64,000 nucleotides of DNA from Marsupella aquatica (lineage: Eukaryota > Plantae > Marchantiophyta), in assembly GCA_973895155.1 (NCBI GenBank), contig OZ316891.1, forward strand, positions 30,387,112 to 30,451,111. Direction: 5' to 3'. Positions within the stretch are counted from its first letter, which is position 1. The number at the start of each line of letters is the position of its first letter. This document shows positions 1 to 64,000 of this stretch, piece after piece. Below the pieces are notes generated by a model, which ran no database searches, was not told the origin of the DNA, and was given only the letters and a program-made list of their open reading frames with translations. The position numbers and the translations under genes were made by a program.

Positions 1-3000
1 AAATCCTTGAATCTTCCTCAACCCCTGGCTTTCGAGCACTGGATTTGATATAACTTAGAACCTGCACCCCAAACAGAACCAAGAATGGTTCACAACTTCA
101 GCGATGAAATCTGTAGATATGTAATATCATTAAATCATTTTCTAGCATTGTTCACTGTGTGAACCAAGAAAGCACTGTCAAACTCACATAGTCGATATTA
201 CCCCAGTTCTACACGACGCGAAGTCGGCACGCAGTTCATGCTGGTTAAGAGTTAGACATCAAAAGGAAGTACCAACCTCATTGAGCATTCGAGGGGCTTT
301 GCCAGCTTGTACGTTCTGGATACGACTCGCTTTAAGTAATTGGAGCTTCACAAGACCCTTTGTAGACTCGTAGTCTAACTTAACTTGGTTTTGAGACCCT
401 TGTCTAGCTGCAATGTACTCCTCCATATACTTCTGCAAATTTAGACACAGTCAAACTCCAGTTTTCGTTCCCTACTTGGCAATTGAGACATCTTCCGCAT
501 ACAGTCTAAACAGAAAAACGTTTCATAATGTGCACAGCTTGACGGAACAAACCTCAGCGACGCTGTATGCACCCTGCTTTATGTGACTGCTAGCTGCTTG
601 ACGGAAGATGTGGGCCCTCTCTTCGTCAAGCTTAGAGGCAAATGTTGTCTTGACATCATCTTTCGAGTTTAACTGCTTGTTGACCAGGCCTTGAAATTTA
701 TGGAAGAAAACCAGTCGATTTTGTACGATGTCTTCCCATACTTCCACATCGTCGTCTCTTGATGAAGGCCAACGATTTCTCCACTCTTGCAATTTCCTAT
801 TGCAAGAACACAACATCCAGTTTGTACAAGAACAGTTCATATTAATAATTCGGGACGAGAGAGTCCACATCTGCTCAAAGTCCAATTAAATCGTATCCTA
901 ATAAATTGAAGTACTTCAAGAGTAGAAATACTAATCAACCGAAACGGACTTGTGCTGTGTTTTGACGTTTTATTTTAGTACGAGGAGAAAACCATATTTG
1001 AGAGAGGAATATTCGAATGTCACTGCTATACAACCTCGGAATTTCCGCCAATTGTCGACTAGCCATAATGTCAGTAAATTCGTCCAATTCAGCCATCTTT
1101 TGGAGCTTTTGCAATTGTCGTCGCCTGGCTCCAACTGCCAGAGGGTGGAGCGCTGACCACTGCTTTCTGAAATGCCTGTAACAGTTTGAGAGGAGAAATC
1201 GAGAACGGTCCAGCTGGTCATTCACCACTGCCAATTGTGCCAGCTGTGAACCATAATGCTTCATAAGAACATCTCTCTTACCAGGCTCCTCCAAAGAAGA
1301 TTGGATGAAATCTGTTGCCATAGAACGATAGGTGGCCACTTTGACAGTCCCTCGCATAAACAAACCCAGATACGGCTCTTTCAAATTTGGATCCCAGAGC
1401 CTTCTGAGATCTGGATCTGACGATTCGTCTTCATCTTTTACCTGCTCCACTGTGTCTGCTAATATCAGATCCCACCTATTCAAGTCTGCTAGGCACACTA
1501 AGCGTTGATTATACCAGATGTCTTGCTCTATTTTAGAGACCCCTGCAAAATTATCGTCCATGAGCAAACAAGAATCAGTGAGCTATCTATGAAGAAGCTA
1601 ATCAGTTGATCAATGTAGCACCAGAAGGAAACAAGTCTATCAGCATTTCCTGCAACAGTGCACCACAAGTAACCCCGCCCAATATCCACAGGTGCATGTC
1701 CTCCTTGAAAAGCGACGGGCTAGATTCCCCGAAACCATAGCCAATTTCCACTAATTCCCGAAGATTACCGTTGTTGTGCTCTAATGATAATTAAAAGCTG
1801 AGGGTTTAATCTAGGGGAATAGCAAGGCAAGAAGCCGAGGTTGTTATACTGGGAAAGTGCGTCCGAACAGGATCAAACAGAGAACGGGATAATTCCAACA
1901 TTTCGCAGAAAATGTCCATGACAAACAAACCCCAAACCCAACTCCTAAACTCCCCGTGGGGGGCGGGGGAGTTGTTGCTGCTATCTAGGCAGCTTCCACA
2001 GCTCGTAGGGAATGCCTTAGTCTGGAGAACAGTACCAGGATTGTCGTCCGAAAGTGTATCTAGAGCCTGGTCATAGAGAACCAAACCCTCACTTGGGTCA
2101 CCTCCAAGTTGAGCTTCCAGTGCTTGGTGTGTAATCGGCTTCTTCGTCAGGTTCTTGCGATACAGAGAAAGCACGACATCATCCTCACCAAGTTCACTGT
2201 ATAAACGTGCAAGTTCCAACCACGCCTCTTCAAGATCTGTCTTCTCTCGTTTTGTTGGGATTCCAGCTGCACCCTTGTGGCGTTTACTGGTGGTGCCTGG
2301 AGATGGGCCGTCGTTTGCGTTCTCATGCAATATCTCCATTTCCAGAACTACAATACCCGAGTGGAAATTCGTTGACTTCAGACTGGCACTGCCGACTAGC
2401 TTTGGCTGGATCCAGATCTCGGAATCTTCCAAGCAAAGTGCCTCCAGGCAACCTACAAACGATATCCCGTTGCGGGTATTTTGCAAAGCCTTCTCAATTC
2501 CTTCCTTCATCGAAGATTTGATGTCGCCGTGCTTACTTTTCAGCGCAGCAGTGGGTTGAAGGGCATAAATTGCTCTGCAAATCAGAGTAAGGAGCAGCCT
2601 TGCAAACGTTGCATCGTTTTGAGCTAGAGCCGCCAATGGAGTCAAAATCTCTTCATTTTTTATTTCAATGTCAGGTAACTCTCCTGTCCATCCAGTAAAA
2701 ACATTCTCAGAGTTGTTCTAGATGCATTAAAAGGCATAAACGCAAATGGATAGCTTGCTTTCTGAATTGGTCATCGGGGAATATGGATCTGCCCAATATA
2801 GAAACGAGTTATGGTTCCCTTACCAATCCGATATCGCCTCATCATGTGCACCTTGTTTCCTCGCTCAGTCGCTTGTTGCTTCGCACGAGCATCTCGTCTA
2901 CGGTTAGCATTCATTACTCCTCGTATTATTTGCGATTTAGCTGCATTTGCGAGAATAAATCTTCGCCTCGGAACTGTAGAATCGTTGAGGGTCATTGAGT

Positions 3001-6000
3001 CCTGAGTTGTCGCCTCTCTCTGTGTTCTGGTAGGTCTCCTTGACATTGCAAACAAGGCACTCTCTTGACTTGCCTGCGTGGAGCTTGTCATTGTGTCCTG
3101 AGTTTGAGTCAAAGTTGATGCGAAAGTTGCCCGTATCATGTGTGCTTCTTTGGGGACTGTAGCACTTCCTTCTTGAGAGGAGACGACCACTTGTGAGAGA
3201 CTCTCTTGCGAGCCCTGAGGGACGTTTTGGGATTGAGAGAATAGAGGTGTCATTGGAAGGCTACTAACTGACCATGAAGTATTGATCGTATGCTCATGAA
3301 ACTCACAATCAGAGAGCGGTGCATTGAAAATTGGCCGCTTGAAGTCAATTGAATCTTCACAAAGCTGGCCAGATACGTAACAGGTTAGAATCAGAAAAAA
3401 CACAACCGACCTTGACTTTCGAGCCTGAAACTTGAGAGAGCAGTATTCAACAATGACATTATAATGATCGAAACTATACCTTAAGCAGCAACACATTGGT
3501 GAACTGTGCCCAATACTCTTCTACTGCTGGATCATACATTTCATTGATCATCTGGGTCAACCGGTGTCCCAAATCTTGGGACAAATGCACATGCCAGAAG
3601 TTTTGAATTCTCAGCCTGATAACATCTGCAGTATCAATCAGGCCAGCCAGTAATGACCGAACAATCAATCTATTTGTGTTCACACCCTCTCTCTCGTAAA
3701 CAGAGGTGAGGATATGATAGTATTGCTGTCGACAGTCCACACTCTCATGGGCTGGAAACGTTTCACAGAGAACTGGTATCACTCGTTCAGTTATCTTCGT
3801 GTCAGGCCCATCCTTGACCAACTCCATGAGGAGCTGCAAAGACTTAAGCTGAGCAACTTCATCTCGATAAGTCAAGAGTTTGTTCAAGGATGGGAGTAGC
3901 ATATTCAGGAAACTTGAAATACAGGCAGGATATCGTAAGAATACATCCAGCGCAATCGTTTTAAAAACTCCAGGCAGTTTGGGTAACATATCGATGAGCA
4001 CTGAGGCAAAGCCTTCAACATACTGGGGAAATCTGAGAGTAACTTTGTTCAGAATATTCAGAAAGCAATCGAGACTACTATCTCTGACAAAGTTGAGCAG
4101 ACATTGTTTCAGAGGAACCTCCAGGATCGCTTCATCTCTGGGAACTATAGAGTCTTGAGCCGTCTCCTTCCGTTGTTTTAATGCTATGCCCAGTAGTTCT
4201 CCTGATGCCTCGTAGACCTCTTTGCCCTTAAAACTCAGGTTTTGAAGCAACGCATGATATAACTCCTTTTCCGAAAAGTCATCTCTGAAAGGGTCATACA
4301 TAGGAAGTTCTGACACTACTATAGCCCCCAGCAACTGAAGCCCAACAATCCTCTGCATCCGTACCACACGGTCTGAACTACTAGCCGCTTTGCCCCCAGC
4401 ACAGAGATAGTTTAAAATGATTCGTTTCTCGAGCTGAAGATCCTCCTTCCAACTCCCGACAAACAGTCGTATGATGTCGACATTTCCACGAAGAACTTGA
4501 ACTGATCCATGAGCTGCTACTGACATCAAGTGATTGATAAAGGCAGATGCAACTCCTGCATCTGGAGGTCTGGCGATTTTCCATTGCAGAATTGTGATGC
4601 AAATATCTCTGAGCATATAATGGAAATTCATTCCCCCCGATTTTGCAGGATCTAGCAAGATAGTCTGGACCATAGGAACAAACCAACTTTGGCAGTATGG
4701 AATGAATACCTTCCAGGATTTTGTCAAAACCTTTGTAAGAAAGAGACGGACATTGATATGTGTGGCTGAATTTTGCATTGTTGAGTGAAGACCTCTCATC
4801 CACTCCGGCATGTCCCCGCGCCCTGCTCCAAACCGTGTGTGTAGGGTCTCAATCAACCTCAAGACCACCGGCATGCATGGATGTAGATCGAAGTCATCTT
4901 GGTCCAAGTCCATTCTATCTATTAGAGCTTCAGGCACAGTATCACTCTCTCTGAAAGAAAAAGGATCGACATAAGTTTCCTCAGCACTGCCAAAGTCAAC
5001 TTCAAGATTCAAACTCATTCGTATACTTGCCGTGTCACTCCTAGATTCAGATACTCCGCCACGGCTGACAAATGTGTTGATTAAGGCTGGCTCTTGGCTC
5101 AACCCAGCGCCAGCAAAGTACTGTGACGAAAGAGTATTTAGGCTTAAGCTCACATCCCCTTGTCGCCTGATTCTTGCCTTTTGCTTGGCTCTCATTTCCC
5201 TGATAGTTTGAGAGGCAAGTTGCAATTGGCTAGTCTCCACTGGAAAGCTGTTGTAAACCTTATCAGTGTCAAACAAATGTTGCCAGATCATCCCCGCGGG
5301 CCCTTCTTTGAACAGGACAGAGAAAATCCTTTCCTGCTCCTGAGTTCGTAATGCAATGGCCGCCAAACAGTTGTAGGCTGAGATATGCAACTCTCTCCAC
5401 AGAGTAGAATTCGTTGAAAATAGCTTCACAGGGTCATTTTTCGCTCGGGACTCGGCCATGGTTTGCTTCATCAACAAAGCATTAGAAACAAAAGGAGTAA
5501 TCTTCTCCTTGATGATTGGGGCATCAACTCTCAGAAAGAGTTGTTCTACTAGATAATAATGACAAATTTTGGACACCAGAGTCTCTTCTTCTTTGTCTGC
5601 GTCTGCAGTACTGGGTTGCTTTCCAAGGGTTTCGACATATGCTTCTATGCGACCAGAATACCAGGTAGCCACAAAATCCACCGGAGCCCCTTTCACCAGC
5701 GCAGAAAATACTTTTTCAATCACAGCTCGTTTCAATTGAGGAAGTTTAGTGTCATCGTTCAGTATTTGAATGCACAGATCAAAAGCCCCTTCTCTTTTCT
5801 TTCCGATGCTTTCAGCTAATTTGTCCAAAGTTTCTGATAACATTCTGACAGCGACCTTTGGAGGATGTAAGAGGAGAGGAAATATGACCTCTAAGAGAAT
5901 CAAGCTGCCACTCACTGACACAGAATCCAGAAGCCGACTCAGCATTTGAAGATAGCTGTTCCTCTGATGTGAGTTTCCATGCAAGTCAGTTTCTCGTATC

Positions 6001-9000
6001 AGCAGATGATCCGAAACCACCTTAGTTAAAGCACCTTCTATTCGAGACTGGAAATCTTGATCGAAACGGGGACCAAAAAAACAATGGACGAGCACAAGGG
6101 ATTGACTTTTGAGAGCAAAGCTAGCATCCCTCTGTGATGAGCTACTAGCGCTGCTTTCACCTGAATTATGAAAAGCACTCAGGAACGAAATGTAGGTATC
6201 TTCAAAGAATTGAAGGGCAGAATGATGTTGTTGAAGGAGGTCAAAGCTTGTGTCAAGAATCAGTAACTTATGAAAAATCTCCAACAAGAACTGTTTGTCA
6301 GCAAGGCCAGATGAAGATGTTGCACACGGCTGGAAAAGCATGAGATGTGATAACATCACTTCAAGAAAGCTTCCCAGTGACAAGTTCTTGCCATGTTCTA
6401 CAGATCCAATGTAGTCATCTAGCACAGCATTCAAAATCAGTCGGGCCGTTTGGTTTTTCAGAGCAGCATTTAGTAAAGTATCGCCACAGTCTTTGGAGGA
6501 GAACTTGACCTGACGAACAATTACTTTGCGAAAGTTCAGGTAGAAGACGCCACCAGTTGTAACTTTCCGAGCACTTGAGGATGGAGTGATGATTTTCTCA
6601 TCCAGGCAAACCTCGACTAGTTGTTGCGCCGTTACACCCAAAGCAATTGATAAGCTAAGCATCTCCGATGCAACTGATTCGAGTACAGGTGGACACTCAC
6701 GTCCAATTCCAACGAGTCTCATCAGTATATTCTCGCCCATTTTCTTTCCTTCCTCCTGACCAAGCACAGGAAGTAGCGAACCTGAAAGGTGAAGCTGTTG
6801 GTACCCCTTGAGAAGGCTGATTGCATCTTCAAGTCCAATGTCTCCACCATTTCGCAAGGTATCCAGACTGAGGTTCAGAGCACTTGGGTCGTACTCTTGT
6901 TTGTTTTCGTGGAACATAGCCTGTAGTCTCCTGGTCAATCCCAATTTGAAACCCTCGGAGACAACTGTCAACATCTGCATCACACCCAATGCAAGTCTCG
7001 CTAGCTCTTCTGACTGCTGCAGATCTGTCATGACAAAACCCAGATCTCTTGGGCGCAATAACGCAAGGCACATAACTTCATGAAATTTGGGTTCACTAGC
7101 AGGAATCAGGTCCCCAAGAACACCTGTATTTACCGCTTCTTTGCTGACATCTCGTGAAAGAAATACACCTTTATTGAGGAATCCGAATTCACTGTCAAGA
7201 ATCTGCTTCATGAAACCAAGAAAATGGATGGTCGCTGAGCATTTTAATTTTTGGTGTGCTTCTCGTTGTCCCGGAGTCACTGCACTCCACTGGGAACTTG
7301 ATTCGGATACTCTAATGATCCCTTGAAGAAACGTCTTCACCATTAGACTAAGTCTGACATTCATCTGTAGCTCTTGCACAGTAACCAGTTTGTCTTTCAA
7401 GGCCCATGTAAACCAGTGGAATGACCGCACAAAGAGTGACAAGTGATGATCGGCTTCATCCAGAGAATTCTCCATGTTCTCAGATAAATTATCCACTTCA
7501 AAACCAAATGCGTCTATGCGATCGAGAATCACGGTACTTCGCATTGATCCTGAACGAAACCATCCTGCCAAAGACCCAGCTGCTGGAGCACATCCCAAAC
7601 ATTGGGTCAGAAGGAATATGTCGGGTAAGAATGAGTAATTGGTAAAAGGCAATGTTCACTTTTTGCAGTGCAAATGACTAAAATTTAGGTTCGGTGTTAA
7701 TTTTCAACTCGCAGTTGTTGCTAAAGCACATGCGCTCTGCAAGAACTTTGCGAGACCACTATCCAGGCCCATCGAGACTTTGAAATTTCTAAGATATCTA
7801 TTCTAGATGATAAGTATGATGCAAGTCCCGTTGAAAAGCATAACTTACTAACCTGGTAGAGACCGGCATATGAAACTCAAAGCACTCATACACTTCGACC
7901 TGCACTTTTCTTGAAGTTGCCATGTCTGCTCTAGCAGCCACTCCAAGAAGTTTTCCAGTGTCAAGAACACTGGTCTGTCTTTCCTCGCGCATTGGAGTGC
8001 ACTGATGTTACGCTCCACCAGCTTCAGATAATTATCCAGAGTTTTGCTCAGCTGCTTGACAGTGCCTGCCGGTCCAAGGCCAACCGTCATTCATGGCGAA
8101 GAAGAAAATTCTCATCCATTGCCCTCACAATCATCTCTTGCTCGAGTCCCACGTTAGAATTGTTTGGAAAAATGTGGTATTAACTGAGGTGCGAATTTAA
8201 GAAAGTACAAGATTTTCATGGTTTACACACACCTACGGAGTGCTTCATACAGATTTACTGAAGTCATATGTAAAAAAACATATTTACATGTAATTTACAT
8301 CTGACACTAAATACGTTTACTTTACACGTAATATCATAGCTTCGCATAATGTTTCACATAGGTCTACATGAATGTTGGCCAATAGGGTTTGGTCTTCACA
8401 CATGCGGATTCAACAGCGTAGCGGCCTTGCCGTGTGTCAACTGGGACTTAGCGAAGGCAAATTATTGACCCCGAGAAACAAGAAGCTACAGAAATGTATT
8501 GCAGGTCGTGAGTTCCAAGCTACTAGCCCTGCTCTGCACGTCCTGATGTGCCTATACAATGGAGCCGGACTTAAGGGGTAGGGTGTGGACCAGTACCGAT
8601 TTGGTTGTCGTCGCCTTCAGCAAGTCGCAGACTTTTGATACAGAAAAATATCATCTCAAATATATAGCGGTCTACTATGCTTGGAGTTCCCCTCAAGACT
8701 GGATAGATACGATATGCCGCCATTGATGCCCCTAGCCTCTTGTATGGATTTGGATGATCCATACGGTTGTAGAGTCGCCGGAGAATAGATTTCACATTCA
8801 CAAAATCGTTGGTCTGCATGTTGGGCAAACAGGGGAGGATCTATGCTCAGTTGAAGTGACTTGAATGAAATGGAATGGAATGGAAGCTTGAAGTCCGCAA
8901 ATCCCACATGGGATATAGGAACAAGGTAGGGAAAGTACAAATAAAACAACAAGACAAACAGTAGAGAACATACACAATGAGAAGCTAAACTGAGATTTCA

Positions 9001-12000
9001 ATCTCATCCAATATAGAAACCAGTGCATTTTAAAAGTGATCCACATACTATAAATCATTCGTTCGTTAGCTTGAGCTCAATAATTACCTCAGGGGGCGCA
9101 TGCCGGACAGACCATGACATGAACTCTCCAAAGCAAGCAGCACAGAATTCTCTGCAGACCCATTGCATTGATATTACGAGTTTGATTCTGACAACGGCAG
9201 AGTGACAGAGAATGACCAAAAATAAAAGCTACAAACCATTCCAAGGGACACTAACGCTGATCTGAGATAACGATTGCATTTTATTACAACGACGACAGTA
9301 AGCAACGACAAAACGAATTATGGAAATGTCAGATGACAGCTTAAGAAAACACGACTTCATAGCTGTGCGGAGGCAATCGACGAGATGTGGTCTGAACACC
9401 TGAGGGATCCATTCTCAGCATCCACAAGTCCATCGAGGATTGCATCAAGAAGTGCGACAGTTTCAGGGTTTTCTTTTTGCTGATTGCTAGTGTACCAATG
9501 TATCAGCTGTTTTGCAAATTCATTGAACAGTTGACGGGTAACCTATCAAAACAACAGATCATTCCAAAGATTAAAGGCATTGCAAAAACGAATTGGAGCT
9601 CAGAGCGAGAATACTTTTACCCCACCAGTTACTGTTATATACAGCCGGAGTTGCATCTAAAGTGCATGACTGTTCAATATTATACATTCACCTCTCTGGT
9701 TTGATGAATAAGACAGAAGCCTTACCATTTCAACGTCCACAGCCAGACGAAGAATAGCAGGGAACAACCTCTTGTAGATCTTGTCCAGACGAACCTGAGC
9801 TTACAAAGTAGAGCACAACAGATCGGAGTCAGAAGATATCGATAGAATTGCTCTCTGTTGGCCCTAATCAGATAGTTGACCCATCAAAGAAAAAAGATTG
9901 CAAATGAGTCGAAATAAGGGTTCACTGGGATCCATGCGAAGAAGGGACAATTTGAAAACTACTGATAGAGAAGAGCTCGGTACACCAAAGAAAAGTGAAC
10001 CAGCCTACGTCATCCAATTTTAGTGAAAAATGAACATACTGAGTGGGAGTTTTCGTTTTTCCGCCGCACTGGACCTTTGGCTGAATTTCCGAGCATAATC
10101 AAGCATAAGGCTTGCAGAAGTTCACTTGCTGTAACTTTTGTTCTACGGTCGCTTGATGACAGTGCCAACTCAACCACCCTCGGCAGCAGGGAGTCTGCGG
10201 AACATTTATCTTGAGAAAATCCCAACTTTGAATCTACCCAGAAATATCTAGTTTCGATCTAAGGAGGAAGGACTCAGCACAAGTATCTGACTCATCTGCT
10301 GCTGCCCTCTCTCCAAGCTATCTAAAGGGAAGAAGCGCCCCATTTCAGAGCCCATCCTGTGCACGCGGACATCCTTAAGACGCATCATTTGTCTGTCAAA
10401 AGCATCCTTTTCTTGCTGCCAAGGTGTGTCAAGCAGCTCTGTCTCAGGCGTTTGAGTAAACCTCAGTGATGAGTGCGTAAGAATGAGAAAGAATTGCTTT
10501 TCATTAGTCATATCATTCAGAGTGATGTGCTTTGCAGCACTTGTATGGTGCTATTGGCAAATTCTTTGAGTACAATTCACCTGAGTGATCACATTAGAGA
10601 AAGGTGGAATCTTCAAGGAATGAAAAAGTTCACTAGAACTGGAGTAGATCACTAAGGCATCATGGCTTGATTCATAAAAGTCCACCTGTAGTTCTTCAGA
10701 AACCAGACTAACACAAACACTACGTACAGTCAAAACTTTCAACTTGAACGTATCCAGCACTGCCTACGCTTCCTTTCCAGCTCTCTCAGGACTGTCGAAT
10801 AGCTCTCGACCAGCCTACAACAAGAATAAGGCACGTCTACCATAGCCTGCAAATGAATCACTGAGAGGTCATGCGACAGTATTTGCAGAGAAAACGAGAG
10901 GAGAAACTTACCAAGCCACACGTCATACTTCTCATCCCTGAATGGAATTGTGAATTGGACACGATCAACTGAGTCCCAAGCTAAGCCTCCAGAGCCAACA
11001 ACTTGCAACAGATTTACTTCAGGAACAAGGTGGTGATTGAAATGCCCAATTTTTCCAAGAAACTTTTGCACTCTCAGTTGAATGACTTCGAAGGGTCCCG
11101 GCTGCAAAGCAGAAAAGAGAAGTATGGACAACAACAAAATTTATTTAGTAGATCTGGGCGAGAAATTGTTCCAAGTTAAAGAACTTTGCATCTCATGTTT
11201 GTTATGCCAATCCCCTAATCAGGGCCATGGACGGGATATACAAGAAACTCACTATGGAAATGCTTTGACTTAAAACTTTTCTAAACGCAAGTGAGCATAT
11301 ATCCTACCCTGAATCTCTCTCTCGACGATTAGACTAATAGTGCCCTTCTGCTGCTAAGATTTGAAACGGACTATTCCAGGTTTAAGATTATTATCGTTTA
11401 TATCACCTGATTTTCTTTTGCTCGAGTTTGCCTCAAGCGAGCCAGTTGTGACCGAGATAAATTTCTTGAAATTGCAACTCCCCCAGCGCTGTTGCTGGAT
11501 TCAGCAGGCTGATCAACTGAGGGTAGGGCATCAGAGACTTCAATGCTTTCTATTTCAGCCAGGTAGTCACTTAGGGACGGAACAATATCTGAAAGCGACA
11601 GTTCCAGTTTTCGTGGATAGAGCCGATGCCAGCGTTCCAAACCATCCATGGCGACTGATGCCAGTGGTGGGTATGTGATATATTGTTAAGAACACAAATC
11701 TGAAGGACATAAATCGGAACGTTGACGTTGGCAAAGCATGAACAAAATAATGAACTTAACTAAGAGATACTCACATGTAATAAGCGAATTAATGCATTAT
11801 AATGATTGTAACTGTCTAGCCTTCTGAAAGGCACAGAAGAGCAGATACGTTCACCACATACAATTGGAAGTAGGGATCAGACAGAATGATCACTCCCTGG
11901 ATAGATAGAAAATGAGGATATCTTAAGCCGATCTTCAGGGCAGTTTGCATCGGCATCACCAATGAACCAATATCAATCAAAGCTGGAGGAGCAGATAGGC

Positions 12001-15000
12001 AAAGTTGCAGACATGATACCAATAGCTCAAGCTTGTACCGCCTACTAGCAACTAGAACCTCGTGAAGATATTGCCGAAATAGAAGCTTGCACAATATTTG
12101 TTGCTCAGAAGGTAACCTCGATACATTTCCTGCTGTGCTCGTCGGGCCGATAAGAAAGTCCCAATCCTGTACAGCCAACTAACGTTTGTAGCCAATTACA
12201 AATGGAACTCACAGTGTAGAATTGAAGGGCTACTGACACGTTCCTTTTCTCTGGCTCTTGCTTAGCTTGCTTCATATTCTCATCGCTGACATCCTGGATG
12301 TTTCTATCCAATTTCAATTGGGCATCTGTGCATTACAATCATTCATGTCCCCAGTTTTGTATTGTGGACCTGAAGTCAATCCAATCACTCTTTCCTCTCG
12401 GGAGTCTCCGCGTTGTCACACGGAAGGCAGCCCAGACGCAAAACAACAAACTGGATTCATTTCCTCCAAGTTTGCCAAATTTGGCAATGCATTGATTCAG
12501 CATCGAAACCATTTTTTATGCACCTTATGTCTAGCCATGTATAAATGATGATTTTCTTAAAGGAAATCTATAGGGGCATGGTCAGTTATTACCTCTTCCA
12601 CTTGCATATTATTACTATAACAATCTGAAGAGGAACTCCCTCCCGAATATTCAAAGAAGCCCTGAGCATCAGCATTTCTAATTGTAACTGATAACAACTT
12701 GTAGTGTCCACTGATTAATGGATATTGGTTTGACAGCTCCATGATAAAGGAACCAAACGGATACACCCATTTCAGGAACAGAAGCGCATATGGGCTGGCA
12801 AGGCAGACCAGAGTAAATTAGTCAGATTCACTGGAAAATATAGTTTTGATTCAAAGTATGACCACAGTTTAAGAATATAACTGTCAAAGCTAGTAGCAAC
12901 TCAAACGTAAGCTGACTCACAACTAATCCATTGAATGAGTCCCAAACATCAACTTTCGAGTGAAAACCATTATGTGATCCGGACATGATCATCTTACCGT
13001 GCAATATCACACTCTTAAGAGACGACATGCACCGGGAAAAACTTCAACAAATAGATTACAACAGAGCCAGAAGTCCTACCGTGAAAGAAAATCTTGTATA
13101 AACTCCACCTGCACAATTCAAACGCCGGGAAATGAGTCATAACAATTTCACTGTGCTCTGGTAAACATATAGAAGATACAAGCTTTCAATGATCTGGATC
13201 ATACATTTCGAACTCGAATAAGAAGGCCAAGGAACAGAAAGTACAAAGTAACACAACGGCAACAAGTATGACAAGACATGCAAATAGAAAGATATACAGG
13301 AAGAAAAAGCCACCTTGACAAAGGTATGTCAGACTCTAAAGAATCTGCCAGTCACAGCTGCTTGGATTTTATAAAAATGCCCAGAGTTTTCAGCCGCTGA
13401 TTAATTATTTTCATGACTTTTGCAGTCCCGACTAGCTGACCTCATGACAAGAAAGAATTACGAGGTTATTTGTTTTGAAGGCTTTATTTTATTCGATTGG
13501 ATAGGGTCTGTCTATCTCTAATCGGCACTCCAAAATCCAGATATCCAACATCTATCTTACAGGTTTATGATAGAGTAGCAGGAGCAATTCGACTTAAGCC
13601 TTTGGCACTCCAAAGTCCAGATATCCAACATCTGTCTTACAGGTTTATGATACAGTAGCAGGAGCAATTCGACTTAAACCTACACTCCATTTCCATGTTG
13701 GGATTCCCGTGCATGGGACGAGTATCTAACATTGCTAGGCCTATCTCAACTGATGGCAAAGCTGTCTAGAAGAAAGCAGTCGTACGGTAGTCAATTGGCA
13801 CAGGTCAATAATTTCTAACGAGAAACGGAAGTAAGGTTAAATATATTCTACAAGTTGAGCTACCAGTTTCGACAGTCATGGTTCGTACATACCAGATTCA
13901 AGTACTTGTGCATGTCCACAACGTTCAATGGTTCAATCATATCCATCTCTGTTTCCGGTTCCATAGCTGCAGCCTCTGCATCATCTGAAGGAATCGAAGC
14001 AGGTCTGCACATGTTCAATAATAACACACAATGCAGCCTATAGACTCACACAACTGAACCTTGGATTCCTTGCCCATTGAATGATCACATTCAAGTTTCT
14101 GAAGACAAAACACCCCCTCCGCAAAGTTGGTACAGTCTGCTTCACAGCATTTCGGGGGTTCAAAGACCGGTTCAAAGGTTTTGCCTCTTGAAATAAAGGA
14201 GATGCAGGCATATATCATTGCAGATAACATGAGAAATTTTCAGTCATTATGCTATAGCTTAGATGTAGGGATTGCCGGCTATTTTGGGGGCTAAAATGAG
14301 AAGTGAGGGCTGAAGGTTCCAATGACATAAAGTCTGGTTATTAATTGCCGTGAGCTGAATGTCAATCTGAAAGAAAGAGAAAGGAGATGGCTTTGCACAG
14401 GAGTGCAGTCACCTATTTTCCTAAAGTTCAGGAGCTATTATTTCGTAGAAAGATTAAAAGAAGCAACCATCCAAAAGCTTTCCATTCTGGGAACATGAAG
14501 ATATGGGTGCATCGATCTACCTAACACTTGCAAACTGAGCGAACAAGAAGATTTTGTTTGTTGAGGAATACAAGCCATTACGAGCTTTCAATGAGCAGCC
14601 AATAATACTGTGACAGTCCTGCAGTCAGCCAGTTTGGGCATTTAAGCTTACAGAGAGGAGTCTTAACGCATACCTTGCAATACGCCTGAAGTAGAGGGTA
14701 TTTGCTTGTCAGTTGCTCTTACTCTGTACTTCAGGTTCAGTTCTGTTAATGTCTTCATAATGCATCGAACAATAGTATCAAATATGAACTCTTGAAGCTG
14801 GTGTAGGTCTATCTTTAGCTCCTCACCCTCTGGGCCTGCAAATACTTCTGAGCACGCATCATCTTTTTCATGTACAATAACACCCCATGAAGGCACTAGG
14901 GTAGAGAAGTCAAGAATCTGTGACCACAATTCTGAATACTGTGGCCAAAGTAACAACCCTGGCCCTCCGGAAGATTCAGTAGATTCCATTGTCCTCTCCA

Positions 15001-18000
15001 GTGACGACCAGACTGCAAGGCAGCCAACCCAACCAAAGAAAATTAGACACTAAGGGCCCGTACCTTGTCCGTCTAGAACAGCCTACCTAAGAAAACCAAG
15101 CAGATAGACTTACCGATGTTTGTTAAAAAGATTGAAAAGATCGATCCTTTCAGATACAGAGACTTGAATAGCATAGACAGAGAGGTGTAAATTGCTTTCT
15201 TTTGCTTTGGGAAAAGCTGAGGAAACTGGTAGAAGATATTTCCTGTCACCTGCAACAGTTATGATATTAGTTGATTGTAACTTAAAGTGGTCACTAAACT
15301 AGTCAGCTTTTGCATCCATGCCTGTGGTGCAGTTTTCATCAGACATGGACAATCTCGAAAGCGATACAGTCAAAGCCTCGTTGGACGACTGAGCTCCTAA
15401 TGCACGTACGCACAACTGCATTCGTAGCATTCAACTAACCTCTGCAATGAAGGAAATCATGAAGTCTTCGACATTGTCAAGATAGATAACAATGTCAGCG
15501 AAGGCTCCAATTAGAGTATCGGAGTGCCCAAGCAAGTAGTCCTTATCCTCACCACTCCTGCAGCCGCAATTATTCGTCCCTCAGTAAAGATTCTTAAGAA
15601 GTAGACAAGTCTGCGTCATGCCAATAGATATATGACAAGAAACACTGCTGGCAGTTCATCGTGGACATTCGATGCCGGACACTAATTATATAACGTCACT
15701 AACGTAATTTATCATCACATTTTCACGATGTAGAACCAAATATAAGGAAATTCTTACGGTGCCTGGAGGAATTGGAAGAATACGGGAATAGCAAAATACA
15801 GTTTGTTCAAAATAAACAACCGTTTGGTCGAACGTACTTTGATGTACTTCCACCAAAAGGAATAAGCCTGTGAAATACTTGCTGCAGAGTTTCTTTGCCA
15901 GAAAACTTCACAATGGCGGGAGACAGTCTCCCCAACCCTCGGACTGCAAGAGACAGCAGCATCTTCGCATCCTCATATTGCGTATCCAGGATTTCGAAAA
16001 AAGTGGCCATAAAATGCTGCAAAATGGACAGGAAATTAATTAGAAAATAAGACAACAAGGTTAAACATTTTATTGGGCACTCTGGACTTTATGCAGAAAG
16101 ATTTTCTATGTTGCACGTTTAAATGACGCTAACGGAATGAGAGTCTTCATTAAGTGAAACCCAGTAGACCGCCCACACAAAGAATAGGATCAAGGTCAAA
16201 GCCCTGGACCGGTGGGGAACGTAAACTCAAATAGCCTTGACGTAATGAAAGTGCTTCCCAAACTTTTGATTTGAAATAAGAACAGGTCGGCTTACTCTTT
16301 CTTTTCTAGCATTGTTACCAGTGGACAACGGAGAGTGACTGGCAGCAACAAAATTATCAGCAATGTTCGTTATTGAGTATCAGTACCGATGTGGATTCCG
16401 CATCATAAGCTCATGTAAGGAGAGGCATAAGACACTCCCATTTACAAATGCAAGAAAGCTCGCAACAGACGGTCAACCTGGGACAACGAATTCCCCAAAT
16501 GAGGATGACCAAAGATATTGACAGTCATTGCCACGAACTTTACAGCCACATCTCCAGGATTAAGAGGTCCGTCACCCACTTACTTTGTAGATTGCTTGGG
16601 CGTTTTGAACTCTGCTCTCCTTGTTGACAAGACATTGTGAAACCTGACATCCACATGTTTGAGCTTAGAAACAAAAACGCACAAATCATGCATTCGATAA
16701 CTTCGTAGGAATGAATGATAACAATTGAAATCACAAAGCATCCAATTCTTCACTGTGTGAAAACATACTTGATATATGAACTGGTTGAAGGCTAAAAACC
16801 CAACATCTCTTAAGAGAGCATTTTGATGTGTACTGCGCCACAGCAATACCAAAGCTCAGCATAAAGTGGGCTACGAATGCTAAAAGGAGCACTTCACGAA
16901 TCAACAACAGAAGCGCCTTGCTGACTTCACGAGTAAGACTTCTCCAATAGCTCGTAAGAGACTTGAAATGTTTTTAAACGTCACCAACCAATAAGTTTGC
17001 AGCCAGCTAAGAATCTCTTTGCTGTCTTGCACCAGTCGTATTGCAAAACGACCAGCATGTCTTGAGAGCAGCCGCAAGCCAGCTACAGTGAACAGAAGCA
17101 AACTCAACCATGAGAATTATGGTGTTGTTGTATGAAACATATGGTGGTCACGGTAGAGAAAGAGCAAACTGGTACAAGGCGTTTAGATTTCTTGCAAACT
17201 ACTTTGACTTGCTTTGACTGAGATTGTTTTTATTCCTCAATTCTGGCACTAGTTGTATATCTTTCATTTCTGTGTTGAATATGAATACAAATATATGAAC
17301 CTTAAATATCGTTTCATCGATTCTCACAAAGAACTTCTGCCAACCGCTTTGACTAACTGGTGATATGATCAAGTATTTTACCTTTTACAGACTCGTAGCG
17401 CTTCATATCCTCTCGGTAACAAATCACTTGTAGCAAAAAGGTGTACAGACTCCTTGAAGTCTCAACAGACCCTTCACGAACCACAAGGGAAGAATCCAAT
17501 ATCATGAACACAAAGCAAGAAACATTTTCCCTACAAGATCTTGTGAGCACCCTTGAAATTACCTTAATCCCTGAAAAGCTAGAGTTTTATTGCTATCTTC
17601 AGGCCACTGGCTGAATAAAGACCATTAATTACCTCCTGCTGGAAGTGAATCATCGTACCAAGTCAACAAAGAGTCTAAGCACTTCATTACTCCCGAGATA
17701 AGAACAAACACAGGGTCCTTATTTGTCTGCCGAAGCTGCTCCCCTAGAGTATCCAGGCAAATTTTCACCAAATTGGTGACATTTTCTTCGTCAAAGTTGG
17801 CAGGAAAGTACTCCACCAGGTAGCCCAATAAAATGAGAATGTTCGATCTCACTGTTAAAACAAGTACATAGAGCGAGTTAGTCCAGCTGGGTTGGCATGC
17901 ATCCCATCCTCATGCTGAAGTAGGAATGCCGAATTATAATTTTAAGACAAGCGATCATTGCTGTCTTCCTTTATGGCTAAAACGCCGTGTTCGAGCTCTC

Positions 18001-19306
18001 AGATGTCATTGCACTTCGAAAGAAAAGCCAAAGATGTCACTTGACTCTCGAGCTGCGTTGCAGACGATGTAGACAGCTCAAATGCAAAAATGGGAAACGT
18101 ACGAGTCCCAGAAGTCTTCGCCCTCCTGTACTCCAGTAATAACATCTCTGCCATGCTCCAATCCACTGTGAAAAAGGTGGAGTTTTTCTGCACAGCATTT
18201 GACTCCAGCATCGACAAGAGAGGAGATAGAGCAGCAGCTTGGACCGCTTTGGCGTGATCTCTCCGAAATACACTGAGGCATCTTTCCTGAAAAATATATT
18301 GCAGCAGTCGGTCTCACTGAAGTGAGCTCATTCGCTAGCATTTCAGGCTCTTGGGCTGTTCGTCAGGGAACAGATATAAAAAGTTGCAGGATATCGTGAA
18401 GCAACCAAGACAGATTGAACGAATGAAGTATTAAGTCCATGTAGTACACATTGGGCAAAAGAGAGGGACGTGGTTTTCAACGCGAACAGAAATTCGCGTA
18501 CTGGTAAGAGAAGGAGACTGGAGTAGCTCCGAGGCTCTCTGATCAAAACTGAATATCTTGCAACTTATCCAGCCGACAACTGATTCCATAAAATAGATAA
18601 GACTCCAAGTTGCAACGAAAAAAGTCCGGGTAAAATAGTCTTTCGAGTCCGGAATCCGGTGACGACACAGCCTTGCTAAACACCCCTGCCTGAGAAATAT
18701 CAAGGCTCTACGTACTTCAACCTCCCAATTCTGAAAACCATGAGTTATAATGCGTGGAGCGAAAGAGAGGTGTGGACCAGAGGTTTGAAGAGATCAAGCA
18801 AGGACTTCAAAACGATTCGAATTATCGTCCACGGGACCTCATATGGTACACGAGAGAACACAGAGAATACAAAACGGCAGATGCCAAATCTTCAACCAAA
18901 GTATACCAAGGGAGAAATAAAATAAAATCAGTCAGAAAAATTCTACGCGGGTGCAATGGTAGCGGAAGAGAGATAATTAGCAGACCTTTATGACCGCAGC
19001 ATGAGGGAAAACGCGGTCGCCAATCTGCTCGACGAACTCGGCCAGAAACGTACAGCAAGCCTCTCTCGCTTTGACGACCGTCCTCTCCTTGACGGCGAGG
19101 AGCAACTCCAACACGTCGAAGATTCCATTCTCCTTGTCAAAAATAATGGCGATTGAAAACGACTCGTCTTCTTCCGAGACGGCTTGCTTGCATAGATCAA
19201 AGACATCGGCGACCAGGGAGTTGAGATCAGACGACACTGACCCGGCGCGGACTACTTCGGCTTCTTCTTTCAAAGAGGTCATGCAAAGCACAAGCTTCTG
19301 ATCCAT
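1..19306 (-). CDS. PRKDC: DNA-dependent protein kinase catalytic subunit (multi-exon; N-HEAT, M-HEAT and start of FAT; the 3' part including the kinase lies beyond position 1)
   Basis: Exon ORFs carry motifs recalled from DNA-PKcs: YPLISGHYKLLS (~12700), LPRVVELALSSSDRRTKVTASELL (~10150), HPNPYKRLGAS (~8745), HINVRLFLTKV (~4745), RRYRIG/ELPDIEIK..LTPLAALAQND (2840-2615), WLELARLYSELGEDDV (~2200). ATG at 19306, GT-AG introns, one ~4.1-kb exon (~3480-7600). Not all exon boundaries were resolved. Confidence 0.95.
13524..13681. repeat. Two-copy 80-bp tandem duplication in a DNA-PKcs intron
   Basis: ggcactccaaa(a/g)tccagatatccaacatct...gacttaa(g/a)cct starts at 13524 and 13604, with about 4 mismatches. 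Confidence 0.9.
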
Positions 19307-19647
19307 TTCGCTAGCGCGATTCGCAGCTGGTGCGATCCACGCTACCGCTCACCTCACCAGCCTGTGCTCAGCTAAGTAGGCGTGTGAACATCTCAAGCGC
19401 ATTCTCTACAATCTCCGACAAATCCATCCTCGCAGATAAACCTCACCATTGCAGGAAGGACTTCAAGTCACCAGGAGCGGGTGAAGATCGTTCGCAAATT
19501 CTCGAAGACCTCCGGGACAACAATCCCTACAGACAAACCTTTAAATTACACATTTTCAGGCGCGGCAAAAGGGCCTATCATTTACAAATTCGAGATTCAA
19601 ATGCAATCAGTCGACAGTTACTGCCGAATTCCATGTGAGTGATATTC

Positions 19648-19950
19648 ATACCCTCGATTATTCTGCGTTAGCTCCCCGCTTCGTCCCATGATGAAGGCTA
19701 GTCCAAGCTTCTTTCGTCAAGAGCTCAACTTCAATCACTATGTATGTTTACACCCTCGATTATTCTGCCTCAGCTCTAAGTTCATCCCAGAAGAAAGCAA
19801 GTCTACATTAACTCTGTCAAGAGCTCAAATTCCATCACTACCGACATTCACACACCGTCGATTACTCTGACTGACCTGTCCGCTCCATCACATGAAGAAA
19901 GCTAGTCTATATTTCTTCTTTGCCAATAGCTCAAATTCCATCTCACCAGC
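19648..19950. repeat. Three degenerate ~100-bp tandem units upstream of DNA-PKcs
   Basis: The recurring ccctcgattattctg...gaa(g/a)gctagtc...agctcaaattccatc motif starts near 19650, 19752 and 19854. Confidence 0.7.
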
Positions 19951-20899
19951 CATATGATCCATTCTCCTGATGCTTCGACGGAATCATAACTCCGTCACGA
20001 TCACTTCAAACTCCAACCCGTTCGCATTCTCAAAGTCGAATGATAATGTAGCGATCGATCGAAACTCGATCGATTTTCTTGTCCTTCGAGACCAAAGATC
20101 ATCAGATCGACCTCAACGAACGGTTTTCTCGGCGTTTCTGAATTTTTCTCATGCCGCCAGTTTTCCACAGGAATGCTTTTCGTGCCTCTGTACAAGAAGT
20201 CATGGATGCTTGTCCATCTTACTCTTTGCCATCGAATTCTTCACAATTCTTCACAGAGACGACGCATCAACTAGAAAAGAACGACATGAGGGACAAATTG
20301 ATTGAGATGAGTTTGGCGGGAGAAAGGAGGGAGCGAATCGAAAGTGTGCCCTTGTGAGTGAGACCTAATTAACGCTATTGTTAGGGGTCCCATTACAAAC
20401 TCCAACCCAATTGTGTGGAAATTGTGAGAACAATTTCAATTGCACTCACCTATTGAGTTTCAATTGCACTCACCTATTGAGTTTTAATTGCACTCACTTA
20501 TTGAGTTTAATGATCAACTAGCCCAATGCCTTTCAGATACACTGTCCACCCCAATTTGTGTTAATGTCACTCATTGCTTAGCCCATTAAATTAGCCCTTT
20601 AAATTTTAAGTCACATAAAATAGTGCGAGTCATATTATTTGAGGTGTCTAACTAATTAGAGTCAACAAAGAAGTCACAGTGTTGGTCTCACTAATTATAG
20701 AACCCATGTGAAGCTTCTTCCAAAATCTCTAGCAGCACGATGAGCCACATCACCAATAGCAGTCACAAATAGCAAAATGTGGTTTTGCAAGAAAAACAAA
20801 TCCCAATGATTTGTGTTTGTGGCATGGCTAAGAAAAAGAGTTAGACCTAATGAGTGTAAAAACAATACAATGATGAAGAGTGACACTTGAAATAAACAA
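19948..20899 (+). repeat. Left arm of a long inverted repeat (partner 48159-49086)
   Basis: Reverse complement of 48159-49086, with roughly 15 substitutions counted by eye and one extra 24-bp unit. The ORF track shows mirrored ORFs (19970/48729, 20001/48839, 20151/48677). Confidence 0.97.
20434..20505. repeat. 24-bp tandem repeat (3 copies; 2 copies in the right arm)
   Basis: tttcaattgcactcacctattgag x3; this explains the 952 vs 928 bp arm length difference. Confidence 0.9.
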
Positions 20900-22917
20900 T
20901 TAGTTCGTGGACCCCTTGGCTAATTGACAACATCGTTATCACAAGTAGTTGTCAAAATCAGGCCTTTTCGCTATATGCTACCAATTTTTCAAACTACGAG
21001 AGTCAAAATTCAATCCGTGGCAAGTATCATAGAATTGTATCAGTTCGTTGAGTTCAAGTTCGGAGCATGGCTAGCAGTGTACCTTAATTGCAAAGGGCCG
21101 GAATTCTTACACTAGGGGCCAATTACCCTTTAACAAGGAAATTATCAAGTTAGTTATTAGTTATTATTTGTTATATGAATTTTTTTTTAAAATCTTTGAA
21201 TTTAAGTTTTAAAATTGGAAATGTAACTAAAACAGTTACATAGTGCAATTTTAACCGTCTTGCTCTTTGCATTTCTAATTTTTTACTTTTCTTTTTACGG
21301 CATGGCGTCCCAAAATTTACACCCAAATTGACATAAACACGAATGAAAACTGTAAATTTGATTCACAAAACTGATGAGTCTTGTTTGTTGTGGTTGTTGT
21401 TGACATGGCACACTCTAGTGCCAGGGATTTTGGAAGGGACCTCTCATGGGGTCCGTAAAGAATAGGGTTAAGAAATTCTCTTAATCGATATATCAGTGTT
21501 TGCATTATATTTTTGAATTTTTTAAAATAGTACCAGTTGTAGGAATGCTTGGATTCTCTCGAGGATTCTCTAAGGTCTCCAATTTTGTGAGAATTTTTTG
21601 TATATAACTGCAATTTACATATTGTTGTAAGGGTGATTTATGTAACTTATGATTTATGTATGGATTAGTATCATGTGCAATTGTGCTGATTGTCATAGAG
21701 TCATGGACAAGGATTGAGGAGCTAGGAAAACACTCTTTGTGGAGTTGTGATCATTTTCTCTATTGCTACCCAAATATGCCTCACTTCACCCAGATGTCTT
21801 CATTGCCACATGCTCCCAGCCAACAGCAGTTCCAAAGGAACCCTTGGCAAAGCCAACCTGAGTTTTTGTGGGTCAGTAGTTCTCATGATACTTTTTAAGG
21901 TTACTCATTTATGGGCTTAATTCACCATAAATCTCTGACTTCCACCCTATAAATAATTCTGATCAACAATTTTGTCAAGGGAGTTACCGTTGATCATCTG
22001 AAGCATAGAGATTGCTTAAAAGCTTGGTCGATGCACCAACTCATTGCCAAGGATGGCAACTTGTTGTCTTTCCACAACATCAGGCAAGTTGTGGGAGAGA
22101 ACACATCTCCAACAAGTGGCAAGCGGTCCTACATTCATAAAAGTAGGAAAAAAAATAGTCCATTTTCCTAGACATCTAGAAAAGACATCTCTGGCACGTC
22201 AAGATGTGTTGTTAATAAACACAAAGGACTGTTGTAGTGAACATTGTTGCCAATATTTAGACCGCAACTTGGCTATGGTAATTAGGCAAAAGTGATGGTC
22301 AAAATCTTTTGCGGAGCATAAGGAGGAGGAAACCAAGGCTATTAAAAATACAAAATATTTGGGTACTGGCAAAAGGATTCTAGCAATGGAGGGCAAAGTA
22401 TTGTGCTTGGAGGCATGGAGAATCATTCATTCAAGAGGAAAGACTCAATTTTATGCCTTGAAGAGGACTATGATGGCTGGACTGAACATAGGTACCCATG
22501 GTAATGCTGGAAAAAGGCGTATGTCCGAGAAAGTATCTCAAGCGTTCATATCAATGAAAGAGATTATTGAGGAGGCAGCTGATCATCATCCAACCAAGTT
22601 GAGAACCACGATAGATATTACAAAGATGGTTTTGAGGGAATTGCCAACCAATCTTACTTGGGAGAATACTAGAAACAGGGTTAATGTTGTCAACAAGGAG
22701 GCTGGTCTTCCTCCAATTTCCCAACCCACCTTGAGTCATCTACATCAAATATATTTCAGGGAGTTCTCGCGTCACAAAAACGGCAACAACTTTTCAAAGT
22801 GTACAACTTGTAGTGAGTTGCTTAAAAGGAAAGCAAACCTTACAAGAGCTAAGGAAGAGTTAGAGGGCCTAAGGCATGAGGAGGATGAACATCACCAAGA
22901 CCACACACAATAAAGAA

Positions 22918-24719
22918 TCCTAAACTATAATACAAGGTTGCGCCCATTTATATAGTGGTCGTCATTCAAATATAGAGTGTCCAAAAAAAGATTCCAGCAA
23001 AAGAGGAAGGAATAAATAAAAGATAATAAAGTTTAGTGTGAATGAAAGGGGAAAGAACACTCTGCAAAAAGAAATAGTGAAATGAGACGACTAAAAAGGG
23101 AAATGAAATAAGCCCATGCAAGCACAAGGATCAATGTAGATCCCTCTACTTTCCATCAATGCATAAGTGAGAACAAGATGTTGTTTTCAATGCAAGTCAA
23201 AAATGTACTATTTATCCTCCATAGCTTTTGTGATAACTATCAAAAACTATAATACACTATGACATCAATTTATACCATGGTCATTTTTTAAAATTGCCCC
23301 ACCGTTTTGGGTGAAAAAAATCAAAACTGGAAAAAATTGAACCACTAAGACAAAAAAAACTCAAGTGGAAACTCAAGCCGTCACTTGGATTGCAGTGCCA
23401 CAAAGTCAGCACCAAGCCGCTGCAAGTCGCGATCCCCCCCGTCGCCGGCCAGCCCTGCCTAGCTCGCGACCGCCCACGCTGGGGCAGGGCTGGCTGGCTC
23501 CGCCCTCTACCTCCCAGGCCCCCTTTTGCATCCCCACCTCGTGGCCTCTCCTCCCGACTCCCTCCTGCCTCCCAGCCCCGCTCTCCCCGGCCTCTCGCCC
23601 TCTTGCCTCTCTAACCCTGCTCTCCTCTTTTGCCCTGACTCTCCCTCCTCGCGCTCCCCCACTCAACCCTAAATCCCTGCCTCGATGACCCATCCGATCC
23701 CCGCCCTCGCCCTTGCCAGGACTTGGTCTTGGTCTTGCCCTTGCCTGGACTCAGTCTCACCCTTGGACTCTGTCTTGCGTTTTGGTCTCGGACTCATGCC
23801 TAGACCGAGGACCGGGTTCCTACTGGGGATCATTCAAATTTGTAGGGCACAAAAAATAAGAAAATCTGGTAGAAGAAAGGAATATAAATAAGTAAATTTT
23901 AGTTTAGTATGACAACAACATCTTTTTACTTCACAATATCTTTCACATAACAAACCATTTGGCACCACATCATCTTTTTATTCATGACATCTTTCACATA
24001 ACATCTTTGGCAAAACGACTTCTTTTTTGTTAGTTACGCCAATTTTTTACTTGACAAAAACTATTTACTTGATGACAACGTTTTACTTGACGACATGTTT
24101 GGTAAAATGACTTTTTTTAAACTACGTCTTTTACTTGACAACATCTTTCACATAACTACATCTTTGAATTGGCAAAACAACTTCATTGTTCTTAACAACA
24201 TGGTTTTATTGCACGACATCTTGGGCGATACGACATCTTTTGTGTAATGTATGGGTATTGAGCTATTTTGTACTTAACAAAACCTTTGGCATAACGCGTT
24301 ACGCAACACGACCTCTATTTCTTCCACAACCTCTTGGCCGAGATGACATCTTTCTTCTCAACAACCTCTTGGCCAACACGACATCTTTTGTTCTCATCGA
24401 CTTCTTGGCTGACACGACATCTTTTGTTCTCACCGACATCTTTTGTTTTCAACGACATCTGGGGCGACACAACATCTTTTGTTCTCACCGACATCTTGGC
24501 CGAGATGACATCTTTTGTTTTCAACGACATCTTGGGCGACACGGCATCTTTCGTTCTCAACAACATCTTGGGCGACACGACATCTTTCTTCTCAATGACC
24601 TCTTGGCCGACACGTCATCTTTCTTCTCAACAACCTCTTGGCCAACACGACATCTTTTGTTCTCAAAAATATCTTGGTCGTCACGACATCTTTTGTGCAA
24701 CGCACGGGTATTGAGCTAG
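22918..24719 (+). mobile_element. Non-autonomous Helitron
   Basis: A|TCCTAAACTATAATA 5' end; 3' hairpin tgtgcaacgcacg followed by gggtattgagCTAG|T; no TSD. Removing it rejoins the host transposase in frame (aga a|tg tgc tat cat acc tgg). Confidence 0.88.
24310..24695. repeat. ~35-36-bp minisatellite inside the Helitron
   Basis: About 10 units of acgacatcttttgttctcaacgacatcttggccgac-like sequence, with more degenerate copies back to ~23910. Confidence 0.9.
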
Positions 24720-27184
24720 TGTGCTATCATACCTGGAGATATGAGTCCATCCATCGTCCAAAGGAAGTGTTATGCCTTATTCATGATAAGATAGATCATT
24801 CAAAGATAACTCTCCCAAGAATGCCCTTCAATCCTAAGCATTGGATGGTGCCCAAAAGTTCCCAATTACTGTCACTGGTATCCTTACTCATGGTCATGGT
24901 CCCAAGGCCATATAGCCCAATATCATGTTGGAGTGTGGTAAGGTGATGTCAACATCACTAGTGGGTCAATTGATTCAATACTAAGGATGTTGGAAAACCC
25001 AAATCCAATGATCAAATAACTTGTGGAGGGGCCAAACTTGACAAGTCTTTTTAAAGAAATCCTTTTTGAGAGAAAAGATATCTTGGAGGCAAGTGTCCTT
25101 AGAGAATTTGAGGATGACATAATTGCCTACATCTCAAGCCTAGGTATTTTACTCACAATCCTTTTATTATTAATAATATAATCTCACACACGTACACTGA
25201 CACTCTACTTTGTGTAGTTGTTGCTCCTCGTAGCCAAGGTTTCATTAATAGGGTGTAAACCGTAAACCCTACATTGGGGTTTAGGGTTTGACTAGGGTTT
25301 TATTTAAAAGCTTTTTGGCTTCTTATCTTGTACGATTTACTCAGTCACAATCCTTTAATATAAGCTTAGTCTACTTTTATGTTATGTAGTTGTTGGCTTT
25401 TCGTAGCAAACTAAGGTTCCATTATGGTCTAAACCCTAAACCTTACATTGGGGTTTAGAGTTTCACTATCTTCTTTTGTATGCATGAAATTCTGGGATTG
25501 TCCTAGGTTACATTGTGAAGCAGCACCTGAGGCACCAAAGTTCAGGCCCATTCCACGAGTATTGAAGTTACAACTGGATAATTGTGCCTCAGACAACAAG
25601 ATCAAATATATGATGACTTATTTGTCATTGTTGACGGCAAGGGAGGTGTTTGAAGAGGTTCATCTTGGTTTTATGGTGGTTGGGCATACTCATGAGGACG
25701 TTGACGGTATGTTCGGGCATTTTTCAGAGTCTATGACGCATAACCCCACATACTCATTGCTTGAGTTAATGTCCTTGTTCATGAGAGCAAGGACACCCAA
25801 TGCAGTCCCCCATTTCCTACAAGAGGTCCCAAATTTCAAAAGCTAGTTTAGCTCCATTCATGTTGAAGGGGCCTGAGGCATTGGTGGGGCATTTAAAACC
25901 CAGGTTGTTTAGGTTCTATGTTCGTCATGATAGTATGCCATGCTTTCCAATACAAAATGAAGTCAACTGATCAAGGATGGTTACCCAAGGAAGGTATTGA
26001 AATGTGGTCATGGAAAGATGACAAAAGCCCTCACATCCCAATTGGGGTGCCCAAACGGCTACTAGTGATGGAGTTGAATATGCTCCCTAAAATGCTGACA
26101 GGGTTGAAGAAGCATGTGTCATTCTTTGAGTTTATTCTAAAGCGAACCACAAAGGAAGAACCAAAGTGACGTTGGACAACTCTCATCAATTATTGGAATG
26201 ACATTGTAAATACTATACAGGGTGAGCAGGTGCAATATGAACCCGAAGGTGCACACAACTTGGAATACAGGTTTTGGCCTTTATCAATATGGAGAGAGCA
26301 CATTCCACCAAAATATCAAAATGTGGCATGTGAGTTGGAGGCAATAGTGGATTATTTGGGACCTGCAAAAGATAAACCTCCTGAGAGTTTTAACCCTAGG
26401 GTTGATGTCGTGAAGGGCTATTATGTGTTGGTACGGCCGGACGACTCAGACGTGAATGTTTAATATCCCGTCCATATGGGGTTAGTTGTTACAGATGTGA
26501 TAGAAGGACCAGTGAATGAACAAAACTTTCTTACTCATGTATGTGGCATTGAGTGGTTTAGACCATTTATGGCAAAGAAGCCACGTGGTCAATCAGACTG
26601 GCAACCATGAGAGCGATGGGCAGATTCTTGGGATAAGAAATGAGAACGTGATCCAACTCCAATATACAAGGAAGCTGAGACAATATATGTTTCCTCTGCC
26701 TTGTGGTGTTTCAAAGCATGCAAAGGACCAGTGACAAGGTTGGTTGGAATTCCAAAGAATGTTGCTGCCAAGGCAAGAGACTATCTCTTGACATGCATAG
26801 CAAGTGAAAAATCCTAGACGGTAATGAAGTTGGTAGTTTAGCACACAGTTTAAAAGGGAACTCAAAATAGTAGTAGCCAGAGAACTCAAGTTTAGACAAG
26901 TCTTATTGTCTAAGGGTGGGTTCCCACCAAGAGTTATTTTCTAAACTACATTTGTTAAATCAAAAGTTAACAGGCGCAGGGTTCCCGCACTAGTAGAAAC
27001 CGGGGCAATTTAGACCAAACCTTATAGGACTAAGGCCACTAAGTCCTTTTTGGCAACCTTAAATGACTCGAAACCATTGCCACGGTTCACATGAACACTA
27101 CAAAAGACTGTGAGTGCTTTTTGGTTTTGGATAAGACTATGAAAAGTACCCTTCTTTGTGAATGTATGAACACTCTAGCACATG

Positions 27185-27835
27185 ATGGGTTGTAGGGTTT
27201 AGTTGTGGGCTTTAATTTGATAATGGGCATATGGGGGGGGGGCACAATTCATTTGACGACCTCTTTACCAACATCCCGCTAACTTGAACACGGACAAACG
27301 GCGTAAATGTTGAAATTCCCTAATTTTGAATATACTCCATAGTGGGTTTGGGGGGGTTTAGGGCTCAAGGGTGGGCCAGTTACATGCGAAGGGTGTGGGG
27401 GTTCACCACTAAAGGGGTTTAGGGGGGTTTATATGCCAAGGGTGGGCCGGTTAGGTCTCAAGGGGGTGGGGGTCAGTAAAGGGGGTTTAGGGTCAGAGAA
27501 CACTCAATTGAAATAGTGATGCAGCGATTTAGGGTAAACGAACAGGGACCGTGGACCCTAACTTGTTTGCTGCCTTGGGAGGATTTGGAGAGCTGGAGGC
27601 AACATGCTTCATTGATCCTGAGCTTGCAAGCGGCGCTCTAAAACGGCCTGTGGCATTGCAAAAATAGTCTGGCCACAGTCGAGTTGTCAAGACATTTAGG
27701 GGGTTTATATGTCAAGGTGTGGGGGTGGCTGAGTTTTCACTAAAGGGGGTTTAGGGGGGGTTTATATGTCAAGGGTGGAGGGTTGAGATGTCAAGGGTGG
27801 GGGGTTTAGGGTTAAGGGGATGGGGGGTTTAGGGA
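27185..27835. repeat. G-rich subterminal region with many TTTAGGG (telobox/telomere-like) motifs
   Basis: Repeated gggggtttaggg and ggggtttatatg(t/c)caaggg modules at about 27350, 27415, 27481, 27765, 27800 and 27822. Confidence 0.8.
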
Positions 27836-28926
27836 CCATTGGATGGAGTCCATCGATCCCCACCATCAAAAAGTCGCATATTGGAAGTTTACTCAGCTGG
27901 GCTATACTTTGAGAGGGCCGAGTAGTCATGACTTAGCACTAGTTTTTTAGGGGCTAGACAAGGCTTGGAGTGTAATTAATTTAGACACTTGAAGTAGAGG
28001 GAATGGGGGCCTGGGGTTAACATGAAACCTGCATATTGATGGTCGAGATCACTCAAGGCAATCTCTTTTCATCCGGATGGCTGAGATCACTCTAGGGGCT
28101 GCCATGTCATAGTAAGGTTGGCGCCAAACGGCTCTTTGCACCCTTTTCACCCTCGCGCCTTTCAGTCGTGTTTTACTTTTCTCACAAAGTATCGAGGCTC
28201 AACGTTGAATGTTGCGGTTAGTGTCTGCCACTCAGCGTTTAGGGCGAGAGGGTCAAGGGGTTTAGCAAGGTTGCGCTGCTGTTTTGCCTCAAGAGTGTGC
28301 AATCAAGGCTTCAATCAGGTCTCCAGGAGCTGCGGGAGCGCTGTGCAAAGTGTTGCGGGAGGATGTGCAATGTGCTGCGGGAGTGCTGTGCAATGTGTTG
28401 TTGCAGGAGTGCTACTGCGGGAGTGCTGCGCGGGAGTCTGAGCTCAGTGGGAGGGTTTAGGTTTGGCTGATCGATGTGCATTTACAATTGTGGATAGTAG
28501 TTTGCATTGGAGTTGCAAGGAGCTCGCCAGAGTTGTGAAGGAGCAGGGTGTGGGAGTTGCGGGCTGCCATCGGCCCTCCTATTTTTCTTTTACTCCCATA
28601 GCGAGCTCCCGTATGAGCTCTTGTGTGAGCTTTGTTCAGCTGCGGTGGGTGCTGAGCTTATTTCCGTCAAGCTCAGTTGTGCTGTGCTGATTTTTGTCTA
28701 ACAAAGCTCGGGGGAGGGTTGCCGGTTGGACGTTGGAGCTGCGCTTGTGATATTTTGGGGTTCGGGCAAAGGGCGGAGGGCGGAGGGCGAAGATCAAGCA
28801 TTTTTGTTTTGCTAACGCTGCGTGGTGGAAACTGGACCTGCGAACTCCTTGTCTATGGTGTTGTGGAGCTGGGCGAGCTGCAACAAGGGACCGAGCCGGG
28901 CGACCTGTGAATTAAGGCCCATCGAT

Positions 28927-29428
28927 CGCTGCTGAAGGTTTGATGTCCAGATTTCTTGCCTGTGAGTCCCCATGTTTGCAGTCTCTGTCCCAATCTCTTG
29001 CGCAGTGCTCGGCGTAGTGATTACACTTACTGTGATTGACCACCTTGCATGATCTACATCTGTGGGCTGGACCCCAAGAAGTAGATTTCGGCGGCTACTT
29101 GCGAAAGGGATTGAAGAGATTGGAGTGCTTGCTCTCTTTGTCCCTCCCCTTGAAATTGTGGGCCTTAAAAAGGTCACTTGGCTTATGTAGTTTTGCTCCC
29201 CTGCGCTATGTCAATGCGCGCATGTCCGCTATGTCAATGCACATTTTTTCCCTCTTCTATGTCAGTCGCCGTTTGCCTATAATTGGACTGCTCATTTGAT
29301 GTCCACTCGTCTGATGTAATGCTTCCCGTTGCCGCTGCTGAAGGTTTGATGTCCAGATTTCTTGCCAAACAAAAGTCCCCATGTTTGCAGTGTCTATCCC
29401 AGTCTCTTGCGCAGTGCTCGGCGTAGTG
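28927..29428. repeat. Dispersed direct duplication (~95 bp) at 28927-29019 and 29333-29428
   Basis: cgctgctgaaggtttgatgtccagatttcttgcc...gcagtgctcggcgtagtg occurs twice. Confidence 0.9.
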
Positions 29429-31087
29429 CCCATGATTCGATAGGGAACTGATTCATGAACTGTGACTACTTTTATGCTCTGCAATGTGAATATGTTGGCA
29501 TTTGCTGCACTTGGTGTTGATAGTTTTTGTTAAAACTTCAATTTAAGTACGTGGGAGACAGACGGGAAGTCGGACGGGGAGGTAGAAGTGCACGGGAGAC
29601 AGACGGGGAGACAGGAGGTAGCGAGCTATTGATTTGCGCCTTACATGACACCGCCCAACATTCACCTGCTACAAGGACTCATCTTGGTGCGCTTTGAGAA
29701 TCTCCGTGCTGCAAGGTGAGACTCTTTCCTGGTCGTGAACTTATATATGCCCTCTCATAGTCTCGTTTAATATTGAGGAATGACTATATGCTTCCGTGAC
29801 ACGGCTCATCTGTCCATTTTTTACTGTGCACGGCTCATCTGTCCATTTTTTATAGCATGATTGACGTCAGCTGTGGCTTAGTCCACCTTCTTGTAACAAA
29901 GCAGGCGGTGATTGGACCAGACCGTGTACTTGGAGTTGCCCCTATCCAGCTGAAGGAGCGTCGAGCACTCTAAGGCAAGAGTTTCTCCTGCATTGTTACC
30001 TGGTTACAAGGTTACTCTAAGGCAAGAGTTTCTCCTGCATTGACAACTTTCCCATGCCACCTTCAATCAGTTTTCCTTTGCACCTTGGCTTGATCATTTC
30101 AAAAAACCTGTCACATTGAGCACGGAATCTATCGCCTAAGTTCAGCCTTTCAGCTTTTTTCCGGACTATCACATAGCGAGTCGGTCGCGCTACCGGAAGT
30201 ACTACCACTTTTACTATATGGTTCATCTCAGTGCCTTTTATGGAATGCTTTCTTGTTCTTCTACTCGGCATGGCATCATCCTGATTGCCCGTCGCTGTGA
30301 CCAGCAACGGAAAGCGTAGACTCGCGTTTGGATTCAAAGTCTAATCCAGAGTGTAAGGCTCTGAGCAGACCATAATAGGAAGCCTGCCTGATTCTCTAGC
30401 CGATCCGACAGAGAGCCATCCTTGCAAAACCTGTTTGAGTGTGTTCCAGTGTTCTAGTGTTCAGCTTTCGAGTGGGTTTTGTTATGATTTGATTTGGTGA
30501 TTGTTTTGGAGTTGTAGCCGTGGTCAAACGCATGTCTATTAAAAACAAATTCATGGAGCTCAGGTTGCTGCTGTATATAAACCGCAACAGGATCCATAAC
30601 TGCCTGCAGTCCCAGCAAATCATACATGCTACAGTCACAGGATAGGAGTTCAAGAAGTCTTCACAGTTTCTCATTTTTGTAGAATCTGAGATGTTGCTGG
30701 CCCAGGAGATGAGTTTCCCTTAAGAGTCAGGGACGTCAGCAGTGTGGGCCATGTAATACAGTTGAGAATGATGGCAAGTATAATTTGTTAATGGGTCCAA
30801 TGCCATGTTTGTGAGCTATTGAGTTGGATAGGAGAAAAAAACCAAAACATTGTCGCAACTGCTTCCAGAACAATCATTCATGGTTAGACTAAGCTCGACT
30901 GAACACCCCTCGCTTGCATGGGGCGGACACAATGCGGAATAGGCTGTCATGGAGTTGTCGAATGGATCTTCAATTTTCATGATAAATGTCCCCGGGCGTC
31001 CGTCCTATGTGTAGATTTTATAGGGGATGATGGGCGAGGATCATCTTTCCCATCTTCCTGAAGCTTTGTCTGCTTTCTGCCACCTCA

Positions 31088-32057
31088 GTGGAGGTTCACT
31101 TGCACAACACGACAACCAGTGAGTTTTCTCTTTGCTGCAACCTGCAAGGTGAGACTTTCGATCTTTCTAGATGAAAAAACAGGATCCAAATATGATTTAT
31201 GTACATGTCCATGGAGAACATGGTTTTATATACATGCTCTTTGTCTCAGGAACTTAGCATCAAATATGTACTATGCACCTTTCATGCTATGTGTATATTG
31301 TGACCTGTAGTTGGAACCAATTTAGTGAGTGGGAGATGATAAGTGCAGGTTGGTTGCTGTGGGCAAGGCAAGTCGACCTCCTACTCGCCTTGCTCATCAA
31401 AGGACGTGAACAGAGGACATCACAACAAAAGCGACATTTATGGTGAGGACCCGCAACGCTGAACATGTGTGGCTTGCACGCAAGGCAGAGATGTTGCGCC
31501 TTGAGTATGTCAGACTGGGGATTCTTCCAGCCCAATCTGCATGGTACTTTGAGTACTCTCACGGTTTGCTTATGGCCATTATTTGCAATTTGCTGCTACT
31601 AATATGTCTCCGACTGAGCAGCATACACCGGAAGTAAGCAATAGTGGAGGTTTAACTGCACATCAACACATCCAGTGAACTACCTCTTTGCTGCTCACTG
31701 GAGGGTGAGACTTTCACTCTTTCTGGATATTGTAGTTTGTAAGCAAGTTGATTAGGAGTGTTTCATGCTATGTTTACATTGTGACCCCTAGCTGGAACCA
31801 ATGGAATGACACAGTGAGTGGGAACTGATAATTTAAGGTTGGTTGTTGTTGGTGAGGCAAGTACAGCTCCTGCTCACCTTGCTGATCGAAGGTGCTTATC
31901 AGAGGACGTGAACACACGACACTCCACAAAAGCAACACTTATGGTGAGGACCCGCAATGCTGAACATGTGCGGCTTGCACGCAAGGCAGAGATGTTGCGC
32001 CTTGAGTATGTCAGACTTGGGATCCTTCCAGCCCAGTCTACATGGTACTTTGAGTAC
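31088..32057. repeat. Internal tandem duplication (31088-31557 and ~31644-32057)
   Basis: Both copies share gtggaggtt...ggtgagactttc and the block encoding MVRTRNAEHVxLARKAEMLRLEYVRLGILPAQSxWYFEY. Confidence 0.9.
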
Positions 32058-32436
32058 CCAGTTGTTGCCAGGAATAACTACGTACAGCCGCCCTGTACCT
32101 GCTTCTCCACCCTTCCCAACATCCTTGGTATTTTTGTCTCTCGTACATGACCCGCCACAAATTAGGGCCCAAGGGTGTGTGCACAGTTGCCAGTATGACT
32201 GTCCTGCCTGTAGGGCTTCTGGCCTAGAGTTGGATGACCGTTCTCTTGGATGTCGGTTTTTCATAGAGCACAATGTATCATCTGGAACCACTCGCCATCC
32301 TGCAGTGTGCCTGGCGATGTCACTTGTCCTGCCCTCCCAGACCCCACCACCGGTCACTTTGGTGTCTACACATGTTTGGATCACACGCTGTAGAAGACCA
32401 CTTGTCACACCGCATGCACAGACCAGAGACCATTGA
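31818..32436 (+). pseudogene. Possible orphan cargo gene with Cys-rich motifs (two overlapping frames, probable frameshift near 32110)
   Basis: Frame 1 ...WYFEYPVVARNNYVQPPCTC; frame 2 ...GCVHSCQYDCPACRASG...; the N-terminal part is duplicated upstream. No family recognised. Confidence 0.35.
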
Positions 32437-33062
32437 CCTATAACTTAACACTTTGACTTGAACAGAGAGGATATTTACTTAAGATTTTGAATTATGAGCA
32501 ATTTTGGGTCCAGGGTTTACGGTCAACAGTACATAACTTATCCTATTATGGCTGCACTAAGTACAATATCCTAATTTAAGAGGCTAGCAAGCTCACTTAA
32601 AAGTCTCCTTTCAAAGACTGGAATTAATGGGCCATGTGATAACCTGGAAAAAGTGATTTATGCCTAACTTATTTGTCTCATTCACTATCATAGCCTATTT
32701 AGGATGTATAAATTACAACCCTGATCACACTGCTTGATACCAATCCTGTTCAAAAAATGCCTGTTTTACATGTCACGACTGTTATATGTGATTCAAATGC
32801 ATTAAATCTTGTTGCAGATCTCCTTTGGTGAATCATAGCCACAAAATTGAGGTGTAGGTGGAGCTATTGTACGAGGGGATCAGTTTTTAGTGTGGGCTCA
32901 ACAAACCAAAAAGTATGTCTACTCTGCACATGTGTGTGAACATTTCATTGCAGTAGCAATTGCCACTCTAGTCTATATGCTACACTGTACTTTTTGTACA
33001 CTGCACTAAATTGTATTGTCTGTGCACTCTACTAAATTGTACTATCTGTCTCAGGCGTAGGC

Positions 33063-33743
33063 ATGGCACGCCCTAAAATCCAAGCCAAGAAGCGGGGGAC
33101 AGAGGTGAGCAACATAGGTATAGTTGGGCCAGATGGTAGTAACTTCTCCGCAAGTTAGATTTTCCAGAAGGCAGCTCATTGTTGTGCCATTTGTGACGAT
33201 GGTGGTGGCTTAGCCATATGTGAGGGCCCTTGCATGAGGCATTTCCACCTCAACCCGGAGTCTGACCTTGCTGCAGAAAACAACTGTCCAGGGGTGGGCC
33301 TCCCGTCAGCACACCAGGGAGGCTGGATGTGCACTGATTGTTTGGAGAAGCAGGCTAAGTGTGCACAGTGTGGGAAGTTGGGGTCTTATGAGGGCTCTGT
33401 TGATGCTCCACCACTTGTTAGGAAATACCCTGACAGATATTGTGTGAGGTTCTTTTGTTTTTCATGTTTGCCCGATCTTGCCACAGCTTGCCCACTTCAT
33501 AAGTGCAAGGCATGTGGTCAGCACGATGAAGATTTCTGGGTGGACATAGTCCACTGTGTTAGGTGTCCCACCATGTGGCACTTTCATTGTTTGAAGGAGC
33601 GTCAAGCAGAAGGCTATGCTTGTGACAGACACATCTATCATCACTCTGCACATGGTGTTGATCGATGGATCTTCTATTGTCATCGCCATGCCATAGATCC
33701 TACTTTGCACACTCCCATGAGAGATCACATTTCTTGGCTTTGA
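33063..33743 (+). CDS. Stand-alone EDM2-type composite PHD-finger protein (CACTA cargo)
   Basis: CAICDDGGGLAICEGPCMRHFH...CTDC..CAQCGKLGS..CPLHKCKAC..CVRCPTMWHFHCL..IFYCHRHAIDPTLHTPMRDHISW parallels the EDM2 PHD region as I recall it (CAICDNGG..CEGxCLRSFH..CPLHKC..CRRCP..IYCxEHEIDxELxTPxRDH). An in-frame TAG at 33156 is either removed by a 63-nt GT-AG intron (33105-33167) or is a nonsense mutation. Confidence 0.85.
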
Positions 33744-34341
33744 ACCTGAATAATGTACATGCATAGTGCACCTGATGTGGATACCTTGGAGATTGCAGAC
33801 ATTCCAATTTTGAGAAGAAGGACCTCTGTAGGAGAGGATGCTTAGGCAACAAGTACCCTAAGTTCATTACTTGTTCCTGGGTACATGCCTTCAAAAACTC
33901 CCCTTAAGCCTTCTAGGAACTTTTTTAACTCTGCAATCATTTTGATCACGACTTACATGACACTGCTTAAATTAAATCAGGATTTCTCATTATGAGCATA
34001 TAAGTTACAAGGCTATTTAATTTGCGAGAATTCCCTTAAAGTGTACCAACATTTTCTATTCTCATTGAATGTCTGCCCATTTACAACATCTGTATGTGGC
34101 ATCACAAAACAATTGCACTTGTCACCTTCAATATTGTCAAGGCACATATTCAAACTATGAGGTGCATGCTTGCAGGTGTCTAGTACGTTTGTCCCAATAT
34201 TTCTCCCGTTTGGAATCGGAGCAGAGACTCACCAGACGACTGGATTGGACCAAGTTATAAACGCAGCATTTTAAGGGCCCTCTGATTATCAGGTGAACGC
34301 ATTATCTTCCGGTCTGCAGTGATTAGGTGGCCCGTGTGTAC

Positions 34342-35106
34342 ATGGCCTCTAGGAAACGTACAAAGGTTGACCACCCGCCTCTGTTGGTTGGAATCAAAGC
34401 CATTTTGATTCCTGGCCACTATGGGTTCACCCAAGTGAGTTGGCCAATCGTACAAAAACGATTCTCAGAGTTCCATGGGACTGAAGTCAAGGATATCACT
34501 CCACAGACTACACATGTTGTTGCGGGGACATGGCTGGATGTGATGAACAACTGGTCATGGTCCTTCATTGATTCTGCCATTACCAACCAAGGTCTAAAAG
34601 TAGTTGAAGTCTCTTGGCTGACCGATTCTGTTAAACATAGGTGTGTACAGAGTACTGAGCAATATGAGTTGTGGGAGAGTGAGGAGGCCACTGCAGAGGC
34701 TTTGGCTGAAAAGGAAGCCTATGAAGCAGCGGCAGAGAAACCCAACTTTGCTTCTGTCCAATATGGACCTGTTGTCAACATAGGACACCATCCTATGCGT
34801 GCAGATGCTATATTGAATGAGCATGGCAAGGAGAGAAATACCATTATGAAGGGGTTCAGTGTGGTATTTACAGAAGAAGGAATTGGGGAGACTAAGTGCA
34901 GATTGTACAAGTCTATAGTTGTTGAGCTAGGTGGGACAGTGGAGGAGAGTCTAACAGAAACCTCCACTCATGTTGTAGGTCTGTCATACATGAAAATATG
35001 CAGAAAATTCTTTAAGACAACAGTGCGTGATTTTGTCATGAACAACAATCTTTGGGTGCTTTCCCCTGATTGGCTTCTGGAATCAGCAGCTAGAGGGAAG
35101 CGATAG
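34342..35106 (+). CDS. Tandem-BRCT protein (CACTA cargo)
   Basis: Two BRCT signatures: TTHVV...VVEVSWLTDSVKHRCVQSTEQYEL and LGGTVEESLTETSTHVV...LSPDWLLESAARGKR. The TAG at 35104 is probably premature, as the frame continues NAWDFDIF to 35190. An NLS-like RKRTK lies at the N-terminus. Confidence 0.82.
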   Translation: MASRKRTKVDHPPLLVGIKAILIPGHYGFTQVSWPIVQKRFSEFHGTEVKDITPQTTHVVAGTWLDVMNNWSWSFIDSAITNQGLKVVEVSWLTDSVKHRCVQSTEQYELWESEEATAEALAEKEAYEAAAEKPNFASVQYGPVVNIGHHPMRADAILNEHGKERNTIMKGFSVVFTEEGIGETKCRLYKSIVVELGGTVEESLTETSTHVVGLSYMKICRKFFKTTVRDFVMNNNLWVLSPDWLLESAARGKR

Positions 35107-35366
35107 AATGCTTGGGACTTTGATATTTTTGAGGCCTGGCCCTCCAAGATTCAGCGGAGATGTATGCTTAGCAAAGGTGGGAGAGAGTGAGGAGTAGGAG
35201 TCCCTCATATTTTTGTATAAATCACAATTTTGTAATAAATGTGATCCTTGAACTAACTCATCTTGTCATGGTTGGTCGCAGTTGAAGTGATTGTTGTTTC
35301 CTGCTGCGTGGGGTGTGACTGTGAATCTACTTGCTGGGCTCTGTTTGGCTGAAGACTTTGGTGGGT

Positions 35367-35900
35367 ATGCTGCCTCTTCCAGACCGTCAGGCCCTATGTA
35401 GGGTCCTCCTACGGGTTGCATCGTGCATGGCTACTGCTTGGGCTTACTTGTGTGGATTGGTAACCAGACAGAGTGTAGCTCCATCCGAGATAATGCCTGC
35501 AGACCTTGGATGTGTTGTGAATGCTGTGGTGAATGAGGATGCACAGTCGGAAGAGGACATTTACTTTTCAGCAGATGAGTTAGACAAGCACGATGCTGTA
35601 GGTGGTTCCTTGTTGCCTGATTTGGCAGATGATATAGTTCTTACACATGTCTGGCCGAGGGTTCTTGTGGTGTCTGGCGCACAAGATATCTGCAAATATA
35701 GACTAATTAGTACCCAGTGGAGGGACTTGGTAGCAACATGTGCACCATGGAGGGCATTGCTGCCACTGCTTGTAGGCACGGATCGAAGACCACCATGGCA
35801 TGAGCAGGGTTTAGACCTTGATGACTTAATGTACATGCCTGAGTACCTCAGGGCTGAGTGGCATCGACAACAGGATTGGTATCCGTATTTGATGTGGTAG
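35367..35900 (+). CDS. Small F-box-like protein (CACTA cargo)
   Basis: SLLPDLADDIVLTHVWPRV...KYRLISTQWRDLV (~35607-35735) fits the plant F-box pattern LLPxLPDD..R+...R.V...WR.LV. No kelch or LRR domain follows. Start codon uncertain. Confidence 0.65.
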   Translation: MLPLPDRQALCRVLLRVASCMATAWAYLCGLVTRQSVAPSEIMPADLGCVVNAVVNEDAQSEEDIYFSADELDKHDAVGGSLLPDLADDIVLTHVWPRVLVVSGAQDICKYRLISTQWRDLVATCAPWRALLPLLVGTDRRPPWHEQGLDLDDLMYMPEYLRAEWHRQQDWYPYLMW

Positions 35901-36226
35901 TAAGATGAGGACATCTCACACCGGTCTCGCACCTGGCACCTGTGTCTATGACTATACATGATTGGACTCTGATATGGTCATGGATGTACGTGCAGAGGCA
36001 GTACATGTGAGGACAGCGGAGGAGTTGACACCCTCAAACATTTAGGAATTTTGTCTCATTCACTTGAGAATAGGTACATGACTCAGGCACCTATATTTTT
36101 TGTTTTTTTGTTTTTTTGGAACGTTACGTATTTTGGCAAGTACAGTCGGGGGTGAAATCCTTAACAGGAAGTGTATTTTTCACTTGCATAATAAAATGAC
36201 AGGGTGCTGAGTGCGTGTGTATAGTG

Positions 36227-39200
36227 ATGGCTCCAAGGTTGCCTCTTCACAACCCATTTAGGATTAGGCATCATGATTCTAAATTGTGGATGCGTGAACA
36301 AGCCCGGGCCGCCCAAGGTAGGAGTAGGAGGATGAGATGCCCATGCACACAGTGCCAAGGATTCAAGTCGTTGAGTTTGAACACTGTGCACCTTCACCTG
36401 CTGCGGCATGAAAGGCACCCTCGGTGGAGGGTTTGGAATGTACCAACAGAAGAAGACTCCTCTGATGAAGAGTGGAGAGCTGACTTTGTGGATTCTAATA
36501 CAACTAGGCATAGAGACTACGTAGAGCAGGACATAGACTGTGCAGAGGATGGTCCTGGGGTCCAACATGAGAACGTGGATGACCAAGATGGAGATGGAGA
36601 GGCAGTCACTGAGGACGGTGGGATGGATGTCCCAAGAATGGTTCAAGAGATTTTTGAAGACCTTGATGCTTTTTACGACACAGTGGAATCAGAAGAGGAC
36701 AATGAACCGCAGCCACACATTGGTGACGGCCAAGCTGAACCTGACTTTGACATTGGGGAAGGTGCAGCAGAGAGGGAGTGGGTGTTTGGGGGCCCAAAAC
36801 ACATCAAAGAAGCTTGCATTCCTATCTATGAGGGGTCGAACTGCTCCAAGCTGGGTTTTGTCATGTTGTTGTTGAACATCTGTGGCAATCACAATGTTCC
36901 CAATATATTTGTGACAGAGTTGTTGACCTTCCTGCGCCGAAATGTGTTACCAGATGGTAATTCAATTCCAAAAAATATGTACGAGGCTAGGAAATTGATG
37001 TCTAACCTTGGGCTGAACTATGTGTCTATTGACGCATGCCCTGATGGGTGTGTTCTCTTTCGCAAAGAGCATGCAGATAAATTGACATGCCCTCATTGTG
37101 GTAAGCACAGGTACAAGAATGTAGGGAAATGTACACACCCTACCAAGGTTCTTCGTCATTTTCCTCTCATTCCTAGACTACAACGTCTGTTTAGATGCCC
37201 TGCCATTTCCAAGCTGATGACATGGACTCCTGATAACAAGAGCAGTGATGGCCTGCAGCGTCATATTGGAGATTCCAACCATTGGAAATTTGTTGATGAG
37301 AGGTGGCCACAGTTTGCTGCAGAGAAGCGGAACTTTAGATTTGGTCTATCACTGGATGGAGTAAACCCATTTCGAGACAAAAACAACCGTTATTCATGTT
37401 GGCCGGTTACGCTGCTAAATTACAACCTTCCCCATGGATGACTACAAAGAGGTTTTTTGTCATGATGGTGCTGTTAATCCCTGGACCAGCTTCTGTGACC
37501 GAGCAATTCATAGATATCATGTTGGCTCCAGCAGTGGAAGAGTGGAAGACTTTGTGGATAGAAGGGGTGTTAACCCATGATGTTCTGAAGGGGCTTCTTC
37601 GACCCAGCCCCTTTAGACTGCATGCAATTTGTTTGCTGGATATAGCAGATTACCCAGGCCATGGCATCATATCTGGACGAGTGACAAAGGGCTATGTGGG
37701 GTGCACACCATGTGGGAAAAATGTGACAAGTGAGTGGTCGCATGCCCTGCACAGTATGAAATTTCAGGGGCATAGAAGGTATCTGCCTGTTGATCATCCT
37801 TACAGGCACACACGGTCTCAAATTGCACACTTCAACAACAAAACAGAGCTTCGTGGCCCACCACAAAGGGTCACCAGAGAGCAAGTCCTGAGGTGGGCAG
37901 CCAGGAAGGCTGATTGGGACAAGAGAAGTGCCACTGATCGAGAACCTGAGGATCCAGTGGTGAAACACGGTGTGAAAAGACAGACCTTGATGGACTTGGA
38001 GTACTGGAGGGTAATGTACTTAGCCTCCAGCCCCTGTATGATTGCAATTTTAGATTGGAGCAATGGTGGATTGATGTTGGTTACAATCCTCCTATGTGGT
38101 TAATTAGTGTTTCTGTTGTTGAATTCTTTGCTTTGTGGAGTGCAGGAATTCGAGCCCAGCAAACACAATGTGGACGTCATGCACATTGAGAAAAATATTT
38201 GTGAGAGCTTGCTGAAGTTCTTGTCGGGTGAGAAAGATACAGGAGTAGTTCGAGCTGATATGCAACAGAAGGGGATTCGCCCTCACCTTTGGTTGAAGCC
38301 CCATGCAAGCAATCCCAATGTACTTCTCAAGTTCCAAGCTCCCTATGTGTGCACACAGGATGAATGGAAGACATTCTTGTATAGATTGAGTTGTCTGAAA
38401 GTGCCCTCTGGCTATGCTGGTGCCTTCAAGAAGCATATTACAAAGAATAAACTTGGCAGTATGAAAACACATGACTACCATGTGTTGATGCAGCACATTC
38501 TGCCCCTATGCCTCAGAGGTCTCATGCAGAAACTAGTCCGTAATGTCATTCTTCGACTGTGCAATGTATTTCGCCGTATATGTGTGAAAGTGTGGGATCC
38601 CCAAGGATTGGAGCAGTTGAAGCAGGATGCTGCTTATGTCCTCTATGACTTGGAGATATACTTCCCCCCTGCTTTCTTTGATGTTATGACTCATCTCCTA
38701 ATCCATGTGGTAGAAGAGCTAGGGCAGTATGGGCCAGTCAGTACCAGATGGATGTACCCTATGGAGCGATACATGAAGTTGTTGAAAGGTCATGTGAGAA
38801 CATACTACAGGCCAGAGGCTTCCATGGCATTGGGGTACATTAAGGATGAGATGTTGGGATTCCTAACAGAGTACATGGCTGGGTCTGGTGAAGCTATGAC
38901 AAGAGTTTGGAAATCTGGTGAAGATGATGGAGTGAGTGGCGAGGTTGTTGAAGGTGTGGGACGTGCTGTTCAGCTGCCTGTTGCGATTCGAGACAAGGCT
39001 CATTCATATGTGCTGGCAAATACAGAGCCTATGCAACCATGGTGGAGGTGAGTGATTGAATTGACTTGCCTTTGTTGTGATGCTTCTTGTCTGTTCCAAG
39101 GGTGATCTTAGGTTGTCATGTGTTGTTTAGACCTAACTATGCCTGTACCTCATATTGCAGGGAATATGATATGCAAAAAGCTGCACACTCTGGGCAGCAG

Positions 39201-39920
39201 GATCCCTTCCCACAGTTCGAGCAGTGGATTCGGGTGACAATTCGAGAGCATAGTAGACATCACCCAGATATGGAGAAGGATTTGTATCTTCTATCTGTGC
39301 CACCACGATTGTCTATTCTGACCTACAAACGGATGAGAGCTTATGGAAATCATTATCGAGTGAGGGATGAGCAGGGTGACCATTGTGTATCATATGATTG
39401 TGGTTTGATTTCTGTGTTTGAGCAGAGAACCTCTGAAGAACAGAGGGGGTGGATGAAGATGGGTTACGTGGGGGAGTTGACCGACATTTGGGTGTTGAAT
39501 TATGGTAACACAAGTGTCCCAGTGATATTGATGAAGGGATCATGGGTGAAATCAGAGTGGCAGAGACCAAGGGCCACCATGAAGCGTGATCATGATGGGT
39601 TCTTGTTGGCCAATTTTAGGTCCAGAGTACCAGAATGGTCTGAGCCTTTTGTTTTCCCTAGCCAAGTTGAACAGGCTTTCTTTGCAGATGTGGAGGAGTC
39701 ACATGGCTGGAGGGTGGTATGCCATAGCCAAGCACGGAACAGGCGGATGGATGGAAGTAAAGTAGAGTTCAGTTTGGATGACCATGCTGCATTCGAGCAT
39801 CCTAGTCATGAGACTGTACTTCCAACTCGGGCAGGGACTGACTACATCCCCTTAACATTGAGAGAGACATATGATGAACCTGGGCAAATGGAATATGATG
39901 AGGTTGATGATTTGCAATAG
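36227..39920 (+). pseudogene. CACTA TnpD/Tnp2 transposase (transposase-associated CPC domain, Transposase_21, DUF4218- and DUF4216-like), frameshifted
   Basis: RCPCTQC, IDACPDGCVLF, LRHFPLIPRLQRLF, LSLDGVNPF, YNLP/PW, DVMHIEKN, FPPAFFDVMTHL, WMYPMERYM, EPFVFPSQVEQAFF. Introns 38011-38145 and 39048-39160. A 1-bp frameshift lies at ~37430. Confidence 0.95.
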
Positions 39921-40097
39921 GCAACAGCTGGCGATTGGCAAGTATGAGGTTGAGGATGACTACCTGCACAGAGTCACAGAACGGGAATTGCTGCCTGGAA
40001 TGATGTTTAGGATAGTTGGATATGCATAAAATTGATTGATACTTTGAATTTAGTGTGCTGATTCTCCCTGTTTGGTTGTGGGTGCTGTGCAGAAGCT

Positions 40098-43000
40098 ATG
40101 GGGGAAGAGGGTGATGACATGGAGACAGACATGGGGCTTGGAGAGTGGGGTGAAGAGGAAAGATTGGATATGGATGGAGACCCAGATGCAGGGGGCTCAC
40201 AGAAAAATGCACCTGTGCAAGATGCACAGGGCCCTCATCAAGTCCCAGGTAGGTGGGCAGCTAGAGAGAAATCACATAATCCATACCCTAGAAGGAGCCA
40301 GAGTTATTGGCAAGGGACGCCTGATAATTATGATGATGACTATGATGGAGCAGAAGATGGATGGGATGAATATGAACACCCAGAGCGTGGTAGAGACGGG
40401 TACAGAGGGCAATGGAAAGGTGAGGAGGATGATTGGACAAGTAAGTGCCTTGTGCTAGTGATTTTGTGATGGTAGTAGAGATTTAGCTCAATATGCACTT
40501 ATCTGATGTGTAGCTAGGGCAAAGAGTTTATCTTACAGGTCCATGAGTGTGGCATGTACCTGTTGGTATGCAGACTCTGATTGGGACAATCACGAAAACA
40601 ACAAAGGCCATCCACGTTCAGATAGGAGGCAATCATTCACAGGCGAGAGAAACGCCCCTAATTCATCAAGACAAAGCAATAGGACAGGTGGTCCAGAACC
40701 ATCTATGCGCCAAGGGAGAGGTAACTTGGTCATTGCAGAATTGCTCTGAAGTCCACTGTATATTTGGCAGCGGGATTTATGATTCATACTTACCTAATGT
40801 AAGTGACTGTAAATGGATCCTGTAAATGTGCAGGGACTCCAGGGAGGTTTGGACAATGCAATCCAGGCCGTGGGGGGAGATCAGGCCGTGGAGGGACCCC
40901 AGGCCGTGGGGGGACACCAGGCCGTGGAGGGACACCTAGTAGCGCTTCAGGGAGTACCAAGGTAGGAGACAGTAACAAATTTGGTAAAGTAGAAGTGAAT
41001 TCCGAAGGTTGGATAACTCCCACATGTGATGGTAAGAACCGTTGACATTCTGACCTAAGAGGAGAAGTATTGCGTTGGTTAGATTTGAGCATTACAGAGT
41101 TTAGGAGTCAGAACAAAGCTGATTGGGCTGCTATCTGCAAGGACATTCTTGAACGGTGGGAGTATGTTGGTAATGATGGTAAGGGCCCAGTTGAAGATTG
41201 CATATCAGATTATGCAATGAGGATTTTGAAACAAGAGAGGCATAGGTTGAAAAGGATGTGGATAGACAATGGTTCTAACAGGAGAATGCCACCACCCCCA
41301 TCATTGGAACTGGATCAATGGACACGGTTAATCAAAGGGTTCATGTCGGAGGCTGGACAGAGCAAGAGTGAACTGATGTCAAATGCTCGAGGCAAAGTGA
41401 AACACCTTTCACAGGCTGGGAGAGGAAGTTATGCTCCAGTGAAAGAACAATTGGTAAGGCAGTGACATGCCTGATAGTAAGCCTCAAACTTATCATCTTG
41501 CTACCATTATTACATTTTCATTGACAATCAACACTTGGTTTCATTCATATGTATGTTGATGTGGACTGCAGAAGAAATTGACAGGTGAAGAACCATCAGC
41601 ACAAGAAGTGAGAGAGGAGTTCATGAAACAAAGGAGTGAGGTGACAAGTGTAACTTCCAAACAGGTGATTATGTTGTAATTCTGTATGTTCTGTGACTAT
41701 TTGGCCTTGAGCATCAGAAAGAAATGTAGTAGGAAGTAAGCAACCAGTTCTTGGGGACAGTTATCTGAGATATGTAAGCTGTGTTATGACAGGGAACTGT
41801 TACAACTCTCACAGAGATGTGTGAACGGTTGAAGTCATTAGAGTGTGGACTCCCTCGAGTGGAAAGTAAATTGGCTGATCGTTTAGATATTGTGGAGGCA
41901 TCTGTAGCGAACCTTCTTGCATCAGTGGAATCTAATTTCAAGCTTGTGATTGAAAAATTGGGTGGTTCCCAACCAAACAATGAGGGCAACATTGTACAAA
42001 GTGTGCCCTTGTTAACAAAAAAGGGAATTGGCAAATCTGACACAGGTATGGAAATGACACCGGCCCATTGTTCATTGTGTCCTATGTTCAAATGTCAGAA
42101 GTAAGTTTTCATGAATTGAGTGAATGGTTTGAATGCAGGAAGAGTGGAGGCAGAGAAGGACCCTGTAATCAGTAAGCAGAAGGGCAAGAAGGTTGCTGAG
42201 ACAGGTAACCTACTATGATCCAGTACATTACATTTGAAAAGTGCATGGAGTTTTGTGAAGCTTAAGCCGGTTGGAGGTAATCTTTTCTGTAAGAACTGGT
42301 TGGATGAACTGGGATCTGAAGTGACATCATGATTGATGTATCAGGTGATTCAAAGAGCAATAATGAAGAAGATGTGTCCAGTGCCTCAGTGACCATAGCC
42401 AAGGAGGTATCAGGTAAGCTGATGCTTTAAATTCCTCTATATGAATGTTGAGCAACAATTCAGTGGTTAATAGATTCAACCTGAATATTGTGGTGTGTTT
42501 ATTGATCAACAGAAGCAGACATGGAGCATATGGCAATGGCAAAGAAGGGGAAGAAGGCTGTTCATAATGGTAAGGAGATAGTGACAACTTTGTGGTTGGT
42601 GACATGTACATTTAGCACATGTGATGAGTGATTGACTTATGTTGGACATGACACTGAATTGTAGTTGATGCAGAGTTGACAGACTCTCAACCAAGTGGGA
42701 GTAGGGTGAAGCGACGTCGAAACTTGGGAGCAACATTGGATGCAAGTAAGATTGTAGATGCTTCAATTGAAGCAAGTACAATGTTGGCAGATACTGAGAT
42801 GATGTCGCAGGGAAATCCTGCTACACAATCAGAAGTGTCAAATATGGATGCAGATTCTTTGAAGAAGAGTGTAGCCAATTCTCGATCACCAGCACAAAAC
42901 ACTCGTGCCAAAGTCATGACTCGCAACCAAGGTATGAATAATGTCATGTATAAGCCACCCAGGAAAGCCAAGAAAAACAGCCAGGTTAAGGTGGAGGTGA

Positions 43001-43269
43001 TAGCCACAGCAGAGCCAGTCCATAATCTTCTATCATGGGAGGATGACTCGCAGGTATGTGTGGGTACAGGCATTTTGCGACCGGATCATGCAAAATTCCA
43101 TGGCAAAGTGGTCCCAGATGACCATGTAGTAGTGTTGTTGACTACAGTGATTGTATCTGATTGTAATTTGCCATTTCCGAATAGAGACGATGATCCACCT
43201 CAGGAAATAATTGCAGATGCAGTAGGATCTCTTGTGCTCTGGCCATCAGAGTGTGTTAGTCTGCAGTGA
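40098..43269 (+). pseudogene. CACTA TnpA-like multi-exon gene (Ptta/En/Spm-type core, RGG repeats, C-terminal DAVGSLVLWP domain)
   Basis: LKQERHRLKR..PPP..DQWTRLI..KSELMSNARGK..GRGSY core; coiled-coil exon; C-terminal FHGK..LPFP..IADAVGSLVLWP; 18-bp PGRGGT repeats at ~40863-40936; in-frame TGA at 41043. Confidence 0.8.
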
Positions 43270-43759
43270 CTGAATGCAAGTGTAGATAGCATCATGTGAA
43301 TTGTGTCACATTTTGACATTGCCTTGGAAAGATCCAAGAAATATCTGTACCAATTTTTCCATTTGGTAAAGAGGAGGAAGGAGACGTTGTGTGTGACATT
43401 GATATTTCTGAATTCTGTATGTATGAAACAAGTGATTGATGTCAAACTATGGCTCTATGGTGATTGTCTATGATACTTGAATCTATTTTATCATTTCAGT
43501 ATTAGTGTGTATGGTATAGAGGAATACTTTGTGACCTTCTTTGTAGTCTGTTTGAATCTGTGAATTCATATTAGTGTACATGGTATAGAAGATGGCTTTC
43601 TGAAACTATGTATTCTAATGTTAACATGATAAATGGTGAACTTATAGAGTGAGTTCATTCCAAGTACACAATAAAACATGAATGCAATATGTTATTTGTG
43701 CACAAGAGTGGGTTCATTCCAAGTAGTATAGTGGGGTCTTCATCACTCATATCCAGTTG

Positions 43760-44060
43760 ACATGAAAGACTTATACATACCCCACAAAGTATATTTAAAG
43801 ACTACCCTCCATAACCTTTTTAGTCGTTCCCAACGACTCATCATCGCAGCCCATAAAAGACTGAAAATGACTCACCAAAGCTACCCACACAAAGACTAAA
43901 ATAGACTGAAAATCCAGTCTATTAAACGACTTATAAACCAGTTCTATAAAGGACTCAGTTGATTATAGTAACAAAACATACGACTCGCAGTCCTATAAAG
44001 GACTAGAGTCCTTCCCAGTCGTTTCCAAGTCCTATACGGTACTGAATAGTCGTTTAATGG
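43760..44060. repeat. CACTA right subterminal repeats (putative TnpA-binding GACT/AGTC motifs)
   Basis: More than 15 aaagact/acgact/ggact motifs or their complements; a sparser set occurs at 27020-27140. Confidence 0.7.
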
Positions 44061-47000
44061 GGTCTAAATACCCCCCGGTTTCTACTAGTGCCGCCGGCTC
44101 AACTGGCTGGCTTAGTTAAAGGCTTAGTTAAAATAGCTAGTTAAAATACATAACTATCCTTACTTAACTTTTTGGTAACAATTTTCACCCTGTCTCAATG
44201 TAACATTCCTTGTCGTGGCGGGGTGAACCAGCCGGGGAGTGTCGTGCAGGGGAGTGTTCGGGTGGTAGTGTGGAAGAAGGAGCTCCCGGGAGTAAGTAGA
44301 TGTCTGACGTTGTGCTTTTGAATGAGGATGCTTGTTGAGAATTCATGTTTTTGCTGTTGTCCCTAGTGAACTGCCAGAAGCTCATAGCGGCAAAGTACTT
44401 AGAACCAGATGACCCTTACCTGACAGCAAAGATCGGACAAGGGAATTTTTGATAGTTGAACTTAGTTTCTCTCGGTAAGGAGAAGTGGAATTCAGAAAGA
44501 TCGAGGCATTAGCTGTAAGTTGATAACTGGAGTTGTGCTCAATTGACTTTGGGACTCGCACACCTGCTTGGAATTAAAGACGTATAGCAGCATGGATTCC
44601 TCGGCCAATGTGCCTATAGAACAATCTTACAAGCGGGCCCCGAGAATCAACTGAGTGTCCTTCTGAGTGTCGTAGCTTTGAACATTGTGTAAGCTTGAAG
44701 ATTCTGAATTTGCAATGGCCAATGCTCCCGCTGCTACCTTTTCCATTCCTAACTCTCAACAGATCATGATAATATGCACACTATCGAGTAGAAGCTATTG
44801 GTGGCATTGTAAAGGGTAATAGAAGCATCCGCAAAGGAACAGTTTCCTAGAAACATGTCTCCTTGATAGGGGTAGCATAATTGTTATATAATAGTGCCAA
44901 AATCCTACAAAATCAATTCAATTGTCCTCCAGGCCCACCTCTGTACTTTAATGGCAGCACAAAAAGTCATTCTACTTATAATAATCCAAGCCAATCGGAA
45001 GCTTCAGTCCTTTTTCAACTACGGGAAGGAATATCACCTCCTGTGTTTAAAACCATTCATTGGTACTTTTGAATAAGTTTACATTTGTTTACAACCCATC
45101 AGGCAACTGACAGGCTTTCAATCTGTTTTGTATTTTAAAATTCTGCTCTGAGTTAGTTTTGTTTATGGAAGTTATCAGCCCAAGTTTGAATACAGAAGGA
45201 GGGCATTTTTCTTCTCGTAAAGCACTCTGCAATACATTCTATAGAAAGACTACTACGAGAGAACCGATGAGCTAGACACGGATGACAAGGTCAGTTGTCA
45301 CTTGTACCTTTAAAGGAGGCAGAGCAGCGAAATCATACATTGACTAGAGGAGGGAAATTGAAACGAGTCGGCAGAATATACCAACTATGACCCTCCAATT
45401 GTGCTTTGCCTAGGCAGAGCCTATGAAAGCGGTAGCAGACTCCGGAACAAAAAGCGGCATCAGAGAAGGGCCCTCTCGGTACTCGCGTGGAACAGAGTAG
45501 AGCAGATCAAACACAACGAAAGCAGATCGACGGACTCTAAATTGTCACTAGGTTAGCTGCACGAGAGTCCACACCATAGGATGCAAACGTCCAATCCCAA
45601 AAACCGGAGACCCGGACAGCAAGTTTGGGGACTTCGACCGGATGGCAGGCAGCATTGTTGGACCGCAGAGGTCTGAACCAGAGCTCACTTCAATGCCTTG
45701 CACCTCCGTTTGCGAGCAACATAGCACACTCTTTGTCACTCTGCAATTAAGCTGGATTTTTCAATGCCATCAGAGGGGTACCAGTTCTCTCAGAGGCAGT
45801 GGAGGGGTACCAAAGGAGGATATGCGGGAGAGTGAGCACTGAGTAATTCGCGAATTTACCACACTTTTGACCCTACGTCAAAAGTTTTTGATCTTGAGAC
45901 TAGTAACCAAGTTAGGTCAAAAACCGGTTGGAACCCTTCGTTAATAGTTAACTTTTGAAAAGTTAACTATTCAGTATTTCATGATAGTACCTCCTAGTAA
46001 CTCTAACTATCCCTAACAATGGGTGGGACCCTACCCTAAGTTAGTTAGTTGGTTAGTTTATTTAAGATATAATATTAGTTAGTGGGGCCTTAGTTAGTTA
46101 AGGCATGATATTATTGACATTCAAATGAATGTCGAGTAGACATTGTAATATACAATAATCCTATTAATAAATAATAATTATACACCTTCAAGTGAACTAA
46201 ACTTTCAATGATTTCTGATTTTATATGAAGTTAGTATGGTTCCATGTCTGATTAAGTCAAAGCAATAGGAACTAACTAAAGGGTGGTACTATAATTGTAG
46301 GTCACGCGCCCTGGTGCATGTCAGTCTTTGTTGTATTCAACAGACCCTGTAGTAATTAAATAGAAAATTGCTCGAGGATCTCACTATATGGATGCCTCCC
46401 CATCCCCTGCGACATTTTTAGGCCTCAAACCCCCTAAAATGTAAGAATTTAAAAAAAATTCAACCTCTATAAAGTTAGGATATTCTTGGAATATTCCAAA
46501 ATTTGGGTTAGAAAGACCTTAATGTTCTTATAAATCTCAAAATTGAATTTAAAAGACCCTATTGTTCTTCTGTAAAAATTCTTAAGTCTTCTTTTCAAAC
46601 CAATAAAATGACCTTGTCCTTTATCGCACGTGATGTGCTATTTTTGTGCAAGTGAAACCCCTAAGGATAATTGAGACAATTAATGATAGTTTAATTAAGG
46701 ACTTGTGCATGGATCAAGAGGTACTTGATGTCATTTAGTGATGCATTTTTGTAAAGATCTTGCAACAAAACATTCAAGGTTTTTGAGTATCCCAACAAAT
46801 GTTGAAGAGGTTGATCATTCATTAACTAATAATATTTAGATAAAACTGGAATTAATCTAATACTTCAGTATTCTTTAAATTGGGGTTTACAAGGTGTTTT
46901 CTTAGAAATAAACAGTCTCGGAGGAGACCAAGGTTGCGCCAATAATAAACCGTGACTCATTGACAGGGCCCACTCTTGATTTTAGCTATGGCTTCCTGGG

Positions 47001-47158
47001 CACCCACCTCCTTGCCCGAGGGCATCAAATTAAAAATCCTCTTGACAAACAAAGCTTGTAGACCAACACAATTTCAAACAAAAGCACTAGTATTCCGGGT
47101 AGGCACGATCCATCAGAGTTTTTTTGCAAGCTTGTTTCTAGACAATCTATCTTGCTTA

Positions 47159-48065
47159 GAGCATCTCCAGTGGTTCAGGGGTCAGTTACCTCTAAACTCG
47201 AAATATAGCCTAACATTCGGAGGCCTAGAAATTAGAACAGCCCTCATAAGAATTTCAATCACCAGCTTTTTTAAACCTCTATCCCTCCAAAATAATGTTG
47301 TCAGACATAAGTTCAAGATCTCAATCATATCCAGTATGTTGTGACATGTGGTGAAATCTTTGACATGGATGAGAATAGAGGTCACGATAGAGGTCTCTCC
47401 TAGCTGTCATTTTTACCAAATATGGAGGTTAGGGGTTGTGAAATTGGAGGCTAGCGACCATTTATTTAGCGATACTAGGGGCCAATAAGCCATCTTACTT
47501 ATAAAGCTTGAAGGGAAAACTAGAGTCGGGGTCTAGGCTTCTAGAGTCAATCCTCTAGACTGTGACTCTAGTGCCTCACCAAAGTAAATGTGCATGGAAC
47601 AAATATGTGCATAACCACGATGGTATATTATGTATCACATAAATGAGAGTGTATGTGCATGTAAAGAAGATATGCATATATGTGCATAGACATGATGATA
47701 TATTATGTATCACATGAAATGAGAGTATATGTGCATGTAAAGAAGATATGCATAGGTGTGCATCGACAGGGTGGTATCTTCTATATCACATGAATGACAG
47801 TATATGTGCATGTAAAGAAAGTATACATAGACAAGATAATATATTATGGATGATACGAATAATTAACTTTTTTTCAATTCATCAATATTTAAAGAATGGA
47901 AATATGAAATATATTCTATTATTCTCTTTAAAAGAACTGGTAGTCTGTCTGGGCTAGTCCCTCCAAATTCAATCAGTCTGGTCTAGTCCCTCCAAATTCA
48001 ACCCCTATATGTTAGTTTCAGAGGTTAGGTTACATGTGCATTTGACCCTCCCATTGGAGATGCTC
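47159..48065. mobile_element. Tourist-like (PIF/Harbinger) MITE, 907 bp
   Basis: TTA|GAGCATCTCCAGTGG...CCATTGGAGATGCTC|TTA (14/15 TIR, TTA TSD). Internal ~78-bp tandem repeats at 47605-47850. Confidence 0.9.
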
Positions 48066-48158
48066 TTAGAGTGAGTGTGGTGGTCCACCCAGACTTATTT
48101 TCAAGATTATTGAGCTCAAGATTTAGCAAAGTCTGCTCAATTTCTTTAACCCTGGTTT

Positions 48159-49086
48159 TTGTTTATTTCAAGTGTTACTCTTCATCATTGTATTGTTTTT
48201 ACATTTGTTAGGTCTAACTCTTTTTCTTAGCCATGCCACAAACACAAATCATTAGGATATGTTTTTCTTGCAAAATCACATTTTGCTATTTGTGACTGCT
48301 ATTGGTGATGTGGCTCATCGTGCTGCTAGAGATTTTGGAAGAAGCTTCACATGGGTTCTGTAATTAGTGAGACCAACACTGTGACTTCTTTGTGGACTCT
48401 AATTAGTTAGACACCTCAAATAATATGACTCACACTATTTTATGTGACTTAAAATTTAAAGGGCTAATTTAATGGGCTAAGCAATGAGTGACATTAACAC
48501 AAATTGGGGTGGACAGTGTATCTGAAAGGCATTGGGCTAGTTGATCATTAAACTCAATAAGTGAGTGCAATTGAAACTCAATAGGTGAGTGCAATTGAAA
48601 TCGTTCTCACAATTTCCACACAATTGGGTTGGAGTTTGTAATGGGACCCCTAACAATAGCGTTAATTAGGTCTCACTCACAAGGGCACACTTTCGATTCG
48701 CTCCCTCCTTTCTCCCGCCAAACTCATCTCAATCAATTTGTCCCTCATGTCGTTCTTTTCTAGTTGATGCGTCGTCTCTGTGAAGAATTGTGAAGAATTC
48801 GATGGCAAAGAGTAAGATGGACAAGCATCCATGAATTCTTGTACAGAGGCACGAAAAGCATTCCTGTGGAAAACTGGCGGCATGAGAAAAATTCAGAAAC
48901 GCCGAGAAAACCGTTCGTTGAGGTCGATCTGATGATCTTTGGTCTCGAAGGACAAGAAAATCGATCGAGTTTCGATCGATCGCTACATTATCATTCGACT
49001 TTGAGAATGCGAACGGGTTGGAGTTTGAAGTGATCGTGACGGAGATATTATTCCGTCGAAGCATCAGGAGAATGGATCATATAGCT
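48159..49086 (-). repeat. Right arm of the long inverted repeat (partner 19948-20899), abutting or overlapping the HISN3 5' end
   Basis: Reverse complement of 19948-20899. Confidence 0.97.
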
Positions 49087-49198
49087 CGAGTCGCGGCTCC
49101 TAAAATTGTAGTTTCTGCGAAGGGGGGTCGAAGCATCAGGAGAATGGATCCTGTAGCTCGAGTCGCGGCTCCTAAAATTGTAGCTTCTGCGAAGGGGG
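49055..49198. repeat. In-frame 72-bp tandem duplication at the HISN3 5' end
   Basis: gtcgaagcatcaggagaatggatc...ttctgcgaaggggg starts at 49055 and 49127; it encodes [23 protein letters not shown] twice. Confidence 0.92.
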
Positions 49199-52013
49199 TC
49201 CGTTGCGGCGTTTGCTACTCGGGGTTGCTCATGCCCGTCTCCGAAGCAGCTAAATTCGTCGCTATGGTGGTGGAGCCGTCGTTCTCACGCCGTGGCCGAG
49301 CTGATACTGCTGGCATTGGATGTGCGAAACTCGCCACGATTCAGAAGCCGAGGCAAGGTCGAGCTGCTGTGGAGTGCTCGGCTCTGGACACAGCTTCCGG
49401 GGCAGCACCGGTAGATACTCCACCTTTGTCACCGGGTATGCTCTCTTCTTACCCTCCCCTCTCTCTCGCTGTGTCTCGCCCCTTAACAATTAAGTGCAAA
49501 TACTGGCAAGTACCTCCTCTATTCTTTTCAGCGTGGTGGAGCTTAAGATGGGCTTTCTAATTTGAGTCCCTTCCCGTCGTCTTTGCTTGTGTATCCTAAC
49601 TTTAGAAGGAACTTTCTTCTCGACCCGTAAGCTAATGACAGGAGCTGCGCGTTTTCTCTTTGCTGTCTCAATTTCTGATGTGAAGATCGAATTCAATTCT
49701 TGGAGCGGCAGAAAGGAATTGTCAAGTTCCGGCCGTGCATCGACATTCACAAGGTGTGGCGTCTGTGCCGTGTTGTCCTCTGATCCATGACTGGATCCGT
49801 CCAGTTAATTAGGATCCAACTTTTTCATCTCCTGCCGGGTGACAGTAATGGAAAAGTAGAGCTCTGATGGTTTTTTCTGGTTTGCCCTTTCGAACAGGGA
49901 AAAGTGAAGCAGATTGTGGGATCTACCCTGAGCGATCTTCCAGATGGAGAAGGCTCATCAGACTTGTCTACTACAGCAGCAGCTTTGGTCACAAACTTCG
50001 AGTCCGAGACATCTGCAGCAGACTTCGCCCGAATGTATAAAGATGATGGGCTGTGGGGAGGGCACGTGATTATGCTTGGTGCTGATCCAGCCAGTCAAGC
50101 TGCTGCACTTTCTGCCCTGGCTGCGTATCCAGGCAAGTTCATATTCGACTCCTCGTGTTGATAAAAAGTAAATATGGAATTTGTTGCTATAATGCTGCTA
50201 TTCGTCGAGTGTGAAATACAATGCTGATCATGTCGTTGCGCGTGTCTATTACCTTCAAATTTTCAGGAGGCCTACAACTGGGAGGTGGGGTTAATCCAGA
50301 CAACGCGAAGACTTATTTGGATGCTGGTGCTAGCCACGTTATTGTTACTTCTGTAATTTTCTCATCTGTTTCCTTGTTATGGTTTCTTTCCCTCGATTTG
50401 GTGTGGATTTGGCTTTGGAGGCATCAGCAGCCTCTTCCGTCTAGTAAAGAAATAAAACGTTAGACTATAAGTCGAAGCGATTTGAGTAATTAGATTGTAA
50501 TTTAAATCAAATAGGCACTTTTAATAAAGTGCATCCACGGACTCTTGCTTCAACGCTATCCAAAATTAGGGTTCTGGAAGAGCATATGTGCTCGTTCCAA
50601 AGATGTAGCACGCCCGTTTAAGCCATTCGAGAACATATTGATAAGACGTGGAAAATGGATTCTTAGTCGAGTCTCGACACAGGGGTCTGTTTGCTAAAAG
50701 TTCTTTTCACACGTCTCTGTACATTCAAGTCCCCCATGCTTGAATATTTGACTCATTTTGCGAATGTATTGGATCTCAGTATGTTTTCAGCCAAGGGCAG
50801 ATGAAGTCTGAAAGGTTGAAAAGCCTCGTTCATATAGTTGGCAAGGATAAGCTAGTTCTCGACTTAAGCTGCAGGAAAAAGGTAGGTTCTGCTCCGTTAG
50901 GCTGTTTGAAAGGTCAAACGAAGGATCGTTGCATTGTGGCTGTGTGGTACTGTTTTATCTATTACTTCTTTTATCTGTCAACAATGCCACAAAATAATGT
51001 GCCAGTATTGTTTTTGTCTGCTAATAGAGTTAGAGTATCCGCCTGCTAAATTTTTGTGTGTTGTAGTCCAACGTCGCTCTGGATGTAGGTCTGTAAATTA
51101 GCCACTGATAAGGAAATAGCTGGTACTGCAGGATGGGCAGTATTTTGTAGTCACAGACCGATGGCAACGATTCAGCAATCTGGTGGTAAATGAAGAGACT
51201 CTAGTAAGTTTATCTGCGTCAGCTGACGAGTTTTTGGTACATGGAGTCGACGTCGAAGGCAAGAGGTACTGTTCTAGTCTAGAGAGCCTTAATGTTTACT
51301 AACACTTCGGTTAACAGAAGGCAATTACAAGTTCAAATAGAGTCTTTTGTGACGTCAACGGCTTGAAGGTGAACCATTTATTGCATGTGATCCATCGTCA
51401 TACATGCTCTTATAATAAGAAGTTTTTCCAGAAGTGTGGATTGTTGGATCTCAACTTTCTATCGTTACTTCCTTTGCAGGTTAGGAATTGATGTGGAGCT
51501 TGTCAGGCTTCTTGGAAAGTGGTCTCCTGTAAGTTTTTCTGATTTGAGTGTCGTACTGCCATCGAACCGTGCTGCATTGGTGTTTGTTGTCGGGTTTCGC
51601 CCTGTTATGGTTCAGCTTTTGAGAGTGGAATTTGTGTAAGGCACCTGCACAATTTCTGTTCTGAGAGTAGTCGATCGGAGTTGGTGATTTCTTTGCATAA
51701 ACTTCATTTCCTGAAAAGGGAGCCGTGGGTTGCTACATATTTGCAATTTCATTGTATTGATCTACAGCTGAAGCTGTCTACTTGTAGGGTTTATCGATGA
51801 GAATGGATCTAATTGCGCTCGACGTTTGTGAATGTATCACAGATACCAGTCACGTATGCTGGTGGTGCCAGGTCTTTGGATGACCTTGAATGCATCAAGG
51901 ATGCTGGTCTTGGGGCAGTAGACGTGACCGTGGGAAGTGCTCTGGACGTATTTGGTGGTGCTCTCCCTTACCAAGAAGTTGTGCAATGGCACAAGTACCA
52001 GCAAAGACAATGA
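49072..52013 (+). CDS. HISN3: Plastid ProFAR (BBMII) isomerase of histidine biosynthesis, HIS6/HISN3 type; 8 predicted exons
   Basis: [10 protein letters not shown]|[23 protein letters not shown]|[64 protein letters not shown]. Exon 1 resembles a transit peptide. Start is uncertain (in-frame ATGs at 49072, 49144, 49231, 49264). Confidence 0.93.
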
Positions 52014-53049
52014 GTATCGTGTGTCGCAAAGCAATTGGCCATGTAAGGTCCATTTTGGACCATACATGTCCTTCCGGGTTAACTGTCATTCTATTTAGCA
52101 ACGCCTAATTCTTTTTCGAGTTGAATTGTGTGCGACCATTCTTTCGTTAATCGAATAATCACCGGTTGAGCAAGGGGCAACCTGTTTTTAGGTGGTCTGC
52201 ATGATCCTTTCAGGCCAACAAATTTGTACGATATTGTCGTGCTCAGCGCATCATGTTGTCAGCATGGGGTATAATTGGAGTCGTCAAATCCAAAATGGAG
52301 CCAAGACTATGTTTTCAATCCAAGCATTCAGAATTATTCCTCCACTACAGCGATTCTTTTGCAGCAAACGGGGTTTGAGGTTGCGTAGCCTGAAGACTGG
52401 CGGTCATCAGTCTCGTCATGTAGGCGATGAGCTAGTTGAATATGGGCCAGACTGTATTGTTAAGATTTGGGTGTTTTGTGCGGTTGTGCTCGATGCACAA
52501 CATGATATAGGAGCTGAGGGACCAAACAGGATGCAATGATAGCCATCTCTGGGATGGAGAAAAACACTGAGGAGGCATTTGAAGTGGCGCTTCCACTTAG
52601 ACGACTCCTTTGAGTGACAACCACTCACCTTCGCGTTTCACGGGACAGGAAAAGTGGCACCTTCATGTTCTAGCAGTTCAGGAGAGTCTCAATGGGAACA
52701 GGGTGCTACGCTGAATCGGTAGAGGGTATAGATTCTCACAAGAACACAACACCAAACTCAATGTACACTCGACATTCTGCAGGACCGTGCATAACATTTT
52801 TAGCAAGGGATGGATAAGCATCACTCCAACCCTGTGTTCCAGAAGAGAATTGCAGCAATGTGGGCAGAGGCATAGCAAAAGCAAGGCCATTGGGATGGTG
52901 AGATTCTGATTAAGAAGGCTAGAAAAATCTGATTAAGAAGGCTAGAAAAATCTTTACTGGGGCAAACTTCGAGCAGCAGAAAACTTCTGACTCTTTGGGA
53001 CGGCCGCTAAGGGGGGCCTTAAAAGAAGTGTGGGGCAGTTCGCTTTTCC

Positions 53050-53320
53050 CCCGTCTCAGATCCAATCCCAGCCATTCGAATGTGGGGACACGTTTTTCCT
53101 ATGTCTGCGATGCAATCCTAGACAATCAAATGTGAAAATACGCCAGATTTCACTTTTCATAGGGTTTTCCTATGTCTGAGACGTAATCCTAGACATTCAA
53201 ATGTGAAAATGCGCCAGACCTCACTTTTCATAATCTTGGGGGCACAATCATGCAAAATCATTACCCTGCTTTTTTCCCTATGGATGAGATGCAATCCTAG
53301 TCAATCAAATGTGGGAACAA
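53050..53320. repeat. Degenerate ~70-bp repeats
   Basis: cctatgtctg(c/a)ga(t/c)g(c/t)aatcctagaca(a/t)tcaaatgtg recurs 3-4 times. Confidence 0.75.
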
Positions 53321-53884
53321 GCTGGATTTCCAACGCATGACTTTGGGTCCACAATCAGGCGACACCATTTCTAGTCACCTGCTAGTGGGCCCCATTTTGA
53401 TGTTGATGTGTCCATGCCTTTTTGTCAACAATATAAGAATGGACCGAGCAGCTGCTAGTCGTTCCTTTTGGCCCCTTTTTCGTTGATTTATTCATTCTTT
53501 TTTGTCAACGACTTATAATAGTGCACCAAATAGCCGGTTCTCTTCCGGGTCTTGCTTTAGGGGCACTTTACATGAATTAATGGACAGAAACCGAGAGTAC
53601 ATTTCTGTTTTCCTCTACCAGATCCACAGGCCCATGGAGAGTGTCTCCTTCCCCCCCTCCCCCCCAACCGCCCCCCCCCACCCCCCTCCCTTCCCATTAT
53701 TGGGCCATTGGGACCCTGTCTTCCCCCCCCCCCCCCTCCCTTCCCATTATTGGGCCATTGGGACCCTGTCTTCTGGTTTGGGCGTTTTTACCTTTTGGCA
53801 CCAGGCAATGCACTAAAAAGTGTCCGGATAGAATGAGAATGGAAGGAGAGGACACTTCCTCCTCCAGTAGTCTAACTTTGGGCA

Positions 53885-54465
53885 AAACTATACTGCACAC
53901 ATCAGCATTCTGGACCCACTCTTGTCCATGTAGGTTGGGAGAAGTCAACTACAAGAGCCCTCTCAACTTCAACTTCATGTAAGTTGGACCCCTTCTGAAT
54001 GAAATTAAAAATTAAAAAACTATTGTCAGTGCCTGTAAGACTGGGAGAAGTTCACTGCAAAAGCCATCTCAATTTCATGTAAAGTTAAAGTGGATGGATC
54101 ACTTGATATGAACAATCACTTGAAATCAACAACTATATTGCACACATCAGCATTTTGGTCCCACTATTGTCACTATCTGTAGATTGGGAGAAGTCCACTG
54201 CAAAAGTCATCTCAACTTCATGTAAAGTTAAAGTGGATGGATCACTTGATATGAACAATCACTTGAAATCAACAACTATACTGCACACATCAGCATTTTG
54301 ATCCCACTATTGTCCATGTAAGATTGGGAGAAGTCCACTACAAGAGTCCTCTCAACTTCATGTAAAGTTAAAATGGCCGATCACTTGATATGAACAACTA
54401 TACTGCATACATCAGTATTTTGGTCCCACTTTTGTCCATATAGATTGGGAGAAGTTCACTACAAG
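53885..54465. repeat. ~120-140-bp tandem array (4-5 units)
   Basis: aactatactgcacacatcagcattttgg...gattgggagaagt(c/t)cactacaa...ctcaacttcatgtaaagttaaa is repeated. Confidence 0.88.
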
Positions 54466-55029
54466 GGCCTACCGTGCGGGCTCTCACACACGATTTCCAT
54501 ATACGACCCTGGTACCCTCACACCTAGCTTCCGGTTGTACAATAGGTTATGGTGCCACAATTGAGAAGAGAATTCAGATGTAGGTAATTCTAGCATTGAG
54601 TTGTTATCAGCCTCATAGAGTAGTACTTGGTGATGTGGTATTCAATGCACCCCTACTAAGGTAGAAGCAGTTTGGGTCCGTCTTAGTCAGATTTGTGGTA
54701 TGTTAGTCCACTAGGGAGACAACTTTGCGCAAGGTCGGAGACTCAGGTATTGGTAGGATAACTAAAGATATGTCCAAGGAGTAGAAGTCAGGATGTGACA
54801 GACAAGTTTAGGCTCTGTTAGTAGTGCAATTAAAACTGCCAGGGTATGTCATTTACGCTAGTGCCATGATTCAATTTGACTTGGTGCAATCATTCTAAAA
54901 TTTCCAAGAAATTGAATATATCTTATTTTAAATCTTCTGCTAGTGAGTCAAAGAGTTAATAATTTCAATGGGCTTGGAGTGAAGCATAAAAGAACAACTT
55001 TATTACTTAGTTGAAAAGCAGGAAAATAT

Positions 55030-55353
55030 AACCAATTGGTTTAGGTCAATTGGCTAGGGGATTTGCCTGGAACTGAGAGGTCCCAGGTTCAATCCCCCCT
55101 CCACACACTGGGGTGTGGAGGGTATATGTGTGTGGGTGGGATGGGTTTTGTGGGTAGTGGATTGGAGTTTTGATTATCTGCTCGGCCCTTGGTAGCTCAC
55201 TTTGTGGCCCTGATGTAATCCTCTCTCCTTCCTGGTGCAGGTCCCTGTTGGATCCGTTGGGGCTCACCCTGGTTTGGGTTCCCTACAGAAAAACTGTCAC
55301 ATTGGGGTGGGGGAGTCTAATTGTATTTCCTCCCCATTTCCGTTCAAGACAAA
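55030..55353 (+). mobile_element. tRNA-derived SINE
   Basis: A-box-like TAGGTCAATTGG (55042-55053), B-box GGTTCAATCCC (55086-55096), A-rich 3' end, and a 16-bp TSD aaaagc(a/g)ggaaaatat at 55014-55029 and 55354-55369. Confidence 0.85.
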
Positions 55354-56278
55354 AAAAGCGGGAAAATATGATTACAATAAAGAGTGAATAGTAAACCAAT
55401 CAAAGGGTCATGAGTGAAAACCTTCACAATTTAATGACTTTTTCAGTTGAAGATGAATAAAGAATGATTCCCACTAAACAAAGTTAATATTCTCTTGCAT
55501 TGATAAGACCGGGGATGAGACAGTTTTAGCGTGCAAAGATTAAAAATATGCTCTTTTGCATTAAACCTATGGGTAATTAAACATTCTTAACCTTGATGAG
55601 TCATTGTTCATCAGGACAACAAGATGCTCAAAAGGACTCATCAAATAAAGTTTGAGTGTACGAAGTAGTCTAATAGGTTTATTAATAACCGAACTTTCCA
55701 TGGATATCCTGGGCCAGAGACATCTACAAAATATATGATTTACTAAGTGGTCCTTGTCACATCTACTCTACCTAAGACATTCTGAGGTCTCCTTAACCTT
55801 GTCAGATCTGAGGCAGTCTTGTCTGAGGTAGTCACCCAGGAGGTTTCCTTAAAATTATCACATCTCGCTCTACCCAAGACACTGTAATTTTGATGTTTAG
55901 CTGAAAAACAAAAGCGCACAAAGGCCACAAAATGAAATTTATGATCTGAATGAAGATTGATGAAAACAAGGTACACTTTGAGCCAACACAGTTTTTTATT
56001 CTTTCTTCACTTCAAGTGACGGTGAATTCAAATGGCGGTAGGGTATGCCTATCCAAATCTGTGTGTTAATGGCCTGTGTTACAACTCCAGGTCACAAACT
56101 ACTCCCAAACATAGTTTTCCTATCATAACTCATCGTGGTTTACTCTCCCGTTTACTCTTCCCAAACATAATGTTTGCAATAATAACTTGTAAGGCTTTAT
56201 GCTTAGTTGGTATCCCATCCTCTTTTGGGGCTATGGTCCTAAAACCCACCACCTCAATCCTTCATTAATTAAGAGCAA

Positions 56279-56651
56279 TGATGACATTCACAATAACATG
56301 CCGATATTTAACCTTTGAACAAACAAGTAGTCAACACAGAGAAATATGTGGTTCATCTCAGCAAAGGCTATGTCCACATGAACGTACACACAAGAGCTTT
56401 AATGCACCTGCCAGCCAAGCCATGCAACAAGTCTCCGCAACACAATTCAAGCTCTTTCTAGCTATCTCTCAACTGGCTTTATAACAATGAGCCTGAGTCT
56501 CGGTCTGAGTTCTCCTATCCAAGCAAACATTGTTTGGAGATATAGTGTGCAACACAACTAACCTAACCATGTTTGTGACTAAGGGTAGCACTAAGTAATT
56601 AACTATGATTATAGTCATAATTCTAGACCTAAGAGTAAAGCCTAGCTAACA
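56279..56651. mobile_element. Possible solo-LTR relic related to the neighbouring copia LTR
   Basis: TG...taaCA ends; caagtagtcaacacag..ggttcatctca..ggctatgtccac resembles LTR positions ~57012-57066. No TSD found. Confidence 0.45.
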
Positions 56652-56961
56652 CTCCAGGGGATGGATTACTCTACACTCAATACCCTTTGTGTGTTTTACC
56701 CTTCTAATTTCTGGTGCTTTTTTCTTGGCAAGAGCATCTCCTACGGTGTAAGCTATTTGCTTACCGTATACATTAAATACAATGTAAGGAGTTGCCTTTT
56801 TTAGTCTAGTGCATATGGCAAGGATTATATCATGTCAAAATGCAAGCCCCAAAAATGGTTATTGGGTCATTCAGTACCACTTGACATAGACACCTTTGGA
56901 TACTAATCATTAGATCTTGGAGAACCCAAAAATGAATCTTATATTCAGTCAATGTGCTATA

Positions 56962-59900
56962 TGTTGGGGATAATCCTTATCCCAAGACACCATGCACATG
57001 AGAACACCATACAAAGTAGTTGACACAGCGAGTACTGGTTCATCTCATGATCGAGGCTATGTCCACGGGAAAGCAAGAGACCTTTACTTCTCTCTTGCTC
57101 AACTCCAACAATGAACTAAGATCCACCAGGGACTGGTACCAGCCCTGGCTATATACACAATAGCACTACCGCTAACCTTAGCTAAGTACTAACCTGAGTT
57201 AGCCTAACTGTGGTTAGCTCAAGAGTCACAAGACTAAGAGCAATACCTAACAAACTCCCCCTTGACTCTTGTCTTGGGGACTGGACTAATTGCTACCATA
57301 TGGAATCCTCAGCGGGAAGTTCTAGACAATCACCTAAACAAGTCTCCCCCTAAAAACCACAAGGGTTAACTAGAACTAAGCCGTAGCCAAACTAGAATGA
57401 GTAATCCATATACAAATAGTCACAACCTTGCTAAGTAACTATACTTGCGCTACAACTGCAAAACCTGCAAAGTAGCACGGTGTCTTGAGAAACTCTCCAA
57501 AGAAATCACTTTGGTAAAGGCATCAGTGGGATTGAGCTTTCCATCAATCTTGACTAGCTCAAAAGTTTTATCAGACACTGCTTGCCTGATAAAATGGTAC
57601 CTGATATCAATGTGCTTCGCCCTACTATCCATCACCTGGTTAGCAGCCAAGTGAAGAGCACTCTGACTATCACAATTTAAAGACATTTTGCCATGCTCTA
57701 AACCCATCTCCGTGATCAACCTATCCAACCAAATTGCTTCCTTTGTCGCTTTTGCTACTGCAACATACTTTGCTTCTGTAGTAGACTGAGAGATACACTT
57801 CTACAAGGTAGATTTCCAACTGATACATCCTCTTCCAAGAGTAAATACATACCCAATTGTAGATCTTTTTGTATCCAGACAATCTTCATAGTCAGAATCT
57901 ACATAGGCAACCAATGTTCTATCTGATCTGACATCAAATAGTAATCCATAGTCCTGTCTTCTCTTCAGATACCTGAGAATCCATTTCACAGCTTCCCAAT
58001 GTACCTTCCCTAGATTTGACATGAATCTGCTAACCTTGCCTATTGCTAGGGCCAAGTTAGGCCTAGTACAAGTCATCAAATACATCAGACTGCCTACTGC
58101 CTTCTCATAAGGAATCTTAGCCATGAGATCTTTCTCCATAGCATCTGTAGGAGAGAAAGCCGATGATAACTTGAAATGTGAAGCTAAAGGAATACTCACT
58201 GGCTTACAATCCTCCATGTTGAATCGTGCAAGTACCTTCCTCACATACTTGCCTTGATTCAAGCACAACTGTCTAGTATCACAGTTCCTAAAAATCTCCA
58301 TTCCTAAGATCCTCTTGGCCTTACCAAGATCCTTCATCCTGAATTCAGAACTCAATTTTGCCTTGAGTCTGTCAACCTCAGATTGATCTTTAGCCACAAT
58401 CAGCATGTCATCCACATAGAGAACCAGAATGATGAAACCAAACACATCATTCTTGACTGATTTTGTATACTCACAAGGATCATACACCATCCTTGTAAAA
58501 CCTTGAGCAAACATGAAATCATCAAGCCGCTTGTTCCACTGTCTAGGAGCTTGCTTCAATCCATACAAGGACTTGAGCAATTTGCAAACTAATTAAGTTC
58601 TCTTGGCCCTTCTTCATAAAGCCTAGTGGCTGTCTCATGAAGATCATCTCTTCCAAGTTACCATAGAGAAAAGCAGTAACAACGTCCATCTGATCCTTCA
58701 CCAGACTAAAAAACACAACAAGCTGACACAAGATTCGAATTGTGGAATACTTAGCCACCGGTGAAAAGACCTCATTGTAATCCACTCCTTTCTCCTGAGT
58801 GAATCTCTTGGCAACAAGCCTTGCCTTGTAGATCTTGTCTCCACCCTATGAAGGACTGTCCTTCAACTTGTGAATCCACTTGCTGTCCATCACTTGCTGT
58901 CCACCACTCCCATGTCTTGTTGTCACTCAAAAATTGCAACTCCCTCTGCATTGCTGCGTTCCACTCATGCTTCTGCTCTGAGGCACAAGCCTCATTGTAC
59001 AAAGAAGACTCTCCTTCTTCCAAGATCAAAGCCATATCATCATCATTAGGTGCAATGTCAATGTCATCTAGTTTAGATGAGTATGTCTATTGACCATACC
59101 TGGTAGGAGCTCTAGTAGAACGACTGGAAGTTCTTCTAGTAGACAATTCAGGCTGATCTGTTGCTGCTGGTTGAATTTGAGGTATCCCAACAACAATCTT
59201 CTCCTCTTTTTCCATCACAAGAACCAACTCCATGCACGGAGCTTCTCCATCTCTCCTGTTATGAATATCATCATAACTAATTTCCCCCTCAACCCGGTCT
59301 GGGATGGGAAATTTCCCTTTGTCAGTATGGGAGTCCTGAGAACTCTCCCCCTCCTTTGATGATGATCTGGATTCATTAAAGGACACATCTCTACTGACAA
59401 TGAGCTTATAGGTAATTGGATCCTATAACCTAGAGCTCCATGACTTACTAGACTGCAAATTAGAAATCAAACCTCTTTTCAGAAGTACAGCCAAACATTT
59501 TTCACTTATGTGACCTAGCCGAAAGTGCCACAGCCGGGCCGTCTTCTCATGAGATAAGGTTACATTGGCTTCATCACATACTACTTTGCCCTCCAAAACA
59601 TACAAATTTTTGTGCCTCTTTCCCTTCAACATAACCTTAGTACCGGTTGAAACCTGAAGGACACCATTAGTAGAACTCCACTGATGACCATTTGCTTCTA
59701 ACATTCCAAGTAAAATGAGATTTTTCATCGTGCCAAGAATATGTCTCACATTCCACACTATTCTTACAACACCATCAAACATCTGTAATCTCATAGATCC
59801 AAGTCCAACTACTTGGCATGGGATTCCATTTCCCCTCAACATTGAATCATTGGAAACCGTGTAAGAACTGAAAAACTCTCTCCTATAGCAAATATGAAAG

Positions 59901-62900
59901 GTACAAACACTATCTAGTATCCAACCATTATCTCCCTGATGTGATACTACATTGAGGGCAAAGTAATGGCATCACAAAATATCATCATCGAGTAAATCTA
60001 CCTCATGTGCGCTGGATGCCGCATTAGCTGATGGGGTAGAGTCCTTTATCTGACAATCTCTCTTCATGTGGCCTGACTTGCCACATTTCTAACATGCAAG
60101 AGGCTTCCTCTCTTGTGATTTTCCTCTGGATTTAGATCTCTCTTTGACGTAGATCTAAATCTGTTCTGCCCATTCGTGCGCTGCGCTGGACTTCCACAAT
60201 TCACATTCAACGCAGTACCAGAAGAAGATGCTGTTTGTGCTAGACCCAACTTCTTCTGAGCATCATCAGACAGTAGAGAGCTCACCACCTCATCATATGA
60301 AATGGACTTAAGATCTCTGTACAAGAGCACCTGTTTCAAGCCCTGATAAGATGGCGGTAAGGAGCTTAGCAAAAGCAAGGCCTTATCCTCATCTTCAACT
60401 CCCTTACCCAGGTTTGACATATCCACCGCCAGGCTGTCAAACTCATCTAGGTGATCTTGCAGCTTGCTCCCTTCCTTGAGCCTGAGGCTCATCAAGAGAG
60501 ACTTCTTGTACAGCCAGTCTGATGCATCTTCCCAGTAGTACTTCTTTGTGAGGGCCTTAAAGAGTGATGCACAATCCGCATAATCATCCAATTTCTTGAT
60601 GATATGCGGCTTGAGGTAAAGCATCACCGCATTGACAGCAATCACCTGCTTCTGTCTCCACTGCTTCATAGAAATCTCCTCCTTACTATCATACTGCTCT
60701 CGTGTAGAGAGCAGATGATCTAGGCCCATGGCACAAAGAACACCCTTTACTTGCTTCTCCCATAGCAAGTAATCAGTACGGCCGTCGTACTTCTCCACCT
60801 CAAACTTCACTCCTCCAAATCTTGCCATCTCTATCTTCTTCCCAACTATTGACAGCTCTGGTAGTAGAACAACTTCCTCCACTGCATGCCGCACCGGTGA
60901 TACTTGTTCCTCCTCAAACGGTACCAGCTCCTCCTCAAACTCTCTGTTTGACCGTCGCGAACCTGAAGCTCCACCAACGTCGATTCTTCCAGTATACTCC
61001 AAGTCACTCATATGAGAAAATCACAAAAAACTGTCTTTTTTTGAAACTTCTCATAAAACTTAGAACTCAACACCGCCGCATAGCCCACGTAGCTAGGAGT
61101 CCAAAACTGAAAATAAAAATTGAAAACAAACTTCGACAAAAAATTTATTCAGATTTCGGTCGGGGTGGGTAAAACCATGGAAAACTCCCCCATTTTGATC
61201 ACCTCCAAGAATCTCCAAAATGTGAATGGGCAATCGATGTCGGAACCGCAAATGGAGTGGTGCACCGTGTAGCTAACTCGAATAGCTACCACCTCCCCGA
61301 AAACAAATGGAAAAGTTACCGTTTCCCCGTACCAATTTTGGTCTACAGCCAAAAAAACGCTCTTTGTGTTTTCAAAATATTCCCCGCACTGTACAACAAG
61401 GCTCACAGGGGGCCGTTCCCCCTGTCCAAGCGGTTAAAATGGAGGGTCATAGGGCCCGGGATGTGGCACAACCAATGAGGAGGAGGAGAGAATTTTTTTC
61501 TTCAGAAAAAAGCACTTTAAAGGGGTCAAAACTTGAAAAAATGGAGTTTAAAGGGGTCAAAATGCGCATATTTGTGCGTATTTGGGCTGTGTAAGGGCGC
61601 TTTTTGGCTGATTTGCACCAAAAAATGCACGTTTTTGTGCTTATAGGGGTGTGGGAGGCCGGAGCGCGCGCCGGGGCGTATGGCAAAGTAGGTTTGTCGG
61701 GATTTGAAGGTATACGGGCCGTATGGGGGCAAAAAAATGCCCTAAACTAACCTTAAAATGTGCCAAAAAATGACACAAAGGCCGTGTTACAAACCTTAGC
61801 CGCCTCCGCTTCGGTTTCCAATGAGAAAAATGATGACCGCCGACATGAAAATGTTGCCAAATTGCACCGGCACCTCGGGGGGGTCACTTCCATGGAAGTG
61901 GCATATCATGTGCGACGAAGTATACGGCCATTTAAATGGTTTTGGCGGAAGACTTATTAAGTCTTCTATGGAAATATAGGGTTGTTTAATTGCAAAATGC
62001 ATACATGTCATCACATGATTGGTGCCGTACAACTTTCTAGAAAGTGACTTAGGGGGGTCATAAATGACCCAAACCGTCGCACGTGATGTATGACCCTTCA
62101 TATAGTGACCCCCCGAGACGGGCACATCTGCAGCTCCACCAGAGAAGAAAAAACCTTTGCAATGTCTTACTCTCTCTGCATCAAGAGCCAATCCCGGACT
62201 CAAAATGATTGCCTCACCACGATCTCTCCGTTGAGCCTCAGCACTTCGCATATCTTCCTCCGAGTCAAGCGTCACAACGAGTAATCCGGTTCAGGGAAAA
62301 ACAAACATCATAGCTTGTCAAAAAACCAGAGCTCAACTTTCACTCGTCACGACGCACTCGCTCCACAAACGTCAGCAAACCAGGTATCAAAACGACCAGC
62401 TCGCTTCAACCTTCAACTTGAGCTATAACATGCGACGCCTCCCGCACCGCACAACTCACACTATAGCATAAATGAACTCTTGTCTCTCCCACAAAAAAAC
62501 CATCGAACATGAAAACTCCACAAAAATACAATTTCCGCGTTTACTTCTCACTCAAAAATCCGATTGATGATTTCTAACCGCCGTTAGAAAGCTCTCACAA
62601 TGATCTATCCGATTAGTCCCCCTCAAAAAATTTTCATGCGACTAAACCCCCCGGGATCTTCAACCGTCGATTACACAAGAAAACTCTTGTCACCACGATG
62701 TCACCTCCCAGGCATGCTCTGATACCACTTGTTGGAGATAATCCCTATCCCGAGATACCATGCACATGAGAACACCATACAAAGTAGTCGACACAGCGAG
62801 TACATGATTCACCTCATGACCGAGGCTATGTCCACAGGAAAGCAAGAGACCTTTACTTCTCTCTTGCTCAACTCCAACAATGAACTGAAGATCCACCAAG

Positions 62901-62946
62901 GACTGGCACCAGCCCTGGCTATATACACAACAACACTACTGCTAAC
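56962..62946 (-). mobile_element. Ty1/copia LTR retrotransposon (Tork/Tnt1-like), decayed
   Basis: 3' LTR 56962-57252 (TG..CA); PPT at 57253-57262; PBS complementary to tRNA-iMet (gctctgatacca, 62716-62727); 5' LTR 62730-62946, truncated. Confidence 0.95.
57450..61011 (-). pseudogene. Copia gag-pol pseudogene (gag, protease, pre-integrase, RT, RNase H; integrase core deleted)
   Basis: KFEVEKYDG..LW, LLLSSLPPSY, WILDS, LWHFRLGH, LKSLYGLKQAPRQW, LYVDDML, CDSQSAL..KHIDIRYHFIR. Several frameshifts and stops. Confidence 0.93.
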
Positions 62947-64000
62947 AGCCCTGTATACAGCAGCTCATATACAGATCCAATAACCAAAATACCCAGTTAG
63001 TAAGGTCACAAGGGAATTATAGCATTATATAGTACACTAACCCATTGGGGTTGTCTTTTTTTTGTTTACATAGACCAATTACCCGGTAACCATAAGTAGG
63101 AGATGCTCTAATGCATGGTCCAAATTTGAATCAAGTAATTATGACACTCCTCATCACTTGACTAAAATAGTGACTATAAAATCTCTTTTATTGCTACTAT
63201 TTTGAAGTGTACTAGAACCCTCGTGTACTAGAACCCTCTTAATAGCCCATTATGGATCTTCTGGTGAGATTGAAGATGTGAATGTGAGAAAAAGATGTCA
63301 AGGCAAAGTAAAGATGTTAAGGAGAGATAAAATCATATGAAAAGGAGAAAAAAATATGCCAAGGCTAGAAAAGATGTGTGATCCCAACCACGAGCCCAAC
63401 CATACAGATGTTGTGGTTGTGTTCAATGTTTAATGTTCAATGTTGCAAACAAGATATCTTTGCGTAAGAGATGTCCATGTCAAAAATATGTTGTCGCAAA
63501 AGTGATAAGAGAGAGCGTGAAAGAGGTGCTGGGAACGAGGCGAAAACATTCACACAACGCTGGGTGAAAGGTGACACCCCCCTCCTCACCCCCTTTCTCT
63601 TGGGCTGCCCCCCCCCCGCCCCACCCCTGACTCCTCCTTCCACAACCGAATAAAAGCAAGGGTGTCCCTTTTCTCCTTCTTTTTTGGTCTTAATGCTTAA
63701 TGCTTAATACTTGATTTCTTTGTTTTAATTCATCTCCATTTGCTCCACTTTGTCTCATCGCCTGCACCCACATACTTATGGGAGGGTATGACACTATTCA
63801 GCCCCTCACATACCCATGGGCCTGGTTTGAACTGTCTAACATGTTGTTGTGTTGTCCGACACAACAACTTGTCATTTGTTGGCTCCAAAAGGGCTCAAAT
63901 GTCACATATTTTCCTATATTCCCCAGCCGGTCCTAAACTTTCCTGAACCCCTCTCAGCCCAGTCCTGAACTCTCCCAAACCCCCTCCCGGCCCAGTCCCG

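Follow-up and report, generated by a model that had tools for sequence, protein, structure and literature searches.

Four additional open reading frames (ORFs) carried by a CACTA transposon of Marsupella aquatica, found in the 64,000-nucleotide stretch of contig OZ316891.1 analysed here (the window), are on balance best read as long-kept accessory genes whose products may aid the element against its host, chiefly through an EDM2-type PHD protein that could compete with the host's silencing readers or serve as their decoy. An earlier note on this DNA had proposed maintained accessory genes rather than random Pack-type fragments, and this was supported: either the family or the homologues have the ORFs intact, the cargo is as abundant as the transposase, full-length relatives share 35-84% identity and retain zinc ligands and ends, and a twin-BRCT gene is common to the window element and a sister element, L001. 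It is very likely, judging from these comparisons, that selection on the element maintains the cargo genes.

The element spans positions 26988-44090 of the window (17.1 kb) and is a CACTA/EnSpm transposon defined by its ends, as had been claimed. Its terminal inverted repeats are 18 bp long, match perfectly and start with CACTAG (26988-27005 on the plus strand, 44073-44090 on the minus strand), and a 3-bp target-site duplication, CCG, flanks both of them (26985-26987 and 44091-44093). G-rich subterminal direct repeats (families D4 and D16) are located at 27343-27831. The TnpD transposase (36227-39920, plus strand, three coding blocks) matches Transposase_21 (E 1e-32), DUF4218 (E 2e-25) and, under the cutoff, DUF4216 (E 2e-5), and the TnpA-like exons (40803-43269, plus strand) match Transposase_24 below the cutoff (E 0.006; 17.2 bits, cutoff 28.7). 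CACTA ends, a 3-bp duplication and TnpD followed head-to-tail by TnpA-like exons are also described for maize En/Spm and Arabidopsis EN/SPM in the available part of PMC13547354; unlike these, the window element has four further ORFs 5' of TnpD, and their coordinates confirmed that all four are on the plus strand, co-oriented with TnpD.

The PHD gene (33063-33743, plus strand, 226 codons) had been described as a chromatin reader. The PHD was found and could be specified as a stand-alone EDM2-type composite, but the gene is not open in the window copy, in which codon 32 is a TAG (33156) and a private Cys-to-Tyr change is present at 33427. A 63-nt in-frame intron over the stop was rejected, as the family has CAG there and homologues read through. 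Matches to the Pfam NSD-type PHD were both sub-cutoff (E 4e-5 and 2e-4), BLASTP gave E 1e-23 to Arabidopsis EDM2 and 1e-7 to an NSD-like protein, and a profile search ranked stand-alone proteins first and long EDM2-named proteins, Arabidopsis EDM2 included, next. The EDM2 Cys/His columns are kept at 22 of 25 positions in the window protein and 23 of 25 in P0001, and a C-terminal TP-x-RDH motif, missing from the NSD-like P0049, is found in both the PHD protein and EDM2. These zinc ligands and the motif are those of the composite NSD/EDM2-type PHD of the EDM2 family, whereas the N-terminal DNMT1-RFD and the long methyltransferase-like C-terminal region of a full-length member are missing, and the ORF and its homologues (217-245 aa) end with the PHD. 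By its sequence, the predicted product is an EDM2-type PHD-only protein and not an EDM2. The homologues, at 84, 81, 59 and 42% identity, are open ORFs ending in the same C-terminal DHISW, and the structure model (pLDDT 87.9), in which the 226-aa protein is nearly all PHD, gave H3-binding PZP and NSD PHD modules as best fold matches. In a quick tree of 73 of the 154 domain rows, the 16 stand-alone rows were split from the others by a branch with SH-aLRT 91; the predicted protein is part of a deep clade of stand-alone proteins of about 220 aa.

Many proteins of this clade start with an H3-tail-like A-R-x-K-x-x-A-K-K. The pattern, picked after inspection of the sequences, follows the Met directly, with 5 or more of its 6 positions matched, in 6 of the 17 N-termini of the family and in none of 157 other proteins, and the tail is missing in 8 of the 17. 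The basic N-termini AKKRG and RKRTK noted earlier are indeed present in the cargo ORFs, and the H3-like tail could simply be a nuclear localisation signal. Furthermore, the family PHD1 is without the acidic stretch that precedes PHD1 in EDM2, and relative to EDM2 the family members have a 21-residue deletion in PHD2 in common, together with a His-to-Cys change, so that the binding specificity may differ from that of EDM2.

The twin-BRCT gene (34342-35190, plus strand) was borne out as a BRCT gene by a Pfam match in two stretches (E 1e-13) from the ATG at 34342, two alpha/beta units and tandem-BRCT fold matches of a low-confidence model (pLDDT 51). Because similarity to homologues extends towards 35190, the TAG at 35104-35106 is premature by about 28 codons; one homologue is 60% identical. 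Phosphopeptide-binding tandem BRCTs of the BRCA1/MDC1 type have a Ser/Thr-Gly and Lys phosphate pocket and closely packed repeats. In all three sequences aligned, neither repeat has a Ser/Thr at the position of the canonical BRCA1-type phospho-serine pocket, and the linker of about 55 residues differs from the close packing of that type. Comparison with possible donors gave E 6e-8 for BRCA1, 0.004 for ligase IV and 0.009 for human Pol lambda, the fold search did not discriminate, and the protein may resemble the N-terminal BRCT of plant Pol lambda.

The ORF that had been called F-box (35367-35900, plus strand, 177 aa) is intact, has an F-box-like motif with an acidic stretch N-terminal to it and a short conserved tail, and has full-length homologues at 51-55% identity, but the F-box call is weak. 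The Pfam match was sub-cutoff (E 0.08-0.1), the scores of the window ORF and two homologues being 13-19.3 bits (cutoff 20.5; E down to 0.001); F-box clusters were matched in the Atlas at 0.86-0.91 with few features in common, the match to FBXL5 had E 0.17, and no known substrate domain was found in the tail of about 50 residues. The orphan Cys-rich ORF (31941-32436, plus strand) had been given a start at 31818, which proved to be a stop-to-stop boundary; the real start is the ATG at 31941. Four extra bases at 32079, an indel present in many family contigs, break the frame in the window copy, and coding continues in another frame, supported over 32083-32256 by 4 of 5 listed variants being silent (none of 5 in each other frame). 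Because of a polymorphic indel at 32256, the end is either 32393 or 32436. By these sequence patterns the orphan is coding and was mis-delimited in the first reading; it had no match in Pfam or the Atlas. An older duplicate of its 5' part (31280-31556, plus strand, 81%) has pS 0.18 and pN 0.03 over 40 codons from the ATG at 31440.

The window copy is decayed, and its lesions are mostly private wherever the family listing covers the position, which is the case for the PHD stop, the TnpD frameshift and the TnpA-like stop (the BRCT stop at 35104 lies outside the positions shown). T33156C, which removes the PHD TAG, makes up 99.9-100% of the depth in all 4 runs, and the stop is missing from contigs under three organism labels. 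The one-base frameshift of TnpD at 37429 is private to the window copy, with +C at full depth in runs X3 and X5 and at 96% in X1, and the TGA at 41043 in the TnpA-like exons is missing from family contigs, all 4 runs having A41045G at full depth. Thus the description of the ORFs as mostly open holds for the family or the homologues, and not for the PHD and BRCT genes of the window copy. That the cargo recurs in other copies was supported by near-identical contigs with the depth of the transposase: in run X3, cargo contigs had depths of 1768-1978 and transposase-region contigs 1766-2073 (a 1:1 ratio), with host-gene and unique-flank contigs at 9.2 and 15. This suggests a family of roughly 120-225 near-identical copies, and probably more than 100, with depth giving no more than an approximate copy number and X3 possibly being the window's source itself. 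Among the C-to-T-type changes of the window copy, 18 of 28 listed are at CHG (background 18.5%, p 1e-7); CHG methylation is coupled to H3K9me2 according to the available part of PMC3632883.

Across related elements, the full four-gene order was seen in the window's family and only there. In L001, the sister of the window element in the TnpD tree (support 95), an intact twin-BRCT gene is located 5' of TnpD on the same strand, with a different ORF 5' of it. TnpD is 56% identical between the two elements and BRCT about 27%; synonymous sites are saturated (pS 0.76, pN 0.50), and the L001 BRCT is still intact. The presence of BRCT in the sister element points to long co-inheritance with TnpD, and the cassette turns over between lineages, L001 retaining BRCT with another ORF upstream. 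Among 80 TnpD-related loci, BRCT was found in one, a weak F-box-like ORF in one (L044, E 0.003, ends unmapped) and PHD in none; the TnpD start was mapped in 56, and just 16 of these hold at least 2 kb upstream. Some related CACTAs do not have the cassette. No further cargo came up when 50 of the 117 other long ORFs of related loci were scanned with Pfam, and the association of the PHD and F-box-like ORFs with a CACTA was observed within the window's family only. DNA scans found no PHD relatives in metagenome or genome contigs and one broken weak match without transposase (L081) in viral contigs; BRCT and TnpD scans of viral contigs found nothing, and the TnpD scan of genome contigs found one 977-bp piece.

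From the domains only, we infer a toolkit that might read heterochromatin, engage break repair and direct degradation. EDM2 binds H3K9me2 and favours distal polyadenylation (available parts of PMC7472560 and PMC9910501). The prediction for the PHD protein is binding to silenced (H3K9me2) chromatin, where it would compete with host silencing readers or serve as their decoy; that it binds methylated H3 like EDM2 is slightly favoured, and we tentatively suggest, based on the missing other EDM2 domains and the H3-like tail, that it reduces the silencing or the premature polyadenylation to which the long transcript of the element is subject. Similarly tentative are roles in which the twin BRCT might engage end-joining proteins at breaks from cut-and-paste transposition, and in which the F-box-like protein might bind SKP1 as a decoy or minimal adaptor. 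The fullest version, which we consider unlikely although worth stating, would be that a land-plant CACTA lineage anciently took the H3K9me2-reading module of EDM2 and made it a stand-alone counter-silencer with an H3-tail mimic, which together with an end-joining adaptor and an SCF decoy would form a modular host-manipulation cassette behind more than 100 intact copies.

Alternatively, the PHD protein may be a targeting or tethering factor that takes the TnpA/TnpD complex to H3K9me2 chromatin, either at the element's own ends or at safe heterochromatic insertion sites, and not a counter-silencer. The same conservation would be expected, the window copy is surrounded by other clustered repeats in the interval between two genes, its CHG-biased decay shows that it ended methylated and silenced, and accessory-transposase complexes have been modelled for Arabidopsis EN/SPM (available part of PMC13547354). 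However, no transposase-binding part is visible in the nearly all-PHD protein, related CACTAs do without the cassette and a single insertion site says little, and we regard this explanation as improbable. It is also conceivable, but distinctly improbable, that the ORFs are once-useful relics whose open frames reflect the youth of the burst and not current function. Near-identical copies have had little time for decay, the orphan indels at 32079 and 32256 are polymorphic and several database relatives are frameshifted or truncated; yet the frames and zinc ligands have been retained over a range of 35-84% identity, the PHD stop is missing from contigs of three organism labels, and the L001 BRCT has outlasted the saturation of synonymous sites.

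The ORFs could also be alternative exons of one spliced unit, joined to leader or transposase exons, in the way that TnpA and TnpD of En/Spm arise by alternative splicing (available part of PMC13547354). They are co-oriented, AG acceptors occur shortly 5' of most ATGs, and a donor-like site, GGTGAGACT, is repeated at 29714, 31147 and 31703 in a 5' leader region (29714-31728, plus strand), possibly marking non-coding leader exons. On a heuristic score, the acceptor percentiles were 0.90 for PHD, 0.99 for BRCT, 0.63 for F-box, 0.76 for TnpD, 0.29 for the orphan and 0.59 for the L001 BRCT. Nevertheless, every ORF begins at a Met of its own with a basic N-terminus and ends at its own stop, features that the homologues share, AATAAA is found downstream of the BRCT and F-box-like ORFs, and common non-coding leader exons would still yield separate proteins, making the exon explanation very improbable; expression of the cargo genes as separate small proteins is rather likely. 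That neutral fragments of host genes were captured recently, in the manner of Pack-CACTA, is largely refuted and has hardly any probability left. Such capture is known (available part of PMC13317346) and the window copy does contain stops, but among the sequences compared the host-type PHD closest to that of the window shares just 30-37% identity (a closer donor in the host's own genome being formally conceivable), the stand-alone PHD proteins group apart in the tree, the cargo is constant across copies of an autonomous family whose TnpD is free of the frameshift, and BRCT is common to L001.

The combination of PHD, BRCT, F-box-like and orphan genes was not found in print, as the earlier note had supposed, but a multi-gene cassette in the CACTA superfamily is known. 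According to the available portion of the preprint (bioRxiv 10.1101/2025.02.11.637652), Plavaka of the red alga Bostrychia (EnSpm/CACTA superfamily) is, like the window element, a high-copy element of 17-19 kb with a fixed accessory cassette (PAG1-3) of chromatin-related domains and one gene of unknown function, and its accessory genes move between lineages. In contrast, its PAGs encode enzymes (adenine methylase plus SET; ParB plus 2OG oxygenase), whereas the window cargo consists of non-catalytic reader and adaptor modules on a plant-type Transposase_21 element; no Pfam match to the PAG2 (methylase plus SET) or PAG3 (ParB plus 2OG oxygenase) domains was found in any cargo ORF. VANC/KIU of the Mutator-like VANDAL elements are, in the available parts of PMC13317346 and PMC13547354, also element-encoded, probably co-opted host chromatin proteins with a proposed counter-silencing role, but VANC belongs to another superfamily and binds DNA motifs, causing sequence-specific hypomethylation, while the window PHD is of the histone-reader type; Pfam scans of the cargo gave no VANC-like match. 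Host EDM2, of the ASI1-AIPP1-EDM2 complex (available parts of PMC7472560, PMC9910501 and PMC3632883; P0158), has the same composite PHD module and TP-x-RDH, but is about 1300 aa long, while the transposon-encoded protein of about 220 aa is without the DNMT1-RFD and C-terminal region and has a basic H3-like N-terminus in place of the acidic stretch before PHD1. The histone mimics of influenza NS1 and G9a (available part of PMC6028506) have motifs in register with H3 1-ARTK-4 and 7-ARKS-10, as does the PHD N-terminus, where, unlike in NS1 and G9a, mimicry is a sequence pattern only. In a listing of active plant TIR elements (PMC12973397, Table S6; 775 CACTA clusters), PHD occurs in 5 rows and F-box in 3, each of them a MULE, and of the 3 rows with BRCT a single one belongs to CACTA, as a singleton.

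Proven anti-silencing factors of plant transposons are few: the evidence is confined to context-specific cases (PMC12973397), and VANDAL is named as the sole self-modifying example in the available portion of the Bostrychia preprint. If the proposed role is true, the element would have a new route of counter-defence in carrying its own version of the reader with which hosts achieve transcription through intronic heterochromatin. Since more than 50 copies occur in only 30 of 3203 active clusters, and mosses and algae have few active clusters (PMC12973397), a young family of this probable size is unusual in a non-flowering plant. With each small cargo gene being testable separately, the window's family is well suited to studying what a transposon gains from accessory genes.

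The four small non-catalytic proteins encoded on the plus strand upstream of TnpD are very probably under selection, and the family that carries them is autonomous and recently amplified. The element is indeed, as the earlier note had claimed, a CACTA defined by its terminal repeats and target site duplication: it spans 26988-44090 (17.1 kb), a perfect 18-bp inverted repeat starting with CACTAG forms its ends, CCG flanks it on each side, and TnpD lies inside with Transposase_21, DUF4218 and DUF4216 domains, with a weak Transposase_24 match downstream. Contigs from public sequencing runs were compared with the window at 30900-36400 and 34900-52400; 489 positions differed in the first stretch and 317 in the second, with 40 listed for each. 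In the family contigs, the site of the PHD stop at 33156 was C at essentially all depth in all four runs, and position 33427 was G, resulting in Cys. The TnpD frameshift at 37429 was missing from the contigs of runs X3 and X5 at full depth, and the TnpA stop at 41043 was missing from those of all four runs. The BRCT stop at 35104, which is read through in two homologues, was not among the differing positions listed.

In X3, four cargo contigs with 0-3 differences had depths of 1768-1978 and five contigs from the transposase region 1766-2073, compared with 9.2 and 15 for host-gene and unique-flank contigs. These depths suggest roughly 120-225 near-identical copies of the family, with cargo and transposase at 1:1, but contig depth does not equal the number of copies, and the window itself may come from X3. 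At 50 listed positions X3 was mostly unlike the window, and 28 of these were changes of the C-to-T type on either strand. Since these changes were enriched at CHG (18 of the 28, against 18.5% of cytosines; p 1e-7), the window copy decayed under CHG methylation, which has been described as coupled to H3K9me2 (PMC3632883).

A homologue of the BRCT gene, P0005, is 60% identical to the window BRCT over its full length. Furthermore, L001, found among 80 metagenome loci that carry relatives of TnpD, contains an intact twin-BRCT ORF at 875-1683, on the same strand as and 5' of its TnpD, with ~27-29% identity to the window BRCT and both repeats aligned. L001 was sister to the window in a FastTree phylogeny of TnpD (support 95), and synonymous sites between the two were saturated (pS 0.76 for BRCT and 0.86 for TnpD). 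The simplest reading of these sequences is that BRCT and the transposase would have been inherited jointly for a long period. A BRCA1-type phosphate pocket was looked for in the BRCT protein and was not conserved. Just 5' of the twin BRCT of L001 is an ORF of 140 codons (231-650) with no Pfam match, which may be another cargo gene, and no intact F-box was found between BRCT and TnpD of this locus. Because of this different ORF and the missing F-box, the cassette changes between elements.

The F-box assignment of the earlier note is weak. Three homologues of 126-183 aa are 51-55% identical; their Pfam F-box E-values, as low as 0.001, remained under the cutoff, and we refer to the ORF as F-box-like. 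In L044, a metagenome locus whose ends are unmapped, a weakly similar ORF (E 0.003) lies ~2 kb 5' of a decayed TnpD. The orphan ORF starts at 31941 and not at 31818 as had been proposed. In many family contigs, the absence of 4 bases at 32079 shifts its reading to the frame of 31948; four of five listed variants were silent in this frame and none of five in each other frame. Its first 40 codons are also present as an older duplicate, with pS 0.18 and pN 0.03. The orphan has a Cys cluster and showed no match to a known family.

The PHD gene has four homologues, 84, 81, 59 and 42% identical, all of them open over 217-245 aa and ending in the same way. A profile search gave 428 matches at E <= 0.001 among 1.84 billion representatives; short stand-alone proteins ranked first, and long proteins that combine DNMT1-RFD with PHD domains came next. 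The name EDM2 was found on 4 of 10 clusters looked up, one of which contains Arabidopsis EDM2. Of 25 Cys/His columns common to three EDM2-type proteins, 22 are kept in the window PHD and 23 in P0001, an intact stand-alone homologue. Both also keep a C-terminal TP-x-RDH motif, which an NSD-like protein does not have. Identity of the window PHD to host-type domains was 30-37%, and its nearest named relatives were liverwort proteins. A quick tree built from 73 rows placed the 16 stand-alone rows together on one side of a branch (SH-aLRT 91, not starred); these rows have in common the loss of 21 residues and a Cys in place of His. The structure model, which is confident (pLDDT 87.9), matched the folds of H3-binding PZP and NSD modules; global TM-scores were low. 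Annotated plant genomes also contain other short or C-terminally ending EDM2-type PHD proteins (P0053, P0013 and P0030; 280 aa in Marchantia, 747 aa in Calypogeia); those of the three numbered proteins in the tree were placed with host-type proteins, outside the stand-alone clade.

We infer that the cargo proteins may act on host proteins to the element's benefit. EDM2 has been reported to bind H3K9me2 and, acting with ASI1 and AIPP1, to promote read-through across intronic heterochromatin to distal poly(A) sites (PMC7472560 and PMC9910501). The PHD protein would bind H3K9me2 nucleosomes on the element and hinder host readers or premature polyadenylation. This role is favoured because of the element's CHG methylation and length and the poly(A)-like signals that follow its upstream ORFs. 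The main alternative is that the PHD protein targets integration instead. Any roles of the BRCT and F-box-like proteins are predictions from domain class.

A further lead is the N-terminus of the PHD family. Histone H3 has ARTK at its start and ARKS at 7-10 (PMC6028506). Of 17 family N-termini (5 of 22 rows lacked a usable one), 6, including the window's, fit the pattern A-R-x-K-x-x-A-[RK]-K directly after Met at 5 or 6 of its 6 positions, and 3 more fit it internally. It occurred in none of 157 other proteins and none of 104 segments preceding host PHDs, and none of 5000 shuffles matched the summed score. Given the relatedness of the sequences, the post hoc choice of pattern, the use of the best-scoring Met where there were several, and a basic N-terminus that may be a nuclear signal only, we treat the H3-like tail as a lead.

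The stretch 22296-26800, to the left of the CACTA, contains the decayed remnant of another transposase-like gene (DUF7869 at 25433-25843, E 3e-28) as well as a 36-bp tandem array (24303-24696). Position 26880 is similar to a loose end at 46036, so an older repeat was probably the insertion site of the CACTA. Two inverted arms of ~950 bp, 96% identical (19948-20899 and 48159-49086), enclose 27 kb including the CACTA; the arm ends examined showed no target duplication, and X3 contig depth of the right arm was ~3 times the host gene's. Each arm lies beside a host gene, on the gene's 5' side. On the left this is a multi-exon DNA-PKcs gene (1-19350, minus strand) with one open stretch of 1393 codons, and on the right an isomerase-like gene, presumably of histidine biosynthesis. 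DNA-PKcs is not known from flowering plants, and together with the liverwort relatives of the PHD it makes a non-flowering plant the probable host. A decayed retrotransposon at 56962-62946 (minus strand; LTRs of ~217 bp, 93% identical) was labelled Ty1/copia-like by ORF inspection. Separately, a plant-type TnpD piece (40% identity) on L082, a 977-bp contig of a Streptomyces assembly, is probably contamination.

The CACTA accessory cassette is real, and its function is a prediction from sequence. In Table S6 of PMC12973397, all PHD and F-box rows were MULE and one BRCT row was a CACTA singleton. We found no description of an EDM2-type PHD, BRCT and F-box-like combination in a CACTA in the literature searched, Repbase and subscription literature being outside its scope. 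Accessory cassettes in the CACTA superfamily are already known from the red-algal Plavaka, which resembles the window CACTA in this respect (bioRxiv 10.1101/2025.02.11.637652), as are anti-silencing accessory genes from VANDAL (PMC13317346 and PMC13547354); what appears to be new is this combination of cargo.

Follow-up and report, generated by a model that had tools for sequence, protein, structure and literature searches.

A liverwort CACTA transposon carries a stand-alone EDM2-type PHD gene with a histone H3-like N-terminal peptide

The CACTA element

The window, the whole 64,000-nucleotide stretch of Marsupella aquatica DNA analysed here, contains a complete CACTA (En/Spm) transposon of 17,103 bp (positions 26988–44090, plus strand), recognized by its inverted ends, target duplication, subterminal 8-mers and Pfam domains. 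Its termini are 18-bp perfect inverted ends beginning CACTA at 26988 and 44090, flanked by a 3-bp target duplication (CCG at 26985–26987 and 44091–44093), and the subterminal 8-mers are common to both ends; the chance expectation of such an end pair in the window is about 2e-6. The PHD gene that is our subject had been predicted to be transposon-encoded, and these termini place it inside a transposon. Encoded on the same strand are, in order, the PHD gene, a twin-BRCT gene, an ORF with a weak F-box-like stretch, the transposase TnpD and a TnpA-like region, with the PHD gene upstream.

The twin-BRCT accessory gene (34342–35190, plus strand; Pfam BRCT E 9.8e-14) has only one close relative among the proteins found, P0169, at 60% identity; a likeness to DNA polymerase lambda was not borne out, the matches being weak ones to BRCA1. 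Its premature TAG at 35104 is private to this copy, the base being C (a Gln codon) in all aligned depth of four of four sequencing runs; this call, like that for the Tyr codon below, was made among 40 of the 309 differences. The following ORF (35325–35900, plus strand) is an uncertain F-box candidate, with a Pfam F-box match below the cut-off (E 0.082). TnpD (36227–39920, plus strand) contains Transpos_assoc, Transposase_21 (E 9.6e-33), DUF4218 (E 2e-25) and DUF4216. A frameshift in a run of C near 37430, either real or a read error, would deprive this copy of the intact transposase by which an autonomous element is recognized. The multi-exon TnpA-like region (about 40060–43270, plus strand) has a sub-cut-off match to Transposase_24 (E 0.006 at 41046–41465), its splice-like structure being read from the sequence.

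Three further features lie upstream of the PHD gene. Between 31087 and 32150 is an internal duplication of about 500 bp (78–94% alike) with a short frame that has no Pfam match and may be a further accessory exon. On the minus strand at 30017–30340, also inside the CACTA element, is a frame of 107 codons that starts with Met, encodes a basic product and matches nothing in Pfam. The interval 32707–33062 has a TATA-like site at 32707 and intron-like stretches ahead of the PHD start codon; the last acceptor is probably at 33060, because position 33054 is T in nearly all aligned depth.

The CACTA element is itself nested within an outer element (19948–49086) with inverted ends of about 950 bp (96–99% alike) and a DUF7869 protein (E 2.8e-28); it may be of a Sola-like superfamily. 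The nested elements start about 600 bp upstream of the first coding exon of a DNA-PKcs gene (1–19350, minus strand; Pfam CC1-2, CC3, CC5 and N-terminal domains, one open stretch of 4.2 kb), and beside their start are three repeats of about 102 bp (19642–19942). A Copia-type retrotransposon with terminal repeats of about 215 bp (93% alike) occupies 56962–62946 on the minus strand.

Four public sequencing runs (X1, X2, X3 and X5) contain 40–66% of the sampled words from the window, as DNA-like contigs that span spacers and genes alike and whose depth is not a copy count. Because these contigs cover spacers as well as genes and hold many variants (3201 aligned records in X1), the CACTA element belongs to a multi-copy family. 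The window copy is young, since the six main contigs of X2 differ from it at only 10 of about 1600 bases. CG depletion in the PHD gene (0.27) matches that of the transposase genes (0.26–0.31; host exon, 0.54) and thus fits long residence in the element.

The PHD gene

The stand-alone PHD gene (33063–33743, plus strand) comprises an H3-like N-terminal peptide, a linker, a helix motif and an EDM2-type three-finger module. Its frame opens with an ATG at 33063 and runs for 31 codons to an in-frame TAG (33156–33158) that interrupts this copy; a 191-codon open frame (33168–33740) follows, with the C-terminal end IFYCHRHAIDPTLHTPMRDHISWL and a stop codon at 33741–33743. In tblastn searches, relatives align from 33063 to 33740, straight across the TAG.

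Finger 1 (33183–33341) is of the C4-H-C3 type with all eight ligands present, and finger 3 (33504–33743 together with its tail) is of the C4-H-C2-H type; both have Pfam matches below the cut-off, to PHD-1st_NSD (E 2.3e-4) and PHDvar_NSD (E 4.2e-5), respectively. Following finger 3 is the EDM2-type tail YC..H.ID..L.TP.RDH and then the stop. Finger 2 (33360–33500) is distinguished in the whole family by a His-to-Cys swap at ligand 5 and by a deletion of about 20 residues between ligands 6 and 7. The original prediction had described this shortening as lying in the linker between fingers 2 and 3; it lies instead inside finger 2, and as it is common to the whole family, decay is ruled out as its cause.

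None of the 24 zinc-ligand columns (eight for each finger) is lost in more than one of 18 full-length relatives, and 23 of the 24 ligands are present in the window copy. The exception is Tyr87 at ligand 3 of finger 2 (TAC, 33426–33428), a Cys in all 18 full-length relatives, where position 33427 is G in all aligned depth of four of four runs. The suggestion that this Tyr reflects recent G>A decay is thereby upheld, and the loss of the ligand has likely impaired the window copy of the protein. With Tyr87, the BRCT TAG and the TnpD frameshift, the window copy is decaying; the family itself is not shown to be.

The stop after the module, to which the original prediction had also drawn attention, is a family trait: 16 of the 17 members in which the DH-I-S motif was found end 1–9 residues beyond it, and one ends 20 residues beyond. 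By Pfam, the product has no RFD domain, and it has neither the methyltransferase-like ELP domain nor the long C-terminus; P0053, by comparison, runs about 860 residues further. Predicted models are moderately confident (pLDDT 78 and 76) and give weak matches to PHD tandems, and a search of a viral fold library gave no match at E ≤ 0.001.

Kinship with EDM2

A sequence search against 1.84 billion representatives returned 218 proteins at E ≤ 0.001, confirming that the C/H pattern first noticed in the window is real. Among the best 150 of these, short unnamed proteins come first, followed by long EDM2-like ones. The best matches outside the family are EDM2 or EDM2-like (RFD plus PHD) proteins at 60–93 bits, as against 16 bits for NSD2 and AIRE; the named ones comprise an EDM2-like protein of Aristolochia, liverwort EDM2-like proteins and lycophyte proteins, and an RFD domain is present in 12 of the 30 long matches scanned. 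Over the module, identity is 32–33% to the Aristolochia protein and to a liverwort protein, and the tail after finger 3 is common to the family and to EDM2-like proteins. With a profile of the family, a liverwort protein scores 146 bits, other EDM2-like proteins 113–127 bits and three outliers 76–91 bits, one of them a Chara protein that in the alignment has no EDM2-type tail. As far as sequence comparison reaches, these scores show that the module is kin to EDM2, as originally predicted, and not a generic PHD module, an identity that 16 bits to AIRE and NSD2 rules out. The PHD protein is by its domain content not a member of the EDM2 family, because it is without the domains which that family needs. 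No EDM2 match was found among the sequences of solved structures. The transposons and homologues of the window mark its host as a plant, and the best host-type matches point to one that is likely outside the seed plants.

Grouping with the window copy are about 34 short proteins (fragments and near-duplicates counted in), stand-alone proteins of about 220 residues with 31–84% identity. These bear out the isolated, PHD-only architecture that had been predicted. Their grouping as one family has support of 100/99 (10 members in the careful tree). The CACTA context is seen in the window copy alone, and the approximately 34 relatives sit on short contigs without neighbours. All that DNA-level scans for relatives turned up was weak and unrelated (L001, from metagenome contigs, with P0168 as the query, and L002, from viral contigs).

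Nesting of the family among seed-plant EDM2s is rejected (AU test, p 0.021). Placements with the liverwort-type clade, in which the module lies near the C-terminus (p 0.47), with the Marchantia and Riccia long forms (p 0.28), with P0072 (p 0.26) or as sister to all seed-plant EDM2s (p 0.066) are all retained, and the liverwort-type clade is also the best scorer with the family profile. To this clade belong P0012, P0016, P0018 and P0072, with the module near the C-terminus, three of which begin M-A-R-V. Short EDM2-like proteins with the whole module and no other domain also exist outside the family; 13 are under 400 residues, among them P0047, P0051, P0056, P0059, P0065, P0098, P0110 and P0144. 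In a tree built after removal of 12 partial rows out of 157 and of 11 near-duplicates, such proteins are nested among seed-plant EDM2s.

Two features ahead of finger 1 set the family apart. The acidic lead-in is lost (the final 10 residues contain on average 1.1 D/E, whereas the mean for 131 host-type proteins is 4.0), and a motif F/W-S/T-x-x-E-x-x-Q is present in 26 of 31 family members and in none of the 131 host-type proteins. The motif is predicted to form a short helix, and a helix is found at residues 30–33 in the predicted model of P0001.

The existence of a separate stand-alone family with 31–84% identity, in which 24 ligand columns are kept, argues that the gene has been maintained and is not passive cargo. 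Recent capture of a fragment is ruled out by the same ligand columns and by the 32–33% identity to host-type proteins.

The N-terminal peptide

Directly after the start Met of the window copy is the peptide ARPKIQAKK (33066–33092, plus strand), an instance of the family pattern [AST]-R-x-K-x-x-[AS]-x-[KR]. Its register is that of A1, R2, K4, A7 and K9 of histone H3. The core [AST]R.K occurs in 23 of 27 family N-termini (mean 2.1 and maximum 8 in 5000 shuffles) and the full pattern in 17 of 27 (maximum 2 in 5000 shuffles), the pattern having been found after looking and the shuffles ignoring the relatedness of the sequences; among 143 non-family N-termini it does not occur. MAFFT aligns the peptide across the family unprompted, and on its columns the majority residues match H3 at positions 1, 2, 4, 7 and 9. 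Of 22,680 permutations, 7 fit as well as H3 residues 1–9 or better; when only the non-anchor columns are considered, 7 of 360 do so.

Conservation of the peptide equals that of the fingers, with a mean identity of 0.47 for each and 0.10 for the linker (14 rows), which is variable and 9–25 residues long. On sequence grounds this shows long purifying selection on the fingers and the peptide alike. The likeness to H3 is incomplete: Pro is the commonest residue at position 3 (9 of 23), 5 of 23 members retain R8, and T6 and S10 are not conserved. The peptide stands directly after Met in 10 of 23 members, the window copy included, and further residues precede it in 13. A relaxed form of the pattern lies near the start of P0072, a short protein of the liverwort-type clade.

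In the AlphaFold model of P0001, β-bridges are placed at residues 2 and 6–7 with low confidence (pLDDT 47 for residues 1–10), and a complex prediction of residues 2–31 with residues 36–226, run without alignments, scored 0.01 and carries no verdict on such a contact. The N-terminal 30 residues of the window copy have no match among solved sequences at E 10. What is looked for in a histone mimic, a conserved peptide in H3 register, is thus found here, the pattern being recognized post hoc.

The in-frame TAG and the 63-nucleotide stretch

The TAG lies within a 63-nucleotide stretch (33105–33167, plus strand) that has GT..AG ends, stays in frame and is a candidate young intron in the close copies, with a GT donor, a branch-like site at 33137–33143 and in-frame acceptors ending at 33158 and 33167. 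Overlapping its end is a remnant of the family motif F/W-S/T-x-x-E-x-x-Q (33144–33167), in which the TAG falls on the E/Q column. Distant relatives read this stretch as coding, open from the start Met. In the TAG column, 18 of the 22 that were counted carry Glu, 3 carry Gln and 1 carries Lys, and five others that the counting pattern missed also have Glu.

The original prediction would have been undercut by a TAG fixed and unspliced in all family copies. The close copies share the TAG, with no variant at 33156–33158 at 8% or more in X1, X2 and X5, and it is spanned by two X2 contigs of differing sequence; in the distant relatives, Glu or Gln stands in its place. Read-through of the stop was considered and set aside, its context being without the leaky motif. 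The five sequencing runs compared consist of DNA-like contigs, in which the lack of a GT..AG joint over 33105–33167 carries no weight on splicing.

Several observations point to an intron. The branch sequence is canonical in most close copies (C at 33139 in 75%, 47% and 74% of depth), and the chance of such a sequence in 25 positions is 0.002–0.02, the site having been noticed after the fact. All eight variable places lie inside the 63-nucleotide stretch (p 0.058). Variants among the close copies are silent in 10 of 17 cases in the coding flanks and in 1 of 9 in the stretch (Fisher p 0.036), for a small set in which the flank counts were made by eye from loose ends and pre-filtered rows.

Against an intron are its short length and modest U content (29% T, compared with 33–41% in four other intron-like stretches of the window), and splicing would take out, along with most of the linker, the helix motif that the family conserves. 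For fission yeasts, PMC3629103 lists 59 putative intronizations in which splice signals had changed, of which transcripts supported one and disproved 50. On balance, we regard removal of 33105–33158 or 33105–33167 by splicing in the close subfamily as somewhat favoured. Only by such splicing would this subfamily make the PHD protein, and the intron, if real, is on comparison with the coding relatives recent.

Proposed function

Part of the original prediction was that a PHD-only protein might act as a decoy or mimic that shields or processes the transcripts of the element. The decoy idea survives in changed form through the conserved H3-like peptide, which had been overlooked; processing of transcripts in the manner of the AAE (ASI1-AIPP1-EDM2) complex is unsupported, because the protein has no part that binds RNA and none with demonstrated binding to AIPP1, and the RFD domain, the C-terminal parts and the acidic stretch are missing. 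For want of these same parts, the H3K9me2 specificity of EDM2 is not transferable to the family.

We tentatively prefer, at slightly less than even odds, a reading in which the protein is a transposon-encoded mimic of the H3 tail joined to an EDM2-type reader, likely nuclear, that weakens host silencing of the element. The module would go back to an ancient capture of an early gene of the EDM2-like type, with loss of the other domains of EDM2 and gain of the N-terminal peptide. Its fingers may bind H3 tails on the chromatin of the element, and the marks they read may differ from those of EDM2, given the loss of the acidic lead-in. Alternatively, the fingers may bind the protein's own peptide through the linker of 9–25 residues, as an on/off switch. 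Once freed, the peptide could divert the H3K4 and H3K9 writers and readers of the host (SUVH-type methyltransferases, chromomethylase and EDM2) by posing as their ligand or substrate, with weakened silencing of the element as the outcome. More speculatively, and with somewhat lower confidence, this CACTA family may long have encoded a two-part weapon, an H3(1–9) mimic tethered to an EDM2-derived reader, beside the twin-BRCT protein; histone mimicry would then be a means of anti-silencing, and one subfamily would have turned a coding part of the linker into an intron.

The protein might instead be a reader only, whose fingers compete with EDM2 and ELP1 for H3 tails; the peptide would then be a patch for nuclear import or DNA contact, and its likeness to H3 fortuitous. 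EDM2 and ELP1 repress Mu1 in Arabidopsis, as reported in PMC3632883, so a competitor could help an element. The N-terminus is rich in Lys and Arg, as is typical of nuclear-import signals, and the Pro at position 3 (9 of 23) and the residues preceding the pattern (13 of 23) also fit a chance likeness. What makes this unlikely is that the spacing of R2, K4, A7 and K9 is fixed family-wide and conserved as well as the fingers, which exceeds the usual need of an import signal; moreover, the neighbouring BRCT gene starts basic but without the pattern.

Rather less likely still is that the genes form a kit for targeting and repair, in which the PHD protein would guide the transposition complex towards chromatin with particular marks, while the BRCT and F-box-like products would handle breaks or remove host proteins. 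The three genes stand head to tail before TnpD and have similar depth in run X2 (main contigs 1648–1978), and targeting of this kind has precedents in the chromodomains of chromovirus integrases and the PHD of RAG2. Among the best 150 of the 218 representatives, however, there is no fusion to a transposase at any length, and targeting alone leaves the H3-like peptide unexplained.

We also think it improbable that the gene is a dead passenger, functional in ancestors but inactivated by the TAG at 33156 in a close subfamily that nonetheless spread. The position of the TAG on a conserved Glu/Gln column, its presence without variants at 8% or more in X1, X2 and X5, and the BRCT stop and TnpD frameshift of the same copy would all follow from such a history; against it are the variants of the close copies, mostly silent in the flanks yet rarely so in the 63-nucleotide stretch (a small, pre-filtered set), the canonical branch sequence of most close copies and a PHD frame free of indels among 12 of the 25 indels.

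A host paralogue of a poorly sampled plant lineage, recently captured as a Pack-CACTA-type copy, could be imagined from the 13 short EDM2-like proteins outside the family, but is very improbable given the transposase-like CG depletion, the many divergent copies within single runs (3201 records in X1), the many frameshifted relatives and the absence of an annotated plant gene name in all 22 family or BRCT look-ups.

Comparison with known systems

Arabidopsis EDM2 and ELP1 have, like the PHD protein, a linked set of three atypical fingers, followed by the same tail at the C-terminal side. EDM2 was pulled down with H3K9me1, H3K9me2 and H3K9me3 peptides and not with unmodified H3 (PMC6208443), acts in the AAE complex (PMC7472560, PMC9292364, PMC7529245) and affects transposons in both directions (PMC3632883); AAE is described as recruiting SUVH6 through ASI1 in a self-reinforcing H3K9me2 loop (PMC9910501). 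The EDM2 and ELP proteins have a methyltransferase-like ELP domain and a long C-terminus (PMC7529245), whereas the transposon-borne PHD protein has no RFD, methyltransferase-like or other C-terminal part. In place of the acidic lead-in it has the H3-like peptide and the helix motif; its finger 2 differs by the His-to-Cys swap and the deletion of about 20 residues, and its family is not nested among seed-plant EDM2s.

NSD1, NSD2 and NSD3 have the same finger subtypes by Pfam (below the cut-off). Their PHD-C5HCH tandems are the nearest local folds, in weak matches that cover part of the model (Foldseek probability 0.94–1.00, TM by target 0.56–0.63; VIA Z 4.7, r.m.s.d. 2.6, 75 aligned), and by sequence the PHD protein differs, at only 16 bits.

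Pack-CACTA elements likewise hold host-derived sequence at the 5' side, upstream of the transposase (PMC8978399, PMC1947982), and large multi-ORF CACTAs are on record (PMC6431247). The PHD gene differs in being complete, with a start and a stop of its own, in its identity of 32–33% to host-type proteins and in belonging to a deep, conserved family. Literature searches aimed at such genes rather than at histone mimicry gave no description of a CACTA element with a PHD gene of EDM2 type or with a BRCT gene; the words PHD, EDM2 and BRCT are absent from the main text of PMC13547354, and PHD and BRCT from the portion of the preprint bioRxiv 10.64898/2026.08.24.746577 consulted.

Similar in principle are VANC of VANDAL elements and the NDX-B domain of En/Spm TnpA, which, as far as the sources consulted describe them, are accessory products of DNA transposons, separately encoded and built from a heterochromatin factor of the host (PMC13547354, PMC6719617, bioRxiv 10.64898/2026.08.24.746577), reuse host chromatin folds (PMC13547354) and have, like the PHD protein, a candidate anti-silencing role. 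They bind DNA sequence-specifically, whereas the PHD protein combines histone-reader fingers with a histone-like peptide; no Pfam match to the VANC-like family was found in the window. The known counter-silencing transposon proteins of plants, VANC and TnpA, recognize DNA sequence. Reading or imitating the histone tail, if it occurs here, would be a different route, which hits the loop of H3K9me2 and DNA methylation itself and comes close to viral practice.

The influenza NS1 protein reportedly has an H3K4-like tail and is said to be a viral histone mimic. Like mimics of this type, the PHD protein presents a short H3-register peptide on a parasite protein; it differs in belonging to a plant DNA transposon, in spanning both K4 and K9 and in being fused to a reader module. 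Finally, these proteins represent a compact, naturally occurring form of the EDM2 module, which has no solved structure, and the 63-nucleotide stretch provides a candidate case, open to experiment, of coding sequence becoming an intron.
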